This document shows positions 1-40,403 of a stretch of 40,403 nucleotides of DNA, piece by piece. The DNA comes from Eubacteriales bacterium (GTDB taxonomy: Bacteria > Bacillota > Clostridia > Oscillospirales > CAG-272): contig JBJDZF010000378.1 of NCBI GenBank assembly GCA_051867855.1, forward strand, positions 1-40,403. The letters are read 5' to 3'. Positions within the stretch are counted from its first letter, which is position 1. The number at the start of each line of letters is the position of its first letter. The position numbers and the translations under genes were made by a program. The notes under the pieces are model-generated. The model was not told where the DNA came from. It ran no database searches and saw only the letters and a list, made by a program, of their open reading frames with translations.

Positions 1-1244
1 CGCAGATCATGGATCATGTCCGCTGTCAGCTCCGTCGTATTCGCAGGTATATCAATATATCCGATCACGATATCGTAATACGATTCGTTCCGTACAGGAA
101 GTGTTTCGCTCTCACTCGATGTGATCAACTCTTCCGTTCCTGTCTTCATAACCTTTAGATACGGCAATGCTTTTCCTGTCGACCTGTCAAGCCGGATAAA
201 ATATGCGCGCCGCTGATCGCTTTCAGATGTCGATATCCCGTTTCCGACCTCATATTTGTTTTCGTATAAGGTTCCGTATACAAGCGCCTTGCCCTTTTTG
301 ATATAGATTTTCATTCCGGAAACATATATCCCGTAAGGATCTTCGTATTCCTGATTTTTCGGAATGCCGGAAACGGAATTGATAATGCCTATATTGTACT
401 GTGCAACAAGTTTCTCCGCATCTGTTTTATCCAGTGTTTCATTGTACCGAACGGTGCTTTCGTCTGTTTCAATGATTCGCATGACATAGCTTTTCGTAAC
501 AAACGGATCGGTTTCCTCTTGTTCTCCGATAGCTTCAATTGAAAGATATTCAATGGTTTCTCCCTTTTCACCGTCCTTTCCGTTATAAACGGAGTAATCA
601 TATGTCGTTCCGTCGGTTAAGAATATTCTGTAAATGCTTTCCCCGCCGGATTCCGTGCTCTGCGAAACAGGCTCGATACGCTCGATTCCGTTTCCGTCCG
701 CACCAGGTTCTCCGTCAGCACCGGCCTTTCCGTCCATGCCGTTGAAAACACGCAGATCAAAAATCTGACCGTTTGTGAGAATGACATGATATACGTTTTC
801 GAATCCGCTCATCTCTGCGGTAATATACGGCTCAACCGCCTGTACACCGACTCCAGGCGATCCGTCAAACTGTCCCTCTCTTGCCGCGCGTTCCAGCGCG
901 TTCATGCGCAGAAGAAGCGCTTTCCAGCTTCCGAGTTCCTCGTGCCCGAATGCGTAATTCTCCGGCTTTGCGCGCGGTATAATGCGGAATCGGTAGGTCG
1001 ATATCGTCCTGTTTCCGTCCTTTTCCTCCGCAATACAGGAAATGTTGAGATAACCGGCTTCCGTGAGAAGCGCATCCGGAACCGCAGCGCGGAATACGGA
1101 ACCGGCCTTCTGAACCTTTACGTTTCTGGATACCTTTTTATCGCTCCTCGATACGTCTATGGAATCGCATCCCTCGTCGATCAGCACATAAATTCCTTTA
1201 TCCCATTGGGTAAAGCTTTTCCTTCCGTCCTCAATAACTATCAT
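1..1244 (-). CDS. Tail fibre protein with collagen-like repeats (start present, 3' end runs off the window start)
   Basis: Not in the ORF track because there is no stop in the window. Own translation from ATG 1244 (ATGA overlap with the upstream stop) is open to position 1: MIVIEDGRKSFTQWDKG...ELTADMIHDL. Two G-X-Y runs (GMDGKAGADGEPGADGNG at 687-740; GKDGEKGET), each after a Y.I.LT.G....V.NG module as in phage fibres. Confidence 0.65.
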   Translation of the reverse strand, partial: MIVIEDGRKSFTQWDKGIYVLIDEGCDSIDVSRSDKKVSRNVKVQKAGSVFRAAVPDALLTEAGYLNISCIAEEKDGNRTISTYRFRIIPRAKPENYAFGHEELGSWKALLLRMNALERAAREGQFDGSPGVGVQAVEPYITAEMSGFENVYHVILTNGQIFDLRVFNGMDGKAGADGEPGADGNGIERIEPVSQSTESGGESIYRIFLTDGTTYDYSVYNGKDGEKGETIEYLSIEAIGEQEETDPFVTKSYVMRIIETDESTVRYNETLDKTDAEKLVAQYNIGIINSVSGIPKNQEYEDPYGIYVSGMKIYIKKGKALVYGTLYENKYEVGNGISTSESDQRRAYFIRLDRSTGKALPYLKVMKTGTEELITSSESETLPVRNESYYDIVIGYIDIPANTTELTADMIHDL

Positions 1245-1552
1245 AACAGCTCCTCCGCGTACGGATATCCTTCCGCAAGCTCGTTGATCCTCTCCCGCCA
1301 TACCGCTCGGTTTGCAAGCGTTTCCGCATATTCCTCTTTAACCGCAGCGCCTTCCGCAATCTTGCATGCGATATAATCGGTATCGTACAGCTTTTTTCTG
1401 TATGCCGCAATCTTGCGTTCTCTTGCCGGATCGCGATTCAGATATTCTTCTTCCGTAATACGGATTCTGGTTTCCGATTCCGCGTATTCTTCCTCGGTCG
1501 CTTCCTTGTACCAGATTGTACCATCTTTTTTCTTGATGAGATAATAAAACAT
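1241..1552 (-). CDS. Small protein between fibre genes; possible fibre assembly/chaperone protein
   Basis: 103 aa, ATG with GGAGGG SD 7 nt upstream, wedged between two fibre-like genes. The functional guess rests on position and a weak motif resemblance only. Confidence 0.4.
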   Translation of the reverse strand: MFYYLIKKKDGTIWYKEATEEEYAESETRIRITEEEYLNRDPARERKIAAYRKKLYDTDYIACKIAEGAAVKEEYAETLANRAVWRERINELAEGYPYAEELL

Positions 1553-1555
1553 CCG

Positions 1556-2317
1556 TTATCCCTCCGCAAGCTTTCTGTACCGCAGTATGATTCCGTGCGT
1601 TGCATAGCTGTACGCTCCCTTGACAGCCCGGATCACCGCTGTATTGACAAACGTGTTTTTGTTCGCTTCCTTATTAAAATCCTGATAGCTTCCGCCCTCG
1701 TATGTACCGCCTACCATGCCTGCATACGAAACCGCCCTGTGTCCGTTGTGTATGATGGCATGATGCGATACGACGCTGCACCGGTCGACTGTCTGAATCT
1801 GCGTTGACTTTACCGAAAAAAGATCGTATCGGTTCGTTTCGTCGGTTCCTATAGTCCTGTCACAAAGTCCGACCGTGATGCACGCTTTCGGCGCATCCTG
1901 TTCCCCGGCGTCCGGCATGCGCATACCGATGACATACAGCTCCGTTTCCCATATTCCGGAGCTGATATCGATTTCGCTCGGCATATTGACGGTCTGTACA
2001 AGATCGCTTTCCGTCGATGTCTGTATGGTGGTTTCCTGATTGTTTATAATCATAATGGGCGCGAGAATGCAGTGCGTCCATTCGCTTGCAACGGCCGATT
2101 CCGCGATACTGTCATTGATGCGGTTCATCCACTCTTGCAGTCCGGAAATCGCGTTAATCGGATGCTGATCGTCCGCATCGCGGTTCGTCATCGTTGTGTG
2201 ATCAGTAAGCTTGTCGAAATTACCGCAGAGCATAGCAATCCACTGCTCCTTTGTTCCGGTAAATCCGTGGTTGACGGCCATCTCGTATGCCGTCAGATAA
2301 TACCCGTTGTTTGCCAT
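1556..2317 (-). CDS. Tail fibre / receptor-binding-like protein
   Basis: 253 aa. N-terminal LTAYEMAVNHGFTGTKEQWIAML and DDQHPINAISGLQEWM match recurrent N-terminal signatures of Firmicutes phage fibre proteins (SAYE.AV..GF.GT.E.W; HP...I.GL). The start abuts the stop of the connector gene. Confidence 0.5.
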   Translation of the reverse strand: MANNGYYLTAYEMAVNHGFTGTKEQWIAMLCGNFDKLTDHTTMTNRDADDQHPINAISGLQEWMNRINDSIAESAVASEWTHCILAPIMIINNQETTIQTSTESDLVQTVNMPSEIDISSGIWETELYVIGMRMPDAGEQDAPKACITVGLCDRTIGTDETNRYDLFSVKSTQIQTVDRCSVVSHHAIIHNGHRAVSYAGMVGGTYEGGSYQDFNKEANKNTFVNTAVIRAVKGAYSYATHGIILRYRKLAEG

Positions 2318-2674
2318 TTATGTATCTTCCTCCATTGCGTCCGCCAGTCTGTATGCATCCATGAACCAACGCGAAAACGAGTTATAATCATCGTCAAAAG
2401 CTTTTTTGGAATATCCGTATCGCTCGTAATCGGCATTGTACAAATCTATTTTAGCAAGCAGATAGGAAATATACAGCCTGTCATGCGGCGGTCTTACAAG
2501 CAGCGTCGTGTCGATGTCCGCTCGTGTATATGTCATGATATCATGTATGTTTACAAGCATGATATCCGACTGTATCATTCCCTCTGCCTCGTTGATCCAT
2601 TGGATCAGTACATCGTCCGGCACGCGGACGTCCTTCTGCAGCCGCGCAAGACGGATTGCGTCACTAAGTTTCAT
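2318..2674 (-). CDS. Head-tail connector/adaptor-like protein
   Basis: 118 aa, GAGGAGA SD, immediately downstream of the capsid gene. Size and position are typical of gp6-like connectors; no diagnostic motif. Confidence 0.4.
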   Translation of the reverse strand: MKLSDAIRLARLQKDVRVPDDVLIQWINEAEGMIQSDIMLVNIHDIMTYTRADIDTTLLVRPPHDRLYISYLLAKIDLYNADYERYGYSKKAFDDDYNSFSRWFMDAYRLADAMEEDT

Positions 2675-2685
2675 ATTTTCTCCTC

Positions 2686-2720
2686 ATAAGCAAAAACAGA
2701 CCGGATAAGCCGGTCTGTTT
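2686..2720 (-). terminator. Intrinsic terminator/attenuator just after the capsid gene
   Basis: 11-bp perfect stem AAACAGACCGG/CCGGTCTGTTT (2694-2704 / 2710-2720), 5-nt loop. On the minus strand it is followed by UUUUUGCUU. Confidence 0.5.
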
Positions 2721-2724
2721 CCGT

Positions 2725-3729
2725 TCAAGTAATCAGCGCGTTTCCTGCAGATACACCGCCGACCGCTGCATATCTCCAGTTGACGAAACCTGCCGTGAAG
2801 CGGGAATAACCGTTCCAGCGGTTCGAGTCGTTTTCTTCGATTTTCGACGTGATCTCGAGATCAACGCGGTTCTGGAAGACGGACGCGTCATAGTCCTGCA
2901 TGAACTTGGAATCGATCATCATCCACGGTGCCGTGCCGGATGTGATGTAATCGGTCAGATATCCCCAGATGATAATCGAGAATCTGCCGAAGTTATAGTT
3001 GAAACCGTTGTTCGCCGTGTCGGGGTCCTTGTCAGCGCCGAGCGCTTCAAACACGGCTTTCTTTAAGGACGGGATATTCGGAATCACGATGGTGTCCGGG
3101 CGGATGTCAAGGAGGTTTCCGTTGTCATCCTTGAAATTCTGCATTGCGGCTTCCATGTACAGGATCGCGTCGTTTGATACCGCGTCTGAAAACATGTTGC
3201 ACTGCGTTTTTCCGTTGACCTTGTTCTTGTGGCTCTTTCCGAACAGCGCGGTTCCGTCCGCACAGGTGATATCAAAGGTTTTCTGTCCGATCTTTACGGC
3301 GCTCTCGCCCTTGATCGCTCCGCCGTAAAGCTGCGCACCGAATCGCTGACGCGTCCTGTAGTAGGAGCTGACGAAGCCCTTCGGGCGCTGCTTGAGTTCG
3401 ATCAGATTCTGATCGTCAATCATCTCTCTTGAAACGGAGAAATGGGACTTCCATGTCTCGTTCTGCAGATGCTTCGGATATCCTTCCTGCATACCGTTTG
3501 ACGGATGCGTACCGTTTTCGCCGACCGGCTCCCAGTCGTTCATGGATGTCATGGATGTATAGGATTCGGCGAAGTGTTTCGAGTTTTCGATTGCGAAAAC
3601 GCTTTTGAGGACGTCTTCGGATTCGTACTGTTCCGCAAACTCCTCGATCATAACCTTAAGCGGAGTCTGGATTTTACCGAAAACGGAATCATTGACGCCG
3701 GATGCTTCAGAGAAAATAATATTTGCCAT
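2725..3729 (-). CDS. Major capsid protein (HK97-fold class presumed)
   Basis: 334 aa ORF after scaffold and decoration-like genes and before the connector. Size, position and the following hairpin fit a major capsid gene. Confidence 0.6.
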   Translation of the reverse strand: MANIIFSEASGVNDSVFGKIQTPLKVMIEEFAEQYESEDVLKSVFAIENSKHFAESYTSMTSMNDWEPVGENGTHPSNGMQEGYPKHLQNETWKSHFSVSREMIDDQNLIELKQRPKGFVSSYYRTRQRFGAQLYGGAIKGESAVKIGQKTFDITCADGTALFGKSHKNKVNGKTQCNMFSDAVSNDAILYMEAAMQNFKDDNGNLLDIRPDTIVIPNIPSLKKAVFEALGADKDPDTANNGFNYNFGRFSIIIWGYLTDYITSGTAPWMMIDSKFMQDYDASVFQNRVDLEITSKIEENDSNRWNGYSRFTAGFVNWRYAAVGGVSAGNALIT

Positions 3730-3743
3730 GCTGTCTTACCTCC

Positions 3744-4139
3744 TTATGCCAATCTGACAACGGCAATATCACCGATTGCCGCTCCTGTAGTCGTGATGAC
3801 GCGCACAATACCGCCTGACGTTGCCGCCGCAAGACTCATGCCGTCCGTGGACAAATCAGCCGTACCGCCGTTTTTAAGACCGGAAACCGCTGCCGTAAGT
3901 TCCACCTCATATTCCGTGTCAGGGTTTACGGCAATTGCCGGGATGATGTCGCCTGATGTCGATACTGTTTTTTCCGCCATGCAGATAAAGGTCGGCTCCG
4001 TTGTGCCGCTTGCCTTTGTGAGATTTCCGGAGGACTGATAAAGAGCCTCCCCGATATGATACGTGCCGGATGCCGCGGGCAGATAAACCCACGGATCAAC
4101 GGCGCCGTCGTTGTAGTTTTTTGGAATAAATCCTGCCAT
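3744..4139 (-). CDS. Small head protein (decoration/cement-like?)
   Basis: 131 aa, Gly/Ala/Thr-rich, between the scaffold and capsid genes. Confidence 0.3.
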   Translation of the reverse strand: MAGFIPKNYNDGAVDPWVYLPAASGTYHIGEALYQSSGNLTKASGTTEPTFICMAEKTVSTSGDIIPAIAVNPDTEYEVELTAAVSGLKNGGTADLSTDGMSLAAATSGGIVRVITTTGAAIGDIAVVRLA

Positions 4140-4171
4140 TTTAATACACTCCTTTTAGTTTTCCGGAAGCG

Positions 4172-5197
4172 TCATTTCAGATATTTCAGTGCCCGTTTCC
4201 GCAGCTCCGCGTCGGATTTCCCCGGCATCAGCTCCCGCATGGTCTGCATCAGGGATTCCGGGACCTCTGTCTGTCCCTCTCCGCTCGGCTGTGCCTTTGT
4301 CAGGTGCGATTTTCCGTTTACCGCATTCCGCGCTGCCTGCTCCGCGTTCGCGCGGATGGATTGATTGATCTGATCGGCATATACAATCTGATATGCGTGA
4401 TTCGGACGGTATCCTGTTTTGATAAGATCATAGATGTCGTCAAACTTATCGAGCTTTTTCAGATCGTCAAACGTTTTGATATCCGGATTCAGCTTTGAGA
4501 TTTCCGCAATGTCTGATGTAAAACGCGCACTTGCCGCTTCCCGTTCCGCTTTCTGCCGCTCCTCCGCAGCCTTGCGTTCCGTCTCTCTCGCGGCGATGAC
4601 ATCAGGATGCCGCCGCGCCAACTCGTCAAGCTGCTCACGTGTTACGCCGAGCGCTTTTGCGTCGTTATCAAGCGTGTTTTCGCGCAAGTGCTGGAGATAC
4701 GCATCAAACGCCTTTTTGTCCGAGACAGGTTTCCCGGTATACGGATCAATCAGTCCTGCGTTTGCGATTGACGCGTCAATATCACGCATAAATTCGTCTT
4801 TATGCTTTTTGAGTTCCGCTTCCGCCTGCCGTCTTGCTTTTGCATAGACGGCATTTTCTTCTTTTGTCTGTTTCTTTGCTTCTTGAGCCGCTTTTTCTCC
4901 CGCTCCGTCTGTGGTTCCTTCATCCGTTGAGGAGTTTTCCGGCTGGGTATTTTTCTGTTCTGTCTGATCTTCCGCATTCGCGGAGGATGCGCCCTCTCCG
5001 CTGTTTTCGCTGCCGGCAGTAGCACCGGCGAATGCGTCCGATAAAAGCTGCATGCCGCTTTTTCTGCTTACTTCGGTTGTCTGTGTTCCGCCTCCGGTTG
5101 TTTGCGTCTGTGACGCCGGCGCGGATGTACTGACCTGTGACGATTGGCTTGTACCGTTACTTCCCTGTACGGCTGCGGCTGTGCTTGTGTTTTCCAT
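4172..5197 (-). CDS. Scaffolding-like protein
   Basis: 341 aa. Low-complexity S/T/Q/G N-terminus, then highly charged helical sequence (KAARRQAEAELKKHKDEF..., ERKAAEERQKAEREAA). Lies between portal and capsid. Confidence 0.5.
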   Translation of the reverse strand: MENTSTAAAVQGSNGTSQSSQVSTSAPASQTQTTGGGTQTTEVSRKSGMQLLSDAFAGATAGSENSGEGASSANAEDQTEQKNTQPENSSTDEGTTDGAGEKAAQEAKKQTKEENAVYAKARRQAEAELKKHKDEFMRDIDASIANAGLIDPYTGKPVSDKKAFDAYLQHLRENTLDNDAKALGVTREQLDELARRHPDVIAARETERKAAEERQKAEREAASARFTSDIAEISKLNPDIKTFDDLKKLDKFDDIYDLIKTGYRPNHAYQIVYADQINQSIRANAEQAARNAVNGKSHLTKAQPSGEGQTEVPESLMQTMRELMPGKSDAELRKRALKYLK

Positions 5198-5271
5198 TTA
5201 GTCCTCCGGATTTTTACGCTGTTCGCTGCGAATCGTTTTTAACGTATTTTTGATGTAATCATTTTACGGAA

Positions 5272-5406
5272 TCACTTTCCGTTCTTTGTGCGAAGGTCTT
5301 CTCCCTTTTTAACGGCTCCGTTCTTTGCGGTCTTCGTCTTAAAAAGCGCTTCTACCTTCTGGGTTCCGCCGTTGCCGATCTTGCCAGCATAGCTTTCCTT
5401 TTTCAC
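5272..5406 (-). CDS. Small basic Lys/Gly-rich protein (44 aa), below the ORF-track cutoff
   Basis: GTG 5406 preceded by a GGGGGTGA SD. Own translation (M)KKESYAGKIGNGGTQKVEALFKTKTAKNGAVKKGEDLRTKNGK, stop TGA 5272-5274. Fills the portal-scaffold gap. Confidence 0.3.
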   Translation of the reverse strand: MKKESYAGKIGNGGTQKVEALFKTKTAKNGAVKKGEDLRTKNGK

Positions 5407-5411
5407 TTCTT

Positions 5412-7541
5412 TCACCCCCTTTCGGTGCTTTCATCCTGATTGACCGGATTCTGCGCCGCAGATGCTTTTTCTGCGGCTTCCTTTGCGTCCGCTCTCGCCT
5501 GCTCTATAATGCGCATCTGCATGTCGTTATCGCTTTGTCGCTGTGCGTCCTGTGCCTGCATTTCCGCCTGACGCTGTGCGTTCTGATCCGCCTGCATCTG
5601 CTGCATCTGCGCAAGCATGGCTTGTTTCTGCTGCTCCTCCTGCATGGATTCCAGATACCGCAGTGTATCTGCCGCTCCTGGATAGTGCAGCAGCTCCATT
5701 TTTCGCCAGAACATGATGAGCGTATCAATGCTCGACGGATCGCCGAATGCGCCGGACTGCAGATTCTGCCTTGTTTCCTGCCACATTGCCTCCCGGTTGT
5801 TGGCAAGCGGCGTTGCGGTATCGCACGAGAAAAGAAACTGATCATTCCACCAGAACTCGCCCGTGCTGTCGATCTCTAGGAAGTCCCATTTGTTGAACTC
5901 CGTATAATCGATTTCTCCATTGTCGTTGCGTGTCCTGACCGGGCGAGGCTCATCCGCATATGCAAGCTCAAACTTAAAAAGCATTTCGTAAAGCTTTGCA
6001 AAAGCGGTTTCTTTGTTTTTTCTCTTACTCTCCAACCGTCCGGCAGCCTGTGCCGCGGAAAACTCCTTTGCCTTTCCGCTTGTAGCGGTTTTATCCGTGC
6101 GCCCCTGATAGCTGTCTGTGATACCTATGATCTGTCTGGCCGTTTGATAATAGTGTTCCTCAAGCGACATTTCCTGCGATACGTCAAATGTAAAATCCAC
6201 GGACTTGAACATGTTGATCTTATCAGGGGTATCAATAACATACCGTTTCCCGTCGCGCGAATCCATCTTGAGCATACAGTCGGCAGGTACCACGGTATAG
6301 CTTCCGCCCGTAACGGCTTTTTCGATGATCTTCGCTTCCAGTCGGTTGATCGCGTTCTGCTGCGTTCGGATGTTGGTGATATCCGATTCGCCGATCAGTC
6401 GCCCGTAACGGCTTGTATTGCGCTGTACCTCAATCGGATAGATATCCGGTTTGTAATACGGCACGTTTATCGGCTTGATCGATACTGTGTAAATCGGATT
6501 CCCATCCGCCTCATATCCGTTTTCGGTTATCCCCTGCACGGGCTGCGCTATGATGCTGCCGTCCGATCTGCGGATCGGCTCCGTGAGTTCCATGTAGTCG
6601 TCTGATGTTTCTTCCCACGCATCCGCGCCGCAGTACGGGCACACATGCTTTTTCGGTCTTTCTGGCATTTCCTGCGCATCCGCGGTTTCTTCGTCCGGCT
6701 CCGGCCTTGTCCCGTCCTGTGTCTGCTGTCCGATCGGCTGTGTGCCGTCCTCCGGTGCGCCGCACTTTCTGCATCGCCGCATTCGCCGCGCCTGATAGTC
6801 GTCGTAGTCGGCAAGCTGTGTGTCGCAGGTCCAGACATACAGACCGATACCGCCGTTGTCGTTTCGATAGTAACCGTAATATACAGTAAGCATATCTTCA
6901 GCCTGCGTCGCATCGCCCTGACCGTCACGGAGTTCCGGTTCTTCTTCTTCTCCATCCACAAAAACGTGATACCGACGTTCCACTCTGGATTTAGTCATCG
7001 GTATTTTGATAATGCACCAGTCCATGTCGTTTGGTGATGTGCAGATTCCGGGCTGCGGGACAATCTGTTTCGGGTGAAGGATTGATACATCGGTTTCTCC
7101 CGTCGTTTCGTGAGTGTTCTGCTCGTTGTCCCACTCACACAGCCAAACGGCGCCGCCGTAGGTCGGTACCATGCGTTCCGCAGTATCGTTCATAAGCTCC
7201 ATATCAAGCGCGTCTACCTTATCACGCAGCATATCTTCAATGATATTTGCGAGATATTCGTCTTGCTTTCGTTTGGCTGTGACTTTCGGCATCGGGATTG
7301 CTGTTGATATCTGGCTTTCGATGATTTCACGGACAATGTTTCTCACAATCGGTGTTTTTTTTGTCTTGTCGTCGTCAATAACCGGATCGACAGTATCATA
7401 TCTTCCGGAATACAGGCGATCAAGCTCCTCAAAACTATCATGCTGTGTATCATATGCGGTCTGACCGGTTGCAAGCCGTTCTTTCCACATTTCCATCTTT
7501 GCGCGATCAATTTTTGTTTTCATGTTTTTGGCGTTCCCCAT
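5412..7541 (-). CDS. Portal protein with an internal Cys4 zinc-ribbon insertion
   Basis: 709 aa directly after terL. Q-rich coiled C-terminus (EEQQKQAMLAQMQQMQADQNAQRQAEMQ). CRKC...(40 aa)...CPYC at 6630-6773. An alternative start at ATG 7523 makes an ATGA overlap with the terL stop. Confidence 0.7.
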   Translation of the reverse strand: MGNAKNMKTKIDRAKMEMWKERLATGQTAYDTQHDSFEELDRLYSGRYDTVDPVIDDDKTKKTPIVRNIVREIIESQISTAIPMPKVTAKRKQDEYLANIIEDMLRDKVDALDMELMNDTAERMVPTYGGAVWLCEWDNEQNTHETTGETDVSILHPKQIVPQPGICTSPNDMDWCIIKIPMTKSRVERRYHVFVDGEEEEPELRDGQGDATQAEDMLTVYYGYYRNDNGGIGLYVWTCDTQLADYDDYQARRMRRCRKCGAPEDGTQPIGQQTQDGTRPEPDEETADAQEMPERPKKHVCPYCGADAWEETSDDYMELTEPIRRSDGSIIAQPVQGITENGYEADGNPIYTVSIKPINVPYYKPDIYPIEVQRNTSRYGRLIGESDITNIRTQQNAINRLEAKIIEKAVTGGSYTVVPADCMLKMDSRDGKRYVIDTPDKINMFKSVDFTFDVSQEMSLEEHYYQTARQIIGITDSYQGRTDKTATSGKAKEFSAAQAAGRLESKRKNKETAFAKLYEMLFKFELAYADEPRPVRTRNDNGEIDYTEFNKWDFLEIDSTGEFWWNDQFLFSCDTATPLANNREAMWQETRQNLQSGAFGDPSSIDTLIMFWRKMELLHYPGAADTLRYLESMQEEQQKQAMLAQMQQMQADQNAQRQAEMQAQDAQRQSDNDMQMRIIEQARADAKEAAEKASAAQNPVNQDESTERG

Positions 7542-9046
7542 TTTTCTTTTAAGTATCGTTTAGTATCGCTATTCGCCGCGTTGTAATCGTCCCACATATC
7601 ATCCGTCCATGCCGTTTTCGCTTTTTCTGGCTCCTTGTACACGGATTTTTGCTGTCCCTCAATTGCAAGCGCAATTGCAAGCGCCATGATGCAGTCGTCA
7701 TGTGCCCCCTCCTGCGCTTCAGGCCGGAATTCTTCGTTGCGTACAAAAGTAAGCATTTCTTCGAGCGTAGTTCTGTCGTTGATCGTATCGTCGTTTGCTT
7801 TAACATGATTGATAAGGCGGGCTATTATTGTGTTGCGTGTGAGCTTATCCGTTAGAAATCCGTACTGGTCGACTGTTTTGTGTGTATATCGATCAATCGA
7901 CTGCCGCACATACAGCTTCGGATATCCGAGCCGCGCAAGCTCGTTTACCGGATATGTGGAAAAATTTATCTCAATGCCGATGAGCGCGGTATTGTAGTAT
8001 TTCCCTAGGCAGTACATCTGATTGCAGTACTCTTTTTCCCCGGTTGTCATCTTGAGGACTGCGCATTGTTCTTTTGTTTTGTTATTAAGCACCTGGCCTA
8101 CAAATCGGTCCGATCCGTTTCCGGCAATGTCTCCGCCAATGACAAATGGTACATTTGCATCCGGCTCTTTGTAAATATAGATAAGCTGGTTTCTCTCATC
8201 CTCAATCCATGTGATATCATAGATACAGTCTGATCCCTCTCGATACGCAAAATATCCGGCTTTTACCGGATTCGGTATCTTTTGGAGCCTCTCGGAAACG
8301 ATAACCGCAGGAAAAACGGTTTTTCCGGTTACGCCCCATTCGCCAAGGCAGTATACCGTGTAGTAATATTCATCGGTTTCCCGGAACGCTTCCAGTGTCT
8401 GGATCGCCTCATCCGGAAGGAATGGATTATCCTTATAATTGCTTCGGCTCGTCGTTGCGCGCCGGTCTTGCTTATCGTAAAAACGCGCTTTAAGCCAATG
8501 TGTTACCGATACCGGATTAAACGTCAAAATGATTTGCTTATAGTACGGTGTTTCATCTCTTAGTCTGATATCGAGCTGGTTAAAATCGTATTCGGTAATT
8601 TCAGATGCTTCCTCTATCCAGATCATTGTGATTCCGCGGATTGATTTCAGTTTTTCGACATTATCAAGGCCGGAAAAAACAATTTCCGAACCGTTTTGTA
8701 AAACGATTCGCATAGGAGATGATGTCATGCGCTTGATTTTATCGGGATAGTATGTTTCTGCCTGCTCTTTGAGCTGGGAAAAGCATGATAAGCTGATGCT
8801 TTTCTCTGTTTTTCGCACGACTAAAACACGGTGTCCTTTTTCTGTCGCGCAGCGCTCAAGCAATTTTCTTCCTGCGAAAACGGATTTACCGGAGCCGCCG
8901 CCGCCCATCAGGACAAGATAACGGGATTGATTAAAAAGCAGATCGCGAAAAACCGGTACATTTGTATCACACCACGATTTCCACCAGGATACAAGCTCTT
9001 TTTCCGTCTCTTTTTTGATTTTTTTCGATTTATAGGCAGTTTTCAT
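7520..9046 (-). CDS. terL: Terminase large subunit (PBSX-like family)
   Basis: 508 aa. Walker A in YLVLMGGGGSGKS, Walker B-like MIWIEEASE, C-terminal nuclease-type acidic motifs. ATGA overlap with terS. Confidence 0.9.
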   Translation of the reverse strand: MKTAYKSKKIKKETEKELVSWWKSWCDTNVPVFRDLLFNQSRYLVLMGGGGSGKSVFAGRKLLERCATEKGHRVLVVRKTEKSISLSCFSQLKEQAETYYPDKIKRMTSSPMRIVLQNGSEIVFSGLDNVEKLKSIRGITMIWIEEASEITEYDFNQLDIRLRDETPYYKQIILTFNPVSVTHWLKARFYDKQDRRATTSRSNYKDNPFLPDEAIQTLEAFRETDEYYYTVYCLGEWGVTGKTVFPAVIVSERLQKIPNPVKAGYFAYREGSDCIYDITWIEDERNQLIYIYKEPDANVPFVIGGDIAGNGSDRFVGQVLNNKTKEQCAVLKMTTGEKEYCNQMYCLGKYYNTALIGIEINFSTYPVNELARLGYPKLYVRQSIDRYTHKTVDQYGFLTDKLTRNTIIARLINHVKANDDTINDRTTLEEMLTFVRNEEFRPEAQEGAHDDCIMALAIALAIEGQQKSVYKEPEKAKTAWTDDMWDDYNAANSDTKRYLKEKWGTPKT

Positions 9047-9621
9047 TTTTCCCCGCCATTTTGTAAATCTTCCGCATCTTCCGTTCCCGATGACGCGTCA
9101 TCAGCTCCGGACACATCCATCGCGCCGTAAGCTTTTGCTATTTCTTTAAGCAGCTCCAGTTTTTCAAGCGCAGGAATGTTTCCCGTTTCCGTCCGGCTTT
9201 CGTTTCCGGAATCGTTTCTTAATTTTTCTCGATCCGAGTACCCGAAATTATTTTCGAGGCTGAAAATGATCCCCTTGCAGTCTCTCCCCATCAGCACAAG
9301 TTGCTGTGTAAGGTACGATTCCACGCGCATACGCGCTATCTCGATCACATCCTTGTATCCCTCTCGCTGTGCGTACATGCTCCACGTCTGCCGGCTGATA
9401 CCGAGATAGCACTGCAGCGATGTGATCGACGGCGGAACGGCATATTTGATGATCGGTATCGGTTTTCCGTCGTTTCCGATGATCTCATCCCCCGGCACAT
9501 ATTTCCCTGATACCCATGTATCTGGTCGGCGTGCGTTTTCTGTGTATGTGATGCCGTCAAAATATCGATCTACTGCGTCAGAAAAATCCTTGCTTGATCG
9601 ATATTTTATGAATCTTCCCAC
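9043..9621 (-). CDS. terS: Terminase small subunit
   Basis: 192 aa, GTG start (the track shows M) with GAGAGGGGG upstream. PPSITSLQCYLGISRQTWSMY HTH and GIIFSLENNFGYSD motif are typical of Firmicutes terS. Lies immediately upstream of terL. Confidence 0.75.
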   Translation of the reverse strand: MGRFIKYRSSKDFSDAVDRYFDGITYTENARRPDTWVSGKYVPGDEIIGNDGKPIPIIKYAVPPSITSLQCYLGISRQTWSMYAQREGYKDVIEIARMRVESYLTQQLVLMGRDCKGIIFSLENNFGYSDREKLRNDSGNESRTETGNIPALEKLELLKEIAKAYGAMDVSGADDASSGTEDAEDLQNGGEK

Positions 9622-9665
9622 ATCGCGCGCCCCCTCTCACTCCACACGATTTTTATACTGTATTT

Positions 9666-9674
9666 ATTATATCA
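9666..9674 (-). promoter_or_regulatory. Extended -10 element (TGATATAAT) without a recognisable -35, upstream of terS
   Basis: Plus strand reads attatatca. The sequence 17 nt upstream (GAGTAG) is unlike TTGACA. About 45 nt upstream of the terS GTG. Candidate activator-dependent late promoter. Confidence 0.35.
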
Positions 9675-9815
9675 TAAAAATAAGTCCGCTACTCGCAAGT
9701 TTTATGACATGCTTACTTATATATAATATACCTTTTATCTCTGGAAGCTGATGCGCCAAAGGAGGAGCCGATGCGCCGAGTATCTGACATCCGGGGCCGT
9801 CGCACTATCGCGCCG

Positions 9816-9888
9816 CATCTTCCGGATTCTTCCGGCTTCTTCCGGCATCTTCCGGCATCTTCAGGCATCTTCCGGCAGGCATCTTCCG
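9816..9888. repeat. Phased 10-bp tandem repeat, CATCTTCCGG x6 contiguous plus 1 after a 3-bp gap
   Basis: catcttccgg attcttccgg cttcttccgg catcttccgg catcttcagg catcttccgg cag gcatcttccg. The unit is not a multiple of 3. Intergenic, upstream of terS. Confidence 0.9.
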
Positions 9889-9950
9889 TTTTGATCCTGA
9901 TATTGATCCTTTAATCAAGTACGTAATCCGTGTTTTTGTTGCTCATCTCT

Positions 9951-9990
9951 TTTGCAAACAAAAAGCGGACAGCCATATCAGCTATCCGCT
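9951..9990 (-). terminator. Minus-strand intrinsic terminator upstream of the late operon
   Basis: Stem 9964-9973 / 9981-9990 (9 of 10 bp), 7-nt loop. On the minus strand it is followed by UUUUGUUUGC. Confidence 0.6.
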
Positions 9991-10088
9991 CATGAATCAA
10001 TTTCTTTCTATTTCGCGCCCGCGCACCCGCGCGCGTGTGATCGTGTCAATTTTTTCAAAATTTTTTTATTTTTTTTTTGCAAAACCCC

Positions 10089-10117
10089 TTGACAAAACAC
10101 GCAATGCGTGGTATAAT
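10089..10117 (+). promoter_or_regulatory. Perfect sigma-A consensus promoter P1 for the rightward early operon
   Basis: TTGACA (10089-10094), 17-nt spacer, TGgTATAAT (10109-10117). Confidence 0.85.
10098..10110. promoter_or_regulatory. Palindromic candidate operator inside the P1 spacer
   Basis: CACGCA-A-TGCGTG, a perfect 6-1-6 inverted repeat. The TGCGTG half-site recurs just upstream of the -10 of the 21003 promoter. Confidence 0.3.
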
Positions 10118-10125
10118 ATATACGT

Positions 10126-10189
10126 AAAGAAAAAAAAGAACAAAAAAGTCCGGCACACCCCCAAGCTACCAACTTTAAGTGTGACGGAC
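10126..10189 (-). terminator. Orientation-specific minus-strand intrinsic terminator inside the P1 leader
   Basis: Stem 10179-10189 / 10148-10158 (10 of 11 bp), 20-nt loop. On the minus strand it is followed by UUUUUUGUUCUUUUUUUUC (A-tract 10126-10147 on plus). There is no U-tract in the plus orientation. Confidence 0.6.
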
Positions 10190-10220
10190 GCAGCCAAAAC
10201 CGACAAGCGCCGATCTTGTA
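10140..10220 (-). ncRNA. Candidate ~80-nt RNA antisense to the early-operon leader (ends approximate)
   Basis: Bounded by the perfect promoter at 10227-10255 (minus) and the terminator at 10126-10189. Contains no ATG or SD. Confidence 0.4.
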
Positions 10221-10226
10221 TTTATT

Positions 10227-10255
10227 ATTATATCACATCTTCCGACGTTTGTCAA
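10227..10255 (-). promoter_or_regulatory. Perfect sigma-A consensus promoter firing leftward toward terS
   Basis: Minus strand reads TTGACA (10250-10255), 17-nt spacer, TGaTATAAT (10227-10235). Convergent with P1. Confidence 0.8.
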
Positions 10256-10276
10256 TAAAAGAAAGGATTAAAAATC

Positions 10277-10642
10277 ATGACAAACGCGCAAATCATCTTT
10301 AATGCATCAGTCGATCTGATGGAAAAAGGCATCCTATCCGGAACCGGACGTTTCCTTGATGTCAATTATGAAGACGGAACTGTCGGGAAAATCGAAATTC
10401 CGGAAGATATCCACACTTTTGCAGGATGGAAATCGCTTGGATACTGCGTGAAGAAAGGACAAAAGGCAATCGCGCAGATTGAAATCTGGAAGCACACGAC
10501 AAAGTTTCTTGATGAAAATGTTCAGGACGAAAACACAGCCGCTGCAAACCGGGAAATCAACGAACAGGGCGGAATCCAGAAAATGTTTATGAAAAAAGCA
10601 TTTTTCTTTAAGTCTTCGCAGGTTGAACCGTTGAAAGGTTGA
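10277..10642 (+). CDS. ArdC-N-like (DUF1738-type) ssDNA-binding domain protein; first early gene
   Basis: 121 aa, AAAGGA SD. HTFAGWKSLGYCVKKGQKAIAQIEIWK resembles the TF.QW..LG..V.KGEKG motif of the ArdC N-terminal domain. No metalloprotease half. CDS confidence is high, function moderate. Confidence 0.55.
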   Translation: MTNAQIIFNASVDLMEKGILSGTGRFLDVNYEDGTVGKIEIPEDIHTFAGWKSLGYCVKKGQKAIAQIEIWKHTTKFLDENVQDENTAAANREINEQGGIQKMFMKKAFFFKSSQVEPLKG

Positions 10643-10653
10643 GGTGATCACGA

Positions 10654-10830
10654 ATGACACAAAAGGTTGATCAGGCTTTCGAAAATCTCTATTACGGATC
10701 AGATGACGACGCAGATAAACGAATCATTTGTGAAGCGTTTGGACTTTTACAAGAGTTCTTGAAATGCAATCCTGAAGACGAGAATCACATCTTAAATCTC
10801 GCTGTAGGACGATACTTCGGAATTTATTAA
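10654..10830 (+). CDS. Hypothetical 58-aa protein (below the ORF-track cutoff)
   Basis: GAGGTGA SD at 10641-10647. Own translation MTQKVDQAFENLYYGSDDDADKRIICEAFGLLQEFLKCNPEDENHILNLAVGRYFGIY, stop TAA 10828-10830. Confidence 0.55.
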   Translation: MTQKVDQAFENLYYGSDDDADKRIICEAFGLLQEFLKCNPEDENHILNLAVGRYFGIY

Positions 10831-10878
10831 ATCAAATAAAACAGTGTCCGATAACAAGTCCGGAGAAAGGAAATTATC

Positions 10879-11154
10879 ATGGAAACAATTAAAGTGAAAA
10901 TCGATGGAAAAGTTTATGAGCTTATCAAATGCACAGGGTATTACCCTTCCATCTGCGAAGACGAATCCTGCAGACGCGATCTGTATTATTTGGCGGAAAA
11001 ACTCGATAACGGAGAAGTTTACGAAGCTTTGTTGTCGGACAATTTCGAAGACGGTGAAGAATATGAATGGGAATTACTCAATGAGCCTTCCACTTACTGT
11101 GATGATATTGCAACCATTGAAGTCGACGGTAAAATCGGCGGACAGTACAATTAA
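10879..11154 (+). CDS. Hypothetical acidic 91-aa protein
   Basis: ORF track. GAAAGGAAA SD, packed within the operon. Confidence 0.6.
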   Translation: METIKVKIDGKVYELIKCTGYYPSICEDESCRRDLYYLAEKLDNGEVYEALLSDNFEDGEEYEWELLNEPSTYCDDIATIEVDGKIGGQYN

Positions 11155-11178
11155 GTAATGCTCAACAGGTAGTAAGCC

Positions 11179-12264
11179 ATGATCAGAGTGTGCAAACGAT
11201 GCGGAAAGAAATTTGATCCTGCATCGAGTGATACCTACTACTGCGACGAGTGCAGACTTGAAATCAAGCGCGAAAGCGTATTAAAAATCGCAAAATGCTC
11301 CGAGTGTGGAATTGAATTTATCGGGGGAATAGCTTCTAAATATTGCCCTGATTGTCGATGCAATAAAGCGAATGAGGCCAGCGCAAAATCAAAGAAAAAT
11401 AAAAATAGGCGCAAAATCGGTAGTTTAGATTACTGTAAAAGATGCAGCGCGGAATATACCGTAAAAAGCGGCAAACAAAAATATTACTCTGAATGCGCCG
11501 AAATAGTGCTTGCAGAACATAATCGCGAAGTTAGCAAGCGTAAGTATCACGAAAACAATCTTTACGAAAAGCAGGCAGAGCAAAAGAAAGCGCTAAAGCA
11601 GGATTCGACTATTTGCCCAGCTTGCGGTAAACCGTTCACGCCGAACAGAAATAATCAGATGTACTGCTCTTCTGAATGCCGAAAGATAGGCGGGAAGAAG
11701 AACAGGCCTATCGAGAAAAGCGGGATCTATGCAAAAAAAACAGATTCCAAACGATATGCAGAGCCTAAATCGAACAACAAAACCGGTATACGCGGCGTAT
11801 ACTGGGACAACCGACTTAGCCGCTATGTGGTTAAAATAAAAATCGGAGACCAATTCAAGCGGCTCGGCTCATTCAAAAGCTTAGAAGATGCGCAGGAAGC
11901 GATAACAAAAGCGAAAGCCGACCGGCCACAAGTCCGGAGAAAGGAAATAGAAATGGAAAAAGTAATTTACACATGGTACAATTTTATGAACGGCGCAAGA
12001 GTAAGCGCATGCACGTTAAATCATAATCCAAAAAATAAGATCGATCATACCTGCGAATGCGGGCTGAAAATCACAATTTCGGTTCCTGACGGGTATCATT
12101 TAACCGAAAACGATTACGGCGACGCCATTTTGGTAAAGGATGACGAAACTAAAGGAATACTCCTGCAGTATAACAACGACTTGAATCGGATCGAAGAAGG
12201 CGGTTATACTGTTACCGGTAACCCGATTAAAGGCGTAAGAATCATTAGCAAAGAAGAATTTTGA
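11179..12264 (+). CDS. DNA-binding protein: four tandem zinc ribbons plus an AP2-type domain
   Basis: 361 aa. Four CxxC-x(11-15)-CxxC units (CKRCGKKF...YYCDEC; CSECGIEF...YCPDC; CKRCSAEY...YYSEC; CPACGKPF...MYCSSEC). Then TGIRGVYWDNRLSRYVVKIKIGDQFKRLGSFKSLEDAQEA, an AP2/HNH-associated three-strand DNA-binding motif. Confidence 0.7.
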   Translation: MIRVCKRCGKKFDPASSDTYYCDECRLEIKRESVLKIAKCSECGIEFIGGIASKYCPDCRCNKANEASAKSKKNKNRRKIGSLDYCKRCSAEYTVKSGKQKYYSECAEIVLAEHNREVSKRKYHENNLYEKQAEQKKALKQDSTICPACGKPFTPNRNNQMYCSSECRKIGGKKNRPIEKSGIYAKKTDSKRYAEPKSNNKTGIRGVYWDNRLSRYVVKIKIGDQFKRLGSFKSLEDAQEAITKAKADRPQVRRKEIEMEKVIYTWYNFMNGARVSACTLNHNPKNKIDHTCECGLKITISVPDGYHLTENDYGDAILVKDDETKGILLQYNNDLNRIEEGGYTVTGNPIKGVRIISKEEF

Positions 12265-12269
12265 TTGGG

Positions 12270-12398
12270 AAAAAGAAAGAAGGCAGCAAAGCTGCCTTCT
12301 TCTCCGATTCCTAATGAAATCGCAAATATTTCAATCCGCGCGGGAAATCAAAAGGAAATCCCATGACCGTAATCAAGGATGACACTTCATCCAGTTAC
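12270..12398 (-). ncRNA. Candidate ~125-nt intergenic RNA (ends approximate)
   Basis: Lies between the near-consensus minus promoter 12405-12433 and the hairpin 12278-12300, which has its better U-tract (UUCUUUUUCC) on the minus strand. Only SD-less micro-ORFs inside. Confidence 0.3.
12278..12300. terminator. Bidirectional hairpin terminator after the zinc-ribbon/AP2 gene
   Basis: AGAAGGCAGC-aaa-GCTGCCTTCT, 10-bp perfect stem. U-rich flanks on both strands, stronger on minus. Confidence 0.6.
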
Positions 12399-12407
12399 GA
12401 ATATATT
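12379..12407 (+). promoter_or_regulatory. Probable promoter of the 12445 HTH gene
   Basis: ATGACA (12379-12384), 17 nt, TATATT (12402-12407). Its -10 overlaps the -10 of the opposing promoter. Confidence 0.4.
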
Positions 12408-12433
12408 ATATCATACAATTTCAGGTTTATCAA
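12405..12433 (-). promoter_or_regulatory. Near-consensus leftward promoter
   Basis: Minus strand reads TTGATA (12428-12433), 17 nt, TGaTATAAT (12405-12413). Confidence 0.6.
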
Positions 12434-12444
12434 GGAGGAATCTT

Positions 12445-12672
12445 ATGTTTCCCAAAAGTCAATCCAAAACGTTCGTTTGTAGAGCTCGGTCGATCCGGAT
12501 ATCGTCCGGAATGACGCAGAAGCAGTTTTCCGATTATTTCGGTATCCCATGTCGTACTATTCAGGACTGGGAATATTCCCGTCGAAAATGCCCGGAATAC
12601 ATTCTTGACTTGATGGAATACAAGCTCTTAAACGAAGGTATCATACAGAAAGCAGAAAACAGGGACGTATAA
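12445..12672 (+). CDS. Small HTH transcriptional regulator (XRE-like)
   Basis: Real start is ATG 12445 behind an AAGGAGGA SD (the track ORF starts earlier). SGMTQKQFSDYFGIPCRTIQDWEYSRRKCPEYILDLMEYKL is a common phage/antitoxin-type HTH pattern. Confidence 0.75.
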   Translation: MFPKSQSKTFVCRARSIRISSGMTQKQFSDYFGIPCRTIQDWEYSRRKCPEYILDLMEYKLLNEGIIQKAENRDV

Positions 12673-12685
12673 CGTACCTGTTTTT
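12659..12685. terminator. Bidirectional terminator between convergent operons
   Basis: ACAGGGACGT-ata-ACGTACCTGT (9 of 10 bp). U-runs follow on both strands. Confidence 0.5.
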
Positions 12686-12689
12686 CGTT

Positions 12690-13022
12690 TCAGATCAGTC
12701 CGCGCGCCACCGCGTATAACCTTCTTGCCCGTTTCAGCATCCGCCACACGGACGATTCCGACCATCCCTTTTCATATGCATATCTCCTGACGCGTGACGC
12801 TATGATTTTCCCGTTGATTTTTTCGTTGACGCCGCTCATGTATATTGCTGTCACCGCATTTTCCTCCTCATCCGTCATAGATGATAGCGCAATTGTGACG
12901 GCTTCCTCATCGGCGCGCAGAATCTCGGATTTTTCCTGGTTTGCCTTTAATCGCGCGTATTCCCGATAGGCGGATATCGCCATATCCATATATTTTTCCC
13001 GTCTTATAATCTCCACCCCCAT
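12690..13022 (-). CDS. Small sigma-70 region-4-like / phage transcription regulator
   Basis: 110 aa. C-terminal EKGWSESSVWRMLKRARRLYAVARGL resembles a region-4 HTH. Last gene of the early operon. Confidence 0.4.
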   Translation of the reverse strand: MGVEIIRREKYMDMAISAYREYARLKANQEKSEILRADEEAVTIALSSMTDEEENAVTAIYMSGVNEKINGKIIASRVRRYAYEKGWSESSVWRMLKRARRLYAVARGLI

Positions 13023-13481
13023 TCAGAACGGAAGCTGATCGTCTTCTCCGAGTGCCTCAAATGCAGCTGCGCTGTAGTCTGGTGCCCTCTCAACCTCCGG
13101 CTGCGTCCGGTTCGGCTGTGTGTTTTCCGTTTTATGTTCTTCGTCCGCTTCGCTTTTCTTGGATGCGGCGAATCCTACCTCGTCCGCTACTATTTCCGTA
13201 AAGCTCCGTTTTTTCCCTTGCAGATCATCATAGGTTCTCGTCTGCAGCTGACCCACAATCAGGATCGGATCGCCTTTATGGAAAAATCTGCAAACAAATT
13301 CCGCCGTCTGACGCCAACAGACAATCAGAGGAAAATCCGTGACGCTCTTTCCGTCCTCCCCCTTGTACCGTCTGGAAACGCCGATTGAAAAGCTGCATAC
13401 CGATACGCCGGATGCTGTCTGCTTCAGCTCCGGATCCCGGCATATATTCCCCATCAGGATCACTTTGTTTAATGATGGCAT
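13023..13481 (-). CDS. ssb: Single-stranded DNA-binding protein
   Basis: 152 aa. OB-fold N-terminus NKVILMGNICRDPELKQTASGVSVCSFSIGV...WRQTAEF...KGDPILIVGQLQTRTY, disordered tail ending in the acidic tip DDQLPF. AAAGGGGGA SD. Confidence 0.9.
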   Translation of the reverse strand: MPSLNKVILMGNICRDPELKQTASGVSVCSFSIGVSRRYKGEDGKSVTDFPLIVCWRQTAEFVCRFFHKGDPILIVGQLQTRTYDDLQGKKRSFTEIVADEVGFAASKKSEADEEHKTENTQPNRTQPEVERAPDYSAAAFEALGEDDQLPF

Positions 13482-13510
13482 AATATCCCCCTTTGTTTTT
13501 CATGATTTCG

Positions 13511-14377
13511 TTATCCCTGTTCCGGCAAAAGCTCGTCCCACGGGTATTGATCGCCGTATGTCCCGGATTGATATGTAACGGTCGTTGACCACGGCGCAAC
13601 GGCGGCATTGCTTTTCAGCAGCCGCATATGCATGTAGTAACTGTGATCGTATGGATTATAGACGCAGCTCCACCCGTCACACAGCTTGTACCCCGGAAAA
13701 AGGTTCTGCATTTCCTGCCGCGTCAAATTGTTTTCGTAAAAATCCCGGCAGTTTTTTTTCGTGAAAACGCGTGAAAGTGCGCGTGCCTGTCTGTCATCCT
13801 CCGGCAGAGGCTCAGGCCGTTCCAGATTCTGCGAAGTCACAAACGTCTTTTCATACGCTTCACGCTCCTCTTTTTTCGCATAATAACATGCAAGATCGGT
13901 ATACCCGTTCTCCGTGTACTCAAGATAGGCCGCATAGTTCCGTTTCGAATTTTTCCATGCGCGGATCAGTGCTTCCTTTTCTACGCCGCCGGAAACGATC
14001 ATATGATGATGCACGCGCCCGGATTCCTCTCCTCGTTCGGTGCAGTAAATGTATTTGAGTTCCTTCCCCGCCTTCTGATACAGGCGTTTGATTCTCCGTA
14101 TGTAGTTCGTCATTTGTCTTTTCGCGTCCTGCATATCATCCGGATAATTCCCGTTTTCATAATCCAGCTCGAGCATAACGGATCGGCTGTCAAAGTTAAG
14201 ATTTACAAGCCGTGTGACATACCGCTTGCGCCTCATGATATTTACTTTTTCCTGATTTTCACGTGTAACACCCCAAACAATCCGCTTCCCGCGTCTGGTT
14301 TTCCGGTGCGCGTATACATCGATCTCAACCATACCCGGCATATCATATACAATTGCTTTTTCTCTCTCCTGCGTCAT
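13511..14377 (-). CDS. HUH-superfamily rolling-circle replication initiator-like protein
   Basis: 288 aa. Motif II GRVHHHMIVSG (HHH at 14003-14011), motif III LACYYAKK (u-x-x-Y-u-x-K), motif I-like SVMLELDY. Adjacent to ssb. Confidence 0.6.
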   Translation of the reverse strand: MTQEREKAIVYDMPGMVEIDVYAHRKTRRGKRIVWGVTRENQEKVNIMRRKRYVTRLVNLNFDSRSVMLELDYENGNYPDDMQDAKRQMTNYIRRIKRLYQKAGKELKYIYCTERGEESGRVHHHMIVSGGVEKEALIRAWKNSKRNYAAYLEYTENGYTDLACYYAKKEEREAYEKTFVTSQNLERPEPLPEDDRQARALSRVFTKKNCRDFYENNLTRQEMQNLFPGYKLCDGWSCVYNPYDHSYYMHMRLLKSNAAVAPWSTTVTYQSGTYGDQYPWDELLPEQG

Positions 14378-14441
14378 TTTGATATGCCCGTTTCCTTTCT
14401 TCGTTAAAATGGTTGAGATGTTAATATATCATACAAGTTCC

Positions 14442-14469
14442 CGTGGGGCATCTCACCCCACGTTTTTTT
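14442..14469 (+). other. GC hairpin plus T7 immediately upstream of the HUH rep gene (plus-oriented terminator or candidate nick-site hairpin)
   Basis: CGTGGGG-catctca-CCCCACG followed by TTTTTTT on the plus strand, although both flanking genes are on the minus strand. Confidence 0.5.
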
Positions 14470-14479
14470 CTTCTATATA

Positions 14480-15022
14480 TTATATAGCTTTGTAACGATA
14501 GACCTTGTTAGTGTATCCAGGTATCGTTTCCGCCGTCCTGCATCCGTATTGATACAGACGATTCTGCATAACCTCGTTCACGACCCCGACATCGTCCTGA
14601 AAAACCCTGTTATAATATCGGATTCTCTCGTTCAGACCGTCTTGAAAACGATCCAGACGTTTCTGCCCGAATTTTTCCTGCTTGCGAAGGACATACAGCC
14701 ATGCTCCGTATACGAGATCATGTTCGTCCCCGATCTCAACTTTTTCGCCGTGTCCCTTCCTCAGCTGCAGATCGATCTGACATTCCGCCGAAAGAATATC
14801 CTTTAATCGGTTCAGTGCTTCCCGGCTGCCGCGTCCTGAAGAAGTGACGGAATCGATCAGACGGTTCACGCTGTTCTGAATCCGTTCAATTCGCTCTCCG
14901 CTTCCTCCCATTTCGAATTCTTCTATCAGTGTGATCTTCGCGCAGTTATTAATCATAACGCGAATCGCTTCTCTTGCAATTTGTCTGATGTGCTTTTCCC
15001 GTTCCGGTATCCTTGCTTTCAT
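14480..15022 (-). CDS. Hypothetical protein (180 aa)
   Basis: ORF track. ATGA overlap with the upstream gene. Confidence 0.6.
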   Translation of the reverse strand: MKARIPEREKHIRQIAREAIRVMINNCAKITLIEEFEMGGSGERIERIQNSVNRLIDSVTSSGRGSREALNRLKDILSAECQIDLQLRKGHGEKVEIGDEHDLVYGAWLYVLRKQEKFGQKRLDRFQDGLNERIRYYNRVFQDDVGVVNEVMQNRLYQYGCRTAETIPGYTNKVYRYKAI

Positions 15023-15210
15023 TCCTTTTCCTCCTCATTAAGCCAATCTGCAAACCGTTTTCTGTCCGGATAATATGTTTCGCTGTTTTTTTTGCAAAAA
15101 ACAGCATACATTGGACACATTTCGCACGTTTTCGAATTATCGCAAATCCAATTGATATAGTATTCAATTTCTGCCGAAGACATCTGCCTTATTTTTTCAA
15201 TATTTGTCAT
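15019..15210 (-). CDS. Small Cys-containing phage protein (63 aa)
   Basis: AAGGAGA SD. MTNIEKIRQMS..EIEYYINWIC....C..C.......C pattern is common in Clostridia phage early regions. Confidence 0.6.
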   Translation of the reverse strand: MTNIEKIRQMSSAEIEYYINWICDNSKTCEMCPMYAVFCKKNSETYYPDRKRFADWLNEEEKE

Positions 15211-15274
15211 TACTCTTCTCCTTTACTTCTACATCGAAATAAGAAATATCCATCTCAACAATTTTCGCGGCTTT

Positions 15275-15406
15275 TCATCTCGGATTTGCTAATGTTTGTT
15301 TATAAACGTAGTATGCGTCTTCATAAGATGATGTCCATGTATAGCACACATTCCATTCATCGTTATCATAAGTTTTTCCAAACACACCATATTCGATTTC
15401 ATCCAT
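15275..15406 (-). CDS. Hypothetical 43-aa protein (below the track cutoff)
   Basis: Own translation MDEIEYGVFGKTYDNDEWNVCYTWTSSYEDAYYVYKQTLANPR. The start overlaps the upstream stop by 8 nt. Confidence 0.4.
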   Translation of the reverse strand: MDEIEYGVFGKTYDNDEWNVCYTWTSSYEDAYYVYKQTLANPR

Positions 15407-15563
15407 CGTTCTTCTCTCTTTCATTTTCTATTGAACGTTCCAGCTGTTCTACCGTTTCGATTACTGTGTACAGCGCCGCAATTGCCGTAAGACATGGGCT
15501 CCAACAGTCTTTCCTGTTTATACAGGTGTTACAGTATTTTCTTATCACTTCTTCGGGATCCAT
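15399..15563 (-). CDS. Hypothetical 54-aa Cys-containing protein (below the track cutoff)
   Basis: Own translation MDPEEVIRKYCNTCINRKDCWSPCLTAIAALYTVIETVEQLERSIENEREKNDG. Packed between neighbouring ORFs. Confidence 0.45.
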   Translation of the reverse strand: MDPEEVIRKYCNTCINRKDCWSPCLTAIAALYTVIETVEQLERSIENEREKNDG

Positions 15564-15568
15564 TTTAT

Positions 15569-15865
15569 TTATCCATTTTCCATATTGATCGGCACCCCAA
15601 CCGTCCCGACGCTCTCATCGCTGTCCGTCGCCCGGAAATACTCACCCGGCATCGGAAACATGTACCGGAACATCAAGTAATTCGCAGCATCCACCAGATG
15701 TTCCGTGTTGTGATCTCGTTCAAACGCGTCAAGACACCGTTTCGCCGTTTCTATCGCATCCACTCTACCGGAAGAAAAATTGTCCCGCGCCGAACCGTAC
15801 TTGTAGTGTGATATCTCAACGCGGTATTTCCTCTCCTTGTCAAATTGCTCCGAATAATCATTCAT
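15569..15865 (-). CDS. Hypothetical protein (98 aa)
   Basis: Start moved to ATG 15865 (GGAGAAGG SD, ATGAATGA overlap with the upstream stop). HYKYGSARDNF...HLVDAANYLMF is faintly reminiscent of phage nucleotide-pyrophosphohydrolase-like helical proteins; not asserted. Confidence 0.55.
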   Translation of the reverse strand: MNDYSEQFDKERKYRVEISHYKYGSARDNFSSGRVDAIETAKRCLDAFERDHNTEHLVDAANYLMFRYMFPMPGEYFRATDSDESVGTVGVPINMENG

Positions 15866-16187
15866 GATCCTTCTCCCTAATCGTGTAGATAGCACCATCC
15901 ACATCAATGATTTCGTACTTATCGTAAAACTCCGTCATCGAAACTTCTTCCGAAATCGTTACCTTGTATTTGATAAATTTTACCTGGAAAATGTATTGGA
16001 AAATGATTGCATATACGAAAATTCCGATGAAGAATCCTGCAATCGCGCCGAAAATACCGTCCGAAAAATCACTATATAAATCAATAAAAAATCCTGCAGC
16101 TATACATATCAATGTGCATGAAAACAATGCTATTTCATTAAATTCAGTACACACAGACTGCGACAGGATTTCAACCCCTTCAATCAC
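15858..16187 (-). CDS. Small membrane protein (2 predicted TM helices)
   Basis: 109 aa, GTG start behind an AAGGAGA SD. Hydrophobic stretches IALFSCTLICIAAGFFI and IFGAIAGFFIGIFVYAIIF. Confidence 0.6.
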   Translation of the reverse strand: MIEGVEILSQSVCTEFNEIALFSCTLICIAAGFFIDLYSDFSDGIFGAIAGFFIGIFVYAIIFQYIFQVKFIKYKVTISEEVSMTEFYDKYEIIDVDGAIYTIREKDHE

Positions 16188-16206
16188 TCAAATTTCTCCT
16201 TTTCCA

Positions 16207-16515
16207 TCAAACATCAAACAGTTTCGGAAACAACCGCTTCGCTTCTTGGAAGTCAATCGGTATATCAGCGAAATCGTCTCCGGACACACCGCAAATAATG
16301 ATCGTCCCGACTAAATCAACACCGCATACCATACAGTTGTGCGGTTTTCCTTTTATTCTTCCTTCCTCGTCACATATGATAACGAGGTCAGATGAAATTG
16401 TAACCGTTTAAATATACCCACCGACCGTTCTCTGCAGATTTATCCAAGTGCTCGAAATATTCGTGCAGTACGGTTTCTTCCCAGGCTCTTTGATAATCAC
16501 TTTGATCTTATACAT
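16207..16515 (-). pseudogene. DUF3846-like gene interrupted by one in-frame TAA
   Basis: ATG 16515 (GAGAGGTG SD): MYKIKVIIKEPGKKPYCTNISSTWINLQRTVGGYI, then TAA (16408-16410), then TVTISSDLVIICDEEGRIKGKPHN...FPKLFDV with stop at 16207. The stop sits where the family has the Glu of GGYIE (GAA to TAA is one substitution). Confidence 0.6.
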
Positions 16516-16539
16516 GTCGCACCTCTCGCAATCTTTGAT

Positions 16540-17433
16540 TCATAATTCCTCCATCATCTCTTCCGTTTCTTCGAGCGTAAGTTGATACGGGTCGTCACCG
16601 ATCCAACACTTGTACATGAATTCCGCGCTCGTATAGATTCCGGTGCAGTTTTTCCCGTCTCTTCGCCTTTTATCGATCATTTTTCCGAATGCTCGGATAT
16701 ATGCCCGCTTGTATGTATGATATTTTTCCAATTCCTGCTTCCTTTTATTATGCATCGGACACCCGATGCATCCGATCCGTCTGCATCCATATCGATACAG
16801 AGGATTGGATTCACATCCGTAATGCCGCAGGAACGTCCAGACGTCATTTTCCGTCCAGTCAACGATTGGATTTATCATTACATTATTAGTTCGATAACAT
16901 GATTCAACAAAACGCCTTGCTTCATCATTGTCCTGATTCATGATGATTCCGCCTTTTTTGTTGATCCTGTAATCAATTCCGTTGTCCTGCAACGCTTTTT
17001 CCGTTGTTTTTGGACGTCCGAGTATTTTCACATAATCGTTGTTGTCTCGTCTATTAACGCTTTCTTCCCATCTGACGCCGACTATTTTCTTTCGTCCTTT
17101 TCCTTCTTTTTCTTTGAGTTCCGAGCAGCAGTATCTTGAAATTCTCGTCGGCGGATATCCTTTTTGCACAATCAGCTCCCACATTGTGTGTGCCGGCTTA
17201 TCGATGATTACACTCGGTATGCTTTTAACATACCGCACGGTTTCCGGCGCATCTACCGTAGTTAAACTATGATGGATTTCGTGGTTCACTCCTGCGAGCT
17301 GCGCTAATATCCGGATGCAGTCACTGTCCTTCCCTCCGGAATAACAGAGAAAATACGGCTCATCTTTTGGTTCAAACTTCTGCAGATACGAGATCGCGCG
17401 CTTTTCTTTTTCAACATTCATATTTATTCCCAT
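16540..17433 (-). CDS. PAPS reductase / ATP-pyrophosphatase-family protein (phage IbrA/DndC-like class)
   Basis: 297 aa. PP-loop YSGGKDS, RYCCSELKE motif, C-terminal Cys cluster CRRIGCIGCP. Confidence 0.8.
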   Translation of the reverse strand: MGINMNVEKEKRAISYLQKFEPKDEPYFLCYSGGKDSDCIRILAQLAGVNHEIHHSLTTVDAPETVRYVKSIPSVIIDKPAHTMWELIVQKGYPPTRISRYCCSELKEKEGKGRKKIVGVRWEESVNRRDNNDYVKILGRPKTTEKALQDNGIDYRINKKGGIIMNQDNDEARRFVESCYRTNNVMINPIVDWTENDVWTFLRHYGCESNPLYRYGCRRIGCIGCPMHNKRKQELEKYHTYKRAYIRAFGKMIDKRRRDGKNCTGIYTSAEFMYKCWIGDDPYQLTLEETEEMMEEL

Positions 17434-17451
17434 CTAATCGAATCGCTTAAT

Positions 17452-18153
17452 TCATATAATTTCTTTAAGCTTTTTAATCGTGCTTCCACCATAATCGTTT
17501 TCAGTAAGAGCAATAAATTCTTCAACAGTAAAACAGTCTTCCATTTCTATTCCATGATTCTTCATAAAATTATTTCTCCCCATCTCGCAGGATCCGGTGA
17601 GATAGTGATGCCATTCGTAAAATTCAGAACACGGATATTTCCGACCTTTCTTAAATTTTTCGCAGAATCTCTCTATAGCTTCGTCTTCATCCATATTTTC
17701 CATGATCTTTTCGCGAAGCGCTTCTGCCGCTTTTTCGGCGGTTTCTCCATGCGCGAAAAATCCATCACCTTTCGCGACGTAGCAAGGTACAAGTGTAAAA
17801 TCAGATTGCAATATGTACCCTTTTGCGAGATTCCCATGAATGGATCTGATTACAGTTTGAATATGGTCTATGACCAAAACATAATATCCGTTAAAAAACG
17901 ATATTCCGTAGGAGGATCTTGATCCGCCGCCGTAGCCTCCGCCGGATTCGTTTCCGCCGGATTCGTTTCCGACGCCGTAGCCTCCGCCGGATTCGTTTCC
18001 GCCGCCGTAGCCTCCGCCGGATTCGTTTCCGCCGCCGTAGCCTCCGCCGGATTCGTTTCCGCCGCCGTAGCCGTAGCCGGCGCCGTAGCCGTAGCCGGAG
18101 CCGGAGCCGGAGCAATTATCCGCAATCCATTCAAGGATTTTTACTTTTTCCAT
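17452..18153 (-). CDS. Gly/Tyr-rich repeat protein with a globular C-terminal domain
   Basis: 233 aa. N-terminal SGSGSGYGYGAGYGYGGGNESGGGYGGGNES... repeats, then FNGYYVLVIDHIQT...AKGYIL..DFTLVPCYVAKGDGFFAHGET. Confidence 0.7.
   Translation of the reverse strand: MEKVKILEWIADNCSGSGSGYGYGAGYGYGGGNESGGGYGGGNESGGGYGGGNESGGGYGVGNESGGNESGGGYGGGSRSSYGISFFNGYYVLVIDHIQTVIRSIHGNLAKGYILQSDFTLVPCYVAKGDGFFAHGETAEKAAEALREKIMENMDEDEAIERFCEKFKKGRKYPCSEFYEWHHYLTGSCEMGRNNFMKNHGIEMEDCFTVEEFIALTENDYGGSTIKKLKEII
17926..18110. repeat. 30-bp tandem coding repeat (plus degenerate GTAGCC/GGAGCC tail)
   Basis: gccgccgtagcctccgccggattcgtttcc at 17926-17955, a 15-bp half unit, then units at 17971-18000, 18001-18030 and 18031-18060 (the last two identical). 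Confidence 0.9.
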
Positions 18154-18428
18154 ACCGGAACACCCTCTATATTTTCAATGGCATCATCCGTACACGGAAT
18201 TATTTCGATCACATCCGTTATGATGATATCCGGAACCGAAACCGTAAATTTGCACCTATCAGGTGTCTTTACACCTTCAAGCGCAATCTGCGATATACTT
18301 GCAGCACCTTCCCAATACCACAGGCGGCGGCAATCCCGCAGCCTGACTTCCGTTCCGTTTTTTTCTAAAATCGTTCCAAAAAAAACGCCTGAATTTGTTC
18401 CCCTGATTATTACTTTCTTTCCGATCAT
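18141..18428 (-). CDS. Conserved phage hypothetical protein (95 aa)
   Basis: GVFFGTILEKNGTEVRLRDCRRLWYWEGAASISQIALEGVKTPDRCKF pattern recurs in Firmicutes phage early regions. Confidence 0.65.
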   Translation of the reverse strand: MIGKKVIIRGTNSGVFFGTILEKNGTEVRLRDCRRLWYWEGAASISQIALEGVKTPDRCKFTVSVPDIIITDVIEIIPCTDDAIENIEGVPVWKK

Positions 18429-18462
18429 GATTCTGTTTTCCTTTCTTTTTTTGAAATCCGCC

Positions 18463-18491
18463 TTTACTTTTTTTGATTTACGTGATATAAT
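18463..18491 (+). promoter_or_regulatory. Plus-strand promoter inside the minus-strand early operon
   Basis: TTTACT (18463-18468), 17 nt, TGaTATAAT (18483-18491). Confidence 0.5.
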
Positions 18492-18497
18492 ATATAT

Positions 18498-18570
18498 CGA
18501 ACAGATTCATAACGCCCATCATGTTTCTGTCCTTGAAGCCGATGCACCGCCGCATCGGCTTTTATTTTTG
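18498..18570 (+). ncRNA. Candidate ~70-nt plus-strand RNA (ends approximate)
   Basis: Promoter 18463-18491 and terminator 18536-18570 lie on the same strand about 45 nt apart. Sits in a 133-nt gap of the minus operon and overlaps the 3' end of the 67-aa ORF. Confidence 0.3.
18536..18570 (+). terminator. Plus-strand intrinsic terminator
   Basis: AAGCCGATGC-accgcc-GCATCGGCTT (10-bp perfect stem) followed by TTATTTTTG. No U-tract in the minus orientation. Confidence 0.6.
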
Positions 18571-18765
18571 ATCACGGATCATCTTCTGACGCAGAAGACA
18601 TCCCCTTGACCCGCTGCACGTTTCTTTCGTGCAGGAAAGACACACATATACATCATCTTTGTCCGTATCGTGTATTTCCCTCTCATCCGATCGGCTTCCG
18701 CACGGATTGTCTCTTACATGCACGGATCCGAACAGTCCGTACTCGCGTATCTGCCCGAGCTTCAT
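18562..18765 (-). CDS. Small Cys-rich protein (67 aa)
   Basis: ATGA coupling to the upstream ORF. CLSCTKETCSGSRGC cluster. Confidence 0.45.
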   Translation of the reverse strand: MKLGQIREYGLFGSVHVRDNPCGSRSDEREIHDTDKDDVYVCLSCTKETCSGSRGCLLRQKMIRDQK

Positions 18766-19154
18766 TTCCCATCACCCCCATGCATAACCCCGGACAATCC
18801 GCCGATCACCGCATATGAAGCCGGCACCCGGATCACATAATCCCCGGCTATGTTTTCCGCGGTTTCGAAATTGACATCCCCGGAAAATACAGCCTCCGCG
18901 AGCCGCTCAAACGGCTCTTTTTTGATAACCGCGTAATCCGCACGCGCCCGATCCAGAAGATACAGGATCACTGCCCGAAGCTCCGCGTTTTCGCGCCGCT
19001 CGTTTTCGATTGCCAGATCGCACGCGCGCCGTATATCCGCGATTGCCTTGTCCCTTGTTTCGGTTTCGTGCGCCAGTGCTCTGCGCATCCGCTCCGCATC
19101 ACGCCGAAGCACATTGATTGTCCGCTGCATTTCCGGAATTACTTTGTTTTCCAT
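18762..19154 (-). CDS. Hypothetical coiled-coil protein (130 aa)
   Basis: GGGGA SD 6 nt before ATG 19154. Overlaps the upstream ORF by 56 nt. Confidence 0.55.
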   Translation of the reverse strand: MENKVIPEMQRTINVLRRDAERMRRALAHETETRDKAIADIRRACDLAIENERRENAELRAVILYLLDRARADYAVIKKEPFERLAEAVFSGDVNFETAENIAGDYVIRVPASYAVIGGLSGVMHGGDGK

Positions 19155-19530
19155 TTCTTTTCCCCAATCTGTATATGTTTTCGTTATAGATTTCCCGCAT
19201 CATATTCGCGCACCTTCTTGCGTCCTGATAGGTGAAGCCGTCGAAATGATCCGTTGTTTTCGGAAGCACGATGCAGTCCCCGTATACGGAAACTCCGGCA
19301 TAATACGATGCGGCTCCGTTCCTGTATCGCCCCTCATCCATTGCGTTTGTTGCGTACACGTAGAAAAAACCGTCTGACGACCGTACAACGCTGATTTTCC
19401 CGCCTGCGTTCCCGCACAGAATTTCCCGCATGGCGCTCTTAATATCCCCTTCCAGATGCACGGTATCAAATCGATCCGTAACCCGGATATAAACGCCCTC
19501 TCTGTGAAGCAGTTCCGTTTCAGTTTCCAT
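19099..19530 (-). CDS. Hypothetical protein (143 aa)
   Basis: Start moved to ATG 19530 (AAGGAGA SD 9 nt upstream). Confidence 0.55.
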   Translation of the reverse strand: METETELLHREGVYIRVTDRFDTVHLEGDIKSAMREILCGNAGGKISVVRSSDGFFYVYATNAMDEGRYRNGAASYYAGVSVYGDCIVLPKTTDHFDGFTYQDARRCANMMREIYNENIYRLGKRNGKQSNSGNAADNQCASA

Positions 19531-19786
19531 CTGCTCGTTTCTCCTTGAATCTTTCAATGTATTCTGTCTCGTGCATCAGGTTTTCCGGCCGCGTCTCCGT
19601 CGTTGACGAACCTTTTTCGTTGATCACGGTACAGTAGAAATACCTGTCACCATAGCATTTCGGTTCCCCTCCCGGAACATAGCCGAGCTTCCGTTTCACG
19701 CCTACCGAAATAACCTTGACGCGCTCGTGTCCGTTCCGCACGGTTTCGCCCGTATCAAGGCAGATGAGCGCCTGCCCGTAATTCAT
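19520..19786 (-). CDS. Hypothetical protein (88 aa)
   Basis: Start moved to ATG 19786, giving an ATGA overlap with the upstream stop (19783). Confidence 0.6.
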   Translation of the reverse strand: MNYGQALICLDTGETVRNGHERVKVISVGVKRKLGYVPGGEPKCYGDRYFYCTVINEKGSSTTETRPENLMHETEYIERFKEKRADGN

Positions 19787-20040
19787 GATCCAACTCCGCC
19801 TCCTCTGTTTTTCGAAATGCGTATGATCTCGCGCCGGATCGCTTCCTTTTCGATGTGATACCAGATCGCCGCTTCGATGCTTTCCGCGTTTCCCATAACA
19901 TGACGCAGCATGGCGCACGCGTTGTCATATGCCATAATTAGCGCTGCCGGGTCTCTCTCCTCTCGCCTGATTTCGTTCTGCCGCACGCGGATGATCTGAT
20001 CGAGCATATCGCGTATCACGGCTTTGCTTTCCGTTTCCAT
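19783..20040 (-). CDS. Hypothetical protein (85 aa)
   Basis: AAGGAGA SD 7 nt before ATG 20040. Confidence 0.6.
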   Translation of the reverse strand: METESKAVIRDMLDQIIRVRQNEIRREERDPAALIMAYDNACAMLRHVMGNAESIEAAIWYHIEKEAIRREIIRISKNRGGGVGS

Positions 20041-20381
20041 GTTTCATTCTCCTTTTTTCCCACAAGTCCCATATTGCGCATCATGACGACGCGCTTTGAT
20101 ACCGCGTTAGGCGTCCTTCCGATTTCATACGCAATGTCCTTGACGTTTGTTCCGCCTCGGTAAAGCTCGATGACCCGTGTGTCCTCTTCCTGGCTCCACA
20201 TAGGATACAGTCTGTCTCCGTTTGATTTCTTTCTATATTTCGGTGTCCTGGTCCCGATTCCGATAATCCGGCAGATTTCGCATTCATCGGTATCATTGAG
20301 CTGTGCCAGAATCTTGATCTGCTGCTTCTTACTCTTTGCGGTATCGTATGATTGACGGATTTCGTATTCGCTCATCCACAT
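20016..20381 (-). CDS. Myb/SANT-like DNA-binding protein
   Basis: Start at 20381 or 20375, just after the upstream stop. WSQEEDTRVIELYRGGTNVKDIAYEIGRTPNAVSKRV fits the W..EED...L.....G..W..IA...GRT...V..R Myb-type repeat. Confidence 0.55.
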   Translation of the reverse strand: MWMSEYEIRQSYDTAKSKKQQIKILAQLNDTDECEICRIIGIGTRTPKYRKKSNGDRLYPMWSQEEDTRVIELYRGGTNVKDIAYEIGRTPNAVSKRVVMMRNMGLVGKKENETWKRKAKP

Positions 20382-20382
20382 A

Positions 20383-20604
20383 TCAGAGGAACACCTTACG
20401 CGGATTTTCAACGTCCAGAAGATCGCAGATTCCGAATACCTCATGCAGCTTGAACGGATAATACCCGTGCATCTTCAGCGAAAGGGTTGACCGCGGAATG
20501 CCCAGATGTTCCGCCGCTTCCGTGAAGCTGATCTTCTTTTTCTTCATCAGTGTCTCGACAATGCACTGATCCGGATAATTCGGTTTCTTATACGTGTTTT
20601 TCAT
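20383..20604 (-). CDS. Cro-like small HTH regulator
   Basis: Start at ATG 20604 (AAGAGG SD). KKISFTEAAEHLGIPRSTLSLKMHG helix-turn-helix. Second gene of the leftward early operon. Confidence 0.7.
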   Translation of the reverse strand: MKNTYKKPNYPDQCIVETLMKKKKISFTEAAEHLGIPRSTLSLKMHGYYPFKLHEVFGICDLLDVENPRKVFL

Positions 20605-20631
20605 GCCCATACCTCTTTTAATTAAGTTTTT

Positions 20632-20784
20632 CCGCGCCCGCGCGGAGACGGCGACAGTTTCCGGTTCCATGCGCGGCATGTCGTCCGCTCCGGACTTATC
20701 GCCCTCTCTCCGAGGATTCCGCTATGGGAAACCTTTGAAAGGATATCGAGGCGTCTTGTTTTCACCGCCTCCGCGCGGGCACGG
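20632..20784. repeat. 22-bp GC-rich inverted repeat pair flanking a ~110-bp leader segment
   Basis: ccgcgcccgcgcggagacggcg (20632-20653) versus the reverse complement of 20763-20784 (ccgtgcccgcgcggaggcggtg): 19 of 22 identical. Both contain the 10-mer TCCGCGCGGG, also present at 12335-12344. Confidence 0.7.
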
Positions 20785-20791
20785 ATTCGTT

Positions 20792-20956
20792 TCAGTTTTT
20801 CGAATCGGAATCCGCTTCCGTCTTTTTCAACTTTCCTCCGTCAAGCAGACCGTTTCCGTAAGTCAGAAGCAGAATCCGCTGTACATCAGTCATTTGCATA
20901 ACAGATGTAATGATGCTTGTAATGATTTCTGTTTCGCTTTTTTCAAGTACTTTCAT
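20792..20956 (-). CDS. Hypothetical 54-aa protein, first ORF of the leftward early operon (below the track cutoff)
   Basis: Own translation MKVLEKSETEIITSIITSVMQMTDVQRILLLTYGNGLLDGGKLKKTEADSDSKN. GGCGGTGA SD. Confidence 0.45.
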   Translation of the reverse strand: MKVLEKSETEIITSIITSVMQMTDVQRILLLTYGNGLLDGGKLKKTEADSDSKN

Positions 20957-21002
20957 TGTTTCACCGCCTTTTTATTTTTCGTTATAATCATTCATAATTT
21001 TG

Positions 21003-21031
21003 TTGACACACTGTTTTTTGCGTGCTATAAT
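21003..21031 (+). promoter_or_regulatory. Perfect consensus promoter P2
   Basis: TTGACA (21003-21008), 17 nt, TGcTATAAT (21023-21031). Confidence 0.85.
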
Positions 21032-21049
21032 AAATTATGGGTGATAATT

Positions 21050-21493
21050 ATGAAAACCAAAATTTTTGTTTGCATTTTGATTTTTGTTGGAATTTGTACA
21101 TTTGCTGTTATTGCGCCAAACTATAAAGATGTACAGAATACTGGTGCTGTTGTTTCTGTTGATTCAAAACCGATTGCAATAAATCATGAAACCGAAGAAA
21201 ATCATGATTCCGAATTGCAGTTGGTTTCTATTACAGATCCGATATCTCCCGGAAAAGTTGCTGCTTTGATATTAAAAGGGAAACCGAATACGGATTATTA
21301 CCTTGTTGTGATCTATCAAAAAGAATCAAAGGCAAGTGGTCTCGGATTGGCCACATCAGATAGCACCGGTATGGTTAAATGGTATTGGAAGGTTGGAACA
21401 AGAACATATACAGGTGAAAAAGATATAAAGGTTTACTATGGTAATAGCAAAAAAGGAAAACCAATTTTCGAAATGAAATTCACTGTAAAATGA
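21050..21493 (+). CDS. Secreted or membrane-anchored small protein (147 aa), moron-like
   Basis: The real start is the internal Met at 21050, downstream of P2. The 299-aa track ORF spans the promoter. MKTKIFVCILIFVGICTFAVIAP signal/anchor, beta-rich C-terminal domain. AT-rich. Confidence 0.7.
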   Translation: MKTKIFVCILIFVGICTFAVIAPNYKDVQNTGAVVSVDSKPIAINHETEENHDSELQLVSITDPISPGKVAALILKGKPNTDYYLVVIYQKESKASGLGLATSDSTGMVKWYWKVGTRTYTGEKDIKVYYGNSKKGKPIFEMKFTVK

Positions 21494-21551
21494 TTTCAAG
21501 TTTAGTTTTGCAAGCACATTTTACGAATTTCTTATGTACTTGTTCGTACTA

Positions 21552-21580
21552 ATTATATCACATTAATTGTACTATGTCAA
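21552..21580 (-). promoter_or_regulatory. Perfect consensus leftward promoter, back-to-back with the repressor promoter
   Basis: Minus strand reads TTGACA (21575-21580), 17 nt, TGaTATAAT (21552-21560). Confidence 0.8.
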
Positions 21581-21625
21581 CCACTTTTATAAATTTATTT
21601 TTTATTTTTTGTACTCACAATTCCA

Positions 21626-21654
21626 TTGACAGCCGAAGATTTTTATGATATAAT
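21626..21654 (+). promoter_or_regulatory. Perfect consensus promoter P3 of the XRE repressor gene
   Basis: TTGACA (21626-21631), 17 nt, TGaTATAAT (21646-21654). Confidence 0.85.
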
Positions 21655-21680
21655 ATGTTTTGAAGTAAGGAGGTGGTTAT

Positions 21681-22076
21681 ATGGGCATCGAAGAAAGGAT
21701 CAAGAAAGTTCGTAAAGATAACGGATTGAATCAAACTGAATTCGGGAAGTCTCTCGGGGTAAGCAGAAATGTCATCAAAACATACGAGCTTTCTCTTGTC
21801 AAGCCGTCTGAAATTTTCATCGATCATCTTTGCGTTGTATACGGTATAAATCCGGAATGGCTCGAAACCGGACAAGGAAGCATGCACGCCGATATATCGC
21901 GCGAAGAACAGATTGCGCGATTCGTAGGAGAAGCGATGAAGGAGGAAGGATCGTTCAAACATGCATTGATAACCCTTTTATCCGAGCTGGATGAAGACGG
22001 ATGGAAGAAGCTGGACGAGGCCGCACATGCTCTGCTCGATGCGCAGGAGCAGATCAGGAAAAGCAGCGATCCTTAA
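21681..22076 (+). CDS. XRE-family (CI-like) repressor, no peptidase domain
   Basis: 131 aa. IKKVRKDNGLNQTEFGKSLGVSRNVIKTYE...GINPEWLETGQG is a canonical HTH_3 with the WL.TG tail. AAGGAGG SD. Confidence 0.85.
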   Translation: MGIEERIKKVRKDNGLNQTEFGKSLGVSRNVIKTYELSLVKPSEIFIDHLCVVYGINPEWLETGQGSMHADISREEQIARFVGEAMKEEGSFKHALITLLSELDEDGWKKLDEAAHALLDAQEQIRKSSDP

Positions 22077-22089
22077 TTCTTCCGAAGGC

Positions 22090-22134
22090 AAAAAAAAAGA
22101 AACGATGGAATAAAAACCATCGTTTCTTTTTTTG
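22090..22134. terminator. Strong bidirectional terminator
   Basis: 12-bp perfect stem AAGAAACGATGG/CCATCGTTTCTT (22097-22108 / 22117-22128), with an A-run before and a T-run after. Confidence 0.8.
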
Positions 22135-22142
22135 TCATTTCT

Positions 22143-22274
22143 CTATTGCCATGCTTTCAGAATCGTATGAATCCGAACAATCTCTGTATAGCTTGATCTT
22201 CGGATCATGTCCATGATTTCAATCAGCATCTGCAATCGTTTCATTTCTTCCCCCTCATTCTTTTTTCCGCCCAT
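22143..22274 (-). CDS. 43-aa peptide with its own perfect promoter (below the track cutoff)
   Basis: AGGAGGA SD 7 nt before ATG 22274. Own translation MGGKKNEGEEMKRLQMLIEIMDMIRRSSYTEIVRIHTILKAWQ, stop TAG 22143-22145. Confidence 0.6.
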   Translation of the reverse strand: MGGKKNEGEEMKRLQMLIEIMDMIRRSSYTEIVRIHTILKAWQ

Positions 22275-22319
22275 CTGTTTTTCCTCCTATGTTTAAGAAC
22301 GTTTGTTCTTTTTTCTAAT

Positions 22320-22348
22320 ATTATACCATAGGAAAACGGTTTTGTCAA
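22320..22348 (-). promoter_or_regulatory. Perfect consensus promoter P4
   Basis: Minus strand reads TTGACA (22343-22348), 17 nt, TGgTATAAT (22320-22328). The -35 overlaps the stop of the upstream ORF. Confidence 0.85.
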
Positions 22349-22809
22349 CGCATATTTTGCTTTAAGTTTCTGATTCTGTTTTCAAGCTCCTGATTTTCTT
22401 CTTCAAGTACAGCGATTTCGATTTCTTTTTCTTTGCATCTTTTCTTCAGTTCGAATATGTATGTACTGACGATTTTTGCGTTTTCAATGCCGCTGCTTTG
22501 GATTTCAAGGTCGATGCTGCAGTGATCTTCCTGAAGCTTCTTGATTTCGTTTTCCTTCATGATTTCCCTGACACGGTCATGTACGGAATTTATCGTCCGA
22601 TTCATTTCTATTCCGTGTCTTTCGATCATGGATTTCTTTTCCTTTTCGTGCTCTTTTGCTTCTCTGATTTTCTCAAAATATAAATCTTCGTTTTCCTTTT
22701 TCAGTTTCAGCACCTCTTCTCTTTTATCGAAATAAAGCACGAAGAAAACGACAGCTGTTATAATGAGTATAATGATTACCGAATACATGAATCCAACCAA
22801 CTCTGACAT
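22345..22809 (-). CDS. N-terminally anchored coiled-coil membrane protein (154 aa)
   Basis: Start at ATG 22809 (AAAGGAG SD). TM helix FMYSVIIILIITAVVFFVLYF, then a Lys/Glu-rich heptad-like sequence. Very AT-rich. Confidence 0.7.
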   Translation of the reverse strand: MSELVGFMYSVIIILIITAVVFFVLYFDKREEVLKLKKENEDLYFEKIREAKEHEKEKKSMIERHGIEMNRTINSVHDRVREIMKENEIKKLQEDHCSIDLEIQSSGIENAKIVSTYIFELKKRCKEKEIEIAVLEEENQELENRIRNLKQNMR

Positions 22810-22830
22810 GATATCACTCCTTTCACTACT

Positions 22831-22859
22831 ATTATACATCATTTTTTATTGTTTTTCAA
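22831..22859 (-). promoter_or_regulatory. Near-consensus promoter
   Basis: Minus strand reads TTGAAA (22854-22859), 17 nt, TATAAT (22831-22836). Confidence 0.7.
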
Positions 22860-22867
22860 TTATTCTG

Positions 22868-22896
22868 TTGATTTTTGTTCCGGATTATGATATAAT
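22868..22896 (+). promoter_or_regulatory. Near-consensus promoter, back-to-back with 22831-22859
   Basis: TTGATT (22868-22873), 17 nt, TGaTATAAT (22888-22896). Confidence 0.75.
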
Positions 22897-22920
22897 TCAA
22901 TATAAAAGAGGTGTATTGAA

Positions 22921-23430
22921 ATGATTGAAGAAATGGATTTTTCCGATTTTGTTATTACGATCTGTTATGCTTGTCAGGTAGCCTCATTGATCTGTATCTA
23001 TAGATACTACGATTACAGAGAAATCAATGAATATTATCATATGAAAGCAAGAAATAAGGTAACGCACAGCTTCTTGAAAAACCTTTTTGCGATTTATTTC
23101 ATCCAACACCTGATAGGATTTATATTATATTTCATTGCTTATTGGTATATTTTCACCGATTTCATTATCATGATACCGCTTGGCTTAATGTGCTTTACAA
23201 TTTCCGTATTGCTTCGCTTGATGAACAAAAAAAAGAATTTCGGTTTTGGATTATCTCTCATTTTATTTTTTATCTTATTTTTGCCTATGTCATATCTCTC
23301 GCTTCGGTATTGCGATAAGTTCACGGATTATTGTACAGAATCCTTTTATTCATGTTTTTGTTTATATATTTTACCAATGTATGGGGTTTTATTTATCGAT
23401 TATAATACATATCTTGATAAAACCGAATAA
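22921..23430 (+). CDS. Polytopic membrane protein (about 5 TM helices, 169 aa)
   Basis: AAGAGGTG SD. Aromatic/Cys-rich hydrophobic segments. Very AT-rich. No recognisable family. Confidence 0.75.
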   Translation: MIEEMDFSDFVITICYACQVASLICIYRYYDYREINEYYHMKARNKVTHSFLKNLFAIYFIQHLIGFILYFIAYWYIFTDFIIMIPLGLMCFTISVLLRLMNKKKNFGFGLSLILFFILFLPMSYLSLRYCDKFTDYCTESFYSCFCLYILPMYGVLFIDYNTYLDKTE

Positions 23431-23612
23431 ACCCTTATTATAATTCATTTATATATTATCATATTTCCAGGAATTTTTCAATAACCAATTAAGACGGAAA
23501 CGGAACCGCTTATTATTTTTCCGATACCATCCGTTCCGAAAAGTCGGAAACGGTCGAAGTCTGTAAGACGATTTCCTGTTTCCGTGTCTTATTTCTATAC
23601 AGTATTTATAAT

Positions 23613-23645
23613 GAAAAAGAGACAGTTTCCGGTCTCTTTTTTTAT
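23613..23645. terminator. Bidirectional terminator
   Basis: AAAGAGAC-agtttccg-GTCTCTTT (23616-23623 / 23632-23639) with A5 before and T-run after. Confidence 0.7.
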
Positions 23646-24310
23646 TTTCCGAAGATCCACATCTTCCGTTTCTTTTTTTCCGGCTCCTTGGTTTCCGCGG
23701 CTTCTATCCGCATGATATCGTTTGCGTGTAAGGCCTGTGCGCCCTTCGTGCTGTCCATTGCATCTGACAGCGCCTGCGTCAGGTTTGCATTCTGTGATAG
23801 CAATGATTTGATCTGCTCGTCTTTTTCCTCAATCTGCCGTTTCAGAAACGCGCACGTTCCGCGAAGCTCTTCCTCCGAAACCGACAGGATCCGTATTGTT
23901 TCGGTTGCAGCCGAAAGTTTCAGCTTCATCGCTTCGGTTTCACGCTCCATTTCCGCCATGAAACCTGAAATTCCTCGGTTTCCGCTGACAACTTTTTCAC
24001 CTTCGGTTTCACCTGTTTTTTCTTCTTCTGACAACCCGGAAAAAGTTTCCCCCGTTCCGGTTTCAGAATTGGCCCCGTCATATCCGGTTTTTTCGGTTTC
24101 ATCTATGGTTTCAGTGGAAACCGGTTTCACCTCTTTTTTTCTCTTTTTTTCATCGTTTTCCGAAACCAATATTTTCTCCGCTTCTTCTGTCAGGTAGATG
24201 GTCTTATCCTCCGCCGTGAAAAAGGTTTCACGCGGAAGTTTCAGCACGCGCTTATAAAGCGCCTGTCTGGATATCCCCATTTCACCCGCAAGCTGCCGTA
24301 TCGTTTTCAT
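23642..24310 (-). CDS. HTH protein translationally coupled to rep (plasmid replication-associated, DUF536-like arrangement)
   Basis: 222 aa. MKTIRQLAGEMGISRQALYKRVLKLP HTH, acidic Thr/Glu-rich linker, C-terminal coiled coil. ATGA overlap with rep. Confidence 0.55.
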   Translation of the reverse strand: MKTIRQLAGEMGISRQALYKRVLKLPRETFFTAEDKTIYLTEEAEKILVSENDEKKRKKEVKPVSTETIDETEKTGYDGANSETGTGETFSGLSEEEKTGETEGEKVVSGNRGISGFMAEMERETEAMKLKLSAATETIRILSVSEEELRGTCAFLKRQIEEKDEQIKSLLSQNANLTQALSDAMDSTKGAQALHANDIMRIEAAETKEPEKKKRKMWIFGK

Positions 24311-25368
24311 CTTTTCCCGCCTCCGCTCCCGTCAGATGCAAGCATCTTGCAGAAATACCTGTACCGGCTTGTATGTACATCCCTCGTCTGCATCTCATCG
24401 TATTTCCGCTTGAGATAATGATATCGGCATATGTCCGGATCGTCAAACCGTGTTCCGACCGTATCGTCAGGAACTGCTTTCACAAGGTCATAGAGATACC
24501 GCATTTCGCTTTCATCAAACTCTCTGTCGCAGGCGTCCGCTAAAAACTCAAGCGTTTCGTCCTCGTAGGTATGCGCGACCTCCTCGAATTCCGTGATATC
24601 GACGCATCCGTCCCCGTCCGTTTTCTGCATATCCATATACGCACGCAGAGACAGCGGATCGGAAAATGCATCGTTTTTCATGATCCGGAATACGACCGCC
24701 GTGACGCGTCCTCCGCGCCCGTGCTTTTCAAGCGTATAGGTATACCTGATATCCGTGTTTTCCGCAAGCGCCGTCTGGCATGCGTCCAATACGCACGCTT
24801 TGAACCGGTCGAATCGGTCATAGGTTCCCGGCTCGATTCCGAGCAGAGACCGTATTTCCGGCAGCGTGAAGCGCCGCTCACCAAGTTTTTCATACTGCTT
24901 CAGAATTTCATACATGCGCAGCTGGTTTTTCGATTCAAGCCGGAGTGCGTTCCACAGCTCGTAGCGGAAATATTCTCGTTTGAACCGGAACAGAAGCGGC
25001 ATAGCGTCCTCATGCGCGCGGAATGTGATATACCAGCCGTCCGGCCGATGCTCGCACCGGCAGCGGTCGAACAGATGGAACTGCTCATACCCGCCGTCGC
25101 TTGTATCAACCGTTATAAGGCGTGAGACAAGCCTTGCGGTTGTTTCCTTAAGCTGTGCTAAATTGATCTTTTTCAGCTCCATAATGCGCTGAAAATCGGC
25201 AAGCGCGAATTCCTGCGACCGCGTTTCCTCATCCATGATATTGATTTTTGACAGGTAAATCGAGAAGAAGCGAAGCTCCTGCAGCGTCATCTTCGTTTCT
25301 CTGACTTCGTTCAGCACATTTCGCTTGGTCACAATCGCGTGTTCGCGTATTGTTTTCATAAAGCCCAT
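24307..25368 (-). CDS. rep: Rep_3-family (RepB-type) iteron-binding theta replication initiator
   Basis: IVTKRNVLNEVRETKMTLQELRFFSIYLSKI, YELWNALRLESKNQLRMYEILKQY, FTLPEIRSLLGI..YDRFDRFKACVLDACQTALAENTDIRYTY and GRGGRVTAVVFRI follow the Rep_3 pattern. Start is ATG 25368 or 25359, because the track start 25395 lies inside the promoter. Confidence 0.8.
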   Translation of the reverse strand: MGFMKTIREHAIVTKRNVLNEVRETKMTLQELRFFSIYLSKINIMDEETRSQEFALADFQRIMELKKINLAQLKETTARLVSRLITVDTSDGGYEQFHLFDRCRCEHRPDGWYITFRAHEDAMPLLFRFKREYFRYELWNALRLESKNQLRMYEILKQYEKLGERRFTLPEIRSLLGIEPGTYDRFDRFKACVLDACQTALAENTDIRYTYTLEKHGRGGRVTAVVFRIMKNDAFSDPLSLRAYMDMQKTDGDGCVDITEFEEVAHTYEDETLEFLADACDREFDESEMRYLYDLVKAVPDDTVGTRFDDPDICRYHYLKRKYDEMQTRDVHTSRYRYFCKMLASDGSGGGKR

Positions 25369-25383
25369 CACCTCACCTCTCTG

Positions 25384-25412
25384 ATTATACCACATTTCAA
25401 CACCTTTGTCAA
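25384..25412 (-). promoter_or_regulatory. Perfect consensus rep promoter
   Basis: Minus strand reads TTGACA (25407-25412), 17 nt, TGgTATAAT (25384-25392). Lies between the iterons and rep. Confidence 0.85.
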
Positions 25413-25471
25413 CCTTTTGGTGTGATGTTCCGTTTTCCCCTGATGAAATGCATTTTTATCAGAAATATTGA

Positions 25472-25677
25472 GGTGGGAAGTTCGGAATATTGTGGTGGGA
25501 AGTTCGGAATATTGTGGTGGGAAGTTCGGTTCGTTCTGTGGAAATCCTGTTGAAATCGTGTTTATTATCTGTGGAAGAAAATATTTCGAAGTGGGAAGTT
25601 CGGAATCTCGTGGTGGGAAGTTCGGAATATCGAAGTGTGAAGTTCGGAACATCGTGGTGGGAAGTTCGTTTTTCTAT
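25472..25677. repeat. Seven 22-bp iterons in two clusters (3 + 4)
   Basis: GGTGGGAAGTTCGGAATATTGT-type units starting at 25472, 25494, 25516 and at 25590, 25612, 25634, 25656, with exact 22-bp phasing within each cluster. The spacer holds two DnaA-box-like 9-mers (TGTGGAAAT 25537-25545; TGTGGAAGA 25570-25578; 7 of 9 to TGTGGATAA). Confidence 0.9.
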
Positions 25678-25740
25678 CCATTTATTATATTAAAAGAATA
25701 TAAAATATATATAAAAAGATAGATAGATAGATTATATGGA
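25668..25740. other. AT-rich stretch next to the iterons (candidate DNA unwinding element)
   Basis: tttctatccatttattatattaaaagaatataaaatatatataaaaagatagatagatagattatatgg. Confidence 0.5.
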
Positions 25741-25778
25741 AAACGGGAAAATTTTTCGTTTTCCGTTTTTCCACATCC

Positions 25779-25809
25779 GAAAAAAAGAGAAGCACCGCTG
25801 AAAACGGTG
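25779..25809 (-). terminator. Weak candidate terminator after the 91-aa gene
   Basis: 5-bp stem CACCG/CGGTG. On the minus strand it is followed by CUUCUCUUUUUUU. Confidence 0.3.
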
Positions 25810-25830
25810 ATCCCTTTGTGTTCCGGCTGC

Positions 25831-26106
25831 TTAAAGGCGGCGGATATGTCGTTCCAGCTCTTCCGTCTGCGCTTGGAAATGATCGATTAAGATTTCTCCG
25901 AGTTCGATATTCCCGAATTTCTCCCGCGCGGTTTCACACCAGCGTTTCATATCGTGTATGCGTTCTTCCGCTTCCTGCTTGTGCATTGCGGAAAGCTCGT
26001 GATCTCCCGCTTCTTCTGCGTCCTCCGCATATGCAATCTGCATCCGTGCGTCCTTTGCGTTGTCCTCCATCGTTTTCACAATGGACTTATAAACATGCTT
26101 CATCAT
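25831..26106 (-). CDS. Hypothetical helical protein (91 aa)
   Basis: GGGAGGA SD 7 nt upstream. Confidence 0.6.
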   Translation of the reverse strand: MMKHVYKSIVKTMEDNAKDARMQIAYAEDAEEAGDHELSAMHKQEAEERIHDMKRWCETAREKFGNIELGEILIDHFQAQTEELERHIRRL

Positions 26107-26110
26107 ACAA

Positions 26111-26449
26111 TCATCCTCCCGTGATATGACGGTATATGGATTCTATATCATGCTCCGTAAATGTGATCGGTCCCACAATCGGGAACGTTTCTCGCGCGGG
26201 TCCTGTTGCGCGCGCCTGTTCAAGGAACAGATCGCGCAGCTTGTCCGCTTCGATCATGCCGTTCTCCGTCATGATATCCGCTTTCTGCAGATACGTCTTA
26301 TACTGCTCGATCATATCAGGCACCTTTGCCGCGGCGGTTGTCACGGCGGCACGCGCGATCCATTTCTGCAGTCCCTGCATCTGCTGTGCGATCTCGGAAT
26401 CAAAATAATTTCCGATTCCTGTCATGATCTGCTGAACCGTTACCGTCAT
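26111..26449 (-). CDS. Hypothetical protein (112 aa)
   Basis: GAGGTG SD. C-terminal IVGPITFTEHDIESIYRHI resembles a motif seen in small Clostridia phage proteins. Confidence 0.6.
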   Translation of the reverse strand: MTVTVQQIMTGIGNYFDSEIAQQMQGLQKWIARAAVTTAAAKVPDMIEQYKTYLQKADIMTENGMIEADKLRDLFLEQARATGPARETFPIVGPITFTEHDIESIYRHITGG

Positions 26450-26464
26450 ATCACATCACCTCAT

Positions 26465-27106
26465 TCAGTTATTTCCGCAGCAGTTGCCGCAGTTTCTGAT
26501 CGGATTATAGAGCGTCTGCGCGCTTGTGGTCGTACCGGTCGTAACGTCCGCAACCATCTTGGGATAAAACGTTGCGTTGACGTAATTGACGATGGTGTTG
26601 TCGCCGCAGCATCTCTCGTCGCGTTCCCGGTTGATTGCCTGATAGAGCTCGTTCTTGCAGCATATCATGTCGTTTCGAACCATATCGAAGGAATCGGACG
26701 TTTTCTGATTCATGACTGCCTGTTCGCCGAGCGTACCGCGGATATCCTTCAGCTCGCCGTCGATATACTTGTATACTTCGACAAGTTTCTGGTCGCCGTA
26801 GATATTGGCTCGGAGAAGCGCGATTTCGGAATCCTTTGCCGCATTGGACTGCTGAAGACCAAGCTCGTACCGATTCACGACATGGTTTTCGGAACATCCG
26901 CAATCACCGCTTCTTACGGCGCCCGCCATAGCTGCGATTGCCGCGGAAGCTGCCGCCGCTGTTGCCGCTCCGTTGTTCGCGTTTCCTCCGAGAATATTAC
27001 CCAGCCCGCCGTTTGTGAGCGCTCTCAGAACCTCAATGCCGACTGCTGTCGATCCGAGTGCGATTCCTGCGTTGCCCTTTGCATTTGCACCTTCTACTGT
27101 TGCCAT
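26465..27106 (-). CDS. Gly/Ala-rich, Cys-cluster protein (213 aa)
   Basis: Start at ATG 27106 (GGAGG SD 9 nt upstream). Gly/Ala/Asn-rich N-terminal third, coiled middle, Cys clusters GDCGCSEN, MICCKN, RCCGDN and C-terminal RNCGNCCGNN. Confidence 0.65.
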   Translation of the reverse strand: MATVEGANAKGNAGIALGSTAVGIEVLRALTNGGLGNILGGNANNGAATAAAASAAIAAMAGAVRSGDCGCSENHVVNRYELGLQQSNAAKDSEIALLRANIYGDQKLVEVYKYIDGELKDIRGTLGEQAVMNQKTSDSFDMVRNDMICCKNELYQAINRERDERCCGDNTIVNYVNATFYPKMVADVTTGTTTSAQTLYNPIRNCGNCCGNN

Positions 27107-27158
27107 AGTTTTTAACCTCCGTATCACTTGTTTGTGCGCACTTCTTACCGGTATTAAG

Positions 27159-27167
27159 ATTATATCA
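27159..27167 (-). promoter_or_regulatory. Extended -10 (TGATATAAT) without a -35, directly after the late terminator
   Basis: Plus strand reads attatatca. The -35 position reads TGGCGG. Confidence 0.45.
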
Positions 27168-27208
27168 CAAAAAAAGGCATCCCGCCATGGACGGAATGTC
27201 TTTTTTTT
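27168..27208. terminator. Bidirectional terminator ending the long late operon
   Basis: Imperfect 11-bp hairpin at 27176-27200 (2 mismatches and 1 G-U pair) centred on CCATGG, with A7 before and T8 after. Confidence 0.55.
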
Positions 27209-27213
27209 GTTGT

Positions 27214-27528
27214 TTATTTGTAATCTGTCAGAATCGGAAGAACCTCACACCCCTCCCATGCCTGCTGCAGCTTCTTGATTCCTCTTGCCTTATGTTTTGC
27301 GACATAATCCCGTCTGTATCCGAGCGCCTCCGCCGCTTCCTCCTCCGTCATACCATCAATGATCACGCATCTGATGCATGTTTCCTCGGACTTTGACAGA
27401 GACACATATGTAAACGCGAAATCAAGCACGCGTTTATACGGCGTTTTCAGTGCCCGCACGACCGTTTCACGGGGCAGCACGCTGTCGCCTCCTCCCGTAT
27501 TTCCGTATCCGTTCGTTTTGTACGGCAA
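27214..27528 (-). CDS. Sigma-70 region-4-like small regulator
   Basis: 104 aa. EETCIRCVIIDGMTEEEAAEALGYRRDYVAKHKARGIKKLQQAW is region-4/LuxR-type. The start is uncertain because the track ORF overlaps the upstream gene by 62 nt. Confidence 0.5.
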   Translation of the reverse strand: MPYKTNGYGNTGGGDSVLPRETVVRALKTPYKRVLDFAFTYVSLSKSEETCIRCVIIDGMTEEEAAEALGYRRDYVAKHKARGIKKLQQAWEGCEVLPILTDYK

Positions 27529-27790
27529 TCACCGCGTTATCGACATGACAGGTGTATGCCGTCATTTCCTCCGCGGCAATTCCGCTTTCCCTCTGTTCCG
27601 CATCGTCCGGATGCGGATTTCTTGCATATGCATATCCCTGCAGCAATGTCAGGATCATATACAGGACGCACAGACAGACGGAAACACGTCTCCACATCCT
27701 GTATAGTCCGTTCAATCGCTTGATTTCCTTCGTTGCCAGAGCAAGCGCACGCCCCTCCGGCGACTGTACTTGTACTGTCGTTTTTTTCAT
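27467..27790 (-). CDS. Single-pass membrane protein (107 aa)
   Basis: Start at ATG 27790, 2 nt after the giant-gene stop. TM helix VSVCLCVLYMILTLL. Confidence 0.5.
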   Translation of the reverse strand: MKKTTVQVQSPEGRALALATKEIKRLNGLYRMWRRVSVCLCVLYMILTLLQGYAYARNPHPDDAEQRESGIAAEEMTAYTCHVDNAVIAVQNERIRKYGRRRQRAAP

Positions 27791-27792
27791 AT

Positions 27793-30700
27793 TCAGATTC
27801 CTATCTTTTTCAGTCCTATGCTTCCTATCCCGATGCTCGGAACGGAGAAGGAACTTTTCGATATCTTCTGCGCCTTGTATGGATTTGACGACTGACTGCC
27901 GCCCGTTGCGATCCATAGCGCGCTTGCCTGTCCCTTTCCGAGCAGCAGACGATTGATTGCGCTTTCCCGCTCCTCGTTTGATATATAGCCGTCCTGGTTT
28001 GTATCGGCGTTATTGAGCACCCATAGATAGATATCTACGTCAACACCTGCGTCGATTGCTGTATGATACCTCTCATATGCGCCGTCCGTAAGAACGGTTT
28101 TTATGGCGGTATCCAGTGTCTTCCCGGAAAGCGTCGTTTCCCATATCGCGGCGATCTTATCCGCGCTCGATTTCGCTCCCATCAGCGCATCGGTCACGGC
28201 AACGGCTGATTGTGCGTCAAGCCCGTTTGCGATGAGTTTCTTATACGTTTTCGGGTCGACTGTAAAACCTGTCGCAAACGGGAACGTATCTCCGATCTGC
28301 ATGATTCTGTCATCGCTGTATCCCATCTCCGAAAGCCATGCAAGGAACCGCGTTGACCGCTGCGCCGCCGTAATGCTGTCGTCTGCGTTCAGTCTAGCGT
28401 TTTCCGATCTGATTTTCAGAAATTCCTTGTAAGTCATGCCGTAACCGAGTATCGCGTTCACTTTGTCATCGTCGGTATAACCGATGAAGTTTCCGTCGTC
28501 ATCTGTTTCCTTGGTTGCGATCATGCCCTCGTAGACAGCCCGCATTGCGTCTGCATCCATATCGGTTGCAAGCAACAGATCTATTTTTTCAAAATTCCTG
28601 TCCGCCTCCCGTATATTCCGGACGGTATTGACCGCCTCCGCATAATCAGCTCCAGCCTCGACAGCGCTGTCGACTGTATTTTTCTGTCTGTCCGTAGCGA
28701 CGTATTCATAATAAAGCTCTGCTTTTTGCTCATCATCAAGCTCCGTTAATCCGTCTATGTACGCGGCCTGTGCAATGGCTAGCGTTTCGTTTTCTCTTTT
28801 CTCCACATCCGAAATACCGACCGCGATCTCGTATGCCGTTGACGGCTTAACTCCCGCATCCGTCAGTGCCTGATAGGCTTCCGTCTGCTTTTTTTTCAGC
28901 GTATCGAAATTCTGATTGACCCATTTCTGCTGTGAAAGCGTTCCGGACTTACCGAACAGCAGCGCACGGACGGTATCTGCTCCCGTCACGGTGTATTTCA
29001 GCTGTCCCTGCTTATAACCGTCCGTATAGTCTCCCGCCTGAAGAATAGAAAGCACGCCGTTCAGTGTCTTTCGTAACTGATTGCCTCCGGTCACAGTAAC
29101 GGACATAATGTCAAGCGCCTGCTGCATCAGATGGTAGAAAAGCTGCGCTTCCTCGTCCTTCTGTGCCGCCTCGATCTGGGCAATCATCTCCGGATCAGTC
29201 TCTTTCCTTTTATCCTTGGCAAGAGAATCGATTGCCGAAATATCGCCTCCTGCTTTTATCGCGTTAGAAACGCTCGGAAGGTTCACGGGAAGTCTTGAAT
29301 CTACGTCAGCTCCGAATGCACGTGCTGCGGCTAAAATGGAAGAACCGAACGGTACATCGTCGATAAATTCCGATACGGTTTTCCCATACGATTTTGCGCC
29401 TGCTACGATCGCTTCCAGAAGTGTCATGTCGTTTTCCTCGTCCTCATCACGGTCTCGGACGAACTTCTTGATGACGTTTACTAAGATTCCGTTCAGAACG
29501 CCGGATGCTCCCGTTATGAAATTGCCGAACAGAAGGCCTAAGATATCGAACATGGAGACCGTTCCGAGACCGAGCGCCGAAAAAATGTTGTTTGCAATCC
29601 ATGCGGCTGCCGCCTGACTTGCCGCAAACTTTGCAATCGTTTCCGCGGCCGCTTTCTTCCCTTTCGTCTGTTCGATCCGCTTCCACTCCTCCGGAAGCGT
29701 TTTCGAGATATTCTCCCACTGTGCAAGCGTTTCACGCTGGAACAGCGTCATAAGCTGTATGATAACGTTTTTCGACCGGAAAACAAGAGGTGATGCGCCG
29801 CGCAGTCTGGATGCAAGAATCGATCGTGCCTTGCTGTCTGCATACCGCATTGCTTCCGCTTCGTTCATTCCGTTATCGATTCCCTGCTGAAAGAATGAAT
29901 AGACAGCGAATTTTGACATGAAGATATCCGTCTGTTCCCATGTTTTTTCCGCAAGGTCGACCGCTATGTCTGCGGCTTTTACAATCCGCTCTGACCCTGA
30001 CGCCGCAATGTCCTTTTCGTAAGTTGTGCGCTGCATTTTCGTTTTCTCTGCAAGAAACGTCGACTTTTCAGAAATCCGATACCGCTGCTCCAGATCGTTG
30101 TTCGGATTGAATACAAGCATAGGCGCCGAAAACGCATGCTTTCCCGTTTCCGCTATGACATTCGGAATCTGGGAAAGCTGCCGGAGCGAGGATGCAACAT
30201 TGAACGTCATCATGGTACGGTTCGACCACCTGATCAGTGCGCCTGCCTTTCGCAGTGTGGTTCTCCCGATTGTGTTTTCCTGATCGCGTGACAGAATCTG
30301 CTTTCCGGCGAGATCGTCGGTGTAATTCTTCAGCCATGTGACAAGAGGACCGTAATCCTGTGATGCTTCCCTTAACTGTCTGTCCTTTTCGTTAATGGAT
30401 ATTGCATCCTCTCCCGTATCCGTCAGATCATCCAGCATATCCGCGCGTCTGTCCTGTGATGCTTTATCGAATTTGTCTCGGATATAGCTTTCAAGAGTTC
30501 GCAGCTTCATGATATCGTCGATATGGTATATGGCTTCGTTTGCCGCGTACAGATACCGCTCCATATTGGCGGCAGCATCATATACGGTTTCCGTTCCCAT
30601 TCTGCGCTGTGCAAAGGAAAGCCATTTTCTAAACGGTCTGAAATCAGCCGTCAAACCCGCAATGGACGCCGGAAGGTCAGTCACTTCGTCAAATCCTGCC

Positions 30701-33700
30701 GTTTTCATGATCTGTTCCCATGCGTTCATCGCTTTTTCCGGCTGCCTGTGCGGCATATAGTTTTTCCGGAAACGGATTTCGCCGCGTCCGTGAATGACGG
30801 ACACCTCATTGATTGCGTCATAGAGATCGTTGAGCATGTCTCTGTAGTCCTTCGCCGCCGCTTCCGCCTTCCGAATGACCGCATCGACGGAATAATTCTT
30901 TTTTTTCTTTGCGTTCAGAACGGCATTTGAAGCAATGGATTGCAGCGTGGATCTAAGTGAAACATATGCCTCCTCGTCATTTGCTTTCCTGATCCGTTCT
31001 GCTTTTGCGATTTTTCTGTAATCCTTTGCCTGCTCGTCGAGTGTTTTCCTCTCGAATTCCTTTTCCCGAATCGCACTTTCCAGAGCATTTTTCCTCTGTT
31101 TAGCGGATTCGCGCCACACTTCGTAATATTCGTTTCCTTCAGGATCGTATTTCGGACTTCCGTTGTGCTGCTCCTGATAGGATTTTCTGGTTGTTTTATT
31201 CAGTTCCTTGGTTGTTTCTTCAAGGGATTTCCGCATCCGAGCAATTTCACGGTCAACGCGTTTAACCGCTTCCTCGCTTCTTTTTGCGCGCAATTCGTCA
31301 AGCAGCTCTGTTCCGTCCGATTTCGAAACGGCGGAAATAATCTCCTCTACCGCTCCTTCCTCCCCTCTCATAAGGGCGGTAAGCATATCCCGTGTAACAA
31401 CAGGCTTTTCTTCTCCGTTATCCAAAGCATATTCCGCGACGATCTGCGCAAGTGCGCTTTCGGTTTTCGTCAGCTTATGCTTCATGATGCGTTCCATCTG
31501 TCTGTTAGTCTGCCGTCTCGCGGATGCGGAGTTATCTATGACCGGTTTGATAAAGGTATCGGTCAGCTCCCGTGCAAGCTCCGTATCGCCGAAAAACCGT
31601 GTCATGACGTTTTCAGGATTGGAAAGATTCAGTTCAAGCGTTTTCGATCCCTTTGTCTTTATGGAATCCCATTTGAAATCCGAAAATATCTGATCGAGAT
31701 TTGTTTTAATCGTGTTCAAGACGGACTTATTGCTGCCTCTGATTCCCGCCATCATCATTGTGTCAAGATCGCGGTGCATCTTTGCGAGCATTGATATGTG
31801 GTTATAAAATTCGCTTTTCTGGTCTGTTTCTTCGAGTTTGTATTTCCCTCTTGCAATTGCTAATGCCTTCGTATCGATTTCCTCGGGTATACCGAACTGC
31901 TTGATATACTGATTGATCCGTTTCCGGATATCTTCCGCTGCGTGATTCGCGTCTATGATTCCCTTTGCATCAAAGTAATTATCCGCGACGGCGCCTGATA
32001 TCCGATATCCGAGCTTTCTCATGGCAGTCTTGGCATTAAGAGCTTCCCGTCTGCGCATTTCGTAATTCTGTGTAAGAATCCGTTTCGCTTCCTCCGGTGT
32101 CTTTCCTTCCGCGATCAGCGCGGAATAAACGCCGGCTTCCTCTGCATCGGTTGGACCCGGTATTCCGGTTTCGGAACCGTTTCCCGTTTCGGTTTCAAAA
32201 AGACGCGGATTCTCCCATTCGGAAAGCGCGTTGTCAAGAGCGTTCTGCCTCTCCGGGTCAGCTGTTTTGTTCCCTCCCTCCTTTTTCATTGTCTCCATCA
32301 CGGATCCGGTTACGTCCCGTCTCAACCCGAACTCGTCTTTGATTCGGTTGACGGCAGCCCCTTTGATTGCGTTGAAAGCGCGCTGCTTGTCCCCGTATTC
32401 CTTATAAAGGCTGTAGTACATATCCCGTTCGGTTTCCGTTGCGTTTTTCGGAAGCTCGCCAGTTACGGATGCATAATCCTCGTTATTCCTGATATCGTCC
32501 GAAACCGTCTCGTCCATGTTTTCCGGAATCCCGGCATTTTCCTTGTACTCCTCTGAAAACGCCTGCATTTCCGCCTGTCGCTTGACGTTCCGTTTTTCCC
32601 GTTCTGCCGATTTCTGCTGCTCCCGATATCCTGCCATCGTTTTCGGTTTGGTTCTTTTTACATTCGGAATAGTGTTTTCAGCACCTGTGTCGTCAACCTC
32701 TCCTTTTGTTTCCATCATAGGTACAACATCCGACAATCTCCGTCTTTCCTGTTTTTCGATTACGTTTCCGTTTTCGTCAACCTCGATTTCGTCAAGCGGG
32801 TTTTTCTCCTTCTCCTCACGCACATCCTCATCAATCGAATATTGCGCATCCTCTCTGTATGCAAACTGCTTTTCTCCGAGCGCCTTTGCGTAAAGGTTCC
32901 GCGCATCTGTGATGAATTTCCGTTCCTTTGCCGCCTTGTTTCCGAGCTTCGCAAGAATGCTATCCAAAAAAGATCGGATTTTCTGACCGATGGATCTGTT
33001 TTCGTGCACAAGGGATGTGATGCTCTGCTCGTCCGTGAGCAGATTTTTCGAAACATATTCGGCTGTTACCTCCGCCCGTATCTGTGCGGCTGTTCTCCCG
33101 TATATTTTTCCGTCTGCATACAGATTCTGGTTGCGCCGCATGATCGTTTCATATGTACCGTCTGCTTTCATTTTCCGGAGTATCATGGTTTCGAGTTGGC
33201 TGTATTCCTCCGAATCACCGATTGCATGTGTCAGCTCATGGGATAGAATCTGCGCGGTTGCCGTATCTGACTTAGCGTTTACATAAATTACTCCGTCCCT
33301 GTAATACCCGTTTTCCATGATGCCCTCTCCGCCCGGTGCCGTATAGAACCGAACCGGAATCCCGATTGCATCAGAAATGTTTTTCGCTGTCTGTATGGAA
33401 TCCTCGTTTGCGCCGTTCTCGCGCCCTGTGCGCTCCGTTTCCGTGTCGATCTGGTTTGTTTTCGTTTTTTTGTTTTCCGCGCGCTGTGCGGTCTCAGTGA
33501 CGTCGGTTTCGCCTCTCTTATACATCTCCGCGCGTTCCCGGATCGTATCGAGCAGCTCCGCGCTTCTGTTTCTGATGTCCTCCGTTGTTGCAGTCTTTGC
33601 GTTAATAGTCGTACCGTCCCCAAGCTTTTCCGAAACGCGGTTCAGTGTTTCCGCCGCCGCTCGGATGTCGGCCGGATTCATATTTTCGGCAAACGCGTTG

Positions 33701-35151
33701 ATTGCATAAACGTTATCGCTTACACCCTTTGTCGCGGGCGATACCGCATCCGCAACCGCCACGACGGTTCCGAATGCACCCATCAGTCCACCGACGAGAG
33801 CGCCCGACACGCCGGATCGTATCATTTCCGACGTATCGAAAATGCCGTCGTCACCGAACCATTTTTTATCCGGCTCGAATGTCAGCTTATCGACGATGCC
33901 GGAAAGCGGTACGTTGACGACCTCCTCGGCGCCCTCTTCGGCCATATTGAACGCCGCTTTCATAAGCGTCTTGACAAGCGTCATCGCCGTCGAGCCTGTC
34001 CTTGAATCCAGAACGCCTGCAACCGACGCAATGTCCGTAAAACCGCCTAGATTTTCCGTGAACCCTTCTACGAATGCGTTTCCGGCCGAATTGATGAAAT
34101 TTTCAAGGATTCGTTTTTCGTCTCCGTAATCCTTCTGGTTTTCGAAAAACGTATTCCCGAATGTGTTTCCCATGAGAATCGCCTCGTGCGGAAGGCTTTT
34201 TACCGCGTTGACAACGCCGTCCGCAATCGACTTCGAGACTGTTTTCAGATTCAGATTCCCGGCCTTGTATGCCGCCTGTATGCCTTTCTGCGCGGTGTCG
34301 ACAAGCGTTTTCGGCTCTCCGAGCGGAAGCGCCTTCATTATCACCATATTCGGAATGTTCTGCCCGATCTGAAACGCGGCTTCTCCGAGCAGGAATTTTT
34401 CTGCTGTATTCAGATCGTTTTCGTTCGCCCACGCTTCCGCGTTCTGTCTCTCAAAGGTCGGAAGCTCAAGCTTTTTGTATGCCCGTACCGTTTCCTGTGG
34501 TACGCCTGCCGATTCGGCTATTTTCATGACGGCGCGGTCTTCATCGTAGGATGCGGACAGAAAAAGTGTATTCCTCTCGTTTTCGTTTTCGGACAGATAC
34601 CGCTCAATCCGGTTGATCTCCTCTCCGCGTTTACCTCCCGTTCCGATATCCGCAAGTGCGTTTTCGATACCGTATGCGTAAGATGTTGCGCCGGACAGGA
34701 AACCCGCCCCGGCATTCTGCATAAAATAGAGCCCTCTGTTTTTCTCCGTCTGATTGATTTCCGGAAGCGGTGCCTTTGACGTCGGAACAGACTGCCCCGG
34801 AGCGATATCCGGTATGTTTCCCTCTCGCTCTGTATACGCCTTGACAGCGGAACGCATCTGCTGCTGTTCCGCCTGTTTCCGTATATCCGATATCCGTCTG
34901 TCGGTTATGTTTTTTCCGATTTCGCCGTCCTGTTTGTACATGCCGCCATGTCCGCTTTCGTTTCCTGTTGATAAAGCGGATCTGTTTTTCTCCGCAATCA
35001 GATCGGACGCATCGCTTTGTAAAAGCCCCATGCTCTCAAGGCGTTTTCTGATCGCTTCGTTTTCCTCAAACGTCGGAAGAACGACAGGCGTTACTCTATT
35101 TTCGCTTTCTTTTTTTTCGTACAGTCCGATATCTGATAGTTTGAGTGCCAT
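27793..35151 (-). CDS. Giant (2452 aa) polyvalent / ejection- or tape-measure-like virion protein with a zincin motif
   Basis: Uninterrupted ORF, AGGAG SD. HELTH at 33226-33240 in the context YRDGVIYVNAKSDTATAQILSHELTHAIG. Gly-rich hydrophobic helix clusters (for example aa ~1835-1897, nt 29461-29649). Canonical EF-hand loop DTNQDGYISNEE at 27970-28005. Confidence 0.8.
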   Translation of the reverse strand: MALKLSDIGLYEKKESENRVTPVVLPTFEENEAIRKRLESMGLLQSDASDLIAEKNRSALSTGNESGHGGMYKQDGEIGKNITDRRISDIRKQAEQQQMRSAVKAYTEREGNIPDIAPGQSVPTSKAPLPEINQTEKNRGLYFMQNAGAGFLSGATSYAYGIENALADIGTGGKRGEEINRIERYLSENENERNTLFLSASYDEDRAVMKIAESAGVPQETVRAYKKLELPTFERQNAEAWANENDLNTAEKFLLGEAAFQIGQNIPNMVIMKALPLGEPKTLVDTAQKGIQAAYKAGNLNLKTVSKSIADGVVNAVKSLPHEAILMGNTFGNTFFENQKDYGDEKRILENFINSAGNAFVEGFTENLGGFTDIASVAGVLDSRTGSTAMTLVKTLMKAAFNMAEEGAEEVVNVPLSGIVDKLTFEPDKKWFGDDGIFDTSEMIRSGVSGALVGGLMGAFGTVVAVADAVSPATKGVSDNVYAINAFAENMNPADIRAAAETLNRVSEKLGDGTTINAKTATTEDIRNRSAELLDTIRERAEMYKRGETDVTETAQRAENKKTKTNQIDTETERTGRENGANEDSIQTAKNISDAIGIPVRFYTAPGGEGIMENGYYRDGVIYVNAKSDTATAQILSHELTHAIGDSEEYSQLETMILRKMKADGTYETIMRRNQNLYADGKIYGRTAAQIRAEVTAEYVSKNLLTDEQSITSLVHENRSIGQKIRSFLDSILAKLGNKAAKERKFITDARNLYAKALGEKQFAYREDAQYSIDEDVREEKEKNPLDEIEVDENGNVIEKQERRRLSDVVPMMETKGEVDDTGAENTIPNVKRTKPKTMAGYREQQKSAEREKRNVKRQAEMQAFSEEYKENAGIPENMDETVSDDIRNNEDYASVTGELPKNATETERDMYYSLYKEYGDKQRAFNAIKGAAVNRIKDEFGLRRDVTGSVMETMKKEGGNKTADPERQNALDNALSEWENPRLFETETGNGSETGIPGPTDAEEAGVYSALIAEGKTPEEAKRILTQNYEMRRREALNAKTAMRKLGYRISGAVADNYFDAKGIIDANHAAEDIRKRINQYIKQFGIPEEIDTKALAIARGKYKLEETDQKSEFYNHISMLAKMHRDLDTMMMAGIRGSNKSVLNTIKTNLDQIFSDFKWDSIKTKGSKTLELNLSNPENVMTRFFGDTELARELTDTFIKPVIDNSASARRQTNRQMERIMKHKLTKTESALAQIVAEYALDNGEEKPVVTRDMLTALMRGEEGAVEEIISAVSKSDGTELLDELRAKRSEEAVKRVDREIARMRKSLEETTKELNKTTRKSYQEQHNGSPKYDPEGNEYYEVWRESAKQRKNALESAIREKEFERKTLDEQAKDYRKIAKAERIRKANDEEAYVSLRSTLQSIASNAVLNAKKKKNYSVDAVIRKAEAAAKDYRDMLNDLYDAINEVSVIHGRGEIRFRKNYMPHRQPEKAMNAWEQIMKTAGFDEVTDLPASIAGLTADFRPFRKWLSFAQRRMGTETVYDAAANMERYLYAANEAIYHIDDIMKLRTLESYIRDKFDKASQDRRADMLDDLTDTGEDAISINEKDRQLREASQDYGPLVTWLKNYTDDLAGKQILSRDQENTIGRTTLRKAGALIRWSNRTMMTFNVASSLRQLSQIPNVIAETGKHAFSAPMLVFNPNNDLEQRYRISEKSTFLAEKTKMQRTTYEKDIAASGSERIVKAADIAVDLAEKTWEQTDIFMSKFAVYSFFQQGIDNGMNEAEAMRYADSKARSILASRLRGASPLVFRSKNVIIQLMTLFQRETLAQWENISKTLPEEWKRIEQTKGKKAAAETIAKFAASQAAAAWIANNIFSALGLGTVSMFDILGLLFGNFITGASGVLNGILVNVIKKFVRDRDEDEENDMTLLEAIVAGAKSYGKTVSEFIDDVPFGSSILAAARAFGADVDSRLPVNLPSVSNAIKAGGDISAIDSLAKDKRKETDPEMIAQIEAAQKDEEAQLFYHLMQQALDIMSVTVTGGNQLRKTLNGVLSILQAGDYTDGYKQGQLKYTVTGADTVRALLFGKSGTLSQQKWVNQNFDTLKKKQTEAYQALTDAGVKPSTAYEIAVGISDVEKRENETLAIAQAAYIDGLTELDDEQKAELYYEYVATDRQKNTVDSAVEAGADYAEAVNTVRNIREADRNFEKIDLLLATDMDADAMRAVYEGMIATKETDDDGNFIGYTDDDKVNAILGYGMTYKEFLKIRSENARLNADDSITAAQRSTRFLAWLSEMGYSDDRIMQIGDTFPFATGFTVDPKTYKKLIANGLDAQSAVAVTDALMGAKSSADKIAAIWETTLSGKTLDTAIKTVLTDGAYERYHTAIDAGVDVDIYLWVLNNADTNQDGYISNEERESAINRLLLGKGQASALWIATGGSQSSNPYKAQKISKSSFSVPSIGIGSIGLKKIGI

Positions 35152-35164
35152 ATGATTCTCCTAA

Positions 35165-36331
35165 TCATGAATGTATCGTATTCATATATTTTTCAAGAAC
35201 ATATTTTTCTGTTCCGGTAAGGTCTTCTCCTCTTCTTTGCTTTTCAATGATATCGGTTACATTTATTTCTCCGTTATTTATCTTATTTAATTCTTCAAGC
35301 ATTTGTTCTTCTCTTGTCAATTTGCTTTGATTATCAGATTCCTCATCAATCTGCGCCTTGATAGCCGTCGTATCGATTCCGAGCGCTTCAAGCCCTGCAT
35401 AATCTCCGTATTCCGCTCCGGCTATTGCAAGCTGATATGCAAGCGTATCGACGAACTGCTTTGCATCGTTCGACAGCGCCGCGTACTTGTAAGCCGTTTC
35501 GGAATCCGCCTGCCGTCCGCTTTCAATCAAACTTGCGTACTTATAGGCAAGCTCCGCAGCCGACTGACGCTCCTCCGCGTCGAGCGCTTTCAGCTGATAT
35601 TCCATGTTCGCCTTCTGCTGCGCCTCGTACCATTCGTTTTCAAGCTTCTGCTGTGTCAGTGCAAGATCATCCTGCCGTTTCTGATAATCGTAATTCAGCT
35701 CATCGATATACCGCGTGTACGCATCGTTTTCAAGATTGCGCGCCTGTCCGAGAAGATCACTCTGACGGCTGTATTCCGACAGGAACTGTTCGTATGCCTG
35801 CTGATACAGTTCCGGATACTTATCCGCCAGCTGCTGCGCGTAATAGTTGCTTGCCTGCTGTGCGGCCGCCGCCGCATATGAGGAAGCAATTCCGCCCGTA
35901 TTCTGTGCCAGTGCTCCGAGCGTGTCCTTCGCCGCGCGTTCTCCCTCTCTTCGGTATGCTTCTGTATAATATTTCGTGTTCGGGTCCGTGTTCGGATCAT
36001 ACGAAAAGGATTTCTGCATGTTCTGCAAATAGGAATCAATGAGATCGTCATACTGCTGCTGATAGGTCTTGTCCGGCTCCGTCAGCGCAAACGAACCGCC
36101 GGAATCACCGCCGGAATAACCGCCGTACTGCTTGCGGATCGATTCTGCACCTGCATGCGCAAAAGCTTTTGCGGAATCATTCGTCGCCGTGTTCCAGTCG
36201 TTCTTGTACGTGAGAAGCGATATGCCCGCATCCGGATTGCTCTGTGCAAGCTGCTCGTCCGCATCAGAGATGCTTCCGTCATCAAATCCGTATTCGCTTT
36301 TTTTCTTCAGATAGTCGTCATACGTATACAT
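35165..36331 (-). CDS. Virion-associated protein of unknown role (388 aa)
   Basis: Q/Y/A-rich with long helical segments. Lies between the 549-aa protein and the giant protein. Confidence 0.55.
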   Translation of the reverse strand: MYTYDDYLKKKSEYGFDDGSISDADEQLAQSNPDAGISLLTYKNDWNTATNDSAKAFAHAGAESIRKQYGGYSGGDSGGSFALTEPDKTYQQQYDDLIDSYLQNMQKSFSYDPNTDPNTKYYTEAYRREGERAAKDTLGALAQNTGGIASSYAAAAAQQASNYYAQQLADKYPELYQQAYEQFLSEYSRQSDLLGQARNLENDAYTRYIDELNYDYQKRQDDLALTQQKLENEWYEAQQKANMEYQLKALDAEERQSAAELAYKYASLIESGRQADSETAYKYAALSNDAKQFVDTLAYQLAIAGAEYGDYAGLEALGIDTTAIKAQIDEESDNQSKLTREEQMLEELNKINNGEINVTDIIEKQRRGEDLTGTEKYVLEKYMNTIHS

Positions 36332-37967
36332 TTCTGTCCCCTTCCGGCTTTTCTCCGGCCGTTCTCGCGTCGCGGATCAACGCATATATAATGATGTTCC
36401 CGCATCCCTCCGCGCGGATGCGCATATTGTCATACCGGACGGAAGGAAGCGGATAGATACCAGTAATGACGCGTCCGTCCGTATCGATGATCCGACCGAC
36501 CTCCGTGAAAGCGCCGCCGTCAAACGAAACGAGAACGGAACCTGACGTTCCTTCCTCGGATTCATACCGCATCATAAGACGGTTCGCGTGCTTTCTTTCT
36601 ACGGTTCCGTCGTTAATGTCGTTCGTCTCAAGGTACCAGTTTACCGTTTTTTCGGTCTCCCCTGTTTCGTATTCCGGTACATCTCCGATCTCAAACAGAT
36701 TTCCTTCATCGTCGATACACACAAGGCTGATTCCGTCCATACCGATATACTGTGCGCGCGTGTCGTCCTCCCTGATCCAGACGGAACGTGCGATATCGAA
36801 GCAGAAAAGAGACGTTCTTTCCCCGTCCGTACAGGATATGTAATAATATACCCCGTCCGAACCGGAAACGCCGTTTTTGATCATCCTCTCTCCGAGCGGC
36901 CTTGATATGATTTCCGGAACCCCGCCCGTATAGGCACAGATTCCTGCTTTTGAAAGATAAAAGAGATATGCTCCAGCGGCGCAAAGGCTCTTATGCTCGC
37001 CACTCCGTACGCCGAGTGCGCTTGATCTGACATATGCAAAATCCGAAGGCGTATCTCCGTATATCTTGTAAATTGCGTTTTCCGTGAAAAATACGGGCAT
37101 CCCGTTGAAATCGACACATGCCGTTATGCTGTCGCCGCTCCCGGTTGTCGCCGCCCATGAGGATGTCGAAAGCACGTCATAGTCCATCCATACATCCCCC
37201 TGACCGAGCGCCGATGCGTATATTTCTCGTCCCTTCGCGCCCCACAGACGATTGTCGGAAGCAAAAACAAAATCCATGTCCGGAACAGGATAACGGATAG
37301 ATGCATAAATGTCTATATATGATGTCGAATAGTTTCCGTATATATCCTTGAGTGCATAGTCCGAAAAGAAAATATACCATCCGTCGTTGTATCCTGGATA
37401 ATTCGCATTATCCAACCGGACGATATTGAGTATGCTTGCCGTAACCTTCGTTGCTCCGGCTTTTACTTCTACAATGTCTCCCTTTTTGAAAAGCGGTTCG
37501 ACATAATTCTGATGAATACAGTTATAGTAGCCTGACACGCCTGTTGTCGGGTCTTCTTCACTGTATTCAAATCTGAATGTTCTGGTTGAGGAACTGTCCG
37601 TAAAATCGATTGTTGCATCGTCAAGATCGCGCAGTGTCTTTTTCTTTGTATCGTATATGATTTTGTCTGGGTAAATATAGAGGATGTCCCCAAGCACGCA
37701 CATGTTCTTTTCCCCGTCGTCCACCCGGCATACTTCCGTGTAGTCGTCGTAAAAAATATTATCCGCAATGTGATAGATCCGATCCCCGAAATAGATCCCC
37801 TGCAGATTGTCATACCCGTACCCGTAATATCTGCGCTTCCCGCGTGCAGCCATTGCGGGAAGGAACCGCGCGGACATGTTCTGCATATCCGCGCACGCTC
37901 CGTCACCGGCTGCGCGCCTTGCGTCATATCCGCCGAATGATGTATTCCCGGTATAACCGCGCGCCAT
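36318..37967 (-). CDS. Beta-rich tail/nozzle-like structural protein (549 aa)
   Basis: Repeated beta-strand-type segments (NRLWGAKGREIYAS, MPVFFTENAIYKIYG, AYLFYLSKAGICAYTG, VYYYISCTDG) suggest a propeller-like fold. Position supports a tail component. Confidence 0.5.
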   Translation of the reverse strand: MARGYTGNTSFGGYDARRAAGDGACADMQNMSARFLPAMAARGKRRYYGYGYDNLQGIYFGDRIYHIADNIFYDDYTEVCRVDDGEKNMCVLGDILYIYPDKIIYDTKKKTLRDLDDATIDFTDSSSTRTFRFEYSEEDPTTGVSGYYNCIHQNYVEPLFKKGDIVEVKAGATKVTASILNIVRLDNANYPGYNDGWYIFFSDYALKDIYGNYSTSYIDIYASIRYPVPDMDFVFASDNRLWGAKGREIYASALGQGDVWMDYDVLSTSSWAATTGSGDSITACVDFNGMPVFFTENAIYKIYGDTPSDFAYVRSSALGVRSGEHKSLCAAGAYLFYLSKAGICAYTGGVPEIISRPLGERMIKNGVSGSDGVYYYISCTDGERTSLFCFDIARSVWIREDDTRAQYIGMDGISLVCIDDEGNLFEIGDVPEYETGETEKTVNWYLETNDINDGTVERKHANRLMMRYESEEGTSGSVLVSFDGGAFTEVGRIIDTDGRVITGIYPLPSVRYDNMRIRAEGCGNIIIYALIRDARTAGEKPEGDRNVYV

Positions 37968-37970
37968 ATC

Positions 37971-38159
37971 CTATCCCTCCTTGTCCGCTGAAATGCGCTT
38001 GATTTCATATCCGATCTGCTCCTTCAGCCTGACGATATAATCGCGCATTTCCTTGTTCTGCTGATACAGTGCGGATATTTTCTGTTCCTCTGTCATGTCA
38101 GTGAGATCGGGAATGGACGGAAGTCCTTCATTCGTCCGAAGCAAATCCGTATATGCCAT
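37971..38159 (-). CDS. Hypothetical 62-aa protein
   Basis: Start moved to ATG 38159, 1 nt after the lysin stop. Confidence 0.5.
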   Translation of the reverse strand: MAYTDLLRTNEGLPSIPDLTDMTEEQKISALYQQNKEMRDYIVRLKEQIGYEIKRISADKEG

Positions 38160-38160
38160 A

Positions 38161-38988
38161 TCACATACCGGAAATATGCTGCATAATGCGTTTGAGCACA
38201 ACACAGAACTGTTCTCTTGTGATAGGGTCTTTCGGCATCAGGTTCCCGTTTTCGTCGCCCTTGATGAATCCCATTTTCACAGCCCAGTCCATCGCGTCCT
38301 TTGCCCATTCTGAAACAATTTCGTTCTTTTCCATGTCTGTCTTCTCCTCTTCATTCTTTTGTTCTACAGCTTCCGCCTGTTCGGTTTTTTCCTGGATTTC
38401 ATAGTTTGCGTCTACATATCCGCCGATCCCGTCGACGGCTTCCGATCCCCATTGCCAGATACGGATATTCGGATAATCCGTTTTGGACGGAACATACTTT
38501 TTATCCCTCCACAACGCAAGCCACAGCGGCCACACGCTGATATCCCCGATCCTGTTCTTCAGAAAGTCTGGATTGGTATACACCATCGGTGTATATCCGG
38601 CGCTCTGCACGCGTTTGCAGAACGCGTTGATAATCATAGTAAGCATGCTTTTATCATCGGGAAGATATTTCGATTCCACGTCCACGGCTGCGTACAGGCT
38701 CACAGCGCTCTTGTAAGGAGTTATGGCTGATAGATAATAGTCCGCTTCTTCAATCGCTTCTGTGACCGTCTGTGCGGTCAGAAAATGGTATACGCCTATA
38801 CGGATTCCGCTTTTCTGCGCGCCGATCATATTCCTGATAAAAAAGCTGTCCGTGAACAGGCGCAGAGATGCATTCTGTTCGCTCCGTCCCTGTGTTGCCT
38901 TGATCATGGCAAAATCTACACCGGATGCCCGTACCTTTTCCCAATTGATGCCTGATTGGAACACCGATACGTCAATGCCGCGTTTCAT
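38161..38988 (-). CDS. Endolysin: GH25 muramidase with a C-terminal single SLH-like domain
   Basis: Real start is ATG 38988 (ATGA overlap with the holin stop). [33 protein letters not shown] is the GH25 signature. C-terminal [43 protein letters not shown] fits the SLH consensus. Confidence 0.9.
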
Positions 38989-39191
38989 TTGTCGTTCACC
39001 TCCGGCAGTCCTGCGACGGATGTCAGGATTGACAGAATCCCGGCAAGCACCGATGCGGAAGCGACCGCGATCCAGTTTACTTCGCCGAGCACGGCGGATG
39101 TTCCGATTGTTGCAATAGCCGTCTGCGCGACTGTTTTCAGCGCGCGGATTGCTGCAGCATAAAGCCATTCTTTTGTAAATACGTTTTTCAT
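38985..39191 (-). CDS. Holin (68 aa, two hydrophobic helices)
   Basis: Start at ATG 39191 (GGGAGG SD 7 nt upstream, ATGA overlap). [16 protein letters not shown]...[27 protein letters not shown], immediately upstream of the lysin. Confidence 0.65.
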
Positions 39192-39472
39192 GATAAGACC
39201 TCCCATGTGATAACCGTTTTTCTGATATCGTCGATAAAAGAGTTTCCGCCGAGCGCCTTGTAGGCCTTGTAATTAAGCTCGAAGTTCTGAAGCTCATACT
39301 GGCGGATGCTCTTTGTTTCTTTGTTTGTGTAGTAGGTATGCAGCATGTTCGTGCGCAAAAGGCACCGGAACGCCTCGATGATACAGTGTACCTTGTACAC
39401 GATTCCGATAATGAGCGTAACCCCTGCCGAAATTGCCGTTACATACCCGGCGATTGTTGCTATGTGATTCAT
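39188..39472 (-). CDS. N-terminally anchored lysis-cassette protein (94 aa)
   Basis: Start at ATG 39472 (AAAGAGGA SD). TM helix [20 protein letters not shown], then [12 protein letters not shown]...[19 protein letters not shown]. Confidence 0.6.
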
Positions 39473-39558
39473 TCGTCCTCTTTGTTGATAGAAAAAATAC
39501 AGATTGTAATAATTGTGATAACGGAACCGAATACGGTTCCCAATATAAACGCCGCCAT
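39469..39558 (-). CDS. 29-aa hydrophobic peptide heading the lysis cassette (below the track cutoff)
   Basis: GAGAGGG SD. Own translation [29 protein letters not shown]. The TGA stop overlaps the next ATG (ATGA). Confidence 0.4.
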   Translation of the reverse strand: MAAFILGTVFGSVITIITICIFSINKEDE

Positions 39559-39567
39559 GTTTCCCTC

Positions 39568-40104
39568 TCATATCGCCACAACAATAATTCCGATCTTCAA
39601 TCCTGCCGGATACATATACGATCCAGTATAACTTTTAATCGTAATATTGTTTTCGTCCGTTATAGTCGGTACATTACCAGTCGAAACACTGGACATCATA
39701 TAGGAACTTTCTCCGTCTGAAGAAGCATACCAATAACTCGAAAGTCTGATATTTTCTTTTAATGTTCCGTTATTACTTGTTTTTCCTGCAAATTGTGTCA
39801 GTATATAAACATTTGCAATATTGTCCTTATATACGAGCTTTTCAACGCAGTCTTCCGCAAGATACGCCGCCGCAAGCAGGATATCCGTCGATCCTAAATT
39901 GTGTGTAACCGGTATTTCCGAAGATTGTTCATCAAGCGTTACTTCTGTTGTATAAACCCTTGCACCAGACGAAATGCCGGACGATATCGACCGTATCGCA
40001 CCTGCAAATTCGGAAACCTTGTATGTATCCGTCAGCCCGTTCTTTTCCCGGATCGCGTCGGCTGCCGCCTGGATGTCGGACTCTTCATACAGTTTGTTCG
40101 CCAT
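39568..40104 (-). CDS. Fibre/receptor-binding-associated structural protein (178 aa)
   Basis: N-terminal LYEESDIQAAADAIREKNGLTDTYKVSEFAGAIRSI is a motif recurrent in gut Firmicutes phage fibre proteins. Confidence 0.45.
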   Translation of the reverse strand: MANKLYEESDIQAAADAIREKNGLTDTYKVSEFAGAIRSISSGISSGARVYTTEVTLDEQSSEIPVTHNLGSTDILLAAAYLAEDCVEKLVYKDNIANVYILTQFAGKTSNNGTLKENIRLSSYWYASSDGESSYMMSSVSTGNVPTITDENNITIKSYTGSYMYPAGLKIGIIVVAI

Positions 40105-40331
40105 CAGTACGACACCCCGTTTCCGTCCTCGGCTGTCTCGTCATCCTTGACGCCCCACTTTTTCGGCGCCCCTGATGCGTCCACCTCCGATACATACAGT
40201 ACCTTACCAACCTCCGCACCCGTGATCCCGAGCGAAATGTCACCAGATGCAATCGGCTCCGGAATTTCAAATTCCGCCGGAATCACTTCCCCGCTTGACA
40301 GCTTGATATTCATTCTGTATCTGATCGCCAA
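40104..40331 (-). CDS. Small structural-module protein (75 aa from TTG 40331)
   Basis: AAGGGGGA SD 6 nt before TTG 40331. The track start 40382 is also TTG but lacks an SD; ATG 40313 is another option. Confidence 0.45.
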   Translation of the reverse strand: MAIRYRMNIKLSSGEVIPAEFEIPEPIASGDISLGITGAEVGKVLYVSEVDASGAPKKWGVKDDETAEDGNGVSY

Positions 40332-40403
40332 TGTGATTCCCCCTTTTTCATGTAATCGGATTTTCTTCCATATACGCGTCAACCGCTGCGGAAAAGTCCA
40401 TCT

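Follow-up and report, generated by a model that had tools for sequence, protein, structure and literature searches.

The question raised by this locus is what is served by a face-to-face pair of perfect promoters of the sigma-70 type, each with an extended -10 element: P1 on the plus strand and Pleft on the minus strand, with starts 96 bp apart. The window, meaning the whole stretch of 40,403 nt analysed here, belongs to an uncultured gut phage, and the promoter block is located between its early and late genes. Terminal redundancy of the contig was looked for and none was found, and completeness of the genome is therefore unproven. Our main conclusion, to which we assign a probability of roughly 0.6, is that Pleft drives a structured and terminated RNA of ~80 nt directed against the early leader, and that this cis-antisense RNA limits the early operon in the style of a plasmid. 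Of the two readings that the first-pass annotation had offered, the one that combined head-on interference with a short RNA antisense to the early leader fits all of the evidence computed, including the invariant promoter hexamers and the strand-specific RNA structure.

The facing promoters and a candidate repressor

Every sequence feature listed by the first-pass annotation was found to be present in the window. Perfect sites of the form TTGACA-N14-TG-N-TATAAT occurred seven times, whereas base composition predicts ~0.0004 and 200 shuffles gave none. The whole block of promoters and terminators is kept in seven related phage genomes, and the alignments of Pleft and of the RNA described below cover six relatives. 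Identity to the relatives was 78-88% in the cassette, 94-97% in P1, 61-84% in flanking coding DNA and 5-33% in the repeat region. DNA similarity searches of cultured phages and plasmids gave no match except promoter-like stretches, and tblastn with the portal protein matched distant uncultured relatives only. The viral contig loci that had been fetched by gene 1 or terL (L001-L049) were not syntenic and were without the cassette, and two more distant gene-1 relatives (L088 and L089) had neither P1 nor the cassette.

The rightward early promoter, annotated earlier with a start near 10124, was borne out. P1 (10089-10117, plus strand) has the form TTGACA-17-TATAAT with a TG, matches the consensus at 12 of 12 positions and has a predicted start at ~10122-10124. 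Streptococcus phage PH15 and unrelated gut phages also have promoters of the P1 type. Upstream of P1 are phased A/T tracts (10040-10088, plus strand) that resemble an UP element or bent DNA and may function as such; these tracts are 78-84% conserved, and similar tracts are found beside P1-type promoters in unrelated phages. The P1 spacer contains a palindrome, CACGCAaTGCGTG (10098-10110), which is unique in the window and nearly invariant in the relatives, with a single substitution in L052 and a single one in L076.

The last early-strand gene (12445-12672, plus strand), which has a good ribosome-binding site ahead of its ATG at 12445, encodes a 75-aa XRE-type helix-turn-helix (HTH) protein with weak HTH_3 and XRE-type matches, and this protein is proposed as a candidate repressor of P1. 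Homologs of the HTH protein were present in 10 of 20 loci that had been retrieved by their P1-type promoter, compared with 1 of 49 other loci. They share a strand with the P1-type promoter in nine other loci, and in seven of these nine they lie downstream within 0.6-1.1 kb. The palindrome co-occurs with HTH homologs in loci that were fetched solely for the P1-type promoter, and it is the probable operator to which the 75-aa protein would bind. That the P1 palindrome accompanies a single HTH family in unrelated phages, both gut and streptococcal, may be the more general finding of this study.

The perfect leftward promoter that had been noticed inside the leader of the early operon was likewise recovered. 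Pleft (10255-10227, minus strand) has the form TTGACA-17-TATAAT with a TG, again matches at 12 of 12 positions, and has a predicted start at ~10220. Both hexamers, the TG and the AACG adjoining the -35 element are invariant in the six aligned relatives, while the remaining spacer varies, a sequence pattern typical of a promoter. A copy of the 10-bp repeat in the Pleft spacer was considered as an operator and is unsupported, since the spacer is unconserved in the relatives. The sequence TATAATAATAAAT had been taken for a transcribed -10-like repeat that might act as a sigma-dependent pause. It corresponds to the Pleft -10 hexamer plus discriminator, lies upstream of the predicted start and would not be transcribed, and the repeat arises from an extra base that this window alone has, with no counterpart in the relatives. 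A sigma-dependent pause was therefore rejected.

A predicted antisense RNA within the early leader

Counted from P1 to the ATG at 10277, the 5' leader of the early mRNA would be 153 nt long (10124-10276, plus strand) and holds the antisense cassette; in other phages, the leader that follows a P1-type promoter is shorter, at ~25-60 nt. On the promoter predictions, the small RNA initiated at Pleft (10135-10220, minus strand; ~75-90 nt, with its 3' end in the U tract 10147-10130) would lie wholly within this leader and would be fully complementary to leader nucleotides ~18-97. Its predicted fold has a free energy of -31.7 kcal/mol (z = -3.7). Hairpin 1 (10218-10195, minus strand), which the first-pass annotation had missed, precedes the terminator hairpin and consists of 10 bp with three invariant G.U pairs. 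Because it depends on G.U pairs, it folds on the minus strand only (-11.7 kcal/mol, versus -2.4 kcal/mol on the plus strand).

Terminator 1 (10130-10189, minus strand) is formed by hairpin 2 (10189-10148), with arms GTCCGTCACAC...GTGTGCCGGAC pairing at 10 of 11 bp, and by the tract U6GUUCU8 (10147-10130), in agreement with the earlier description of this element as a terminator of the minus strand only. Folding of the region, which had been suggested as a check, gave -20 kcal/mol for terminator 1. The U tract is conserved in the relatives. On the plus strand no U/T run follows the hairpin, and no terminator was found at this site.

All 25 pairs of the structure are retained in the six aligned relatives (150 of 150 cells paired), and the variation consists of one compensatory change and three G.U transitions, with G.U pairs kept or gained. 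In L053, an A-U to U-A change is compensatory in hairpin 2, and an A-to-G change in hairpin 1 adds a G.U pair. The covariation is weak, as it amounts to one double change among only seven closely related carriers and was equalled in 80 of 500 shuffles, and conservation of the RNA region could arise partly from constraints on the plus-strand leader. A covariance model of the small RNA found no members beyond the clade, its match in L034 being the terminator only, and a 21-nt pattern taken from the RNA was absent from viral contigs and gave chance matches in unrelated bacterial genomes.

Several other identities were considered for the RNA and rejected. A coding role or small peptide was dismissed because there is no AUG and the relatives differ by indels of 1-2 nt. 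ARAGORN found no tRNA, and Rfam gave no match to a phi29-type packaging RNA. A type I toxin-antitoxin system was rejected, as the downstream genes do not encode small hydrophobic peptides.

It is possible that Pleft acts only by collision of its polymerases with those of P1 and that the RNA is functionless. Interference between convergent promoters is established in phage 186 and in other systems, and promoters of maximal strength with starts facing each other at 96 bp would be suited to it. However, terminator 1 stops leftward polymerases short of P1, which would limit the effect on P1, and the strand-specific G.U pairs of hairpin 1 are conserved even though termination does not require this hairpin. 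Interference alone is thus considered improbable.

The stable structure and strong promoter of the RNA, and its location at the head of an anti-restriction-type operon, are also consistent with a small RNA that acts in trans against host or other phage transcripts or against host defence, its antisense position being incidental. Complementarity elsewhere in the phage does not exceed 11 nt, which is the chance level, and the perfect complementarity to the leader over 80 nt would make an effect in cis almost unavoidable if both RNAs are present. A trans-acting role is therefore regarded as very unlikely.

An antisense function in cis is further supported by a second unit of like design in the same operon (12276-12433, minus strand), with a promoter at 12433-12405 (11/12 plus TG), a terminator at 12302-12276 and, for the window sequence only, z = -4.8. 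It is also supported by a near-match in Rfam to a plasmid countertranscript, which is described below.

Constrained and unconstrained folding was used to predict the pairing of three leader segments. Between the end of the antisense target and the AUG there are 57 nt, and the ribosome-binding site is outside the region covered by the RNA. Box 1 (GACAAGCG, 10202-10209, plus strand) is inside the antisense target and is predicted to pair with Box 2 (CGUUUGUCA, 10246-10254, plus strand), which is the complement of the Pleft -35 element and its invariant AACG and is itself invariant in the relatives. The Box 1 variants GACAGACG and GACAAACG in the relatives still allow this pairing. The alternative predicted partner of Box 2 is Box 3 (UGACAAACG, 10278-10286, plus strand), which overlaps the start codon of gene 1.

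When the antisense target was blocked, the probability of Box 2:Box 3 pairing was at least 0.95 in five of the five genomes with this first gene. In the free leader, the predicted Box 1:Box 2 pairing ranged from 0 to 1.0 among the relatives. In the predicted Box 2:Box 3 hairpin, the AUG is covered but the Shine-Dalgarno sequence falls in the loop. No plus-strand hairpin with a U run was found between 10124 and 10277, and a weak ACAAG/CUUGU stem in the leader is not conserved.

Gene 1 (10277-10642, plus strand) encodes a 121-aa protein resembling the ArdC N-terminal domain (Pfam ArdcN, E = 1.2e-4, at the cut-off; PHROG anti-restriction, E = 1.4e-4), and its homologs carry PF08401. In L050 and L051, a different small ORF follows the cassette.

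Terminator 2 and the late genes

A second minus-strand terminator, previously noted at 9951-9990, was confirmed as an intrinsic terminator (9953-9991, minus strand) in which a 13-bp stem (9991-9963) is followed by the T run of TTTTGTTTG. Each relative has a hairpin and a T run at this site, with a different stem sequence each time. Conserved in form and not in sequence, terminator 2 would insulate the late promoter.

The first late gene, terS (9043-9621, minus strand), encodes a gp3-type small terminase (PF16677, E = 1.4e-13) that is identical to an NCBI protein annotated 'terminase small subunit'. Between terminator 2 and terS, 45 nt from the terS start, lies a promoter-like element (9666-9698, minus strand) that consists of TTGCGA, 21 nt and TATAAT, its -10 being TG-extended. 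Its motifs TTGCGA.TAG and TGATATAAT are invariant in eight genomes, and the element is unique in the window. It includes the -35-less extended -10 that had been reported near terS (TGaTATAAT, 9674-9666), and terS appears to have a promoter-like element of its own.

The 10-bp repeats described ahead of terS were found as an array (9811-9889) of CCGGAAGATG on the minus strand, with 6.3 copies detected by TRF at 9815-9877. The unit had 16 matches in the window as against 2.8 expected, and the repeat region is variable in the relatives and absent in L053. A conserved GC-rich box (10008-10039), which is 80-88% identical between the window and each relative and is expanded in L073, is a possible origin or packaging site.

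The other reading of the first-pass annotation was a late switch like that of lambda PR'/tR', in which an antiterminator loaded at Pleft would allow polymerase to pass terminators 1 and 2 into the late operon. A strong promoter, two terminators on the same strand and late genes beyond them agree with such a switch, and two small proteins that resemble sigma region 4, one encoded at 27214-27528 and the other, by eye only, at 12690-13022, are potential regulators. Against it, the terS element is invariant and located downstream of terminator 2. The first 25 nt of the Pleft RNA (+1 to +25, AUACAAGAUCGGCGCUUGUCGGUUU) contain no -10-like pause with A2 and T6, the sole near-motif, TACAAG, being without T6. 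The Pleft spacer, where a Q-binding site would be expected, is variable apart from AACG and TG, and the RNA has conserved structure beyond a bare terminator. In addition, read-through would meet P1, the strongest promoter of the region, head-on.

No Q-type or other known antiterminator domain was found by Pfam (30 ORFs), PHROGs (40) or NCBIfam (8) searches of the ~48 plausible ORFs. Since terS has its own element, the spacer is variable, and neither a pause element nor a Q-like gene was found, the lambda-like switch is unsupported, and we judge it highly improbable. A strong promoter with a short terminated transcript upstream of packaging genes is common to this locus and to the lambda PR'-6S RNA-tR' region with Q. 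The two differ in that the pause, the Q-like gene and a conserved spacer element are missing here, a separate promoter-like element precedes the late genes and the transcript would be antisense to an active early leader.

Very little probability attaches to origin-associated transcription, in which the RNA or its read-through would activate or prime replication at the A/T tract, GC box and repeats in the way of the promoter-dependent origins known from T7, lambda and ColE1. In its favour are the A/T tract and GC box, both conserved, that come immediately after terminator 1, together with the 10-bp repeat array and a phage-encoded rolling-circle-type Rep and SSB. Against it, a strong terminator would end the RNA ahead of the A/T tract, and this tract is explained as an upstream element of P1 and is seen beside P1-type promoters of unrelated phages. 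L053 is without the repeats, and a nick-site motif was not identified.

A proposed regulatory cycle and comparison with known antisense systems

In the preferred model, a cis-antisense RNA and a small HTH repressor probably work in concert, the likely operator of the repressor being the P1-spacer palindrome, and the cassette would be a plasmid-style countertranscript placed between the strong P1 and gene 1. When infection begins, the RNA polymerase of the host would fire from P1, which would be stronger than Pleft because of its A/T tracts, and P1 transcription passing over Pleft would dampen it. The 75-aa HTH protein would accumulate, bind the palindrome and switch P1 off. Pleft would then be freed from convergent transcription, and the number of Pleft templates would grow with replication. 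The antisense RNA would build up and pair with the remaining early leaders, which could be silenced by cleavage of the duplex, by sequestration of Box 1 such that Box 2 folds onto Box 3 and the start codon, or by both. Terminator 1 would end the RNA just before P1, and terminator 2 would catch read-through, so that the very strong Pleft would not leak into terS.

If this model is correct, a phage immediate-early operon of anti-restriction type would be under the copy-control logic of Gram-positive plasmids, combining a countertranscript with a small HTH protein, and the antisense RNA would serve as a simple timer tied to genome dosage. Such a link between the regulatory toolkits of plasmids and phages is not well documented. 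The parts set is compact (two consensus promoters, one operator, an 80-nt RNA and two terminators), and the parts are potentially reusable in synthetic circuits in Clostridia-type hosts.

A bolder proposal is that the cassette is a true relative of the pT181-family countertranscripts, captured by a tailed gut phage as a dosage-sensing timer with an XRE repressor and operator, and that the P1 operator and HTH protein constitute a widespread and undescribed early regulon of Firmicutes phages, including Streptococcus phage PH15. We regard this as unlikely; were it true, genome replication would switch off the anti-restriction early operon.

Among phage systems, the pR/pL type of phage 186 has polymerases that cross each other's promoter with no terminator between them, whereas here terminator 1 would halt the leftward polymerase before P1 and only P1 transcription would cross the opposing promoter. 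The P22 sar RNA overlaps the ribosome-binding site of ant, and lambda OOP overlaps the 3' end of cII, whereas the target of the RNA described here would be a 5' leader, far ahead of the ribosome-binding site. Both sar and OOP are short phage cis-antisense RNAs that are made from constitutive promoters and limit an early function (PMC5415839). They act in the decision circuits of temperate phages, and neither of their Rfam families was found here even at E <= 10.

The only Rfam family that came near was ctRNA_pT181 (RF00242), which matched over the full model and on the correct strand (E = 0.02-0.08 for the region). It scored 29.4 bits in the window and 28 bits in L051, far below the gathering threshold of 56 and the 105.6 bits of authentic pT181, and the similarity was not significant for L053. 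Like pT181 RNAI, which controls repC, the phage RNA would be made backwards inside the 5' leader of its target and end at the sense promoter, and it would have ~80-95 nt and two stem-loops, the second of which is an intrinsic terminator. The two RNAs have the 5' sequence AUACAAGAU in common and are similar in the stem and loop of hairpin 2, and the predicted pairing alternatives of the phage leader, which depend on whether the target is free or blocked, resemble the pre-emptor logic of pT181 (PMC5703833).

The sequence of hairpin 1 is unrelated in the two RNAs, and the target in the phage is an early ArdC-like operon and not a rep gene; Rep genes are located elsewhere in the window (13511-14377 and 24307-25395). 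A pT181-type attenuator was looked for and rejected, there being no antisense-induced terminator upstream of the start codon. Because the leader is without a plus-strand terminator, the pT181 mechanism itself is inapplicable.

A parallel to the predicted leader switch may be seen in pSK41 RNAI of the staphylococcal RepA_N plasmids, an antisense RNA of ~83 nt with two stem-loops and a target ~100 nt upstream of the translation start. On binding, it is proposed to bring about a stem-loop by which translation initiation is blocked (PMC5703833). The same idea underlies the predicted Box 2:Box 3 hairpin, although this hairpin would span the AUG only, with the Shine-Dalgarno sequence uncovered, and concerns a phage and a non-replication target, and the two are likened by design alone.

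In pIP501, the small XRE-type protein CopR represses the sense promoter and thereby frees the antisense promoter from convergent transcription, and RNAIII is an antisense RNA acting on the leader (PMC5703833). RNAIII acts by attenuation, and copR is transcribed independently of repR, whereas the HTH gene here is downstream of P1 on the early strand. The phage locus nevertheless resembles pIP501 in its small HTH protein, its P1-spacer palindrome, to which that protein would bind, and its convergent antisense promoter.

Opposing promoters and terminators ahead of the early operon

The window, a complete 40,403-bp NCBI contig with the record label 'MAG: Eubacteriales bacterium', is a tailed-phage genome. 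Its products include a gp3-type small terminase, large terminase, P22-type portal, major head protein, internal virion protein, endolysin, SSB and rolling-circle-type Rep proteins, and no DNA-level relative was found among cultured phages. The minus strand carries most genes. Plus-strand genes form their largest block in a short operon (10277-12672), made up of an ArdC-N-like gene (gene 1), two small ORFs, an HNH-like gene and the gene for a small HTH protein; a few others stand singly at around 21050-23430. A 2452-aa ORF without a PHROG match (27793-35151, minus strand), which adjoins the internal-virion-protein homolog, possibly encodes a giant ejection or internal protein.

Between the first late gene, terS (9621, minus strand), and the plus-strand early operon lies a 655-bp divergent region with two promoters of the form TTGACA-17-TATAAT, both with 12/12 matches and a TG-extended -10 element. 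P1 (10089-10117, plus strand) has a predicted start near 10124, and Pleft (10255-10227, minus strand), the perfect leftward promoter that the first-pass annotation had claimed within the early leader, has one near 10220; the predicted starts face each other with 96 bp between them. As had also been claimed, Pleft is followed by a minus-strand hairpin (terminator 1, 10189-10148) with a 10-of-11-bp stem and then U6GUUCU8; the plus-strand version of the hairpin lacks a U tail, and the early leader yielded no terminator on that strand. The second minus-strand terminator (terminator 2), expected at 9951-9990, was located at 9991-9963, and beyond it toward terS come the 10-bp repeat array, a TGaTATAAT element (9674-9666) and terS itself, in the order first described.

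Seven perfect promoters of this form are present in the window versus 0.0004 expected, with none in 200 shuffles, and these sites are therefore under selection rather than chance occurrences. The other five (21003-21031, plus; 21552-21580, minus; 21626-21654, plus; 22320-22348, minus; 25384-25412, minus; all 12/12 with TG) lie mostly ahead of genes, one for an XRE regulator and one for replication among them, and their placement indicates an early programme driven by host sigma-A. The promoter at 21580 (minus) converges with the one at 21003 (plus), which drives gene 21050-21493, and is directed at the 3' end of that gene; the two may form another antisense pair. A bidirectional terminator (22092-22133) lies between two convergent genes, an XRE repressor-like gene (21681-22076) and a 43-aa ORF.

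Conservation and structure of the predicted antisense RNA

Loci retrieved from viral contigs by way of gene 1 or terL lacked synteny with the window. Seven distinct genomes sharing the divergent layout were reached through homologs of gene 1 and of terS (63-78% identity for terS), namely the window and the comparison loci L050/51, L052, L053, L074, L076 and L085-87, with L073 and L075 partial. Identity between the window and each relative was 94-97% for P1, 79-86% for Pleft, 78-88% for the antisense RNA segment, 73-84% for gene 1 coding DNA, 61-70% for terS coding DNA and 5-33% for the repeat region. Both hexamers, the TG and four bases beside the -35 element of Pleft are invariant while the remaining spacer varies, as expected for a working promoter; the P1 spacer is nearly invariant and holds the palindrome CACGCAaTGCGTG. 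P1 and the cassette (Pleft, antisense RNA and terminator 1) are both absent from two more distant genomes with a gene 1 homolog (L088 and L089). The ArdC-like gene of L074 has a TAG at codon 5 (about 520-535), yet its regulatory cassette is intact, and L050/L051 carry an inserted, unrelated 64-aa ORF (1011-1205) that separates the cassette from the ArdC-like gene.

Two hairpins are predicted for the minus-strand RNA that would run from 10220 to the U tract (-31.7 kcal/mol, z = -3.7). In a six-genome alignment, 25 of 25 pairs are kept in every sequence (150/150 cells). One pair of the terminator stem has changed from A-U to U-A, a compensatory substitution; variation at three more pairs is confined to A-U versus G.U, and another four are invariant G.U. 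Because 29 of the 150 pair cells become C.A mismatches when read on the opposite strand, hairpin 1 (10218-10195) reaches -11.7 kcal/mol on the minus strand versus -2.4 on the plus strand. Covariation is weak (80 of 500 shuffles do equally well) because the clade is shallow, and the case for RNA structure therefore rests mainly on strand asymmetry. A coding role for the segment was ruled out by the lack of an AUG and by 1-2 nt indels among relatives. A covariance model built from the clade sequences found no copy of the RNA outside the clade in about 540 kb searched.

Near-threshold matches to self-cleaving ribozymes occur in intergenic positions on the sense strand of the relatives' early operons (L051 425-489, L053 390-454, L052 1862-1914, and 1-31 of L051 and L074, all minus strand), with 34.4-34.6 bits for Hammerhead_II (threshold 37) and 35.1 bits for Twister-P5 (threshold 37.6). 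The twister match of L052 immediately precedes the HTH gene; the window has no match of either type.

Proposed control of the early operon and of terS

Antisense repression of the early operon, proposed in the first-pass annotation as a short RNA to the early leader with head-on interference, is supported as the best explanation, with a probability of about 0.6 judged from sequence. A second antisense promoter (12433-12405, minus strand, 11/12 with TG) lies inside the plus-strand operon, just upstream of the HTH ribosome-binding site, and faces a minus-strand-only terminator (12302-12276); its predicted product of ~130 nt is highly structured (z = -4.8). Because the design is repeated in this unit (12276-12433), antisense control is supported as a theme of the early operon.

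Three leader segments suggest how pairing may act. Box 2 (CGUUUGUCA, 10246-10254), the complement of the Pleft -35 element and the invariant AACG, has as predicted alternative partners Box 1 (GACAAGCG, 10202-10209), within the antisense target, and Box 3 (UGACAAACG, 10278-10286), which overlaps the start codon. The two pairings compete in unconstrained folds, with Box 1:Box 2 probabilities of 0.26, 1.0, 0.54, 0.78, 1.0 and 0.0 in six genomes; when the antisense target was blocked in silico, the Box 2:Box 3 probability was at least 0.95 in all five genomes having gene 1 as the first gene. Antisense RNA covering the Box 1 target would then let Box 2 fold onto Box 3 at the start codon. The predicted hairpin covers the AUG and not the Shine-Dalgarno sequence, and the prediction is not uniform across relatives; this specific mechanism, modelled from folding, is less probable than antisense repression as such. 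Duplex-directed cleavage and collision of converging polymerases are equally possible contributors.

The exact P1 sequence with its palindrome was found at 19 further public loci in unrelated gut-phage contexts, and a near-identical promoter is present in Streptococcus phage PH15 (L083 1530-1558); the spacer palindrome CACGCA(A/T)TGCGTG and upstream T/A tracts recur with P1 almost exactly in L054-L072 and PH15. These other P1-type promoters precede different genes, with leaders of only about 25-60 nt, and the antisense cassette is therefore a clade-specific insertion. The HTH protein has its true start at ATG 12445 (75 aa). Its homologs were found by tblastn in 10 of 20 P1-type loci versus 1 of 49 loci that had been retrieved on other grounds. 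Of the ten, seven (L054, L056, L058, L062, L069, L072 and PH15) have the gene downstream of the promoter on the same strand, at 0.6-1.1 kb except in L072 (about 3.3 kb), and in L065, L067 and L071 the nearest P1-type promoter is just downstream of the HTH gene. The HTH gene follows P1 by 2.3 kb in the window and about 1 kb in L052. Because of this co-occurrence, the palindrome is probably the operator of the HTH family, and binding there would exert negative feedback on P1; the two may be an undescribed operator-repressor pair common to Firmicutes phages. The P1-type sequence in L057 (about 9485-9507), flanked by direct repeats of a ~28-nt unit (cttttccccgcataggcgggggtgatcc), for that reason looks like a CRISPR spacer against a phage with such a promoter.

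On the late side, terminator 2 is a hairpin with a T run in every relative while its stem sequence changes (entirely in L053), so its function as a stop toward terS is conserved. Downstream of it, TTGCGA.TAG and TGATATAAT are invariant in eight genomes. The promoter-like element of terS (9666-9698, minus strand) joins TTGCGA.TAG across 21 nt to a perfect TG-extended -10, and terS is predicted to have its own start signal; the non-canonical spacing suggests a phage-encoded activator or sigma-like factor. Small proteins resembling sigma region 4 are encoded at 27214-27528 and, by inspection only, at 12690-13022. The other reading first offered, a lambda-like switch with read-through from Pleft into the late genes, is very improbable, as the region fails every testable feature of the lambda system: there is no pause element where a sigma-dependent pause had been supposed and no conserved element in the Pleft spacer, no Q-like domain was found in the 30 (Pfam), 40 (PHROGs) and 8 (NCBIfam) ORFs covered out of about 48 plausible ones, and the late genes are not promoterless, given the element at terS.

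About 7 copies of a 10-bp unit, which reads CCGGAAGATG on the minus strand, make up the tandem repeat at 9811-9889, and the Pleft spacer carries an additional copy with 9/10 matches (10236-10245); relatives retain scattered ATGCCGGAA-like motifs, and L053 is without the repeat region. Candidate roles are packaging site, iterons or regulator sites. A GC-rich box (CGCGCCCGCGCACCCGCGCGCG, 10008-10039) between the A/T tract and terminator 2 is 80-88% conserved and may serve as an origin or packaging signal; L073 has an enlarged version of it with palindromic units.

Comparison with plasmid countertranscripts

No Rfam family reached its own threshold in the region. The best match at relaxed threshold was ctRNA_pT181 (RF00242), on the predicted strand and over the full model, with 29.4 bits versus a gathering score of 56 (authentic pT181 RNAI, 105.6 bits). 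Its E value was 0.02-0.08 over the region, rising to about 5 when 22.7 kb from the relatives was searched. The predicted phage RNA and pT181 RNAI begin with the same nine nucleotides (AUACAAGAU) and resemble each other in the second stem and loop. In pairwise alignment to pT181 RNAI, the window and L051 scored above every one of 2000 dinucleotide shuffles (z = 4.0-4.7) and L053 did not (z = 1.6), values inflated by the shuffling, which also breaks the U tract. Homology to pT181 RNAI is possible but unproven; the phage element is countertranscript-like, yet lies outside ctRNA_pT181 by Rfam's criterion.

In the pT181 mechanism, antisense binding must induce a terminator ahead of the start codon (PMC5703833); the phage leader has none of this type. 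The predicted Box 2:Box 3 switch resembles that of pSK41, where RNAI, bound about 100 nt upstream, is proposed to induce a structure blocking translation initiation (PMC5703833). The proposed arrangement, in which a small XRE-type protein represses the sense promoter and an antisense promoter converges on it, matches the CopR/RNAIII design of pIP501, where antisense output rises once the sense promoter is repressed (PMC5703833). By analogy with these systems, the phage element is predicted to function in the manner of a countertranscript from a Gram-positive plasmid, together with a companion repressor.

Follow-up and report, generated by a model that had tools for sequence, protein, structure and literature searches.

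A predicted single-tyrosine HUH replication initiator, its candidate double-strand origin and a Rep_3-type replicon in a 40-kb tailed phage

The window, i.e. the whole stretch of 40,403 nucleotides that was analysed, carries a gene for a 288-amino-acid protein, referred to here as Rep, which lies directly upstream of ssb and is separated from it by 29 nt. The DNA upstream of rep contains a GC-rich hairpin and a conserved element of ~30 nt, and a second, unrelated initiator of the Rep_3 family is encoded some 10 kb away. The features of the locus are collected in Table 1.

Table 1. Genes and sequence features of the locus, with positions in the window
Feature	Position	Strand	Evidence or remark
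ssb, with a canonical acidic C-terminal tip (..EDDQLPF)	13023..13481	-	PF00436 E=4e-29, phrog_44
HUH rolling-circle replication initiator (Rep), 288 aa	13511..14377	-	PF23343, PHROG 3584, alignment, AF2 model, Foldseek
Candidate dso core GGAACTTGTATGATATATTAACATCTCAACCA, ~30 nt	14410..14441	-	conserved, unique, rep-linked
CTTG	14437-14434	-	within candidate dso core
TATTAAC	14426-14420	-	within candidate dso core
AACCA	14414-14410	-	within candidate dso core
GC-rich hairpin CGTGGGG-catctca-CCCCACG, 7-8 bp stem	14442..14462	read on - strand as putative origin part	DNA folds
T7 on + strand (A7 on rep strand)	14463..14469		with hairpin: intrinsic-terminator-like on + strand
Cro-like HTH ORF	20383-20679	-	
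cI-like HTH_3 repressor, between Rep_3 and early operon	21681..22076	+	PF01381 E=2e-7
Rep_3-family iteron-type plasmid-like initiator	24307..25395	-	Rep3_N E=1e-19, Rep3_C E=1e-7
Putative Rep_3 origin: 3 + 4 copies of 22-bp iteron (25464-25529, 25591-25668), AT-rich 25686-25716	25464..25716		repeat layout

Rep contains the three motifs of HUH nucleases that the initial annotation had placed in it. SVMLELDY occupies residues 66–73, motif I ending at Tyr73; RVHHHMIV (residues 121–128) provides motif II, in the superfamily a pair of metal-ligand histidines with a hydrophobic residue between them and here R121-V-H123-H124-H125; and LACYYAK (residues 162–168) provides motif III, Y165-Y-A-K168, with the catalytic tyrosine of the YuxK pattern. 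In an alignment of 26 sequences, with identity down to 25%, Tyr73, Arg121, His123, His124, His125 and Tyr165 are invariant, and the motifs are therefore not chance look-alikes. In the same alignment Tyr166 varies, which leaves a single invariant tyrosine, and the position four residues before the tyrosine is occupied by Asp or Gly and is not conserved.

The profile search assigns residues 78–168 of Rep to the Pfam family PF23343 (REP_ORF2-G2P) with 43.4 bits (GA 27.8), and the protein matches PHROG 3584, “replication initiation protein”, with E=6e-50. The Phage_GPA and Rep_1 profiles gave no match in the Pfam search at E≤0.1; judged by its sequence Rep is not a member of either family, and it may work as their members do. 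The AF2 model of Rep (pLDDT 81.7, pTM 0.79) shows an HUH-type fold. Its best Foldseek matches in the PDB are nearly all HUH nucleases, although weak (E 0.008–0.1, probability up to 0.99), and include AAV Rep, SIRV1 ORF119 and the Rep proteins of a circovirus, a geminivirus and a nanovirus, while in BFVD a siphovirus Rep is found at E=2e-17, together with Microviridae Rep/VP4 models. Searching the sequences of PDB chains with the Rep family profile gave nothing but noise, from ribosomal protein eS8. Because the family profiles, the invariant motifs, the structure model and the fold matches agree, the 288-residue protein is almost certainly an HUH Rep. By analogy with such enzymes, it is predicted to nick single-stranded DNA in a sequence-specific manner, with Tyr165 performing the cleavage and becoming linked to the DNA as a 5'-phosphotyrosine adduct.

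Relaxases and transposases of the IS91 and IS200 types are also HUH nucleases, and NCBIfam holds no model that matches this protein, but it is barely credible that the protein is a relaxase, a transposase or an inactive relic and no initiator. All profile, PHROG and fold matches are to replication initiators, the catalytic residues are all invariant, the gene resides in the early operon beside SSB across many phages, and neither transposon ends nor a T4SS context are seen. The initial annotation, which had proposed a rolling-circle initiator and had named a transposase or relaxase profile or a missing HUH fold as the contrary outcome, is borne out on this point by a PF23343 match above GA, PHROG 3584 and an HUH-type model whose Foldseek matches reach Microviridae VP4.

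The Rep family comprises 3213 clusters at 50% identity (E≤1e-10). Profile comparison places PhiS63 gp31, phiSM101 CPR_C0031, Arawn gp43 and proteins of Saumur and the Latilactobacillus TMW phages in it, and identity to proteins of cultured phages is 23–34% at best. Protein-pattern searches of IMG/VR based on the single Rep protein or on a close alignment yielded no relatives, megablast of 20 kb of the window against phages gave no match, and a metagenome scan and a genome scan contributed only five short further loci and one, respectively. The cis-elements were compared among ~20 relatives, whose Rep proteins are 22–95% identical and which include cultured phages of Clostridium, Latilactobacillus, Butyrivibrio and Terrisporobacter. 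SSB follows Rep in six of the relatives, and the juxtaposition of rep and ssb, which had been remarked on earlier, is thus part of a conserved Rep-SSB block. In phages whose structural modules are of three different kinds, Rep, with or without SSB, forms the end of the early operon, just ahead of a short conserved ORF and of terS. In PhiS63, which bears an integrase, the Rep homologue is the sole annotated initiator.

The conserved element begins on the rep strand 4–5 nt 3' of the hairpin, contains CTTG(T/A)A and TATTAAC, and is present in a single copy in the window. It aligns without gaps over 30 nt in 16 loci with Reps 22–95% identical, the invariant positions being C, T, G, A...T.TTA.C...AC. 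Exactly one copy is found on the rep strand, 0–370 nt upstream of rep, in 27 of 27 rep-bearing loci, these being the loci with upstream DNA that fit the test pattern. Elsewhere in the ~0.4 Mb of fetched sequence the element is absent, save for one chance match in an RNA-phage contig. Among cultured phages it is present in phiSM101, PhiS63, Saumur, TPDSL_ph2 and Latilactobacillus TMW 1.46 P2, and Arawn has an exact CTTGATA core that the test pattern does not match.

A scan of IMG/VR with a 17-base DNA pattern gave ten loci, of which only one, L018, is real; the nine others, including a levivirus-like RNA phage contig, are chance matches. L018 has an element that barely differs from the one in the main clade, yet a Rep of only 22% identity. 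A conserved nick core would account for this, but so would recognition of the element by something other than Rep. A 12-nt identity, TTGTATGATATA, between the core and a minus-strand promoter near 12415 was considered and is attributed to chance or to promoter function, not to a second origin. The GC skew is negative throughout the window, follows gene orientation and marks neither origin.

The hairpin and the T7 run that were described on the plus strand are both present, and as a terminator they point the wrong way for both flanking genes, as had been claimed. The A7 of the rep strand belongs to an AT-rich flank reaching ~14488, and on this strand the 3' end of the hairpin lies 4–5 nt 5' of CTTG. 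The 96-nt stretch with the hairpin, folded as DNA, has a z-score of −3.1 relative to dinucleotide shuffles, and the 48 nt immediately upstream of CTTG one of −6.0 relative to mononucleotide shuffles. A stable hairpin of 7–10 bp is found at a fixed offset in 16 of the 18 loci folded as DNA, two of which duplicate others, and its stem is formed by at least seven unrelated sequences. The 13 distinct well-formed hairpins have z-scores between −3.1 and −6.5, while that of L018 is weak (z=−1.3). Between the stems of two relatives, L004 and L009, a G>T change is accompanied by a compensatory C>A change. The loops differ between relatives (TGAGATG, TGAAAT, GAAA, TGAAAGAT, TTCGGT, GAAT, CGCA, TTTTCGT). 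Of 14 distinct relatives, ~10 have an A-run ahead of the hairpin, and most relatives keep a T-rich tail. Comparison of these sequences indicates that the hairpin adjoining rep is a selected structure, the stem of which is kept by wholesale compensatory replacement.

The usual layout in rolling-circle plasmids is a double-strand origin (dso) with a palindrome, upstream of rep (PMC5703833). The arrangement found here, a unique, rep-linked and strand-specific conserved sequence with an adjacent palindrome, corresponds to such a dso, and the composite element made of the hairpin and the ~30-nt sequence is probably the origin of Rep. The initial annotation had already taken the stem-loop beside rep for a dso, with the hairpin as its possible nick site. 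The conservation of the structure across relatives favours the former suggestion, while the latter is not sustained: HUH nick sites are sequence-specific and the loops are not conserved, so the hairpin is unlikely to be the nick site. Nicking in a hairpin loop, as in the origins of pT181, pMV158 or CRESS viruses, is common among HUH origins (PMC5703833) and would suit a structure that is conserved immediately upstream of rep, but it is highly improbable for the CGTGGGG/CCCCACG hairpin, as loops and stems differ completely among relatives and the invariant sequence of the adjacent 30-mer is located 4–5 nt away.

The same DNA could have a transcriptional role. The hairpin with T7 fits the consensus of a plus-strand terminator and is the best terminator-like site in 12300–15300, its orientation opposing both flanking genes. 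It might insulate the early operon from antisense transcription or terminate a rep-controlling countertranscript of the kind proposed for pC194 and pUB110, with the 30-mer being a promoter, operator or 5'-UTR element of rep and the origin located elsewhere, for example inside rep as in phiX174, P2 and pT181. The plus-strand genes of the window at 11179–12672 point towards rep, Rep_1 plasmids have predicted countertranscripts, and most relatives retain the A-run of the rep strand. Yet no plus-strand gene ends at the hairpin and T7, the hairpin is present also in relatives without plus-strand genes, no conserved sigma-70-like antisense promoter is found within 420 nt in 13 loci, and there is no Rfam match in 13400–15100. 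In some lineages an extended −10-like box, TGATATATT, is contained within the element; its form TGnTATATT occurs in the window and in four relatives, L018 among them, and is similar to the phage's own TGATATAAT promoters. Part of the conservation of the element could therefore reflect promoter or operator function. However, the invariant CTTG, TATTAAC and GAC do not follow −35/−10 logic, the critical A2 of the −10 box is G in many relatives, and no −35/−10 pair is consistently placed in the sense direction. Moreover, the element lies anywhere from ~45 to 370 nt from the start of rep, and in L018 an ORF separates the two. An exclusively transcriptional role, with the origin elsewhere, is on balance unlikely. 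Origin and transcriptional roles are compatible in one element: RepU both binds its dso and silences the neighbouring promoter.

Taking the composite element as the origin of Rep, the nick is tentatively predicted at CTTG^TA, between positions 14434 and 14433 of the minus strand, because the element resembles the phiX174 origin and the CTTGATA nick core of pC194. Reps of the pC194 type have CTTGATA as their conserved dso nick site (PMC10378824), and in the phiX174 origin, CAACTTG^ATATTAATAACACTATAGACCAC, the nick is annotated at 4306. When the window element is aligned with the phiX174 30-mer, 24 of 2000 shuffles score as well or better, and the similarity is only marginally significant; for the element variants of L005 and L018 it is not significant.

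The initial annotation had also noted two initiators and had proposed that they divide plasmid maintenance and lytic amplification between them. Both are present, the Rep_3 protein with seven 22-bp iterons and the HUH Rep, so that the window combines a plasmid-type initiator and its iterons with a predicted lytic initiator. Rep_3 is located outside the early operon, beside the cI-like repressor, whereas the HUH Rep is located in the early operon, downstream of the Cro-like/cI-like switch. The repressor is 36% identical to one in the same position in a relative (L034). In tblastn, Rep_3 matches 1499 plasmid records versus 5 phage records; an exact-sequence lookup of this Rep_3 returned no record, and blastn of 20.4–27.3 kb against plasmids gave no match. 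The order giant ORF, Rep_3, repressor, early operon, HUH Rep and SSB recurs in ~44-kb contigs with a Rep_3 of 51% identity; in three other relatives (L002, L005 and L008) the sequence does not reach far enough upstream for Rep_3 to be seen. The phiSM101-like circular elements of C. perfringens contain ParM, a “plasmid replication protein” and repressors, after which comes an early operon bearing both an HUH Rep and the same ori element.

Pfam scanning of ORFs of 180 aa or longer, a set from which 26465–27127 (minus strand), the 2452-aa ORF and any ORFs cut by the window ends are absent, found no integrase or recombinase domain. Because no integrase was detected among the scanned ORFs, the Rep_3/iteron replicon would most likely keep the prophage as a plasmid. 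No partition system or Par protein was found in the window. A 299-aa ORF on the plus strand was considered as a ParM-like partition ATPase and rejected, since it has no family match and no similarity to phiSM101-type ParM; it has only one homologue in 5.8 billion proteins.

It is also conceivable, though improbable, that the HUH Rep alone performs both plasmid maintenance and lytic amplification, as in rolling-circle plasmids, with Rep_3 as recently gained cargo, a small plasmid that hitch-hikes and has no assigned role, or that both initiators act jointly in the lytic cycle. The relatives of Rep_3 are mostly small plasmids of gut Clostridia, the adjoining 20.4–24 kb is foreign and of low GC (36–41%), and the lack of detectable partition genes in the window would agree with this reading. 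The iterons, however, are intact, an analogous pairing exists in the phiSM101-like elements, and Rep_3 retains its position in the synteny. Because this synteny is kept despite divergence to 51%, Rep_3 appears to have a long-term function. A split of roles between Rep_3 and the HUH Rep is the favoured assignment, and a fairly likely one. The conserved synteny and the independent phiSM101-like example make the proposed division of labour plausible, while the principle itself is not novel: P1 has separate prophage and lytic replicons, oriR and oriL (PMC9948254).

The best explanation of the whole, held with somewhat better than even confidence, is that the HUH Rep drives lytic replication from the composite dso while Rep_3 maintains the plasmid prophage. 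Rep would be the vegetative initiator, a single-tyrosine HUH endonuclease, and its dso, directly upstream of rep on the minus strand, would consist of the AT-rich flank with A7, the GC hairpin and, after a further 4–5 nt, the ~30-nt recognition and nick sequence GGAACTTG^TATGATATATTAACATCTCAACCA. Rep would bind the composite element on the supercoiled circular genome and be positioned there by the hairpin, which might be extruded or arise on the displaced strand, and Tyr165 would cut the minus strand, most likely after CTTG. The 3'-OH would be extended by a host polymerase with the aid of a host PcrA/UvrD-type helicase; neither a phage helicase nor a phage polymerase was found among the profile-scanned ORFs of the window, and dsDNA viruses without a helicase often carry rolling-circle endonucleases (PMC4889955). 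SSB, which has a tail of the canonical host-interaction form, would coat the displaced strand, and lagging-strand synthesis would then lead to concatemers that are packaged by the P22-type TerS/TerL. Leading-strand synthesis in this direction would be co-directional with almost all transcription.

A broader proposal is that hairpin-(4-5 nt)-CTTG(T/A)A-N5-TATTAAC-N5-GACC is the shared dso of the single-tyrosine HUH Reps in Bacillota tailed phages (thousands of clusters at 50% identity), homologous to the phiX174/pC194 origin, and that a recurrent modular route to phage-plasmids in gut Clostridia consists in joining a lytic rolling-circle module to an exchangeable plasmid replicon (Rep_3 here, ParM and another Rep in phiSM101-like elements), which takes the place of an integrase within the lysogeny module. 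The chances for and against this generalization are nearly balanced, with a slight lean to doubt. If it is true, the replication modules of Microviridae, rolling-circle plasmids and temperate siphoviruses and podoviruses form one lineage sharing a nick core. Two unrelated phage backbones show a layout with a plasmid replicon in place of an integrase and an HUH rolling-circle module that would drive the lytic programme, which extends the known two-replicon principle of P1 to phage-plasmids of Clostridia. The analysis also provides a base-resolution origin prediction for a family of initiators that is common among Bacillota phages from gut and food and has so far been annotated only as “replication initiation protein”. 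As cultured phages (phiSM101, PhiS63, Saumur, Arawn, TPDSL_ph2 and Latilactobacillus TMW 1.46 P2) carry the same element, the prediction is testable without the metagenomic phage, and rep with ~90 bp could supply the minimal parts for inducible amplification vectors in such hosts.

Among the closest known systems are the PF23343/PHROG 3584 proteins of Bacillota tailed phages and the VP4 of Microviridae, which have the profile family and the fold in common with this Rep; the tailed phages also share its early-operon position and the same upstream element. Apparently no origin has been mapped for these phage proteins in the literature that could be searched, and searches for the phiX174 ori string, PF23343 and the combination of HUH and Rep_3 in phage-plasmids returned nothing directly relevant.

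The A protein of phiX174 and the pC194-type Rep_1 initiators are, like this Rep, HUH nucleases with a YuxK tyrosine motif. The origins are also alike, in that CTTG(T/A)A, an AT-rich stretch, TAAC and ..GACCA follow each other within ~30 nt on the rep-sense strand. The phiX174 30-mer, too, is abutted by a GC hairpin and an A-run, and in pC194-type plasmids the dso is located upstream of rep, as here. However, the spacing between CTTG and TAAC in the window is 3 nt longer than in the phiX174/pC194-type origin, the hairpin is on the 5' side of the element and not on the 3' side as in phiX174, and the candidate origin is intergenic, whereas that of phiX174 is inside a gene. At the protein level, phiX174 and P2 have two tyrosines where this Rep has one that is invariant, and the conserved Glu found four residues before the tyrosine in pC194 is missing. 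The genome that encodes this Rep is, unlike phiX174 and pC194, that of a 40-kb tailed dsDNA phage.

In this last respect the phage resembles P2, a tailed temperate phage in which the HUH initiator, the gene A protein, likewise takes the place of a helicase- or primase-based replisome (PMC4889955). The gene A protein belongs to a different Pfam family, and the ori of P2 lies inside gene A. P2 integrates and has no plasmid replicon, while this phage carries the Rep_3 replicon.

The organization of the two replicons resembles that of P1, where an iteron-type replicon (oriR/RepA) serves the plasmid prophage and a second one is part of the immunity-controlled lytic programme. The components differ: the plasmid initiator is RepA in P1 and Rep_3 here, where a par system was not found in the window, and the lytic initiator of P1, RepL acting at oriL, has as its counterpart a predicted HUH nickase.

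The 288-aa protein is securely an HUH rolling-circle Rep, as proposed in the initial annotation; Pfam PF23343, PHROG 3584, the invariant motifs, and an AlphaFold model searched with Foldseek agree on this. It scores 43.4 bits on PF23343 (REP_ORF2-G2P; gathering score 27.8) and matches PHROG 3584, 'replication initiation protein', with E=6e-50 over aa 16-256, with a weaker match to a PHROG annotated 'rolling circle DNA replication initiation'. Neither the Rep_1 (pC194) nor the Phage_GPA (phiX174/P2) profile was matched, and a sequence search of PDB chains gave no match. Clustered at 50% identity, the family comprises 9025 clusters at E<=1e-3, 3213 at E<=1e-10 and 1001 at E<=1e-30.

The three motifs read from the bare sequence were located at aa 66-73, 121-128 and 162-168. 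Residues that never vary in an alignment of 26 sequences, at identities down to 25%, include Y73 at the end of motif I, R121, the HUH residues H123, H124 and H125, and Y165, the first tyrosine of YYAK in a YuxK context. Rep is considered a one-tyrosine enzyme because Y166 is not invariant. The AlphaFold model built from this alignment is confident (pLDDT 81.7, pTM 0.79). Among viral models its first matches are 'Replication associated protein' of uncultured siphoviruses (E=2e-17), and Microviridae VP4/Rep comes next. Nearly all top PDB matches are HUH nucleases, among them AAV Rep, SIRV1 ORF119 and Reps of circo-, gemini-, nano- and parvoviruses, albeit with weak E-values (0.008-0.1).

Most homologues at 53-73% identity carry an acidic C-terminal tail of ~20-25 aa (..YYSAYERA..EE), which is absent from the window Rep (C-terminus at about 13511-13540) and from the homologue P0001 (288 aa). 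The public call for the homologue P0004 (339 aa; loci L028, L029, L034 and L037) is extended too far at its 5' end: 'MKKKCGANAPQRLVWCINFSTVYF' at the N-terminus is the translated hairpin and ori element, and the annotated extension is therefore an artefact.

The interval 13023-14469 contains two minus-strand genes, rep and ssb, and one intergenic hairpin, present with its T7 as the initial annotation described. The C-terminus of the SSB is the canonical acidic tip EDDQLPF.

Features of the replication regions and candidate ori elements of cultured phages
Feature	Coordinates	Strand	Details
ssb	13023-13481	-	PF00436, E=4e-29
rep (288-aa ORF)	13511-14377	-	
ori element	14441-14410	-	GGAACTTGTATGATATATTAACATCTCAACCA; single in window even at 3 mismatches
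Hairpin	14442-14462		CGTGGGG-catctca-CCCCACG; intergenic
T7	14463-14469	+	
Cro-like ORF	20383-20679	-	
cI-like repressor	21681-22076	+	HTH_3
Rep_3	24307-25395	-	Rep3_N + Rep3_C domains
phiSM101 element			CTTGTACTAGATATTAACTTAACGACCA
Latilactobacillus TMW 1.46 P2 element			CTTGTATGCTGTATTATCTTTACGACG
TPDSL_ph2 element			CTTGTAATAGATATTAAC
Saumur element			CTTGTATGGGGTATTAAC
PhiS63 element			CTTGTAATAGGTATTATC..GAACCA
Arawn element			CTTGATAAAAGTATTAAC; missed by relaxed pattern

All relatives share one architecture upstream of rep, which reads on the rep strand as an AT-rich flank, in most cases ending in an A-run, a GC-rich hairpin and a sequence of ~30 nt. The hairpin sequence is swapped wholesale between lineages (stems CGTGGGG/CCCCACG, GTTGGGC/GCCCAAC, GGAGCGGC/GCCGCTCC, ACGCGTGCGC/GCGTGCGCGT, AATTCGCGCG/CGCGCGAATT and GCGGG/CCCGC), and the near-identical loci L004 and L009 differ by a compensatory double change in it, G>T and C>A. 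In 16 of 18 folded loci, 4-5 nt (once 3, once 7) separate a hairpin of 7-10 bp from the CTTG that follows it, one of the 18 entries (L028) being a mis-anchored match at a locus whose hairpin and element are the same as in L034. The folding z-scores of 13 distinct well-formed hairpins range from -3.1 to -6.5; the hairpin of locus L018 is weak (z=-1.3), and PhiS63 has only a weak AT-rich stem. In the window, the 96-nt stretch containing the hairpin gives z=-3.1 against dinucleotide shuffles, and the 48 nt upstream of CTTG give z=-6.0 against mononucleotide shuffles. The hairpin is real and under selection.

The hairpin is also the top terminator-like site within 12300-15300. As the initial annotation pointed out, a terminator here would face the wrong way for both flanking genes. 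Termination on the + strand is a possible reading, since most relatives retain the T-rich tail on that strand, but no conserved antisense sigma-70-type promoter was found within 420 nt in 13 loci, and Rfam gave no match around the hairpin (13400-15100).

The ~30-nt element follows the ungapped consensus G-a-a-g-C-T-T-G-T-A-T-G-n-t-g-T-A-T-T-A-A-C-A-a-n-T-C-g-A-C-c-A-T, and across 16 loci, at Rep identities of 22-95%, 11 of its positions never vary. Searched with a relaxed pattern of about 20 bits, 27 rep-bearing loci have exactly one copy each, without exception on the rep strand and with 0-370 nt between it and the downstream rep; the only further match of the pattern in about 0.4 Mb is a chance one in a levivirus-like contig. 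In the phiSM101-like loci L038 and L042 a second, partial copy, ACTAGATATTAAC, lies ~100 nt upstream of the ori element within the inverted repeat GGCGTTAATAGTTACTAGATATTAACGCC, and perhaps provides that lineage with an accessory site for Rep binding or termination.

The window element resembles the phiX174 origin in AACTTG, ATATTAA/TAAC and (G/A)ACCA, in the same order and over about 30 nt. The phiX174 origin, read from NC_001422, is CAACTTG^ATATTAATAACACTATAGACCAC (annotated origin at 4306), and a GC hairpin (CCCCGAAGGGG) and an A-run follow it. In global alignment to this origin, 24 of 2000 shuffles scored at least as high as the window element, and 9 of 2000 did so for locus L002; the variants of L005 and L018 were not significant against shuffles. 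The relationship is a lead rather than proof. In pC194-type Reps the conserved nick site of the double-strand origin (dso) is CTTGATA (PMC10378824), and in RCR plasmids the dso is mostly found upstream of rep and includes both a short palindrome and a site bound by Rep (PMC5703833). By analogy, Rep is predicted to cleave the minus strand after CTTG, between 14434 and 14433. The hairpin itself had been suggested as the nick site; its loop is unconserved among relatives, and the adjacent phiX174/pC194-like 30-mer is the better candidate. The hairpin would then act as a positioning or extrusion element 5' of the nick, not as the cleavage substrate, and leading-strand synthesis would proceed co-directionally with almost every gene.

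The element might instead be a promoter-type sequence of rep. In some lineages, including the window, it contains a TGnTATATT box resembling the phage's own TGATATAAT promoters, but its invariant bases do not follow -35/-10 logic, and it lies anywhere between about 45 and 370 nt from the rep start, an ORF intervening in L018. The dso of RCR plasmids can overlap the rep promoter (PMC5703833), and the element could possibly serve as both origin and operator.

Other promoter-like sequences occur in the window. Six to seven tandem copies of CGGAAGATGC lie upstream of terS, and ~350 nt farther upstream the same motif, CGGAAGATG, is placed in a near-consensus promoter, TTGACA-N17-TGATATAAT, between its -35 and its extended -10; the two sites together cover 9815-9888 and 10224-10258 (minus-strand sense). 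An operator or activator function in controlling late or packaging genes is possible for them. At 12433-12405(-), an extended -10 promoter that is near-perfect (TTGATA-17-TGATATAAT, 11/12) is followed by about 110 nt without an ORF of at least 40 aa and by a strong hairpin with a T-run, GAAGGCAGC-ttt-GCTGCCTTC TTTCTTTTT, at about 12300-12272(-). This stretch, 12272-12433(-), might be a transcription unit for a small RNA, opposed to the promoter of the + strand HTH gene; its 12-nt identity with the ori core, TTGTATGATATA, is probably due to chance.

The window is a tailed-phage genome encoding a gp3-type TerS, TerL, a P22-like portal, a capsid protein, a GH25+SLH lysin and a 2452-aa giant ORF. 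No helicase, primase or polymerase was found among the profile-scanned ORFs, an absence typical of dsDNA viruses relying on an RCR endonuclease (PMC4889955). Near Rep homologues (53-95% identity) are exclusively metagenomic; distant ones (23-34%) are called 'replication initiation protein' in cultured phages of Clostridium, Enterocloster, Terrisporobacter, Latilactobacillus and Butyrivibrio, and occur in microviruses too. PhiS63 encodes an integrase and repressors, and its only annotated initiator is the Rep homologue. At least 10 loci share the order early operon, Rep, SSB (sometimes absent), ~105-aa ORF, gap and terS-terL-portal, and the Rep-to-terS order is kept despite differing structural modules (P22-type, SPP1-type, and HK97-type with HNH/Terminase_4).

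The window ORF downstream of Rep-SSB, directly before the packaging genes, encodes 110 aa (12690-13022(-)) with no family match; most relatives have a 100-126-aa ORF there (163 aa in L010), which may be a late-gene regulator. This synteny is broken in the window by a + strand gene island with positive GC skew (10277-12672), which encodes a 97-aa HTH protein and a 361-aa multi-zinc-ribbon protein (11179-12264) with an AP2-like domain and matches to HNH-endonuclease PHROGs. An early-operon ORF without family match (17452-18153(-), 233 aa) contains, at 17953-18113, a 30-bp repeat in four copies and GC-rich tandem repeats of 18 and 6 bp. The giant ORF (27793-35151(-)), presumably a virion or injection protein, lies directly upstream of the small genes preceding Rep_3.

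The other initiator named in the initial annotation, Rep_3, is also present, immediately preceded by 22-bp iterons (3+4) and an AT-rich stretch. Relatives of it were found in 1499 plasmid records against 5 from phages, and in gut Clostridia they go by the name of plasmid replication protein. Rep_3 lies outside the early operon, and the cI-like and Cro-like genes separate it from this operon, which ends in HUH Rep/SSB. No integrase was found among Pfam-scanned ORFs of at least 180 aa (a set excluding 26465-27127(-), the 2452-aa ORF and end-cut ORFs), and no partition genes in the window; its GC skew is uninformative on origins. Between the early operon and Rep_3, GC content falls to 36-41% (20400-24300) from about 48-52% elsewhere. 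This stretch holds an orphan 299-aa ORF (20594-21493(+)) with one homologue among 5.8 billion proteins. A 222-aa ORF (23642-24310(-)) with weak coiled-coil-type matches and internal DNA repeats (TTCGGTTTCACC..) overlaps the stop codon of Rep_3, with which it probably forms one transcript; it might conceivably serve plasmid maintenance.

Common ~44-kb contigs have the same order of giant ORF, Rep_3, repressor, early operon with PAPS reductase, HUH Rep and SSB; the giant-ORF counterpart (L034 1-6489) has 2490 aa and no Pfam match on record. Their Rep_3 is only 51% identical to that of the window and their HUH Rep about 70% (68% by tblastn for L034, 73% by BLASTP for P0004), so the pairing is a lineage trait, not a recent accident. 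Loci L002, L005 and L008 extend too little upstream for Rep_3 to be scored. The circular 38-kb phiSM101-like C. perfringens 'plasmids' are an independent case of the two-replicon arrangement. Genes for a lysin, ParM/StbA, repressors and a 'plasmid replication protein' precede an early operon that includes an HUH Rep (55.5 bits on PF23343), the ori element is the same, and no integrase stands among 53 of their 56 annotated features. The Rep_3 context and the recurrence in both groups support the idea of a division of labour between Rep_3 and HUH Rep, a plausible two-replicon reading that synteny backs well. The chief new content is an origin predicted to the base for a Rep family widespread in phages, and a recurring layout in which a plasmid replicon stands in for an integrase alongside a putatively lytic HUH module. 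A conceptual precedent for two replicons exists in P1, where the principle of a prophage replicon (oriR) and a lytic replicon (oriL) is already established (PMC9948254).

Follow-up and report, generated by a model that had tools for sequence, protein, structure and literature searches.

A probable lysis-lysogeny control region with back-to-back consensus promoters and an exchanged immunity module in a phage of gut Clostridia

The window analysed here is the whole of a 40,403 bp contig (C378), which was binned into a fragmented 2.7-Mb assembly (the MAG comprises 445 contigs). The contig is a phage, and its structural, lysis and packaging genes are all intact (Table 1). In addition to a plasmid-type initiator the window encodes a PAPS-reductase-like gene and an HUH Rep, and no integrase was found among the window ORFs scanned; the label of phage-plasmid fits this gene content. 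Perfect promoters occur seven times in the window and were not found in any of 100 shuffles of it. The host assembly of 2.7 Mb contains 132 such promoters, relative to which the phage contig is ∼3.6-fold enriched, and perfect promoters are therefore a common habit of the host organism and no rarity. Avoidance or enrichment of GTAC in the phage for reasons of restriction was ruled out, as the GTAC density of the phage was the same as that of the host.

Table 1. Positions of the genes, promoters, repeats and other features discussed in the text, in the coordinates of the 40,403 bp window
Feature	Position	Strand	Remarks
Small and large terminase, portal and major head genes	1-9621	-	
ORF54, first early ORF, 54 aa	20792-20956	-	Directly opposite the XRE gene in 10/10 close relatives
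Immunity-type-specific, low-GC exchanged segment	20977-21811		835 bp; delimited by blastn breakpoints and GC step
Weak promoter-like site, GTGTCA-17-TATAAC	20981-21009	-	9/12; no TG; -10 without the conserved last T (-7)
147-aa gene promoter P2 (perfect, extended -10)	21003-21031	+	12/12 with TG; predicted start ∼21038
147-aa protein (moron)	21050-21493	+	N-terminal signal/anchor helix and beta-rich C-terminal domain
Site 1, TGTACT	21535-21540	+	+6 to +11 of the leftward transcript; position of the relatives' repeat O1
Site 2, CGTACT	21545-21550	+	Over the predicted leftward start
Leftward (predicted early/lytic) promoter, TTGACA-N17-TATAAT, TG at -15/-14	21552-21580	-	12/12; predicted start ∼21545
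Site 3, TGTACT	21568-21573	+	In the leftward promoter spacer, beside its -35; position of repeat O2
Site 4, TGTACT	21610-21615	+	10 bp upstream of the rightward -35
P3, rightward promoter of the repressor gene, TTGACA-N17-TATAAT, TG at -15/-14	21626-21654	+	12/12
CI-like XRE repressor, 131 aa	21681-22076	+	Pfam HTH_3; PHROG repressor families
Bidirectional intrinsic terminator of the repressor gene and the 43-aa ORF	22092-22133		17-bp perfect stem between A and T runs
43-aa ORF, candidate small antirepressor	22143-22274	-	Strong SD; conserved across heteroimmune relatives
AGAAC-N4-GTTCT palindrome, Gram-positive LexA-box form	22296-22309		After the promoter of the 43-aa ORF and before its SD
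Perfect promoter of the 43-aa ORF	22320-22348	-	
Rep_3 plasmid-type initiator	24307-25395		
Endolysin, internal virion protein and 2452-aa protein	27793-39297		

The rightward gene of the locus encodes the XRE protein, in which the HTH_3 domain (PF01381) was recognized over residues 7-61 with 31.5 bits against a cut-off of 23. No Peptidase_S24 or other self-cleavage domain was found in the 131-aa protein by Pfam, where only HTH families matched, and the C-terminal half is a conserved domain belonging to no family. Alignment of the repressors of four immunity types demonstrated that the protein is a mosaic, in which four different N-terminal HTH domains share a C-terminal half that hardly varies. 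In Clostridioides phages, distant homologues carry the annotation of cI-like repressors; such homologues are also present on 40-kb Clostridium plasmids. The gene is convergent with the 43-aa ORF, and the terminator shared by the two gave folding z-scores of -6.7 and -5.1 on its two strands; a search of Rfam produced only sub-threshold matches, which fell on this hairpin. On the other side of the control region, the 147-aa protein matched no Pfam or PHROG family and had no word-level homologue, and by HMMER its C-terminal domain of ∼85 aa was recognized in 887 representative proteins, mostly secreted and of varied architecture. An AF2 model of the protein consisted of a hydrophobic helix and strands and was of low confidence (pLDDT 57). 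A role in lysogenic conversion or exclusion is plausible for this protein but unsupported. ORF54, which lies beyond it, also matched no Pfam or PHROG family.

Between the 147-aa gene and the repressor gene lie two perfect promoters, arranged back to back as the sequence-only reading had described them. Both match the consensus at 12 of 12 positions and have an extended -10, and the gap between their -35 hexamers (the first ending at 21580, the second starting at 21626) was measured as 45 bp. P3 is followed by the sequence AAGGAGG at 21667-21673 and by an ATG at 21681; this promoter is predicted to make the CI-like repressor, and its leftward counterpart would be the early, or lytic, promoter. 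The same reading had likened the 45 bp gap to that of PRM/PR-type switches, a comparison which has to be corrected: in lambda the starts of PRM and PR are only ∼82 bp apart. The usual gap in the present phage family is 34 bp. Gaps of 33 bp (L026), 42 bp (Clostridium phage CWou-2020a) and 44 bp (L025 and L066) were also found. The palindrome TGTGA-N10-TCACA, which covers the leftward -10/+1 region in three other immunity types, does not occur in the immunity type of the window, nor at any other place in the window.

Ten related contigs (L002-L009, L023 and L024) were reached via homologues of the XRE protein (56-60% identity) and of the 54-aa ORF. An XRE repressor gene diverging from a small first early ORF through two perfect promoters was found in at least 14 related loci, namely L002, L003, L004, L005-L009 and L023 together with the family prophages L012, L013, L015, L025 and L026. 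In the relatives covering this region the XRE gene and the small ORF are separated by ∼183-197 bp, which holds both promoters. The leftward promoter has a perfect counterpart at the equivalent place in every relative, and the equivalent of P3 is also perfect in L001 and L066, the two relatives of the same immunity type as the window. Phage CWou-2020a and the distant prophages of the same family (L012, L013, L015, L025 and L026) share this switch design. Markers of a temperate lifestyle were detected in several relatives, and these comprised a large serine recombinase in L008, a tyrosine integrase beside the repressor gene in L004, and Rep_3 in L023 and L066. The conserved divergent layout of the relatives, in combination with their temperate genes, provides strong comparative support for an immunity switch. 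The earlier proposal of such a switch is thus strongly supported by the comparison of sequences, the divergence of the XRE gene from the first early ORF through two perfect promoters being common to all the relatives found, several of which are clearly temperate. The best explanation overall is that 21535-21655 probably controls the choice between lysis and lysogeny in a temperate phage-plasmid of gut Clostridia.

Further searches did not enlarge the group. The control region had no match by blastn in the phage collection, and no relatives were found by protein-pattern scans for the XRE protein and ORF54 in viral, genome and metagenome contigs. No prophage of the same type was present in 301 genomes of the family and 401 of the order, in which the best repressors were at most 49% identical in the HTH domain. 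A pattern composed of site 4 and the -35 was not found in viral contigs, and in metagenomes it produced one chance match within an ocean coding sequence. The pattern TTGACATAGTACA-N7-TGnTATAAT identified 25 loci and no relatives; all were unrelated promoters with a single AGTAC, in a number close to the chance expectation.

The early side of the locus differs from the repressor in its pattern of conservation. ORF54 is 87-91% identical in heteroimmune relatives, a 98-aa HTH protein (20383-20679) is nearly unchanged among phages of different immunity types, and both genes lie outside the segment that has been exchanged (see below). A Cro-type partner, co-varying or exchanged with the repressor type, was accordingly not found, ORF54 and the 98-aa HTH protein being conserved across the heteroimmune types.

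The control region contains four [T/C]GTACT hexamers, and all were present at the positions and on the strand originally reported (Table 1). No other place in the 2.7-Mb assembly has four copies of GTACT on one strand within 81 bp, and when the 181-bp control region was subjected to 5000 dinucleotide shuffles, only two of these contained a 5-mer with all four bases in four copies (P ∼0.0004). The motif is missing from the switches of the other immunity types. These have repeats of their own: in 13 related switches a type-specific 8-mer is found in direct orientation at three fixed places spaced by 32 and 41 bp, which lie to the left of, respectively, a -35-like hexamer (TTGTGA) at the leftward +1, the leftward -35 and the rightward -35. 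Sites 1 and 3 match the first two of these places to within 1 bp, and the distances from site 1 to site 3 and from site 3 to site 4 are 33 and 42 bp in the window, against 31 and 41 bp in L066 and 32 and 41 bp for the repeats of the relatives. Site 4 is 42 bp from site 3 (the O2-O3 distance in the relatives being 41 bp) and lies 10 bp further from the rightward -35, and this extra distance accounts for the extra 11 bp in the -35 gap. The rightward promoter is overlapped by no GTACT site, unlike the -35-centred repeats of the relatives.

Conservation of the four sites within the immunity type was variable. Site 4 is kept in both L001 and L066, site 3 is kept in L066, the one same-type relative that covers it, and both lie within the longest conserved blocks of the control region. 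Site 1 is degenerate in L066 (TGTAGT) and site 2 is gone, the sequence there reading CACACC with a 2-bp deletion. The conservation of two hexamers is weak evidence, because the immunity type is known from three sequences only and the background identity is ∼85-90%. The original model of four operators is partly supported, by the conservation of sites 3 and 4, and the loss of site 2 and degeneration of site 1 in L066 speak against its other half; site 2 appears to be an extra present in the window alone. Sites 1, 3 and 4, which match the three type-specific repeats of the relatives, are candidate operators, and we consider the chance that they function as such to be about even and that of the four-site version to be lower. 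The sites do not form palindromic operators, as all four are on one strand and their flanks have no dyad symmetry beyond the GTAC core. In the mechanism that we propose, the repressor most likely shuts the leftward promoter via these non-palindromic TGTACT repeats.

A less likely interpretation, which nevertheless deserves serious consideration, is that the region is the switch but that the XRE protein recognizes something else within it. The GTACT repeats could then be bound by an early regulator, by an Apl/RDF-like or host protein, or could be functionless leftovers. Direct repeats are unusual for XRE dimers, L066 has not kept sites 1 and 2 even though its recognition helix is identical, and the repeats of the relatives overlap the -35 hexamers, whereas the GTACT sites of the window lie beside them or 10 bp away. 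In phage 186, the region between pR and pL contains direct repeats at a spacing of one helical turn that are bound by Apl (PMC7498355). The rightward promoter of L001 also carries a perfect palindrome, CATTGACAGTCAATG; this palindrome, however, is absent from both the window and L066. Also opposed to this interpretation are the early-side proteins, which show no co-variation with immunity type. The GTACT motif, in contrast, is confined to the XRE type of the window and mirrors, in positions and spacing, the repeats which co-vary with repressor type in 13 other switches.

The predicted leftward start (∼21545) is 589 nt from the ATG of ORF54 (20956) and 508 nt from the start of P2. The sequence-only reading had proposed that the leftward transcript crosses ∼590 nt of antisense sequence and meets P2 head-on, and the geometry is as proposed: at the level of sequence, a perfect P2 faces the leftward promoter over 508 nt with no terminator between them. 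On neither strand was an intrinsic terminator found from the 147-aa gene to the switch, the z-scores of the hairpins there (-1.3 and -2.1) not being significant, and the first good terminator for transcripts in the P2 direction is the bidirectional one beyond the repressor gene. The sole alternative leftward start before ORF54 is the weak promoter-like site, 18 nt upstream. Because there are no terminators, and the alternative site is weak, early transcripts are predicted to start at the perfect leftward promoter near 21545, to cross the 147-aa gene antisense for ∼590 nt against P2 and to reach 20956. Transcripts from P2, meeting no terminator, would probably run through the switch into the repressor gene. 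Rho-dependent termination may occur, and an antisense leader of 590 nt facing a perfect promoter might mean that the phage is crippled.

This last consideration is taken further in a second alternative, in which the leftward promoter no longer serves the early operon, and either the early genes are transcribed from the weak site or the phage is a lytically defective plasmid. The leftward promoter would then produce an antisense RNA controlling the 147-aa gene, or its transcription would simply be dissipated by collision with P2. The untranslated antisense leader of 589 nt, the head-on perfect promoter and the location of GTGTCA-17-TATAAC immediately before ORF54 are compatible with such an arrangement, and the Rep_3 replicon makes maintenance as a plasmid possible. 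We nevertheless regard it as improbable. Every relative drives its early operon from the perfect leftward promoter, the weak site has neither a TG nor the key T at -7, and the antisense path has no terminator. In addition, the gene-switch unit is under purifying selection in a second phage (L066) with intact phage genes, and the structural, lysis and packaging genes of the window are themselves intact.

The path of the early transcript can be related to the history of the module. Comparison by blastn with L023, which has the same gene order at ∼80% identity, demonstrated that homology is lost at 20976 and regained at 21812, the right breakpoint (21811/21812) lying inside the XRE gene after the HTH domain. 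The segment delimited in this way has a GC content of 32.9%, against 50.7% and 49.1% in its flanks, and contains the 147-aa gene with its promoter P2, the two switch promoters and the repressor's HTH domain. This module as a whole is of another immunity type than the nearest relatives of the phage. In all ten close relatives the switch is followed by the first early ORF with no gene in between. On the suggested comparison of relatives for the presence of a cassette at 21003-21500, the 147-aa gene was absent from all 10. The proposed insertion of a P2 cassette into the early leader was correct in that the gene is foreign to the leader, but not in being a simple insertion, since an 835-bp module was exchanged. 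The sequence at 20954-21049 aligns with the intergenic region of the L005/L006 type minus ∼100 bp, which hold the leftward promoter of that type, and P2 matches the XRE promoter of the L005/L006 type, with the spacer CACTGTTTTTTG in common and resemblance extending even to the SD/start region. By this alignment, P2 is a relic of the repressor promoter of another immunity type. These data appear to suggest that an ancestor of the L005 type took up a foreign module consisting of the 147-aa gene, the switch promoters and the DNA-binding domain of the repressor. The leftward promoter which this ancestor had beside the first early ORF, then without its cognate repressor, would have been deleted, and the ancestral repressor promoter would have survived as P2, now driving the 147-aa gene.

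The same unit was identified in L066, a 21-kb contig from a different sample which was reached via the third member of the XRE 90% cluster. The order of genes in L066 is the 147-aa gene, the switch, XRE, the 43-aa ORF and Rep_3, and the contig also contains the 2452-aa gene. Its XRE protein is identical to that of the window at 121 of 131 residues, and at all residues of the recognition helix, and its switch has a perfect leftward and a perfect rightward promoter. L066 ends inside the 147-aa gene, so that the convergent arrangement with P2 is seen in the window only; the 3' 288 nt which it holds are 88% identical, with 19 synonymous and 11 non-synonymous codon changes. As L066, from another sample, carries the same gene-switch-XRE unit, comparison of the two contigs indicates that this unit is real and recurrent, and is neither an assembly artefact nor unique. 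It is hardly credible, then, that the layout is a chimera of two co-occurring heteroimmune phages generated by metagenome assembly: the source is a fragmented MAG of 445 contigs and the segment does join sequences from two immunity types, but the order from the 147-aa gene to Rep_3 is identical in an independent assembly and the left junction is a specific deletion with no shared repeat.

A possible route of induction was found downstream of the repressor. The palindrome AGAAC-N4-GTTCT precedes the 43-aa ORF at an equivalent position in the window and in nine relatives, with a variable central N4, and one lexA-like gene of the host (C385) has CGAACATTTGTTCC after its own -10. A sequence of the LexA-box form is thereby located in the leader of a small gene adjoining the gene of a non-cleavable repressor. 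The leftward promoter itself was also considered as the location of a LexA box, but CGAACAAGTAC departs from GAAC-N4-GTTC and the idea was rejected. The 43-aa protein and the C-terminal domain of the repressor are both conserved across immunity types, which is a correlation. The lack of a cleavage domain in the repressor and its invariant C-terminal half, together with the LexA-like box, suggest by analogy that the 43-aa protein is a LexA-controlled antirepressor comparable to Tum of 186 and the antirepressors of the Gifsy phages (PMC3121763). Induction would probably proceed via the 43-aa protein, under the control of the LexA box, acting on the conserved C-terminal domain of the repressor.

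These elements can be combined into a more ambitious proposal, which we consider doubtful in its entirety, that the window contains a portable three-promoter circuit and that the family as a whole has an undescribed switch design. In the circuit, constitutive P2 would express a surface protein, read into the repressor gene and collide with the early promoter over 508 nt, and interference and the sense/antisense RNA pair, not Cro, would supply the second arm of bistability. The family-wide design would consist of two consensus promoters with a 34-bp -35 gap, three type-specific direct repeats over -35-like hexamers, and a swappable HTH on a constant C-terminal domain that is targeted by the LexA-controlled 43-aa antirepressor.

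The locus may be compared with several characterized switches. In lambda, P_RE is situated on the lytic side, and its transcript runs antisense to the lytic leader before it enters the repressor gene. Like the CI/OR/PRM-PR system, the window has a repressor gene and a lytic operon that diverge from a shared control region, a repressor built of an N-terminal HTH and a C-terminal domain, and immunity modules that swap between related phages. Promoter P2 of the window is placed as P_RE is, but looks constitutive and not CII-dependent. The window also differs from lambda in having no S24 self-cleavage, no co-varying Cro-like protein, candidate operators that are direct repeats and not palindromes, and consensus-perfect promoters with -35 boxes 45 bp apart. 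In phage 186 the convergent promoters overlap by only tens of bp and the convergent pair is itself the switch, whereas the overlap in the window extends over 508 nt and has a protein gene within it. The operators of TP901-1 are palindromic.

Coliphages P2 and 186 have face-to-face promoters with documented transcriptional interference (PMC6593788, PMC7708051), and the likeness to 186 pR/pL is that the lytic promoter of the window faces a promoter reading toward the repressor gene. A second likeness, to 186 Tum and Gifsy, lies in the combination of a non-cleavable repressor with a small gene behind a LexA-type box (PMC7708051, PMC6593788, PMC3121763). The C protein of coliphage P2 is an HTH repressor which acts on non-palindromic direct repeats spanning the early -10 at a distance of about two helical turns, 22 bp centre to centre (PMC2995052), and heteroimmune relatives of this phage, whose promoters are convergent, differ in the sequence and spacing of the repeats (PMC2995052, PMC1904268). 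Sites 2 and 3 of the window flank the leftward -10 at a distance of 23 bp, but site 2 is not kept in L066. The switch promoters of the window are, in contrast to those of coliphage P2, back to back, and the convergent partner is the relic promoter 508 nt away. In the CI-MOR systems of TP901-1 and phi13, as in the window, P_R and P_L are divergent, the first gene on the lytic side is small, and CI has an N-terminal HTH and an oligomerizing C-terminal domain without autocleavage (PMC7250872, PMC8516035, PMC11149083). ORF54 differs in having no detectable relation to MOR, and there is no co-variation with the N-terminal domain of the repressor.

The locus is an ordinary kind of phage switch with an unusual layout and an instructive mosaic history, and none of these results overturns the current understanding of phage switches. 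For an uncultured family of phages and phage-plasmids of gut Clostridia, they provide a testable map of the lysogeny switch which spans the promoters, candidate operators, repressor domains and a probable SOS-linked antirepressor. The swap of an immunity module appears to have been caught in the act, with the old repressor promoter recycled for a presumptive lysogenic-conversion gene and the old lytic promoter deleted. If the convergent arrangement works as proposed, it would represent natural long-range transcriptional interference in a lysis-lysogeny decision.

A single switch design was common to the intergenic regions of the related phage and prophage loci L012, L015, L025 and L026 and of the L002-type and L005-type loci. 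This consisted of two consensus promoters, with −35 boxes 34 bp apart, and a type-specific 8-mer that was repeated three times in direct orientation at spacings of 32 and 41 bp, the copies lying directly to the left of TTGTGA (at +1), TGTCAA and TTGACA.

A 22 bp element, TTGTGAATATATTATATCACAA, in which inverted TGTGA/TCACA arms are separated by 10 bp, was located at 3245–3266 of L002 and was present at equivalent places in L003, L004, L005–L009 and L023. In L002 and its equivalents this element overlaps the leftward −10 box and start site, and it was common to three different immunity types; it was found neither in the immunity type of the window nor anywhere in the window. L001, which shares the window's immunity type, carries a perfect 15 bp palindrome, CATTGACAGTCAATG, at positions 41–55, spanning the −35 box and spacer of the rightward promoter, and this palindrome was missing from the window and from L066, another locus of that type.

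Scanning the window for the GTACT-type motif that is clustered at the switch revealed only one other place with two adjacent copies, 27765–27776. Here a tandem TGTACTTGTACT is situated where an ORF (27467–27916) overlaps the 3′ end of the gene encoding a 2452-aa protein.

At each end of the window contig (1–3 and 40104–40403) an ORF is cut off by the contig boundary, but simple abutment of the two ends does not bring the reading frames together, and a check for terminal repeats up to 200 bp long was negative. Most likely, therefore, the contig represents a circle with a small part missing.

In the window, the 43-aa ORF is separated from the 222-aa gene by an AT-rich pair of membrane-protein genes (22345–23430). 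The pair was also identified in L023, whereas it was missing from L066 (1107–1406), and by this distribution it behaves as a further optional cassette.

The host assembly (G000) contains at least five full-length LexA-like genes, on contigs C207, C385, C407, C61 and C20, and in several of these the gene's own promoter is directly followed by a different palindrome, such as GAAACAAAATGTTTC or AGACAAATTGTCT. The genes could encode prophage repressors or, alternatively, SOS regulators that are paralogues; no recA was found in this assembly, which is incomplete.

Features at the 43-aa ORF of the window
Feature	Position	Remarks
AGAAC-N4-GTTCT	22296–22309	Gram-positive LexA-box form; between the perfect promoter and SD of the 43-aa ORF
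43-aa ORF	22143–22274	Conserved; with SD
Perfect promoter of the 43-aa ORF	22320–22348	

AGAAC-N4-GTTCT, with a varying centre, was found at the equivalent place in nine relatives. Such a LexA-form box, maintained between promoter and SD, suggests that the 43-aa ORF is a candidate small antirepressor under SOS control, which would act on a repressor lacking a cleavage domain.

Follow-up and report, generated by a model that had tools for sequence, protein, structure and literature searches.

The window, meaning the whole stretch of 40,403 nucleotides that was analysed, corresponds to a gut phage genome of ~40 kb, in which domain scans of the ORFs located a portal, TerL, a capsid protein and an endolysin. 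An integrase domain was absent from the ~20 larger ORFs scanned, and the phage genome contains a plasmid-type Rep3 replicon with 22-bp iterons. By this predicted gene content the carrier is a phage-plasmid, that is, an integrase-less phage plus a Rep3 replicon. Its host is uncultured and of Gram-positive type, as indicated by the SLH endolysin. Between the CI-like repressor gene (21681–22076, + strand) and the Rep3 gene (24307–25395, − strand), where the sequence-only reading had placed them, lie two divergent genes encoding membrane proteins, cc154 (22345–22809, − strand, 154 aa) and tm169 (22921–23430, + strand, 169 aa), separated by a control region of 111 bp (22810–22920); the coordinates, sizes and spacer length given in that reading were all correct. 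The pair is bounded by insulating terminators on both sides. On the left, cc154 lacks its own terminator, and its transcription would run through the conserved orf43 (22274–22143, − strand, 43 aa; dN/dS = 0.14–0.17 versus sister phages) to a bidirectional terminator (22092–22133) shared with the repressor gene. A perfect TTGACA/TATAAT promoter on the − strand (22348–22320) overlaps the cc154 stop codon and is followed by orf43 and then by this terminator. On the right, the tm169 transcript would end at a second bidirectional terminator (23613–23642; 11-bp stem with a T run on the + strand and an A run upstream), which serves both tm169 (+) and the convergent p222–Rep3 operon (−). The p222 product, an HTH plus a coiled coil, is a candidate segregation protein of the pSK1-Par-like type. 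Gene tm169 is located on the + strand, which is also the repressor strand, and all lytic genes are on the opposite strand. An r1t-family holin gene (38985–39206, E = 1.4e-14) lies directly upstream of the GH25 endolysin gene, in a lysis cassette 15 kb away from the gene pair. This cassette brings an r1t-type holin with it, so lysis does not require the pair; a holin or antiholin role was discarded because the canonical holin adjoins the endolysin instead, and neither protein matched a holin family in Pfam or PHROGs. In this phage only, an additional moron encoding a secreted protein has been gained in the slot neighbouring the pair.

Cc154 is a bitopic membrane protein with a single N-terminal TM helix. 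Its ATG at 22809 lies 7 nt after the SD sequence AAAGGAG (22817–22823), and a longer ORF call of 165 aa was rejected because its start falls within the promoter. Residues 1–7 form an N-terminal tail predicted to be outside, followed by the TM helix at residues 8–27 (hydropathy), a charged helix rich in E, K and R (28–92), a conserved segment, QEDHxSxDLEIQSSGIENAK (93–117), and leucine-zipper-like heptads (118–153) with Asn139 at an 'a' position. The AlphaFold model consists of one unbroken helix spanning residues 2–153 (pLDDT 90), the bulk of which, a helix of 125 residues, is predicted to be cytoplasmic according to the positive-inside rule. The protein is net acidic, its acidic residues numbering 32 and its basic ones 28, and it contains neither a globular nor a basic DNA-binding domain. 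The description of cc154 as a coiled coil proved appropriate for approximately the last 35 residues (~118–153), where the heptads are clean as judged by eye from the sequence, beyond a crude score, but not for residues 28–92. Tm169 is a polytopic membrane protein with five TM helices by hydropathy, in agreement with the number proposed earlier; the AlphaFold model also has five, at a pLDDT of 44 that makes it too poor for use. The protein lacks a signal peptide, is 23% aromatic and carries five invariant Cys, and its predicted N-out/C-in topology places 10 Lys plus Arg residues inside and 2 outside. Its conserved core is formed by TM2–TM3 (residues 51–100) with His63, Asp80, Pro86 and Gly88. 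TM helices are the best-conserved parts of both proteins, with 25 of 28 (TM2) and 20 of 22 (TM3) residues of tm169 and 19 of 20 residues of the cc154 helix identical in the sisters. As judged by comparison with the sister phages, both are genuine genes under purifying selection (dN/dS = 0.25 for cc154 and 0.16 for tm169). A natural nonsense variant of cc154, in which E120 is changed to TAG while tm169 and the rest of the region are intact, fits a non-essential accessory gene.

The control region contains two near-consensus sigma-A promoters with −35 boxes 8 bp apart and TATAAT in both, just as had been claimed. The cc154 promoter (22831–22859, − strand) combines TTGAAA (22859–22854) and TATAAT (22836–22831) across 17 nt and matches the consensus at 11/12 positions, while the tm169 promoter (22868–22896, + strand; 10/12) comprises TTGATT (22868–22873), 17 nt and the extended −10 element TGaTATAAT (22891–22896), with the SD AAGAGGTG after it at 22906–22913; like that of cc154, this SD is a strong one. 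A promoter site of at least 10/12 on both strands arose in 0.4% of 20,000 composition-matched shuffles of the spacer. The hexamers of the cc154 promoter are identical in four sister phages, its spacer showing one substitution (A3), and those of the tm169 promoter, plus the TG, are unchanged in four sister phages. Conservation extends to the promoter spacers and to the 8 bp separating the −35 boxes, beyond the needs of the hexamers and SDs. As a whole, the control region is 92.8% identical to the sisters, compared with 75–85% for the genes and intergenic stretches on either side, and constitutes the most conserved DNA within the 4-kb neighbourhood (P ≤ 1.7e-4 versus a 20% background divergence); divergence picks up again at both flanking start codons. 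By comparison, the DNA encoding the repressor N-domain is 51% identical and the switch region 60%, and among the relatives the repressor has at least three types of DNA-binding domain joined to a conserved C-domain. Because the spacer stays conserved while the DNA-binding domain of the repressor varies, both promoters are probably repressor-independent, and the 93% conservation of the spacer across immunity types suggests that it leaves no room for an operator of the variable repressor. Control of the pair by the repressor or by Rep3 was rejected, since the spacer contains neither a YGTACT candidate operator nor a Rep3 iteron or replicon repeat.

The GC content of positions 22345–23430 is 0.322, whereas the window averages 0.472 and the genome 0.481, and only 0.09% of the 1086-bp windows of the genome are so low. 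The contrast of roughly 30 and 50 percent, an estimate from hand counts in the sequence-only reading, was therefore borne out by windowed counting (32% versus 48% for the genome). Amino-acid composition accounts for about half of the drop. Codon use is clearly deviant in tm169 (GC3 0.367 versus 0.559 expected, z = −5.3), but in cc154 the deviation is marginal (0.455 versus 0.528, z = −1.9) and the AT-richness is mostly due to amino-acid composition. Repeats of CGGAAACGG around the AT-rich block were considered as cassette ends and rejected, since the motif is enriched genome-wide (81 observed versus 15.5 expected) and strand-biased.

Neither protein could be assigned to a recognisable family beforehand, and both remained orphans across all libraries searched. 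Comparisons with Pfam, PHROGs, PADLOC and NCBIfam returned sub-threshold coiled-coil or TM noise only; PDB profile searches with both alignments and tblastn of both proteins versus GenBank phages (E ≤ 1) and PLSDB plasmids gave no match, and Foldseek versus BFVD and PDB retrieved nothing meaningful. Exhaustive phmmer with tm169 over 1.84 billion representatives recovered the sister cluster plus a spurious repeat protein (P0011) only, a profile search of 300 host-family genomes gave chance-level matches with internal stops, and scans of IMG/VR, GTDB and JGI metagenomes with the repressor alignment and with tm169, cc154 and p222 produced no match. Among the known anti-phage defence systems of PADLOC-DB 2.0, no profile matched tm169 and the best match of cc154 was PycTM (E = 0.053, 11.9 bits). 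A transporter family match for tm169 was likewise absent from every library searched. Cc154 aligned with DivIC (PF04977) over residues 119–151 only, with E = 7.7e-4 and a score of 19.7 bits, below the cut-off of 28.9. A precomputed label, PF26566.1, is attached to cc154 of the window and to none of the sister proteins.

All seven sister contigs covering the site carry the pair or its covered part, and searches of IMG/VR, GTDB genomes and JGI metagenomes turned up no empty-site relative. Co-conservation of the two genes thus holds in every relative found, but it carries little weight because all these relatives come from a single, narrow lineage of phages whose synteny is identical. A recent foreign insertion is not supported: the pair is present in every sister and its dS (0.5–0.9) equals that of the flanking genes, which indicates that it is ancient in the lineage. 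The pair is intact where the adjacent immunity cassette has been swapped or rearranged, as in contig L025, which has a breakpoint within orf43 and rearranged immunity genes but keeps the pair. Its linkage to the p222–Rep3 side is constant and survives exchanges of the immunity side. The slot that follows rep in L006, a distant Rep3 phage, is occupied by a Panacea-domain antitoxin beside a 270-aa protein, which by eye shows an N-terminal membrane part and a helical C-terminus; kinship of cc154 with the latter was discarded (hhalign probability 0.2%).

Orphan gene pairs are common in the immunity regions of temperate phages, and the present one is well delimited, with a plausible candidate role in protection. 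The reading we lean towards, and hold tentatively, is that cc154 and tm169 form a membrane cassette whose expression in the plasmid-prophage state serves exclusion or abortive infection. Host RNA polymerase would transcribe both genes in that state independently of the repressor, and both products, to judge from their adjacency and conserved TM helices, may act together in the cytoplasmic membrane, tm169 as the intramembrane core and cc154 as a membrane-anchored cytoplasmic stalk dimerising via its C-terminal zipper. The carrier cell would be protected from incoming phage, either by blocking the formation of a DNA-entry conduit in the membrane, in the manner of P22 SieA and HK97 gp15, or through a Rex-like sensor plus a membrane effector aborting the infection. 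This protective reading is supported by the phage context with its iteron-bearing Rep3 replicon and no integrase domain found, by the near-consensus host-type promoters, conserved spacer and insulating terminators, and by the retention of the pair in L025 and the strand and deviant codon use of tm169; the secreted-protein moron gained in the neighbouring slot and the cc154 nonsense variant also point in this direction. Of the defence, exclusion or immunity module originally proposed, then, location, host promoters, terminators and composition speak in favour, but neither protein shows homology to a family of defence, exclusion or toxin proteins (the best PADLOC match has E = 0.05). Against it also, all known relatives carry the pair, which could consequently be part of the core gene set of the lineage, and a dS equal to that of the flanks gives no sign of recent acquisition. 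Moreover, known injection blockers work within the membrane or outside it, whereas the cc154 helix carries a net acidic charge and is predicted to lie in the cytoplasm. A bolder version appears improbable to us: an undescribed two-component membrane immunity system in which tm169 would be the gate or effector and cc154 a ~19-nm stalk with its zipper as sensor or ruler, made in a fixed ratio from a repressor-independent bidirectional promoter and excluding or aborting superinfecting phages in a way unlike SieA, Rex or catalogued defences. Were the pair to function in exclusion or abortive infection, it would represent a new protein architecture among prophage-encoded membrane defences, and an example from the phage-plasmids of uncultured gut Clostridia, about which, to our knowledge, almost nothing is known.

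Comparison with known systems reveals partial likenesses. SieA of P22 is a prophage-expressed inner-membrane superinfection-exclusion protein of 162–164 aa, whose sequence types are <30% identical to each other (PMC10883804), suggesting that such proteins diverge quickly. At 169 aa, tm169 is similarly a small polytopic cytoplasmic-membrane protein without signal peptide, encoded outside the lytic operons of a phage with a P22-like portal. However, tblastn against GenBank phages (E ≤ 1) gave no sign of sequence similarity between the two, the motif FxRYPxEAxxFNK is absent in all five tm169 sequences, tm169 has 5 TM helices against 3–4 in SieA as well as a divergent partner gene, and the Gram-positive-type host implies that there is no periplasmic conduit. 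Morons are often exclusion genes (PMC3594210), and the pair shares with those such as HK97 gene 15 its own, here predicted sigma-A, promoters, the bounding terminators, a location outside essential operons, a product that is a small membrane protein and a different GC content (0.322 versus 0.48, clear for tm169 and marginal for cc154). Nevertheless, morons are defined by absence from related genomes (Juhala et al. 2000, as summarised in PMC3594210). The pair occurs in every syntenic relative with neutral divergence equal to the flanks, and no terminator belongs to cc154 alone. In lambda, RexB (144 aa, 4 TM) and the soluble RexA are expressed in the lysogen from rexAB, co-transcribed with cI. 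As in the present locus, two genes beside the repressor encode a polytopic membrane protein plus a cytoplasmic-side partner; here, however, the genes are divergent with their own promoters, cc154 is membrane-anchored and purely helical, and PADLOC gave no match at E ≤ 0.05.

Other roles have to be weighed against a protective one. Maintenance of the plasmid-prophage, which we consider rather unlikely, could take two forms: cc154, alone or with tm169, might anchor the replicon or p222 to the membrane, or the genes might form an addiction module whose membrane toxin, held in check by an immunity partner, kills cells losing the plasmid. The constant linkage to the p222–Rep3 side is consistent with such a role, as is the antitoxin beside a membrane/helical-looking protein in the L006 slot, and the tight coupling of the conserved divergent promoters suggests that it matters in what ratio the two proteins are made. 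For the tether, the model would be p16.7 of phi29, the membrane anchor of replicating phage DNA, which like cc154 continues from an N-terminal TM helix into a helical or coiled-coil part on the cytoplasmic side and is the product of a small gene, early or driven by a host promoter, that lies close to replication functions. Yet p16.7 ends in a dimeric DNA-binding domain, while cc154 is one continuous net-acidic helix without a globular or basic counterpart, has no PHROG match and hence no detectable relation to p16.7-type proteins, and faces a spacer free of iterons and replicon repeats. For the addiction module, toxin–antitoxin pairs are normally co-transcribed and not divergent, and the persistence of the truncated cc154 variant in an otherwise intact region argues against either form. 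Should maintenance nevertheless be the function, it would point to membrane tethering in a phage-plasmid without a ParA-type ATPase.

An effect on host physiology unrelated to other phages, by lysogenic conversion or early lytic takeover, seems equally doubtful. Cc154 would then act on a machine of the cytoplasmic face, such as the divisome or cell-wall synthesis, and tm169 as a small transporter or channel. The N-out anchor, long cytoplasmic helix and C-terminal zipper of cc154 recall N-anchored divisome proteins of the EzrA and ZipA type, the polar His63 and Asp80 in the TM2–TM3 core of tm169 would suit a channel or transporter, and host-type promoters would also fire at once upon infection. 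The DivIC match, although it falls on the zipper, is below the gathering threshold and reflects a generic heptad stretch, and DivIC and FtsB have the opposite topology, with an extracytoplasmic helix where that of cc154 is predicted to be cytoplasmic; tm169, in turn, lacks a transporter match in the libraries searched. Still less likely, in our view, is that the two are independent small membrane-protein genes that happen to share an intergenic region, conserved only because two promoters plus two ribosome-binding sites fill the 111 bp. Their co-occurrence within one lineage of fixed synteny is not independent evidence of a bond, their unequal codon-usage deviation may reflect separate histories, cc154 shares its transcription unit with orf43 and not with tm169, and the nonsense variant affects cc154 alone. 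Against independence, conservation includes the promoter spacers and the 8 bp from one −35 box to the other, and TM helices are more conserved than loops in both proteins, as for specific intramembrane contacts. The conserved divergent promoter itself might be put to use in Firmicutes as a compact element for bidirectional expression.

The two genes that the sequence-only reading had described as diverging from a 111-bp control region were recovered at the same positions, with cc154 (22345-22809, minus strand, 154 aa) and tm169 (22921-23430, plus strand, 169 aa) flanking the spacer 22810-22920 and containing one and five transmembrane helices, respectively, according to hydropathy. The ATG of cc154 at 22809 lies 7 nt past the Shine-Dalgarno sequence AAAGGAG; a 165-aa ORF call was rejected, since its ATG falls inside the promoter −10 region. 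The corresponding Shine-Dalgarno sequence upstream of tm169 is AAGAGGTG. The back-to-back promoters also withstood scrutiny: TTGAAA-17-TATAAT (22859-22831, minus strand) precedes cc154 and TTGATT-17-TGaTATAAT (22868-22896, plus strand) precedes tm169, with 8 bp between the −35 boxes, and composition-preserving shuffles of the spacer contained a site of at least 10/12 on both strands in just 0.4% of trials. Transcription from the cc154 promoter reaches the promoter of orf43, then orf43 itself, which encodes a conserved 43-aa helical peptide (22143-22274, minus strand, dN/dS 0.14-0.17), and then the terminator 22133-22092, while the tm169 unit stops at the terminator 23613-23642. The orf43 promoter, a perfect TTGACA/TATAAT (22348-22320, minus strand), overlaps the cc154 stop codon, and orf43 is convergent with the repressor gene, with which it has its terminator in common.

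The most informative new result of our analysis is the conservation of the spacer. Compared with the sisters, related phage contigs from other metagenomes, its 111 bp are 92.8% identical, with 83-84% for cc154, 79-80% for tm169, 80-81% for the orf43 promoter region, 73-76% for the spacer between tm169 and its HTH/coiled-coil neighbour p222, about 60% for the switch region and 45-51% for the DNA encoding the repressor N-terminal domain. Divergence picks up again at both start codons flanking the spacer, so that constraint, rather than a recombination tract, explains its conservation (P ≤ 1.7e-4). Comparison of the CI-like repressor loci (window, 21681-22076; sisters L001, 546-944, L002, 3398-3823, and L025, 1349-2190) revealed at least three unrelated N-terminal HTH DNA-binding domains joined to one conserved C-terminal domain (residues ~75-131). 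The spacer stays constant across these DNA-binding types and therefore cannot hold their operators, and it lacks both Rep3 iterons and the hexamer that is the candidate operator in the window's switch; hence, we infer that both promoters are repressor-independent. If so, they would work while the element resides as a plasmid prophage, and probably upon infection too.

The surroundings of the pair appeared far more variable. In L025 the immunity genes are rearranged, with an inverted repressor and a second HTH gene (138 aa), and a recombination breakpoint lies inside orf43, which retains its first 10 codons and continues as a different, similarly patterned peptide ORF; the pair is unchanged, and adjoins p222-Rep3 in every contig extending far enough. 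Together with the exchanged repressor domains, this variation is classic immunity-module mosaicism inside a very narrow lineage. In the window, a gene for a 147-aa signal-anchored secreted protein (21050-21493, plus strand, promoter 21003-21031) departs further in codon use than any other gene of the region (GC3 0.259 vs 0.547 expected, z = −7.5) and is missing in all sisters, where the gap between orf55 and the repressor is only ~180 bp. It is thus a true insertion within the genetic switch of this phage, demonstrating that the immunity region takes inserted cargo, and the leftward early promoter 21580-21552 now must read antisense through it.

Other metagenomes yielded seven contigs encoding close relatives of the pair, whose amino-acid identity is 73-79% with the window and, as judged by eye from the alignments, ~97% with each other. 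With dN/dS values against these relatives of 0.25 for cc154 and 0.16 for tm169, both are genuine genes. Their dS of 0.5-0.9 falls in the range of the neighbouring p222 and Rep3 genes, which rules out a recent insertion and places the pair already in the common ancestor of both sub-lineages. The low GC estimated from hand counts was verified by computation: the pair region has a GC of 0.322, and only 0.09% of same-length windows genome-wide are this low. The foreign composition attributed to the pair stood clearly for one gene only. When expectations were derived from the amino-acid composition of each gene under phage core-gene codon usage, tm169 showed a GC of 0.302 for 0.390 expected and a GC3 of 0.367 for 0.559 expected (z −5.3), whereas the values for cc154 were 0.366 for 0.402 and 0.455 for 0.528 (z −1.9). 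About half of the GC drop in tm169, rich in Phe, Ile, Tyr and Leu, and most of that in cc154, rich in Lys, Glu, Ile and Asn, is owed to amino-acid composition, leaving tm169 as the one gene whose codon use looks clearly foreign.

The view of cc154 as an N-anchored coiled coil held at its two ends. AlphaFold models it as a single helix (residues 2-153, pLDDT 90), comprising the transmembrane helix (residues 8-27, of which 19/20 match the sisters), an E/K/R-rich charged segment (28-92; 17 acidic and 18 basic among 65 residues) with poor heptad occupancy (3-6/8), a conserved non-heptad segment (93-117) and, from 118 to 153, a leucine-zipper-like stretch whose Asn139 occupies an 'a' position, a pattern read by eye from the sequence; the computed heptad score is coarse only. 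Zero positive charges precede the membrane helix and five follow within 12 residues, an asymmetry that assigns the long helix a cytoplasmic location. In L024 (SRR10828600 contig, 2575-2934), one nucleotide change turns codon 120 (E120) from GAG into TAG and removes the zipper; beyond the stop, both reading frame and sequence conservation continue, and tm169 and all else are intact. This single assembly, of small weight, fits a dispensable accessory function.

In tm169, Lys and Arg number 10 on the proposed inside and 2 outside in an N-out/C-in topology, and AlphaFold returned an unreliable five-helix model (pLDDT 44). Most of its conservation resides in TM2-TM3 (45/50 identical, including His63, Asp80, Pro86 and Gly88), with TM1, TM4 and the loops at 33-75%. 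For cc154 and tm169 alike, conservation is higher in the membrane helices than in the soluble parts, a pattern that specific intramembrane contacts would produce and that suggests a possible cc154-tm169 complex.

As the sequence-only reading had anticipated, neither protein belongs to a recognisable family. No significant match was obtained in Pfam, PHROGs, PADLOC or NCBIfam, nor any match in PDB sequences, GenBank phages and PLSDB plasmids (tblastn), IMG/VR, GTDB species genomes or JGI metagenomes; 300 genomes of the host family gave only chance-level hits, most with internal stop codons. An exhaustive HMMER pass with tm169 over 1.84 billion representative proteins returned nothing beyond the sister-phage cluster except a single spurious repeat protein. 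A precomputed protein-database label, PF26566.1, is attached to the window's cc154 (P0002) and to none of its 78%-identical sisters.

We tentatively rank exclusion or abortive infection of incoming phage first among the possible functions. By organisation, the nearest analogue is lambda RexAB, a two-gene pair located in an immunity region. The ranking follows from the best-documented role of such small membrane proteins, phage exclusion at the cytoplasmic membrane, as in HK97 gp15 (PMC3594210); P22 SieA, a prophage-expressed protein of 162-164 aa with three transmembrane helices, blocks the ejection-protein conduit (PMC10883804). The pair may work like these systems; tests for family membership were all negative. 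Several features point to expression of the cassette by the resident element: its host-type promoters would be repressor-independent, terminators insulate it and it lies in a cargo-accepting region, with tm169 deviant in codon use and oriented as the repressor is, against all lytic genes.

Plasmid maintenance through tethering or addiction seems unlikely; cc154 carries a net acidic charge and contains neither a globular nor a basic domain. We are equally doubtful that the pair modulates the divisome or another machine of the host membrane, and the sub-threshold DivIC match of cc154 arises from the zipper stretch alone. Two unrelated genes with a common spacer would be a still less probable explanation, favoured by the fact that co-occurrence of the pair on the seven related contigs carries no independent weight, because only one narrow lineage is sampled. 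A role in lysis is unlikely, as a complete lysis cassette is located elsewhere in the genome.

That genome, contig C378, is the longest among the 445 contigs of a 2.7-Mb metagenome-assembled genome (48% GC). Sister contigs of 40,077 and 39,848 bp have their breakpoints at different places on one common gene circle, which argues that the window is an essentially complete, circularly assembled genome of ~40 kb. It encodes a P22-like portal, large and small (gp3-type) terminases, a capsid protein, an SLH-domain GH25 endolysin and a Rep3 initiator (24307-25395) preceded by 22-bp iterons in two arrays; no integrase domain was found in the ~20 larger ORFs scanned. This content agrees with a phage-plasmid of gut Clostridia. 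A distant phage whose Rep3 gene is 44% identical (L006, IMG/VR UViG_3300000114_000261, 7065-8345) carries, immediately behind rep, a SocA/Panacea-domain antitoxin gene (E = 1.1e-21) beside a gene for a 270-aa protein judged by eye to be membrane-anchored and helical, which probably form a toxin-antitoxin pair. The 378-aa ORF given for the endolysin (38161-39297, minus strand) overlaps the gene of a 73-aa r1t-family holin (38985-39206, minus strand, E = 1.4e-14), and the true endolysin start is probably an internal Met at ~38988, immediately after the holin.

Two direct copies of AAGNCGGAAACGG (23491-23503 and 23541-23553, 50 bp apart) sit in the 211-bp spacer of the convergent tm169 and p222 genes and are possible binding sites for p222. 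Across the whole window, CGGAAACGG (at most one mismatch) occurs 81 times for 15.5 expected, with 64 copies on the minus (coding) strand (for example at 17948, 17963, 17993, 18023 and 18053), and five copies of CGGAAACGA lie at ~30-bp intervals within a 233-aa ORF (17452-18153); either a skewed architecture motif or a repeat in the encoded peptide may account for them.

Follow-up and report, generated by a model that had tools for sequence, protein, structure and literature searches.

The window, a 40,403-nucleotide stretch of a contig from an uncultured gut Eubacteriales bacterium (JBJDZF010000378.1), carries at 23613–25809 a 2.2-kb unit composed of a replication initiator gene (rep), a repeat-rich origin upstream of it and a second gene coupled to it downstream. 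Rep (24307–25368, minus strand) was assigned to the Rep_3 iteron-binding initiators from Pfam and structure-profile matches. As the earlier note on this DNA had supposed, both winged-helix domains (WH1 and WH2; PF01051/PF21205) scored above their gathering thresholds (Rep3_N, 1.4e-19, 71.3 bits, cutoff 22.4; Rep3_C, 1.1e-7, 32.4 bits, cutoff 21.1), and the family profile matched the structures of RepE (1rep/2z9o, ~4e-6) and pi (2nra). The open frame extends over 24307–25395 (minus strand); because the ATG at 25395 falls within the −10 box, translation likely starts at the ATG at 25368 or, alternatively, at 25359. Rep ends in a conserved C-terminal extension of ~110 aa. It matched 1444 PLSDB plasmids, at no more than 32% identity, compared with 5 phage records, and it also matched phrog_4402 and phrog_2172. 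The same Rep family, together with six 22-bp iterons, is present on a named plasmid, 'Oscillospiraceae bacterium PP1C4 plasmid p2' (L046, 6967 bp). Both observations indicate that the replicon is plasmid-type.

We next examined the origin. Seven copies of the iteron core GTGGGAAGTTCGG were found at ≤2 mismatches, all within 25473–25669 and nowhere else in the window, and none of 100 shuffles reached this number. They form a proximal cluster of three 22-bp direct repeats with 97% matches (25464–25529, minus strand; cores at 25473, 25495 and 25517) and a distal cluster of four (25588–25669, minus strand; cores at 25591, 25613, 25635 and 25657), with spacings of 22, 22, 74, 22, 22 and 22. The distal cluster adjoins an AT-rich stretch (25670–25737), a candidate DNA-unwinding element identified from its GC content, which was 11.7% at 25680–25739 against 47% for the window; AT-rich tracts lie at the matching place in the relatives L129 and L008. 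Tandem repeats adjoining rep together with AT-rich DNA constitute the Rep_3 architecture. The spacer between the clusters (25530–25587) contains two degenerate TTCCACA(G) motifs (25537–25543 and 25570–25576, minus strand), which the earlier note had described as DnaA-box-like 9-mers. That reading stood only in part. Each motif differs from the DnaA box TTATCCACA at two positions, perfect boxes are missing from the window, and 1-mismatch boxes occur at chance level window-wide; however, three of the seven TTCCACA cores in the window lie in the origin, and the motif recurs at equivalent positions in L129 and L008 and in the spacers of L129 and L012. Beyond the AT-rich stretch, an origin-distal block (25738–25777; repeats I24 and I17) combines an inverted repeat, GGAAAACGGGAAA/TTTTTCGTTTTCC, with the DnaA-box-like TTTTCCACA (25767–25775, 1 mismatch). 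This block is kept in L129, and in L008 the matching place is occupied by two TTTTCCACA. A 26-nt direct repeat flanking the cassette (23638–23663 and 25752–25777) was considered as an insertion scar and rejected: one copy is the 3′ end of the downstream coding sequence, and the match is probably coincidence.

The rep promoter (25384–25412, minus strand) consists of TTGACA, a 17-nt spacer and the extended −10 element TGgTATAAT, matching the sigma-70 consensus at 12/12 positions plus the TG; its layout is the same in L129 and L008. An eighth, degenerate iteron-like site (25420–25432, plus strand; 3 mismatches) lies 7 bp upstream of the −35 box and is a candidate operator for Rep autorepression, although chance alone would give about nine sites with 3 mismatches across the window, and only the position of this one is suggestive. 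The rep stop codon overlaps the start of the second gene as ATGA (24307–24310), and the operon is closed by a bidirectional intrinsic terminator (23613–23642) with an 11-bp stem between an A-run and a T-run, which is kept in L129, L012 and L130. On the other side, an intrinsic terminator upstream of the origin (25793–25809, minus strand; a 7-bp stem, four of its pairs GC, ahead of a T-run) is predicted to end the upstream late-gene transcript and to shield the origin from read-through. Thus, the exactly phased 3 + 4 iterons, the AT-rich stretch beside them, the promoter between iterons and rep, the ATGA-coupled helix-turn-helix (HTH) gene and the bidirectional terminator, all described in the earlier note, were each recovered. 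The GC content of the cassette (47–53%) resembles that of the phage backbone, unlike the neighbouring low-GC moron island (21001–23500).

This organization resembles the iteron replicons F RepE/ori2, R6K pi, pSC101 and P1 RepA/oriR, in which a WH1 + WH2 initiator likewise has tandem repeats, each spanning about two helical turns, immediately before its gene, along with an AT-rich stretch, DnaA-box-like motifs and a promoter beside the repeats in an autoregulated layout. It differs from them in the low identity to PLSDB Reps, the C-terminal extension, the degenerate DnaA boxes, the location of both iteron clusters upstream of rep with none downstream, and its residence within a phage of an uncultured gut Eubacteriales host.

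The gene coupled to rep (23642–24310, minus strand), characterized by profile searches, AlphaFold2 and Foldseek, encodes a protein with a winged HTH (residues 1–41), an acidic disordered linker (62–110), one long predicted helix (112–220) that we read as a coiled coil, and a basic-hydrophobic tail, KKKRKMWIFGK. The top match of its family profile was Par of plasmid pSK1 (PDB 8csh; E = 4.3e-6, full length). An N-terminal-only profile still matched 8csh (E = 4e-4, Par residues 1–41 aligned), and the coiled-coil part added to the score. In the AlphaFold2 model (pLDDT 74), the winged HTH adopted a beta-alpha-alpha-beta-beta order at pLDDT ~88, the MerR-type fold of pSK1 Par, RocS and RacA, and the five top Foldseek matches were RacA DNA-binding domains (E-value 0.012). 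A DUF536 match was weak, occurring in 5/12 family members with a best E of 0.0097. The tail motif (K/R)xW(F/I)xxLFGK is conserved in the family, and its hydrophobic moment was unremarkable. Par, RocS and RacA share a fold class in which a winged HTH is followed by a coiled coil and a basic-hydrophobic C-terminus (PMC11500499). The protein encoded here has an N-terminal MerR/RacA-type winged HTH starting MKTI..ADE, a putative central coiled coil and a basic-hydrophobic C-terminus, and these profile and model matches suggest that it is a remote homologue of pSK1 Par, a single-protein partition factor; we refer to it as Par-like.

Both par genes lie beside a plasmid rep gene. In pSK1, par is divergent from rep, whereas the par-like gene is co-transcribed downstream of rep; the acidic disordered insert at 62–110 is also absent from homologues of 163–170 aa. 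ParABS/ParMRC/TubZRC NTPases (ParA, ParM, TubZ) were not found by Pfam in six-frame ORFs of at least 72 aa. The earlier note had reported no ParA/ParB-type genes and had seen this as a gap in a phage-plasmid hypothesis: the first point agrees with our scan, and the gap is filled, since the ATGA-coupled HTH protein is the pSK1 Par homologue. Because a purely lytic replicon has no use for a partition protein, this homology supports plasmid maintenance. In the intergenic region 3′ of the operon, an island at 23495–23560 is conserved within an otherwise diverged spacer. It holds an imperfect inverted repeat, CCGTTCCGA...TCGGAAACGG, as well as copies of the repeat CGGAAACGG; CGGAAAC is present four times within 230 bp. 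Speculatively, this island may be a centromere-like, Par-binding site.

The surrounding genes identify the window as a P22-portal-type tailed phage (Pfam and phrog matches). A complete set of morphogenesis, packaging and lysis genes is present, including TerS (GP3_package), TerL, the P22-like portal, the major capsid protein, an internal virion protein, a tail fibre, a holin and a GH25-SLH endolysin. The window lineage had no relative among GenBank phages or PLSDB, and the portal had no PLSDB match. Exact searches of IMG/VR for the window junction and iteron-dimer patterns found nothing, IMG/VR scans with the single HUH Rep protein (see below) and with a giant-protein alignment gave no match, and exact look-ups of the window's single-stranded DNA-binding protein (SSB) and a 92-aa protein returned no record. 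A degenerate iteron-dimer pattern gave 11 loci in a metagenome scan, none of which encodes any window protein, indicating chance matches.

The window is not a closed circle. Its termini truncate a tail-fibre gene and a 58-aa gene, and a Logan contig, 99.98% identical, runs 1832 bp past the window end with genes that are absent from the window, so that the window lacks 1.8 kb or more of the tail-fibre region. This extension overturns an initial reading of the window as a closed circle, which had been prompted by an ORF that runs off the window start and stops 8 codons into its end with an ATGA overlap. The missing stretch sits between the tail-fibre genes and the lysis cassette; fragments with a 253-aa tail gene end within the tail-fibre gene and leave the gap unbridged.

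Two repressor genes, both listed in the earlier note, point to a temperate phage. A CI-like XRE/RstR-type repressor (21681–22076, plus strand), a homologue of the sister lineage's HTH_3 repressor, has its own promoter and terminator within the moron island. A Cro-like HTH protein (20383–20679, minus strand; phrog_4583 and phrog_3, transcriptional repressor) is encoded at the head of the leftward early operon. The possibility that a 299-aa ORF next to the CI-like gene (20594–21493) hides an integrase or ParM was dismissed: its N-terminus is spurious, and the actual gene, which has a promoter of its own, encodes a secreted protein of 147 aa. The early operon also contains a second replication module (13023–14377, minus strand; phrog and Pfam), consisting of a HUH rolling-circle Rep (13511–14377; phrog_3584, 6e-50; REP_ORF2-G2P, 4e-11; HHH motif conserved) and an SSB (13023–13481; 4e-29). 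The Pfam family of this Rep, PF23343, is defined on ORF2/G2P replication-associated proteins. P2 gpA-type HUH initiators of tailed phages direct rolling-circle lytic replication, and like them the window's HUH protein belongs to an early operon and adjoins an SSB, its ORF2/G2P-type Pfam family being a point of difference; this module is presumably the lytic replicon. Its place in the Cro-proximal early operon counts in favour of a lytic replicon separate from the Rep_3 unit.

The Rep_3 unit might instead be an infection-phase origin, firing early theta, carrier-state or pseudolysogenic replication before the HUH rolling circle, with no stable plasmid prophage and with the HTH-coiled-coil protein regulating rep. 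A few phage families do have Rep_3-like initiators (the two phrogs and five phage records above), the sister lineage represented by L008 has no Par-like gene, and contigs never exceeding ~44 kb are expected for any non-integrating phage. We consider this reading unlikely, as the unit is insulated by terminators, has a constitutive-type promoter and lies outside an early operon that already holds a full HUH Rep and SSB, rep is coupled to a homologue of Par/RacA-type segregation proteins, and the repressors and the moron island point to lysogeny.

We then looked for signs of integration. Pfam searches of 144 six-frame ORFs of at least 72 aa and of the giant ORF detected no integrase, recombinase, resolvase or transposase in the window, bearing out the earlier note, and no tRNA or att-like feature was found there. 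The note had also allowed for an integrase on an unsampled part of the element; none was found in the 1.8 kb of L134 past the window end. The sister lineage, tiled by L219 and L008, likewise had no recombinase in precomputed Pfam annotations. Across the 161 sample blocks in which this lineage appeared, its longest contig was 44,042 bp and none exceeded 50 kb, and the end points of its 43,943- and 43,859-bp contigs differ. As the 161 blocks show no contig beyond the 44-kb range and the ends differ, there is no sign of integration; contigs limited to 44 kb would be equally compatible with a virulent phage. In GTDB genomes, the Rep family is present but none of the phage's structural genes are, and hence no host isolate was identified.

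An ordinary integrating prophage, with its integrase in the gap or with a host-encoded or unrecognized recombinase and the Rep_3 unit as an accessory, would also fit an incomplete window. A relative, L190 (46% identity in the portal and 51% in the major capsid protein), has a large serine recombinase adjoining its HTH_3 repressor, and homologues of the capsid protein, which number more than 1000, also occur on contigs of 80–343 kb. In addition, the related element L223 is integrated in a chromosome yet has no Pfam-detectable integrase; episomal life therefore does not follow from a missing integrase. Nevertheless, in the 1.8 kb recovered from the gap and in the matching stretch of the sister lineage, all ORFs are tail-type and lack recombinase domains, and both window ends are phage DNA without host flank. 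Together with the absence of tRNA or att-like features, this makes integration very improbable.

To place the cassette among its relatives, we compared their origins. The iteron and AT-rich architecture is present in eight relatives (L012, L001, L002, L003, L005, L046, L055 and L129); L008 shares the origin layout but has just two iterons, and in L056 the repeats are shorter and number three. The Rep_3 cassette occupies the same locus across lineages with Rep identity down to 51%, and the Reps of the window and L008 lineages are sister groups. Given this phylogeny and the backbone-like GC, the cassette is old and not a recent insertion. This bears on a further explanation, that a selfish small plasmid, left whole or in part, recombined into the phage as this cassette and hitchhikes for transduction without a phage role. 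In its favour, the cassette is compact and terminator-bounded, small plasmid-like contigs account for the overwhelming majority of the Rep family (in GTDB genomes mostly contigs of 2–15 kb from Ruminococcus, Oscillospiraceae and other Clostridia), and distant Par-like homologues lie on 3.8- and 6.75-kb contigs next to toxin-antitoxin-type genes (a RelB-family gene and a Gp49/HTH_3 pair). However, the shared locus, the sister-group Reps, the phage-like GC, the intact iterons and promoter in every relative examined, and the lack of any alternative means of lysogenic maintenance in the phage all speak against it, and we regard this explanation as quite improbable.

Taken together, the plasmid-style origin and segregation gene, with no integrase, argue for persistence as a free plasmid and not by chromosomal insertion. 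The unit at 23613–25809 is probably a maintenance cassette of plasmid origin, complete in itself, and the gut Clostridia phage that carries it, temperate and of the P22-portal type, is most likely a phage-plasmid. Every checkable part of the earlier proposal of a plasmid-type theta replicon in an integrase-less, temperate-looking phage held. Against this interpretation, we counted the missing Par-like gene and the two iterons of L008, the degenerate DnaA boxes, the remoteness of the Par homology, the unclosed contig, and the lack of Pfam-detectable toxin-antitoxin or multimer-resolution genes in the window.

By analogy with RepE, pi and P1 RepA, the cassette would work as follows. In the lysogen, the CI-like repressor would silence the early operon, with its HUH Rep and SSB for lytic replication, while the rep-par operon would be driven by a sigma-70 promoter of its own. 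Rep monomers would bind the seven iterons and open the 12%-GC stretch for theta replication, probably assisted by host DnaA at the degenerate TTCCACA boxes. Copy number might be kept low by Rep acting near its own promoter and by handcuffing between the two iteron clusters; a search of the window for Rfam families, copy-control RNAs among them, gave no match. The Par-like protein, by analogy with pSK1 Par, RocS and RacA, may bind a centromere-like site through its winged HTH, oligomerize through its coiled coil, and position or tether the copies so that both daughter cells receive the prophage.

Phage-plasmids are an established class (PMC11652158, PMC10879196), recognized by a plasmid-homologous initiator plus a partition function (PMC11652158); the window has both, the Par homology being remote. 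Like P1-type phage-plasmids, it combines a tailed phage, a plasmid-type initiator, a partition function and repressors with no integrase. P1 pairs a plasmid replicon (oriR/RepA) with a separate lytic replicon (oriL/RepL), and the window likewise has two modules. It shows no sequence relationship to P1, N15 or SSU5 and has a 40–44 kb, P22-portal, podovirus-like architecture. It also differs from P1 in its HUH rolling-circle lytic initiator and in a single Par-type protein in place of a ParA/ParB pair, and its plasmid state is one that we infer. The window is thus a probable further example of a known lifestyle, from uncultured gut Clostridia.

Catalogues of phage-plasmids cover mostly cultured Proteobacteria and Bacilli, and anaerobic gut Clostridia only poorly. 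If our interpretation is correct, it adds a widespread gut family, given the 161 sample blocks of the sister lineage, and a minimal two-gene cassette of Rep_3 and single-protein Par that is able to replace integration. Being compact, such a cassette would be a candidate source of replication and stability functions for vectors in the genetically intractable Oscillospiraceae and Ruminococcaceae. For metagenomics, contigs of this kind are neither 'lytic', despite having no integrase, nor 'plasmid', and lifestyle predictors would misclassify them.

Finally, we asked how lysogeny modules are distributed. Relatives hold either the same Rep_3 locus, never on contigs above 44 kb, or a serine integrase beside the repressor; a scan anchored on PAPS reductase returned 80 mostly unspecific loci, with L190 as the only structural relative. 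The same ATGA-coupled Rep_3–Par-like pair, together with a HepT-like toxin, is found on an unrelated HK97-type phage contig (L104). The serine recombinase of L190 and the pair in the HK97-type contig suggest that lysogeny modules are swapped among relatives. More tentatively, rep-par may be a portable 'plasmidisation cassette' that moves between unrelated gut Clostridia phages and replaces the integrase beside the repressor, with the Par-like protein possibly the first NTPase-free, pSK1-type partition system known to serve a phage.

The Rep_3 cassette agreed closely with the earlier note, which had described a Rep_3-pattern ORF read from a perfect promoter, coupled to an HTH gene by an ATGA overlap and closed by a bidirectional terminator. 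The ORF at 24307-25395(-) matched Pfam Rep3_N (1.4e-19) and Rep3_C (1.1e-7), both above gathering scores, and a profile of the Rep family (n = 20 members) matched the RepE and pi crystal structures. Because the ATG at 25395 falls within the -10 hexamer, the true rep start should be 25368 or 25359, the latter being the one kept in relatives. The promoter occupies 25412-25384(-) and scores 12/12 (TTGACA-17-TATAAT) plus an upstream TG; rep and the downstream gene (23642-24310(-)) share an ATGA at stop and start, and terminators at 23613-23642 (bidirectional) and 25809-25793 bound the cassette. The first 14 nt of rep (25346-25359) and of the downstream gene (24297-24310) are alike, ATGAAAAC(G/A)ATACG, and both proteins begin MKTIR; this may be coincidence, since Par-family proteins, pSK1 Par among them, conserve MKTI.

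The iteron core GTGGGAAGTTCGG occurred in exactly seven copies at ≤2 mismatches, all on one strand within 25473-25669. Their spacing (22, 22, 74, 22, 22, 22) reproduced the 22-bp-phased clusters of three and four noted previously, and seven copies were reached in none of 100 shuffles. An iteron-like site with three mismatches abuts the -35 box, where position alone is suggestive. The AT-rich stretch reported beside the iterons was located at 25680-25739 (11.7% GC). The two DnaA-box-like 9-mers placed between the clusters proved to be 2-mismatch matches; no perfect DnaA box was found in the window, and 1-mismatch boxes were at chance level across it, with one (TTTTCCACA at 25767) inside the origin. 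On the other side, the TTCCACA core occurs seven times in the window, three of them within the origin, and this motif, including 1-mismatch versions, recurs at equivalent positions in the close relatives L129 and L012 and in the sister-lineage contig L008. In L001, which is more distantly related, five perfect TGTGGATAA boxes lie next to the iterons. The DnaA boxes are the weak point. By analogy with RepE, pi and P1 RepA (PMC4980987), Rep would bind the iterons and the AT-rich stretch would open with the help of DnaA, under control by autorepression and handcuffing.

Judged by its homologues, the replicon is plasmid-type, as proposed. In tblastn searches, Rep matched 1444 PLSDB plasmids (≤32% identity) against five phage records, and a large protein collection held 1933 homologues at E ≤ 1e-10. 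Family members in GTDB genomes (34-50% identity) came chiefly from contigs of 2-15 kb in Ruminococcus, Oscillospiraceae and other Clostridia, and the window's phage structural genes were found at none of these loci. One member, on 'Oscillospiraceae bacterium PP1C4 plasmid p2' (6967 bp), is immediately preceded by six 22-bp iterons, and a Johnsonella ignava contig with another has eight or more. A neighbour-joining tree of the WH1-WH2 region, computed without bootstrap support, grouped the Reps of the window's lineage with those of the sister lineage (L008) and set the plasmid Reps apart. That the cassette is a hitchhiking plasmid remnant seems quite improbable; its GC content (47-53%) is backbone-like, and close relatives carry it in the same gene order.

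The earlier note had seen no partition genes. This stood for ParA and ParB, which were absent from our Pfam scan, but the HTH gene coupled to rep now emerges as a candidate. Alone, its 222-aa product gave no significant Pfam, PHROG or NCBIfam match. A family profile, built with four close homologues, one protein from IMG/VR contig L002 and six proteins of 163-170 aa, best matched PDB 8csh 'Par', the pSK1 single-protein partition factor, from residue 1 across the full length (E = 4.3e-6); with the profile restricted to the first 58 residues, Par was still matched at E = 4e-4. The AlphaFold2 model (pLDDT 74) predicted a beta-alpha-alpha-beta-beta winged HTH, an acidic disordered linker (62-110) and a single long helix (112-220). 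The C-terminus, (K/R)xW(F/I)..(L)FGK, is conserved throughout the family and resembles the MinD/RocS membrane-targeting helix, but a simple hydrophobic-moment calculation on it was not distinctive. DUF536, a domain reported in Par and RocS, was weakly matched in 5 of 12 family members, and the best five Foldseek matches of the model in the PDB were all to the RacA DNA-binding domain, whose fold class is grouped with Par and RocS (PMC11500499). Profile and model together suggest a homologue of the pSK1 Par partition protein, with a candidate NTPase-free partition function translationally coupled to rep. Within the otherwise diverged 3' spacer, 23495-23560 is conserved and includes an imperfect inverted repeat; this island is a speculative centromere candidate.

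By gene content the window (47% GC) is a tailed phage, and it had no nucleotide match in GenBank phages. Scans against PHROG and Pfam identified TerS (GP3_package, 9043-9621(-)), TerL (Terminase_3, 7520-9046), a P22-like portal (5412-7541), the major capsid protein (MCP, 2725-3729), an internal-virion-protein homologue (36318-37967), a GH25-SLH endolysin (38161-39297), a tail fibre and an r1t-type holin. A giant 2452-aa ORF (27793-35151(-)) had no Pfam or PHROG match; its counterparts in relatives are 38-69% identical, and a HELTH motif near residue 638, of the HExxH metalloprotease-like kind, is invariant. It presumably encodes a virion-associated multidomain protein. The portal had no match in PLSDB and just two fragmentary ones to uncultured fecal phages. 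No terminal repeat was found in the 40,403 bp. The window is not a closed circle, since a Logan contig (L134) 99.98% identical to 34568-40403 continues for 1832 bp; at least 1.8 kb of tail-fibre-like genes are missing. The extension (L134 1-1832) carries tail-fibre-like ORFs and a 58-aa gene cut by the window end (40380-40403), and the window start (1-1301) cuts a tail-fibre ORF of >441 aa. All fragments examined break within the tail-fibre gene, which suggests that the receptor-binding region is strain-variable or repetitive.

In L012 and L129 (contigs up to 40,077 bp), Rep is 92% and the Par-like protein ~70% identical, and the order is that of the window: giant ORF, small genes, origin, rep, par-like gene, membrane gene, CI. 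These contigs and the window have different end points. The sister lineage (Rep 51%, MCP 75% identity) has Rep_3 at the same locus, with two iterons and two TTTTCCACA boxes alongside an AT-rich tract and a consensus promoter. Its MCP occurred in 161 sample blocks, with contigs of 20-50 kb in 78 and of >50 kb in none, and two contigs (43,943 and 43,859 bp) had differing end points. L219 and L008 tile the sister-lineage circle except for ~2 kb (the end of a 553-aa gene, a ~388-aa gene and the giant ORF start), which is contiguous in the window. Between capsid and lysis genes, the equivalent of the window gap, this lineage has only tail-type ORFs, and no recombinase domain was found anywhere in the tiled part. 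It also carries an AcrVA2-like gene (L219 806-1897).

A second replication module lies in the leftward early operon, which starts at the Cro-like gene. This module (13023-14377(-)) comprises an SSB and a HUH rolling-circle initiator (13511-14377(-); phrog_3584, 6e-50; Pfam REP_ORF2-G2P, 4e-11) with a conserved HHH motif, 73% identical in the sister lineage and with ~30% relatives in 25 IMG/VR contigs. Lytic-type replication is thus already under early control, which leaves no need in lytic growth for the Rep_3 unit with its own transcription and insulating terminators. This redundancy argues against that unit being a lytic or carrier-state origin, an account that draws some support from the sister lineage, where Rep_3 is kept and no Par-like gene was found; we consider it rather unlikely.

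The CI-like XRE/RstR-type repressor (21681-22076, with its own promoter and terminator) and the Cro-like gene (20383-20679) were both confirmed. A '299-aa ORF' beside CI was rejected as an artefact, since its frame stays open far upstream. CI sits in a 28-38% GC island (21001-23500) adjoining the cassette, together with three genes lacking family matches, which encode a secreted 147-aa protein (21050-21493(+)), a 165-aa TM and coiled-coil protein (22345-22842(-)) and a polytopic 169-aa membrane protein (22921-23430(+)). These have their own promoters and look like lysogen-expressed morons. The reported lack of an integrase or recombinase in any frame was also borne out: a Pfam scan of 144 six-frame ORFs of ≥72 aa, three ORFs past the window end and the giant ORF found no integrase, resolvase, recombinase, transposase, protelomerase, ParA, ParB, ParM or TubZ. 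Structural relatives further away are found integrated or have the means to integrate. In L190 (portal 46%, MCP 51% identity), a large serine recombinase is encoded next to the HTH_3 repressor, and MCP homologues with ~55% identity come from contigs of 80-343 kb. One of these, L223 (GCA_040776805.1, contig JAXGZS010000002.1), is a ~17.5 kb chromosomal element beside ftsQ/ftsZ. It encodes CI (S24 peptidase), Cro, TerL and a P22-like portal, and its MCP is 56% identical to that of the window; no integrase or replication gene appeared in precomputed Pfam, and the element may be a defective prophage or satellite-like. Since it is integrated without a Pfam-detectable integrase, lack of an integrase alone does not prove episomal life. 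Even so, it appears very improbable that this is an ordinary integrating phage whose recombinase went unseen.

The best-supported reading, and probably the correct one, is a phage-plasmid. CI would repress the early operon, including the HUH replicon, while the autonomous rep-par operon would maintain and segregate the circular prophage. Induction would switch replication to the rolling-circle mode, presumably followed by headful packaging, as TerS, TerL and portal are P22-type. Phage-plasmids with plasmid-type initiators and separate lytic replicons, such as P1, are already established (PMC11652158, PMC10879196), and the window phage would share both features. Less expected, from our computations, would be a pSK1-Par-type single-protein partition homologue within a phage, a rep-par pair recurring in unrelated phage backbones, and a relative (L190) with an integrase at the repressor-proximal position. 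An HK97-type contig (L104/L002, IMGVR_UViG_3300010049_000029), with TerL_ATPase, Phage_portal, Peptidase_S78 and Phage_capsid, has morphogenesis genes unrelated to the window's; its Rep_3 (43% identity) and Par-like genes are likewise coupled by ATGA. The contig further encodes a HepT-like toxin, a second, 250-aa Rep_3 and a HUH Rep, and is a candidate second, structurally unrelated phage-plasmid.

Tandem repeats were observed at two places. At 9815-9877, 6.3 copies of the 10-bp unit GCATCTTCCG, phased at one helical turn, sit in the divergent region between the TerS gene (-) and the + strand genes from 9992, and may serve as a binding array for a regulator or be related to a pac site. At 17953-18072, four 30-bp repeats (98% matching, with overlapping 18-bp and 6-bp periodicities) lie within ORF 17452-18153(-), which encodes an early-operon protein without a family match. 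Accessory genes (10277-10642, 16540-17433) include an ArdC-N-like anti-restriction domain and a PAPS-reductase-like gene, the latter common to hundreds of unrelated IMG/VR phages.

Follow-up and report, generated by a model that had tools for sequence, protein, structure and literature searches.

Genomic context of the giant gene

The whole stretch of DNA that was analyzed (40,403 nucleotides, hereafter the window) encodes TerS, TerL, a P22-type portal, a major head protein, and a GH25+SLH endolysin. Joining its end to its start produces an unbroken ORF of 422 amino acids (1244 to 1 followed by 40403 to 40379, minus strand), so the window behaves as a complete circle, and the giant gene (Table 1) therefore takes up 7,359 of 40,403 nucleotides, or 18.2% of the genome. 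This agrees with the 18 percent given in the original prediction, which had also described the ORF as uninterrupted; it is indeed open throughout. A ribosome-binding site (AGGAG, 35158 to 35162) was found 6 nt 5' of the ATG, 13 nt separate this ATG from the stop codon of the preceding 388-amino-acid gene, and the giant gene shares its strand with the tail and nozzle-like genes, to which it is tightly coupled. The encoded protein has no cysteine in 2,452 residues (family median, 0.067%). The lysis cassette lies between the three-gene block formed by the 549-amino-acid, 388-amino-acid, and giant genes and the other tail genes, while downstream of the giant gene there are a sigma/HTH-like ORF of 104 amino acids, other small regulators, and Rep3. 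Prophages have the giant gene at the end of their phage genes, adjoining host genes; related prophages are present in Agathobaculum desmolans ATCC 43058 and Metabacillus kandeliae GX 13764.

TABLE 1 Features of the three-gene block and of the giant protein
Feature	Position in window (nt)	Strand	Remarks
549-aa protein	36318..37967	-	First gene of three-gene block; beta-rich look, 11 Cys, phrog_511 match
388-aa protein	35165..36331	-	Second gene of block; Cys-free, Q-rich, looks helical
Giant ORF	27793..35151	-	2,452 aa, ATG start, Cys-free
N-terminal region, aa 94-556	33484..34872	-	Gly-rich, hydrophobic stretches
Zincin-like HExxH module, aa 609-761	32869..33327	-	H638/E639/H642 at nt 33226-33240; E694 at nt 33070-33072
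Variable middle, aa 762-1424	30880..32868	-	Highly charged, kept only in closest relatives
Family-defining core, aa 1425-2165	28657..30879	-	In 51/51 first-round homologues, >2,700 clusters
C-terminal helical repeats, aa 2084-2426	27874..28902	-	Last repeat bears the EF-hand-like loop
EF-hand-like loop DTNQDGYISNEE, aa 2383-2394	27970..28005	-	Between two predicted helices

The family matched by the 549-amino-acid protein carries the label "internal virion protein." None of its homologues was named or annotated by Pfam, and sequence searches of the PDB with this protein and with the 388-amino-acid protein gave nothing. We consider the 549-amino-acid protein a candidate tail nozzle, although it could equally be an internal protein. 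The gene order of a protein of ~550 amino acids, one of ~310 to 490 amino acids, and the giant recurs in distant relatives and prophages. In T7, the order is adaptor, nozzle, internal core, and fiber. The relative L080 shows a parallel arrangement, with SU10_adaptor followed by proteins of 561 and 409 amino acids, the giant, and then fiber-type genes (DUF859, Peptidase_S74). The giant gene is found between adaptor/nozzle-like and fiber genes in L080 and in another relative, L079, and the block is kept in the window. Pairwise BLASTP of the 178-, 549-, and 388-amino-acid proteins of the window against the genes at the same positions in L080 returned nothing, so the correspondence between the two genomes is one of order and size only.

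Scans of the other sizeable ORFs of the structural region against tail tube, sheath, and tape-measure families gave no match, as the original prediction had anticipated in reporting no such genes. Its proposal of a short-tailed virion is supported indirectly by the P22-type portal, by the lack of detected long-tail genes, and by the SU10-type adaptor of a relative, all of which point to a putative short-tailed phage.

A zincin-like module with invariant residues

Comparison of the whole giant protein with Pfam, PHROGs, and NCBIfam revealed no recognizable domain besides a zincin-like module, built around the sole HExxH motif of the protein. This is the HELTH (amino acids 638 to 642) already located in the original prediction at the positions given in Table 1; about 1% of residue shuffles contain an HExxH. 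None of the 51 proteins in the first set of homologues lacks the motif. The module was found in 101 of 146 further family members, every one of which retains the motif, and about 70% of family members, giant protein included, have this 150-residue module. In an alignment of 22 module sequences, H638, E639, H642, and E694 are invariant.

With hhalign, the module matched (94.8% probability, E value of 5e-8) a paralogous module for which the DUF6782 or SprT-like models of Pfam exceed their thresholds, and the subthreshold Pfam matches common to several module sequences were mostly to zincin families. No Pfam family scored above threshold for the module itself, and MPTase-PolyVal matched only one of the 22 sequences (E value of 0.013).

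Structure prediction, part of what had originally been proposed, gave a usable model of the module (amino acids 600 to 770, pLDDT of 81.7). In model numbering, HExxH lies in a predicted helix (32 to 44), E694 in another (89 to 105, pLDDT of about 90), and strands are predicted at residues 2 to 4, 16 to 19, and 22 to 26, with pLDDT of only 59 to 66. The predicted order is three strands, the HExxH helix, two more helices, and the Glu-bearing helix, an order that fits the core fold described for the metallopeptidases of polyvalent proteins (PMC5512222). According to this model, the third metal ligand would be E694 on the downstream helix, as in HExxH + Glu zincins. A sequence profile search of the PDB found no significant relative, the module profile aligning there only over the active-site helix with aureolysin and neprilysin-type enzymes (E values of 0.1 to 0.2). 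Foldseek of the model against BFVD gave eight best matches with a probability of 1.0, each of them the first segment of a phage protein whose name refers to a polyvalent-protein domain. These matches confirm that the predicted module recurs, not its fold class.

The resemblance of the HELTH context to polyvalent metallopeptidases, as first suggested, is therefore upheld by the conserved module, the invariant downstream Glu, and the fitting order of predicted elements. The zincin fold fared less uniformly: the invariant H/E/H/E residues and the predicted order speak for it, although Foldseek against the PDB found no zincin and only noise (best E value of 0.46). From these features we infer a protease activity of the zincin-like module.

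A large family with interchangeable cassettes

The giant protein matches 50 proteins with E values from 1e-14 to 0, most of which carry PF18760, PF18812, PF18814, PF18798, PF18838, or PF18819. The family comprises at least 2,788 clusters at 50% identity, counted at an E value of ≤1e-30 to the core, and its members have 1,000 to 3,900 residues and come mostly from MAGs of Oscillospiraceae and other Clostridia or from contigs of ~40 kb. The family is concentrated in Clostridia of human and animal guts. The N-terminal region (amino acids 94 to 556) is common only to the nearest relatives, P0005 and P0006, at ~50% identity.

Between the zincin-like module and the core, no known domain (Pfam, PHROGs, NCBIfam) was matched in amino acids 762 to 1424 of the giant protein. 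At the same middle position, relatives have cassettes of ART-PolyVal, PBECR RNases, GNAT, SprT-like, LPD3, and LPD23, in combinations such as PBECR3+GNAT+ART (P0040) or LPD23+SprT+ART (P0042). The designation "polyvalent protein" stands by homology to these effector-bearing relatives, but the giant protein has no effector domain of its own beyond the zincin-like module and is therefore polyvalent by family only.

Some proteins of ~970 amino acids looked at first like a free-standing core; this was rejected because an overlapping upstream ORF precedes them, which makes these "core-only" proteins split genes. When the giant protein and a more typical family core were compared by tblastn with 50,697 GenBank phage records, only MT835607.1 was retrieved, an uncultured fecal fragment, and no isolated phage among these records carries the core. 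Applied to 72,556 plasmids, the search had no hit, for which reason a plasmid or conjugative origin was dropped; no T4SS gene was found among the ORFs scanned.

Conserved core, hydrophobic helices, and C-terminal repeats

The core (~740 residues) is the invariable part of the family and is always C-terminal. Among the family members scanned, giant protein included, it was matched by no model of Pfam, NCBIfam, or PHROGs, and a sequence profile search of the PDB with the core plus the C terminus found no significant relative. In the AlphaFold model of amino acids 1400 to 2452, the core was poor (pLDDT of 35 to 60) and the C-terminal repeats good (70 to 90). The model shows numerous short helices and no single long coiled coil, and Foldseek of this low-confidence model against the PDB gave only noise and nothing for the core.

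Kyte-Doolittle profiles peak at ~1.8 at amino acids 446 to 474 (positions 33730 to 33816) and 1855 to 1894 (29470 to 29589). The second peak, a hydrophobic double helix inside the core, corresponds to the cluster originally placed at 29461 to 29649. The hydrophobic peaks behind the term "membrane-type helices" are present, but they are only moderate, and a comparable core peak occurs in only about half of the relatives checked.

Near the C terminus, as had been noted, the loop DTNQDGYISNEE (ending 58 residues before the C terminus of the 2,452-residue protein) fits all 12 positions of the EF-hand loop consensus, that is, D at position 1, D/N/S at 3 and 5, G at 6, a hydrophobic residue at 8, and E at 12. 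To call the loop perfect and canonical is accurate for these 12 positions but goes too far beyond them, as an R at position 13 breaks the 13-residue PROSITE pattern PS00018 and the Pfam EF-hand_5 score of 13.3 bits is below the cutoff of 25.9. At least one such 12-mer appears in 5.4% of shuffles, which makes the motif weak evidence by itself. In a relaxed version, the loop was found in the last 200 residues of 100 of 197 family members versus 4 matches in the other 484,840 residues, ~77 residues from the C terminus, and it is because of this fixed position and conservation across the family that we regard the EF-hand-like loop as real. The same numbers overturn the original view that a Ca-binding loop is unusual in such a protein, since in this family such a loop is standard. 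In the model of amino acids 1400 to 2452 (model numbering), the loop is between helices 973 to 982 and 993 to 1001, with a local pLDDT of ~85, and it is followed by a conserved LW...NPY tail. No adjacent partner loop that would form a paired EF-hand was found; the only other 12-mer match, DEDEENDMTLLE at amino acid 1902, is in an acidic linker. The loop may bind Ca.

A putative ejection protein and its known counterparts

We favor, with moderate confidence, the interpretation that the giant protein is an ejection (pilot) protein of the polyvalent kind, made late and located inside the virion, and that it belongs to a short-tailed phage of gut Clostridia; the endolysin of the window contains an S-layer homology domain, and the relatives are found mainly in Oscillospiraceae MAGs. 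The virus head would probably contain it and release it into the cell along with the DNA; packaging, ejection, and membrane engagement are all steps that we infer. The lysis cassette between the three-gene block and the other tail genes speaks against this reading, as do the moderate and unevenly conserved hydrophobic helices.

Like the polyvalent proteins of phages (Iyer et al. 2017, PMC5512222), the giant protein is one very large polypeptide whose gene lies among late genes, it shares with them the zincin-like HExxH...E module that is the hub domain of the class, and its homologues with the same conserved modules carry the class-specific ART-PolyVal, PBECR3/5, LPD3, LPD23, and MuF_C in addition to GNAT and SprT-like domains. 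It differs from them in that it has no recognizable effector besides this module, which Pfam MPTase-PolyVal does not match, and in that its family is defined by a C-terminal core for which Pfam, NCBIfam, and PHROGs have no model.

A close counterpart in organization is gp47 of the Stx phage phi24B, a polyvalent protein of ~2,800 amino acids which proteomics detected in virions and which has been proposed to act as an ejection protein (bioRxiv 10.64898/2026.04.10.717836). In this podovirus, the gene (vb_24B_48, 2,807 amino acids, ~8.4 kb) is the last one of the genome, after a gene of ~420 amino acids, and the protein is, like the giant protein, nearly Cys-free (two Cys) and equipped with HExxH motifs. 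However, phi24B has a Gram-negative host and different domains (LPD1, LPD5, LPD38, MuF-C), and neither the core, nor the zincin module, nor the C-terminal repeats showed detectable sequence homology to gp47.

Similar parallels exist with the ejection proteins of T7 (gp14/15/16), P22 (gp7/20/16), and N4 (gp50 plus gp51/52), which are encoded by adjacent late genes next to tail genes with the largest last, as here. They are helical and soluble-looking with predicted hydrophobic helices, as the giant protein is; gp16 of T7 and that of P22 have been described as soluble, helical, and with predicted membrane helices (PMC8954989). The N4 virion RNA polymerase is a giant protein ejected with two other ejection proteins (PMC13434306), and gp50 of N4 shares with our protein both the giant size and a zincin-like domain. 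In contrast, the giant protein has no transglycosylase or RNA polymerase and showed neither homology (Pfam, PHROGs) nor a fold match to the T7, P22, and N4 proteins. Ejection proteins of these types have not been described for Gram-positive hosts, whereas the likely host here is Gram-positive. Among phages of gut Clostridia, phi1 and phi4 of C. clostridioforme LM41 are prophages of ~41 kb with an 8-kb 3' ORF and podovirus-like particles by TEM (PMC11318856). They can be likened to the window by description only, as predicted podoviruses in which an ORF of ~8 kb makes up almost 20% of the genome; its similarity to LPD3 was noted in passing in the same work.

Alternative roles

The protein might instead act inside the cell that produces it, as a nonpackaged host-takeover or antidefense protein or as a moron at the prophage end (superinfection exclusion, toxin). 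The last position among the phage genes of prophages, next to host genes, is one where morons are often found, the gene borders a regulatory and replication module in the window (the 104-amino-acid sigma/HTH-like ORF and Rep3), and relatives carry toxin-type domains (ART, BECR RNases). We nevertheless judge this role unlikely, as the gene shares the strand of the structural block and is closely linked to it, other relatives have it within the structural module, flanked by nozzle-like and fiber genes, and its analogue in phi24B, also the last of its genome, was found in virions; extreme Cys depletion and an invariable C-terminal core of ~740 amino acids are likewise not easily reconciled with a cytoplasmic enzyme carrier. 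Comparably improbable is an external or lumenal part of the short tail (central fiber, plug, needle, or wall-degrading tip) that would stay with the particle. Ca-stabilized modules are common in adhesion and tail proteins, and the C-terminal helical repeats with their Ca-site-like loop resemble them; the gene also adjoins nozzle-like and fiber-like genes, and the cell wall could be a target of the zincin module. However, the ART, RNase, and acetyltransferase domains of the relatives have cytoplasmic substrates, fiber genes are present separately, no receptor-binding, beta-helix, or peptidoglycan-hydrolase family was detected in the giant protein (Pfam, PHROGs), and 2,200 to 3,900 amino acids is very large for a podovirus tail component.

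A tape-measure-type protein of a long noncontractile tail, with tube and chaperone genes too divergent to be recognized, seems very improbable. Like tape measures, the giant protein is long, mostly helical, and provided with Gly-rich hydrophobic stretches, and some tape measures also have an embedded peptidase-like module. In L079 and L080, the genes after the giant (208 to 331 and 509 to 590 amino acids; DUF859, a "Siphovirus" family) could even be read as Dit/Tal-like. The giant protein differs from tape measures in its neighbors, in its podovirus-type portal and adaptor context (P22-type portal in the window, podovirus adaptor of the SU10 type in a relative), and in the lack of any match in the window to tape-measure, tube, terminator, chaperone, or Dit/Tal families. 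The genes upstream encode 549 and 388 amino acids, not small frameshifted chaperones, and those downstream are small regulators and Rep3. Tape measures scale at ~1.5 Å per residue, and 2,200 to 3,900 amino acids would mean tails of 330 to 580 nm from 40-kb genomes. Furthermore, the model has many short helices instead of one long coiled coil, and interchangeable enzyme cassettes do not suit a length ruler.

Proposed mechanism and implications

As an ejection protein, the giant protein would be made from a late operon together with the nozzle-like 549-amino-acid and the Cys-free helical 388-amino-acid proteins and packed into the capsid. At infection, it would be threaded unfolded through the portal and the tail channel. 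The C-terminal core would be the obligatory delivery part, its hydrophobic double helix engaging the cell wall and membrane and helping to form or extend a conduit for DNA, while the C-terminal helical repeats, with their single Ca-binding-type loop and conserved tail, may serve for docking or refolding. The zincin-like module (H638, E639, H642, E694) might cut the giant polypeptide itself or a host target. The stretch between this module and the core would be a cargo slot, which in relatives holds toxin or antidefense enzymes and in the phage of the window only a charged segment.

A bolder idea, which we put forward only tentatively, is that the core and the repeats with the EF-hand loop are an undescribed ejectosome module that crosses the S-layer, wall, and membrane of Gram-positive gut Clostridia, with Ca2+ as a switch for folding or release and with the plug-in slot coinjecting interchangeable toxins and antidefense enzymes. 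How the DNA of short-tailed phages passes the thick Gram-positive envelope is poorly understood, and, if true, the idea would reveal a widespread injection platform, with thousands of clusters at 50% identity and no cultured representative.

The family of the giant protein is abundant and uncharacterized, without a model for its core in Pfam, NCBIfam, or PHROGs. Direct tests could start from the invariant residues of the zincin-like module, from the Ca-type loop with its fixed position, or from the extreme scarcity of Cys, and the giant protein, being effector-poor, is a convenient minimal scaffold for study. If the core is the delivery part and the middle a cargo slot, the family would offer a natural inventory of effectors that are injected against gut bacteria, with ADP-ribosyltransferases, RNases, and acetyltransferases among them.

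A 2,452-residue protein in a circular phage genome

The window is a phage genome carrying one uninterrupted ORF, as had been predicted, that starts with ATG, has an AGGAG 6 nt upstream and encodes 2,452 residues, none of them cysteine; the upstream gene ends with a stop codon 13 nt ahead of the ATG. All the coordinates of the original prediction (the ORF, HELTH, the EF-hand-like loop and the hydrophobic clusters) were correct on recheck. When the end of the window was joined to its start, an uninterrupted 422-aa ORF spanned the junction, so the window behaves as a complete circle and the giant gene therefore makes up 18.2% of the genome, in agreement with the 18% first proposed. The junction ORF has collagen-like G-x-x stretches and weak matches to tail-fibre and head-protein PHROGs. 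A relative with 85% identity (L001) has a 1,130-aa BNR/sialidase-like protein at this position, indicating that the receptor-binding gene was swapped.

Features of the window and regions of the giant protein
Feature	Position	Strand	Remarks
Junction-spanning ORF	1244..1, 40403..40379	-	422 aa
Major head protein	2725-3729	-	
Portal	5412-7541	-	P22_portal / phrog_156
Large terminase	7520-9046	-	
Small terminase	9043-9621	-	
121-aa ORF	10277-10642	+	ArdC N-terminal domain match
SSB	13023-13481	-	
Second Rep-like protein	13511-14377	-	REP_ORF2-G2P
297-aa protein	16540-17433	-	PAPS-reductase domain
Low-G+C region	~21000-24000		short ORFs on both strands
Rep3-type initiator	24307-25395	-	WH1+WH2, plasmid type
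104-aa ORF	27214-27528	-	sigma-factor/HTH-regulator-like PHROG matches
Giant gene	27793-35151	-	2,452 aa
Lysis cassette	37971-39571	-	
GH25 endolysin	38161-39297	-	S-layer homology (SLH) domain
N-terminal region	aa 1-560		conserved in closest relatives only
Hydrophobic segment	aa 446-474		common to nearest relatives only
HExxH module	aa 609-761		in nearly all 51 proteins (query and 50 homologues)
HELTH	aa 638-642; 33226-33240	-	
Variable middle	aa 800-1420		conserved in closest relatives only
Core	aa 1425-2165		in 51/51 proteins
Hydrophobic double helix	aa 1855-1894		Gly-/hydrophobic-rich, within core
Second EF-pattern match	aa 1902-1913; 29410-29445	-	DEDEENDMTLLE
C-terminal repeats	aa 2170-2430		in 33/51 proteins
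EF-hand-like loop	aa 2383-2394; 27970-28005	-	DTNQDGYISNEE
Extreme C-terminus	aa 2427-2452; 27793-27870	-	SFSVPSIGIGSIGLKKIGI

The other sizeable ORFs of the structural region gave no match to tail tube, sheath, tape-measure, baseplate or chaperone families, in line with the earlier claim that tail tube, sheath and separate tape-measure genes are missing. Neither an integrase nor secretion-system genes were found among the window ORFs scanned, and relatives have tyrosine or serine recombinases. The phage has two differing replication-initiator-like genes, Rep3 and REP_ORF2-G2P, plus an SSB; plasmid-like replication or a strictly lytic life cycle may apply. It has very few relatives among deposited phages, and a portal search of these matched uncultured human-faecal fragments only.

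Several other regions deserve mention. The 121-aa ORF, on the opposite strand, just exceeds the Pfam cut-off for the ArdC N-terminal domain (22.7 versus 22.6 bits), an anti-restriction, single-stranded-DNA-binding domain that is usually fused to a zincin in polyvalent proteins and is free-standing here. PAPS-reductase-type genes have also been reported in LM41 prophages (PMC11318856). The low-G+C region (0.36 to 0.37, against about 0.50 elsewhere) adjoins the Rep3 gene and could be an origin/iteron region or foreign DNA. Downstream from the giant gene, with one small ORF between, the 104-aa ORF sits where the late block gives way to regulatory and replication genes.

A large modular family with a conserved core

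The first search retrieved 50 homologues of 2,200 to 3,350 aa, many on 37-to-41-kb contigs, and their local mapping onto the query revealed a modular layout (see the table). In relatives, the interval between the HExxH module and the core carries polyvalent-protein-specific Pfam domains such as ART-PolyVal, BECR-fold RNase domains (PBECR3, PBECR5 and MuF_C), LPD3, LPD23, a GNAT acetyltransferase and metallopeptidase domains (SprT-like and DUF6782); LPD23 and LPD3 are families associated with polyvalent proteins, a class described in 2017. The name "polyvalent protein" thus suits the relatives, but in the query no effector domain was recognised beyond the HExxH module: ART-PolyVal, PBECR, MuF_C, LPD, GNAT, SprT-like and DUF6782 were all missing from it and its three closest relatives. 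Its middle region is highly charged (30 to 46 charged residues per 100). The query is a new, effector-poor member of this known phage class.

An exhaustive profile search with the core and C-terminus alignment against 1.84 billion representative proteins yielded 5,358 clusters at an E value of ≤1e-3 and 2,788 at ≤1e-30. The best 150 of the 5,358 range from 969 to 3,891 aa, and their core is C-terminal or lies towards that end. Among 146 new representatives, 101 have the module, every one of them keeping HExxH, and median cysteine content is 0.067%. Cysteine is extremely depleted in the family as a whole (197 proteins). The core matched no Pfam model (none is listed for it in the homologues' precomputed domain annotations), no PHROG or NCBIfam model and no PDB sequence. 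In 50,697 phage records it appeared only in MT835607.1, an uncultured faecal fragment, and it was absent from 72,556 plasmids. GTDB species genomes contained 73 family loci, mostly in MAGs of Oscillospiraceae, Butyricicoccaceae, Acutalibacteraceae and other Clostridia, with Agathobaculum desmolans ATCC 43058 and Metabacillus kandeliae as cultured examples. A split giant gene occurs on two metagenome contigs that are independent of each other (in L082, ORFs 3-2990 and 2974-5883 with a 17-nt overlap; likewise in L083). The second ORF encodes 969 aa and amounts in essence to the core by itself; either a frameshift or a true two-gene form could explain the split.

A zincin-like module

Four residues, H638, E639, H642 and E694, are invariant in 22 diverse module sequences. 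The AlphaFold model of aa 600 to 770 (pLDDT of 81.7) places three short putative strands before the HExxH helix, followed by two more helices and the E694 helix, an order that agrees with the three-stranded sheet, HExxH helix, variable inserts and Glu helix of polyvalent-protein metallopeptidases (PMC5512222). A shorter second copy, present in many relatives, passes the Pfam threshold for DUF6782 (putative metallopeptidase) or SprT-like, and hhalign joined both types with 94.8% probability (E value of 5e-8) over 42 columns including the strands and HExxH. Weak Pfam matches common to several module sequences were mostly to zincin families (M48, M78, DUF6782, eCIS_core, M13, MPTase-PolyVal and SprT). 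Against BFVD, the best eight matches (probability of 1.0, query TM-score of 0.55 to 0.71) were first segments of uncultured-phage proteins named for polyvalent-protein domains, but a Foldseek search of PDB found nothing (best E value of 0.46). The metallopeptidase context suggested for HELTH holds for its residues and predicted helices; the case for a zincin fold comes from sequence logic, not from a structural match. We regard the module as very probably a divergent, polyvalent-protein-type zincin.

Hydrophobic helices and C-terminal loop

Kyte-Doolittle values peak at about 1.8 in both hydrophobic segments. At the position equivalent to aa 1855-1894 the relatives are hydrophobic or amphipathic, about half of 18 proteins checked reaching 1.5. 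The proposed membrane-type helices are where they were predicted but are not strong transmembrane predictions; they are plausibly membrane-active, in the manner of the helices predicted for gp16 of T7 and of P22, proteins that are soluble inside the virion all the same (PMC8954989). Just past the double helix, the second EF-pattern match is conserved in three relatives (P0002-P0004) and looks like an acidic linker, not a calcium loop.

The "perfect EF-hand loop" of the original prediction is a 12-mer that fails PS00018 at position 13 and scores far below the Pfam threshold. Such a 12-mer arose in 5.4% of query residue shuffles, and the motif by itself is weak evidence. It counts as real because of its position and conservation: among the 197 family proteins, 100 match a relaxed pattern within their last 200 aa (median of 77 aa from the end), against only four matches in the other 484,840 residues, relatives having DADGNGTFKQAE, DADGNDSVSNAE, DANGNDSIDNEE and similar sequences. 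It is single and unpaired. There are three or four helical repeats, and the last one holds the loop, which a confident part of the model flanks with a helix on each side; a conserved LW...NPY tail follows. A loop resembling a calcium site is thus a fixed feature of the family C-terminus, and what had been called unusual in such a protein is the rule here. The extreme C-terminus is hydrophobic and basic; in relatives this stretch bears either short (M/L)P(K/E)I repeats or a conserved NPY motif, suggesting a tail of functional importance.

Conserved gene block and possible role

The order of a gene of about 550 aa, one of about 310 to 490 aa and the giant gene is kept in L001, in prophages bordering host DNA (L002 and L078), in an Oscillospiraceae MAG (L004) and in L079 and L080, both contigs of about 40 kb. 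In the window, the 549-aa protein is beta-rich looking, has 11 cysteines, matches phrog_511 ("internal virion protein") and is read here as a likely nozzle; the 388-aa protein is cysteine free, Q-rich and helical looking. In L080 the block follows a 185-aa gene matching SU10_adaptor (podovirus adaptor) and precedes fibre-type genes (DUF859 and Peptidase_S74), matching the T7 order of adaptor, nozzle, internal core proteins and fibre. In the window the lysis cassette (a membrane-helix ORF, an r1t-type holin-like ORF and the endolysin) sits amid the tail genes, with the fibre and 178-aa genes on one side and the block on the other, and likewise in L001. The endolysin's SLH domain suggests that the host has an S-layer.

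We lean towards regarding the giant protein, by analogy, as a virion-internal protein that would be packaged and ejected. Mass spectrometry found the polyvalent phi24B gp47 (about 2,800 aa), analogous but with no detectable homology, in virions, and an ejection role was proposed for it (bioRxiv 10.64898/2026.04.10.717836); its gene is the last in the genome, after a 421-aa gene, and the product has 2 cysteines in 2,807 aa. A paper on N4 describes its virion RNA polymerase as ejected with two partner proteins (PMC13434306). A similar giant ORF was noted in passing in Clostridia: prophages phi1 and phi4 of C. clostridioforme LM41 (about 41 kb) have an 8-kb 3'-end ORF of almost 20% of the genome, and podovirus-like particles were seen by TEM (PMC11318856). 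A protein that stays unpackaged, acting inside the cell or expressed in lysogens, seems unlikely beside the virion-detected phi24B analogue, even with prophages among the carriers; an external tail structure, which the adjacent fibre-type genes in L080 would suit, is comparably improbable. Least probable is a tape-measure-type role: the length of the protein would suit it, but no tube, sheath or tape-measure family matched the other sizeable ORFs of the structural region. Were the giant protein ejected, the core, hydrophobic double helix and C-terminal repeats would form the obligatory delivery part, acting on membranes and perhaps binding calcium; the zincin-like module would process the polypeptide or a host target, and the middle would be a cargo slot, effector-filled in relatives and effector-poor in the query.

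As far as the libraries searched show, the family-defining core, the family's size and restriction to uncultured Clostridia phages, and its fixed calcium-type loop and cysteine depletion are undescribed. The classification of the protein will be ordinary to a specialist; the uncharacterised core gives a concrete way to study how short-tailed phages that infect Gram-positive gut bacteria deliver their DNA.
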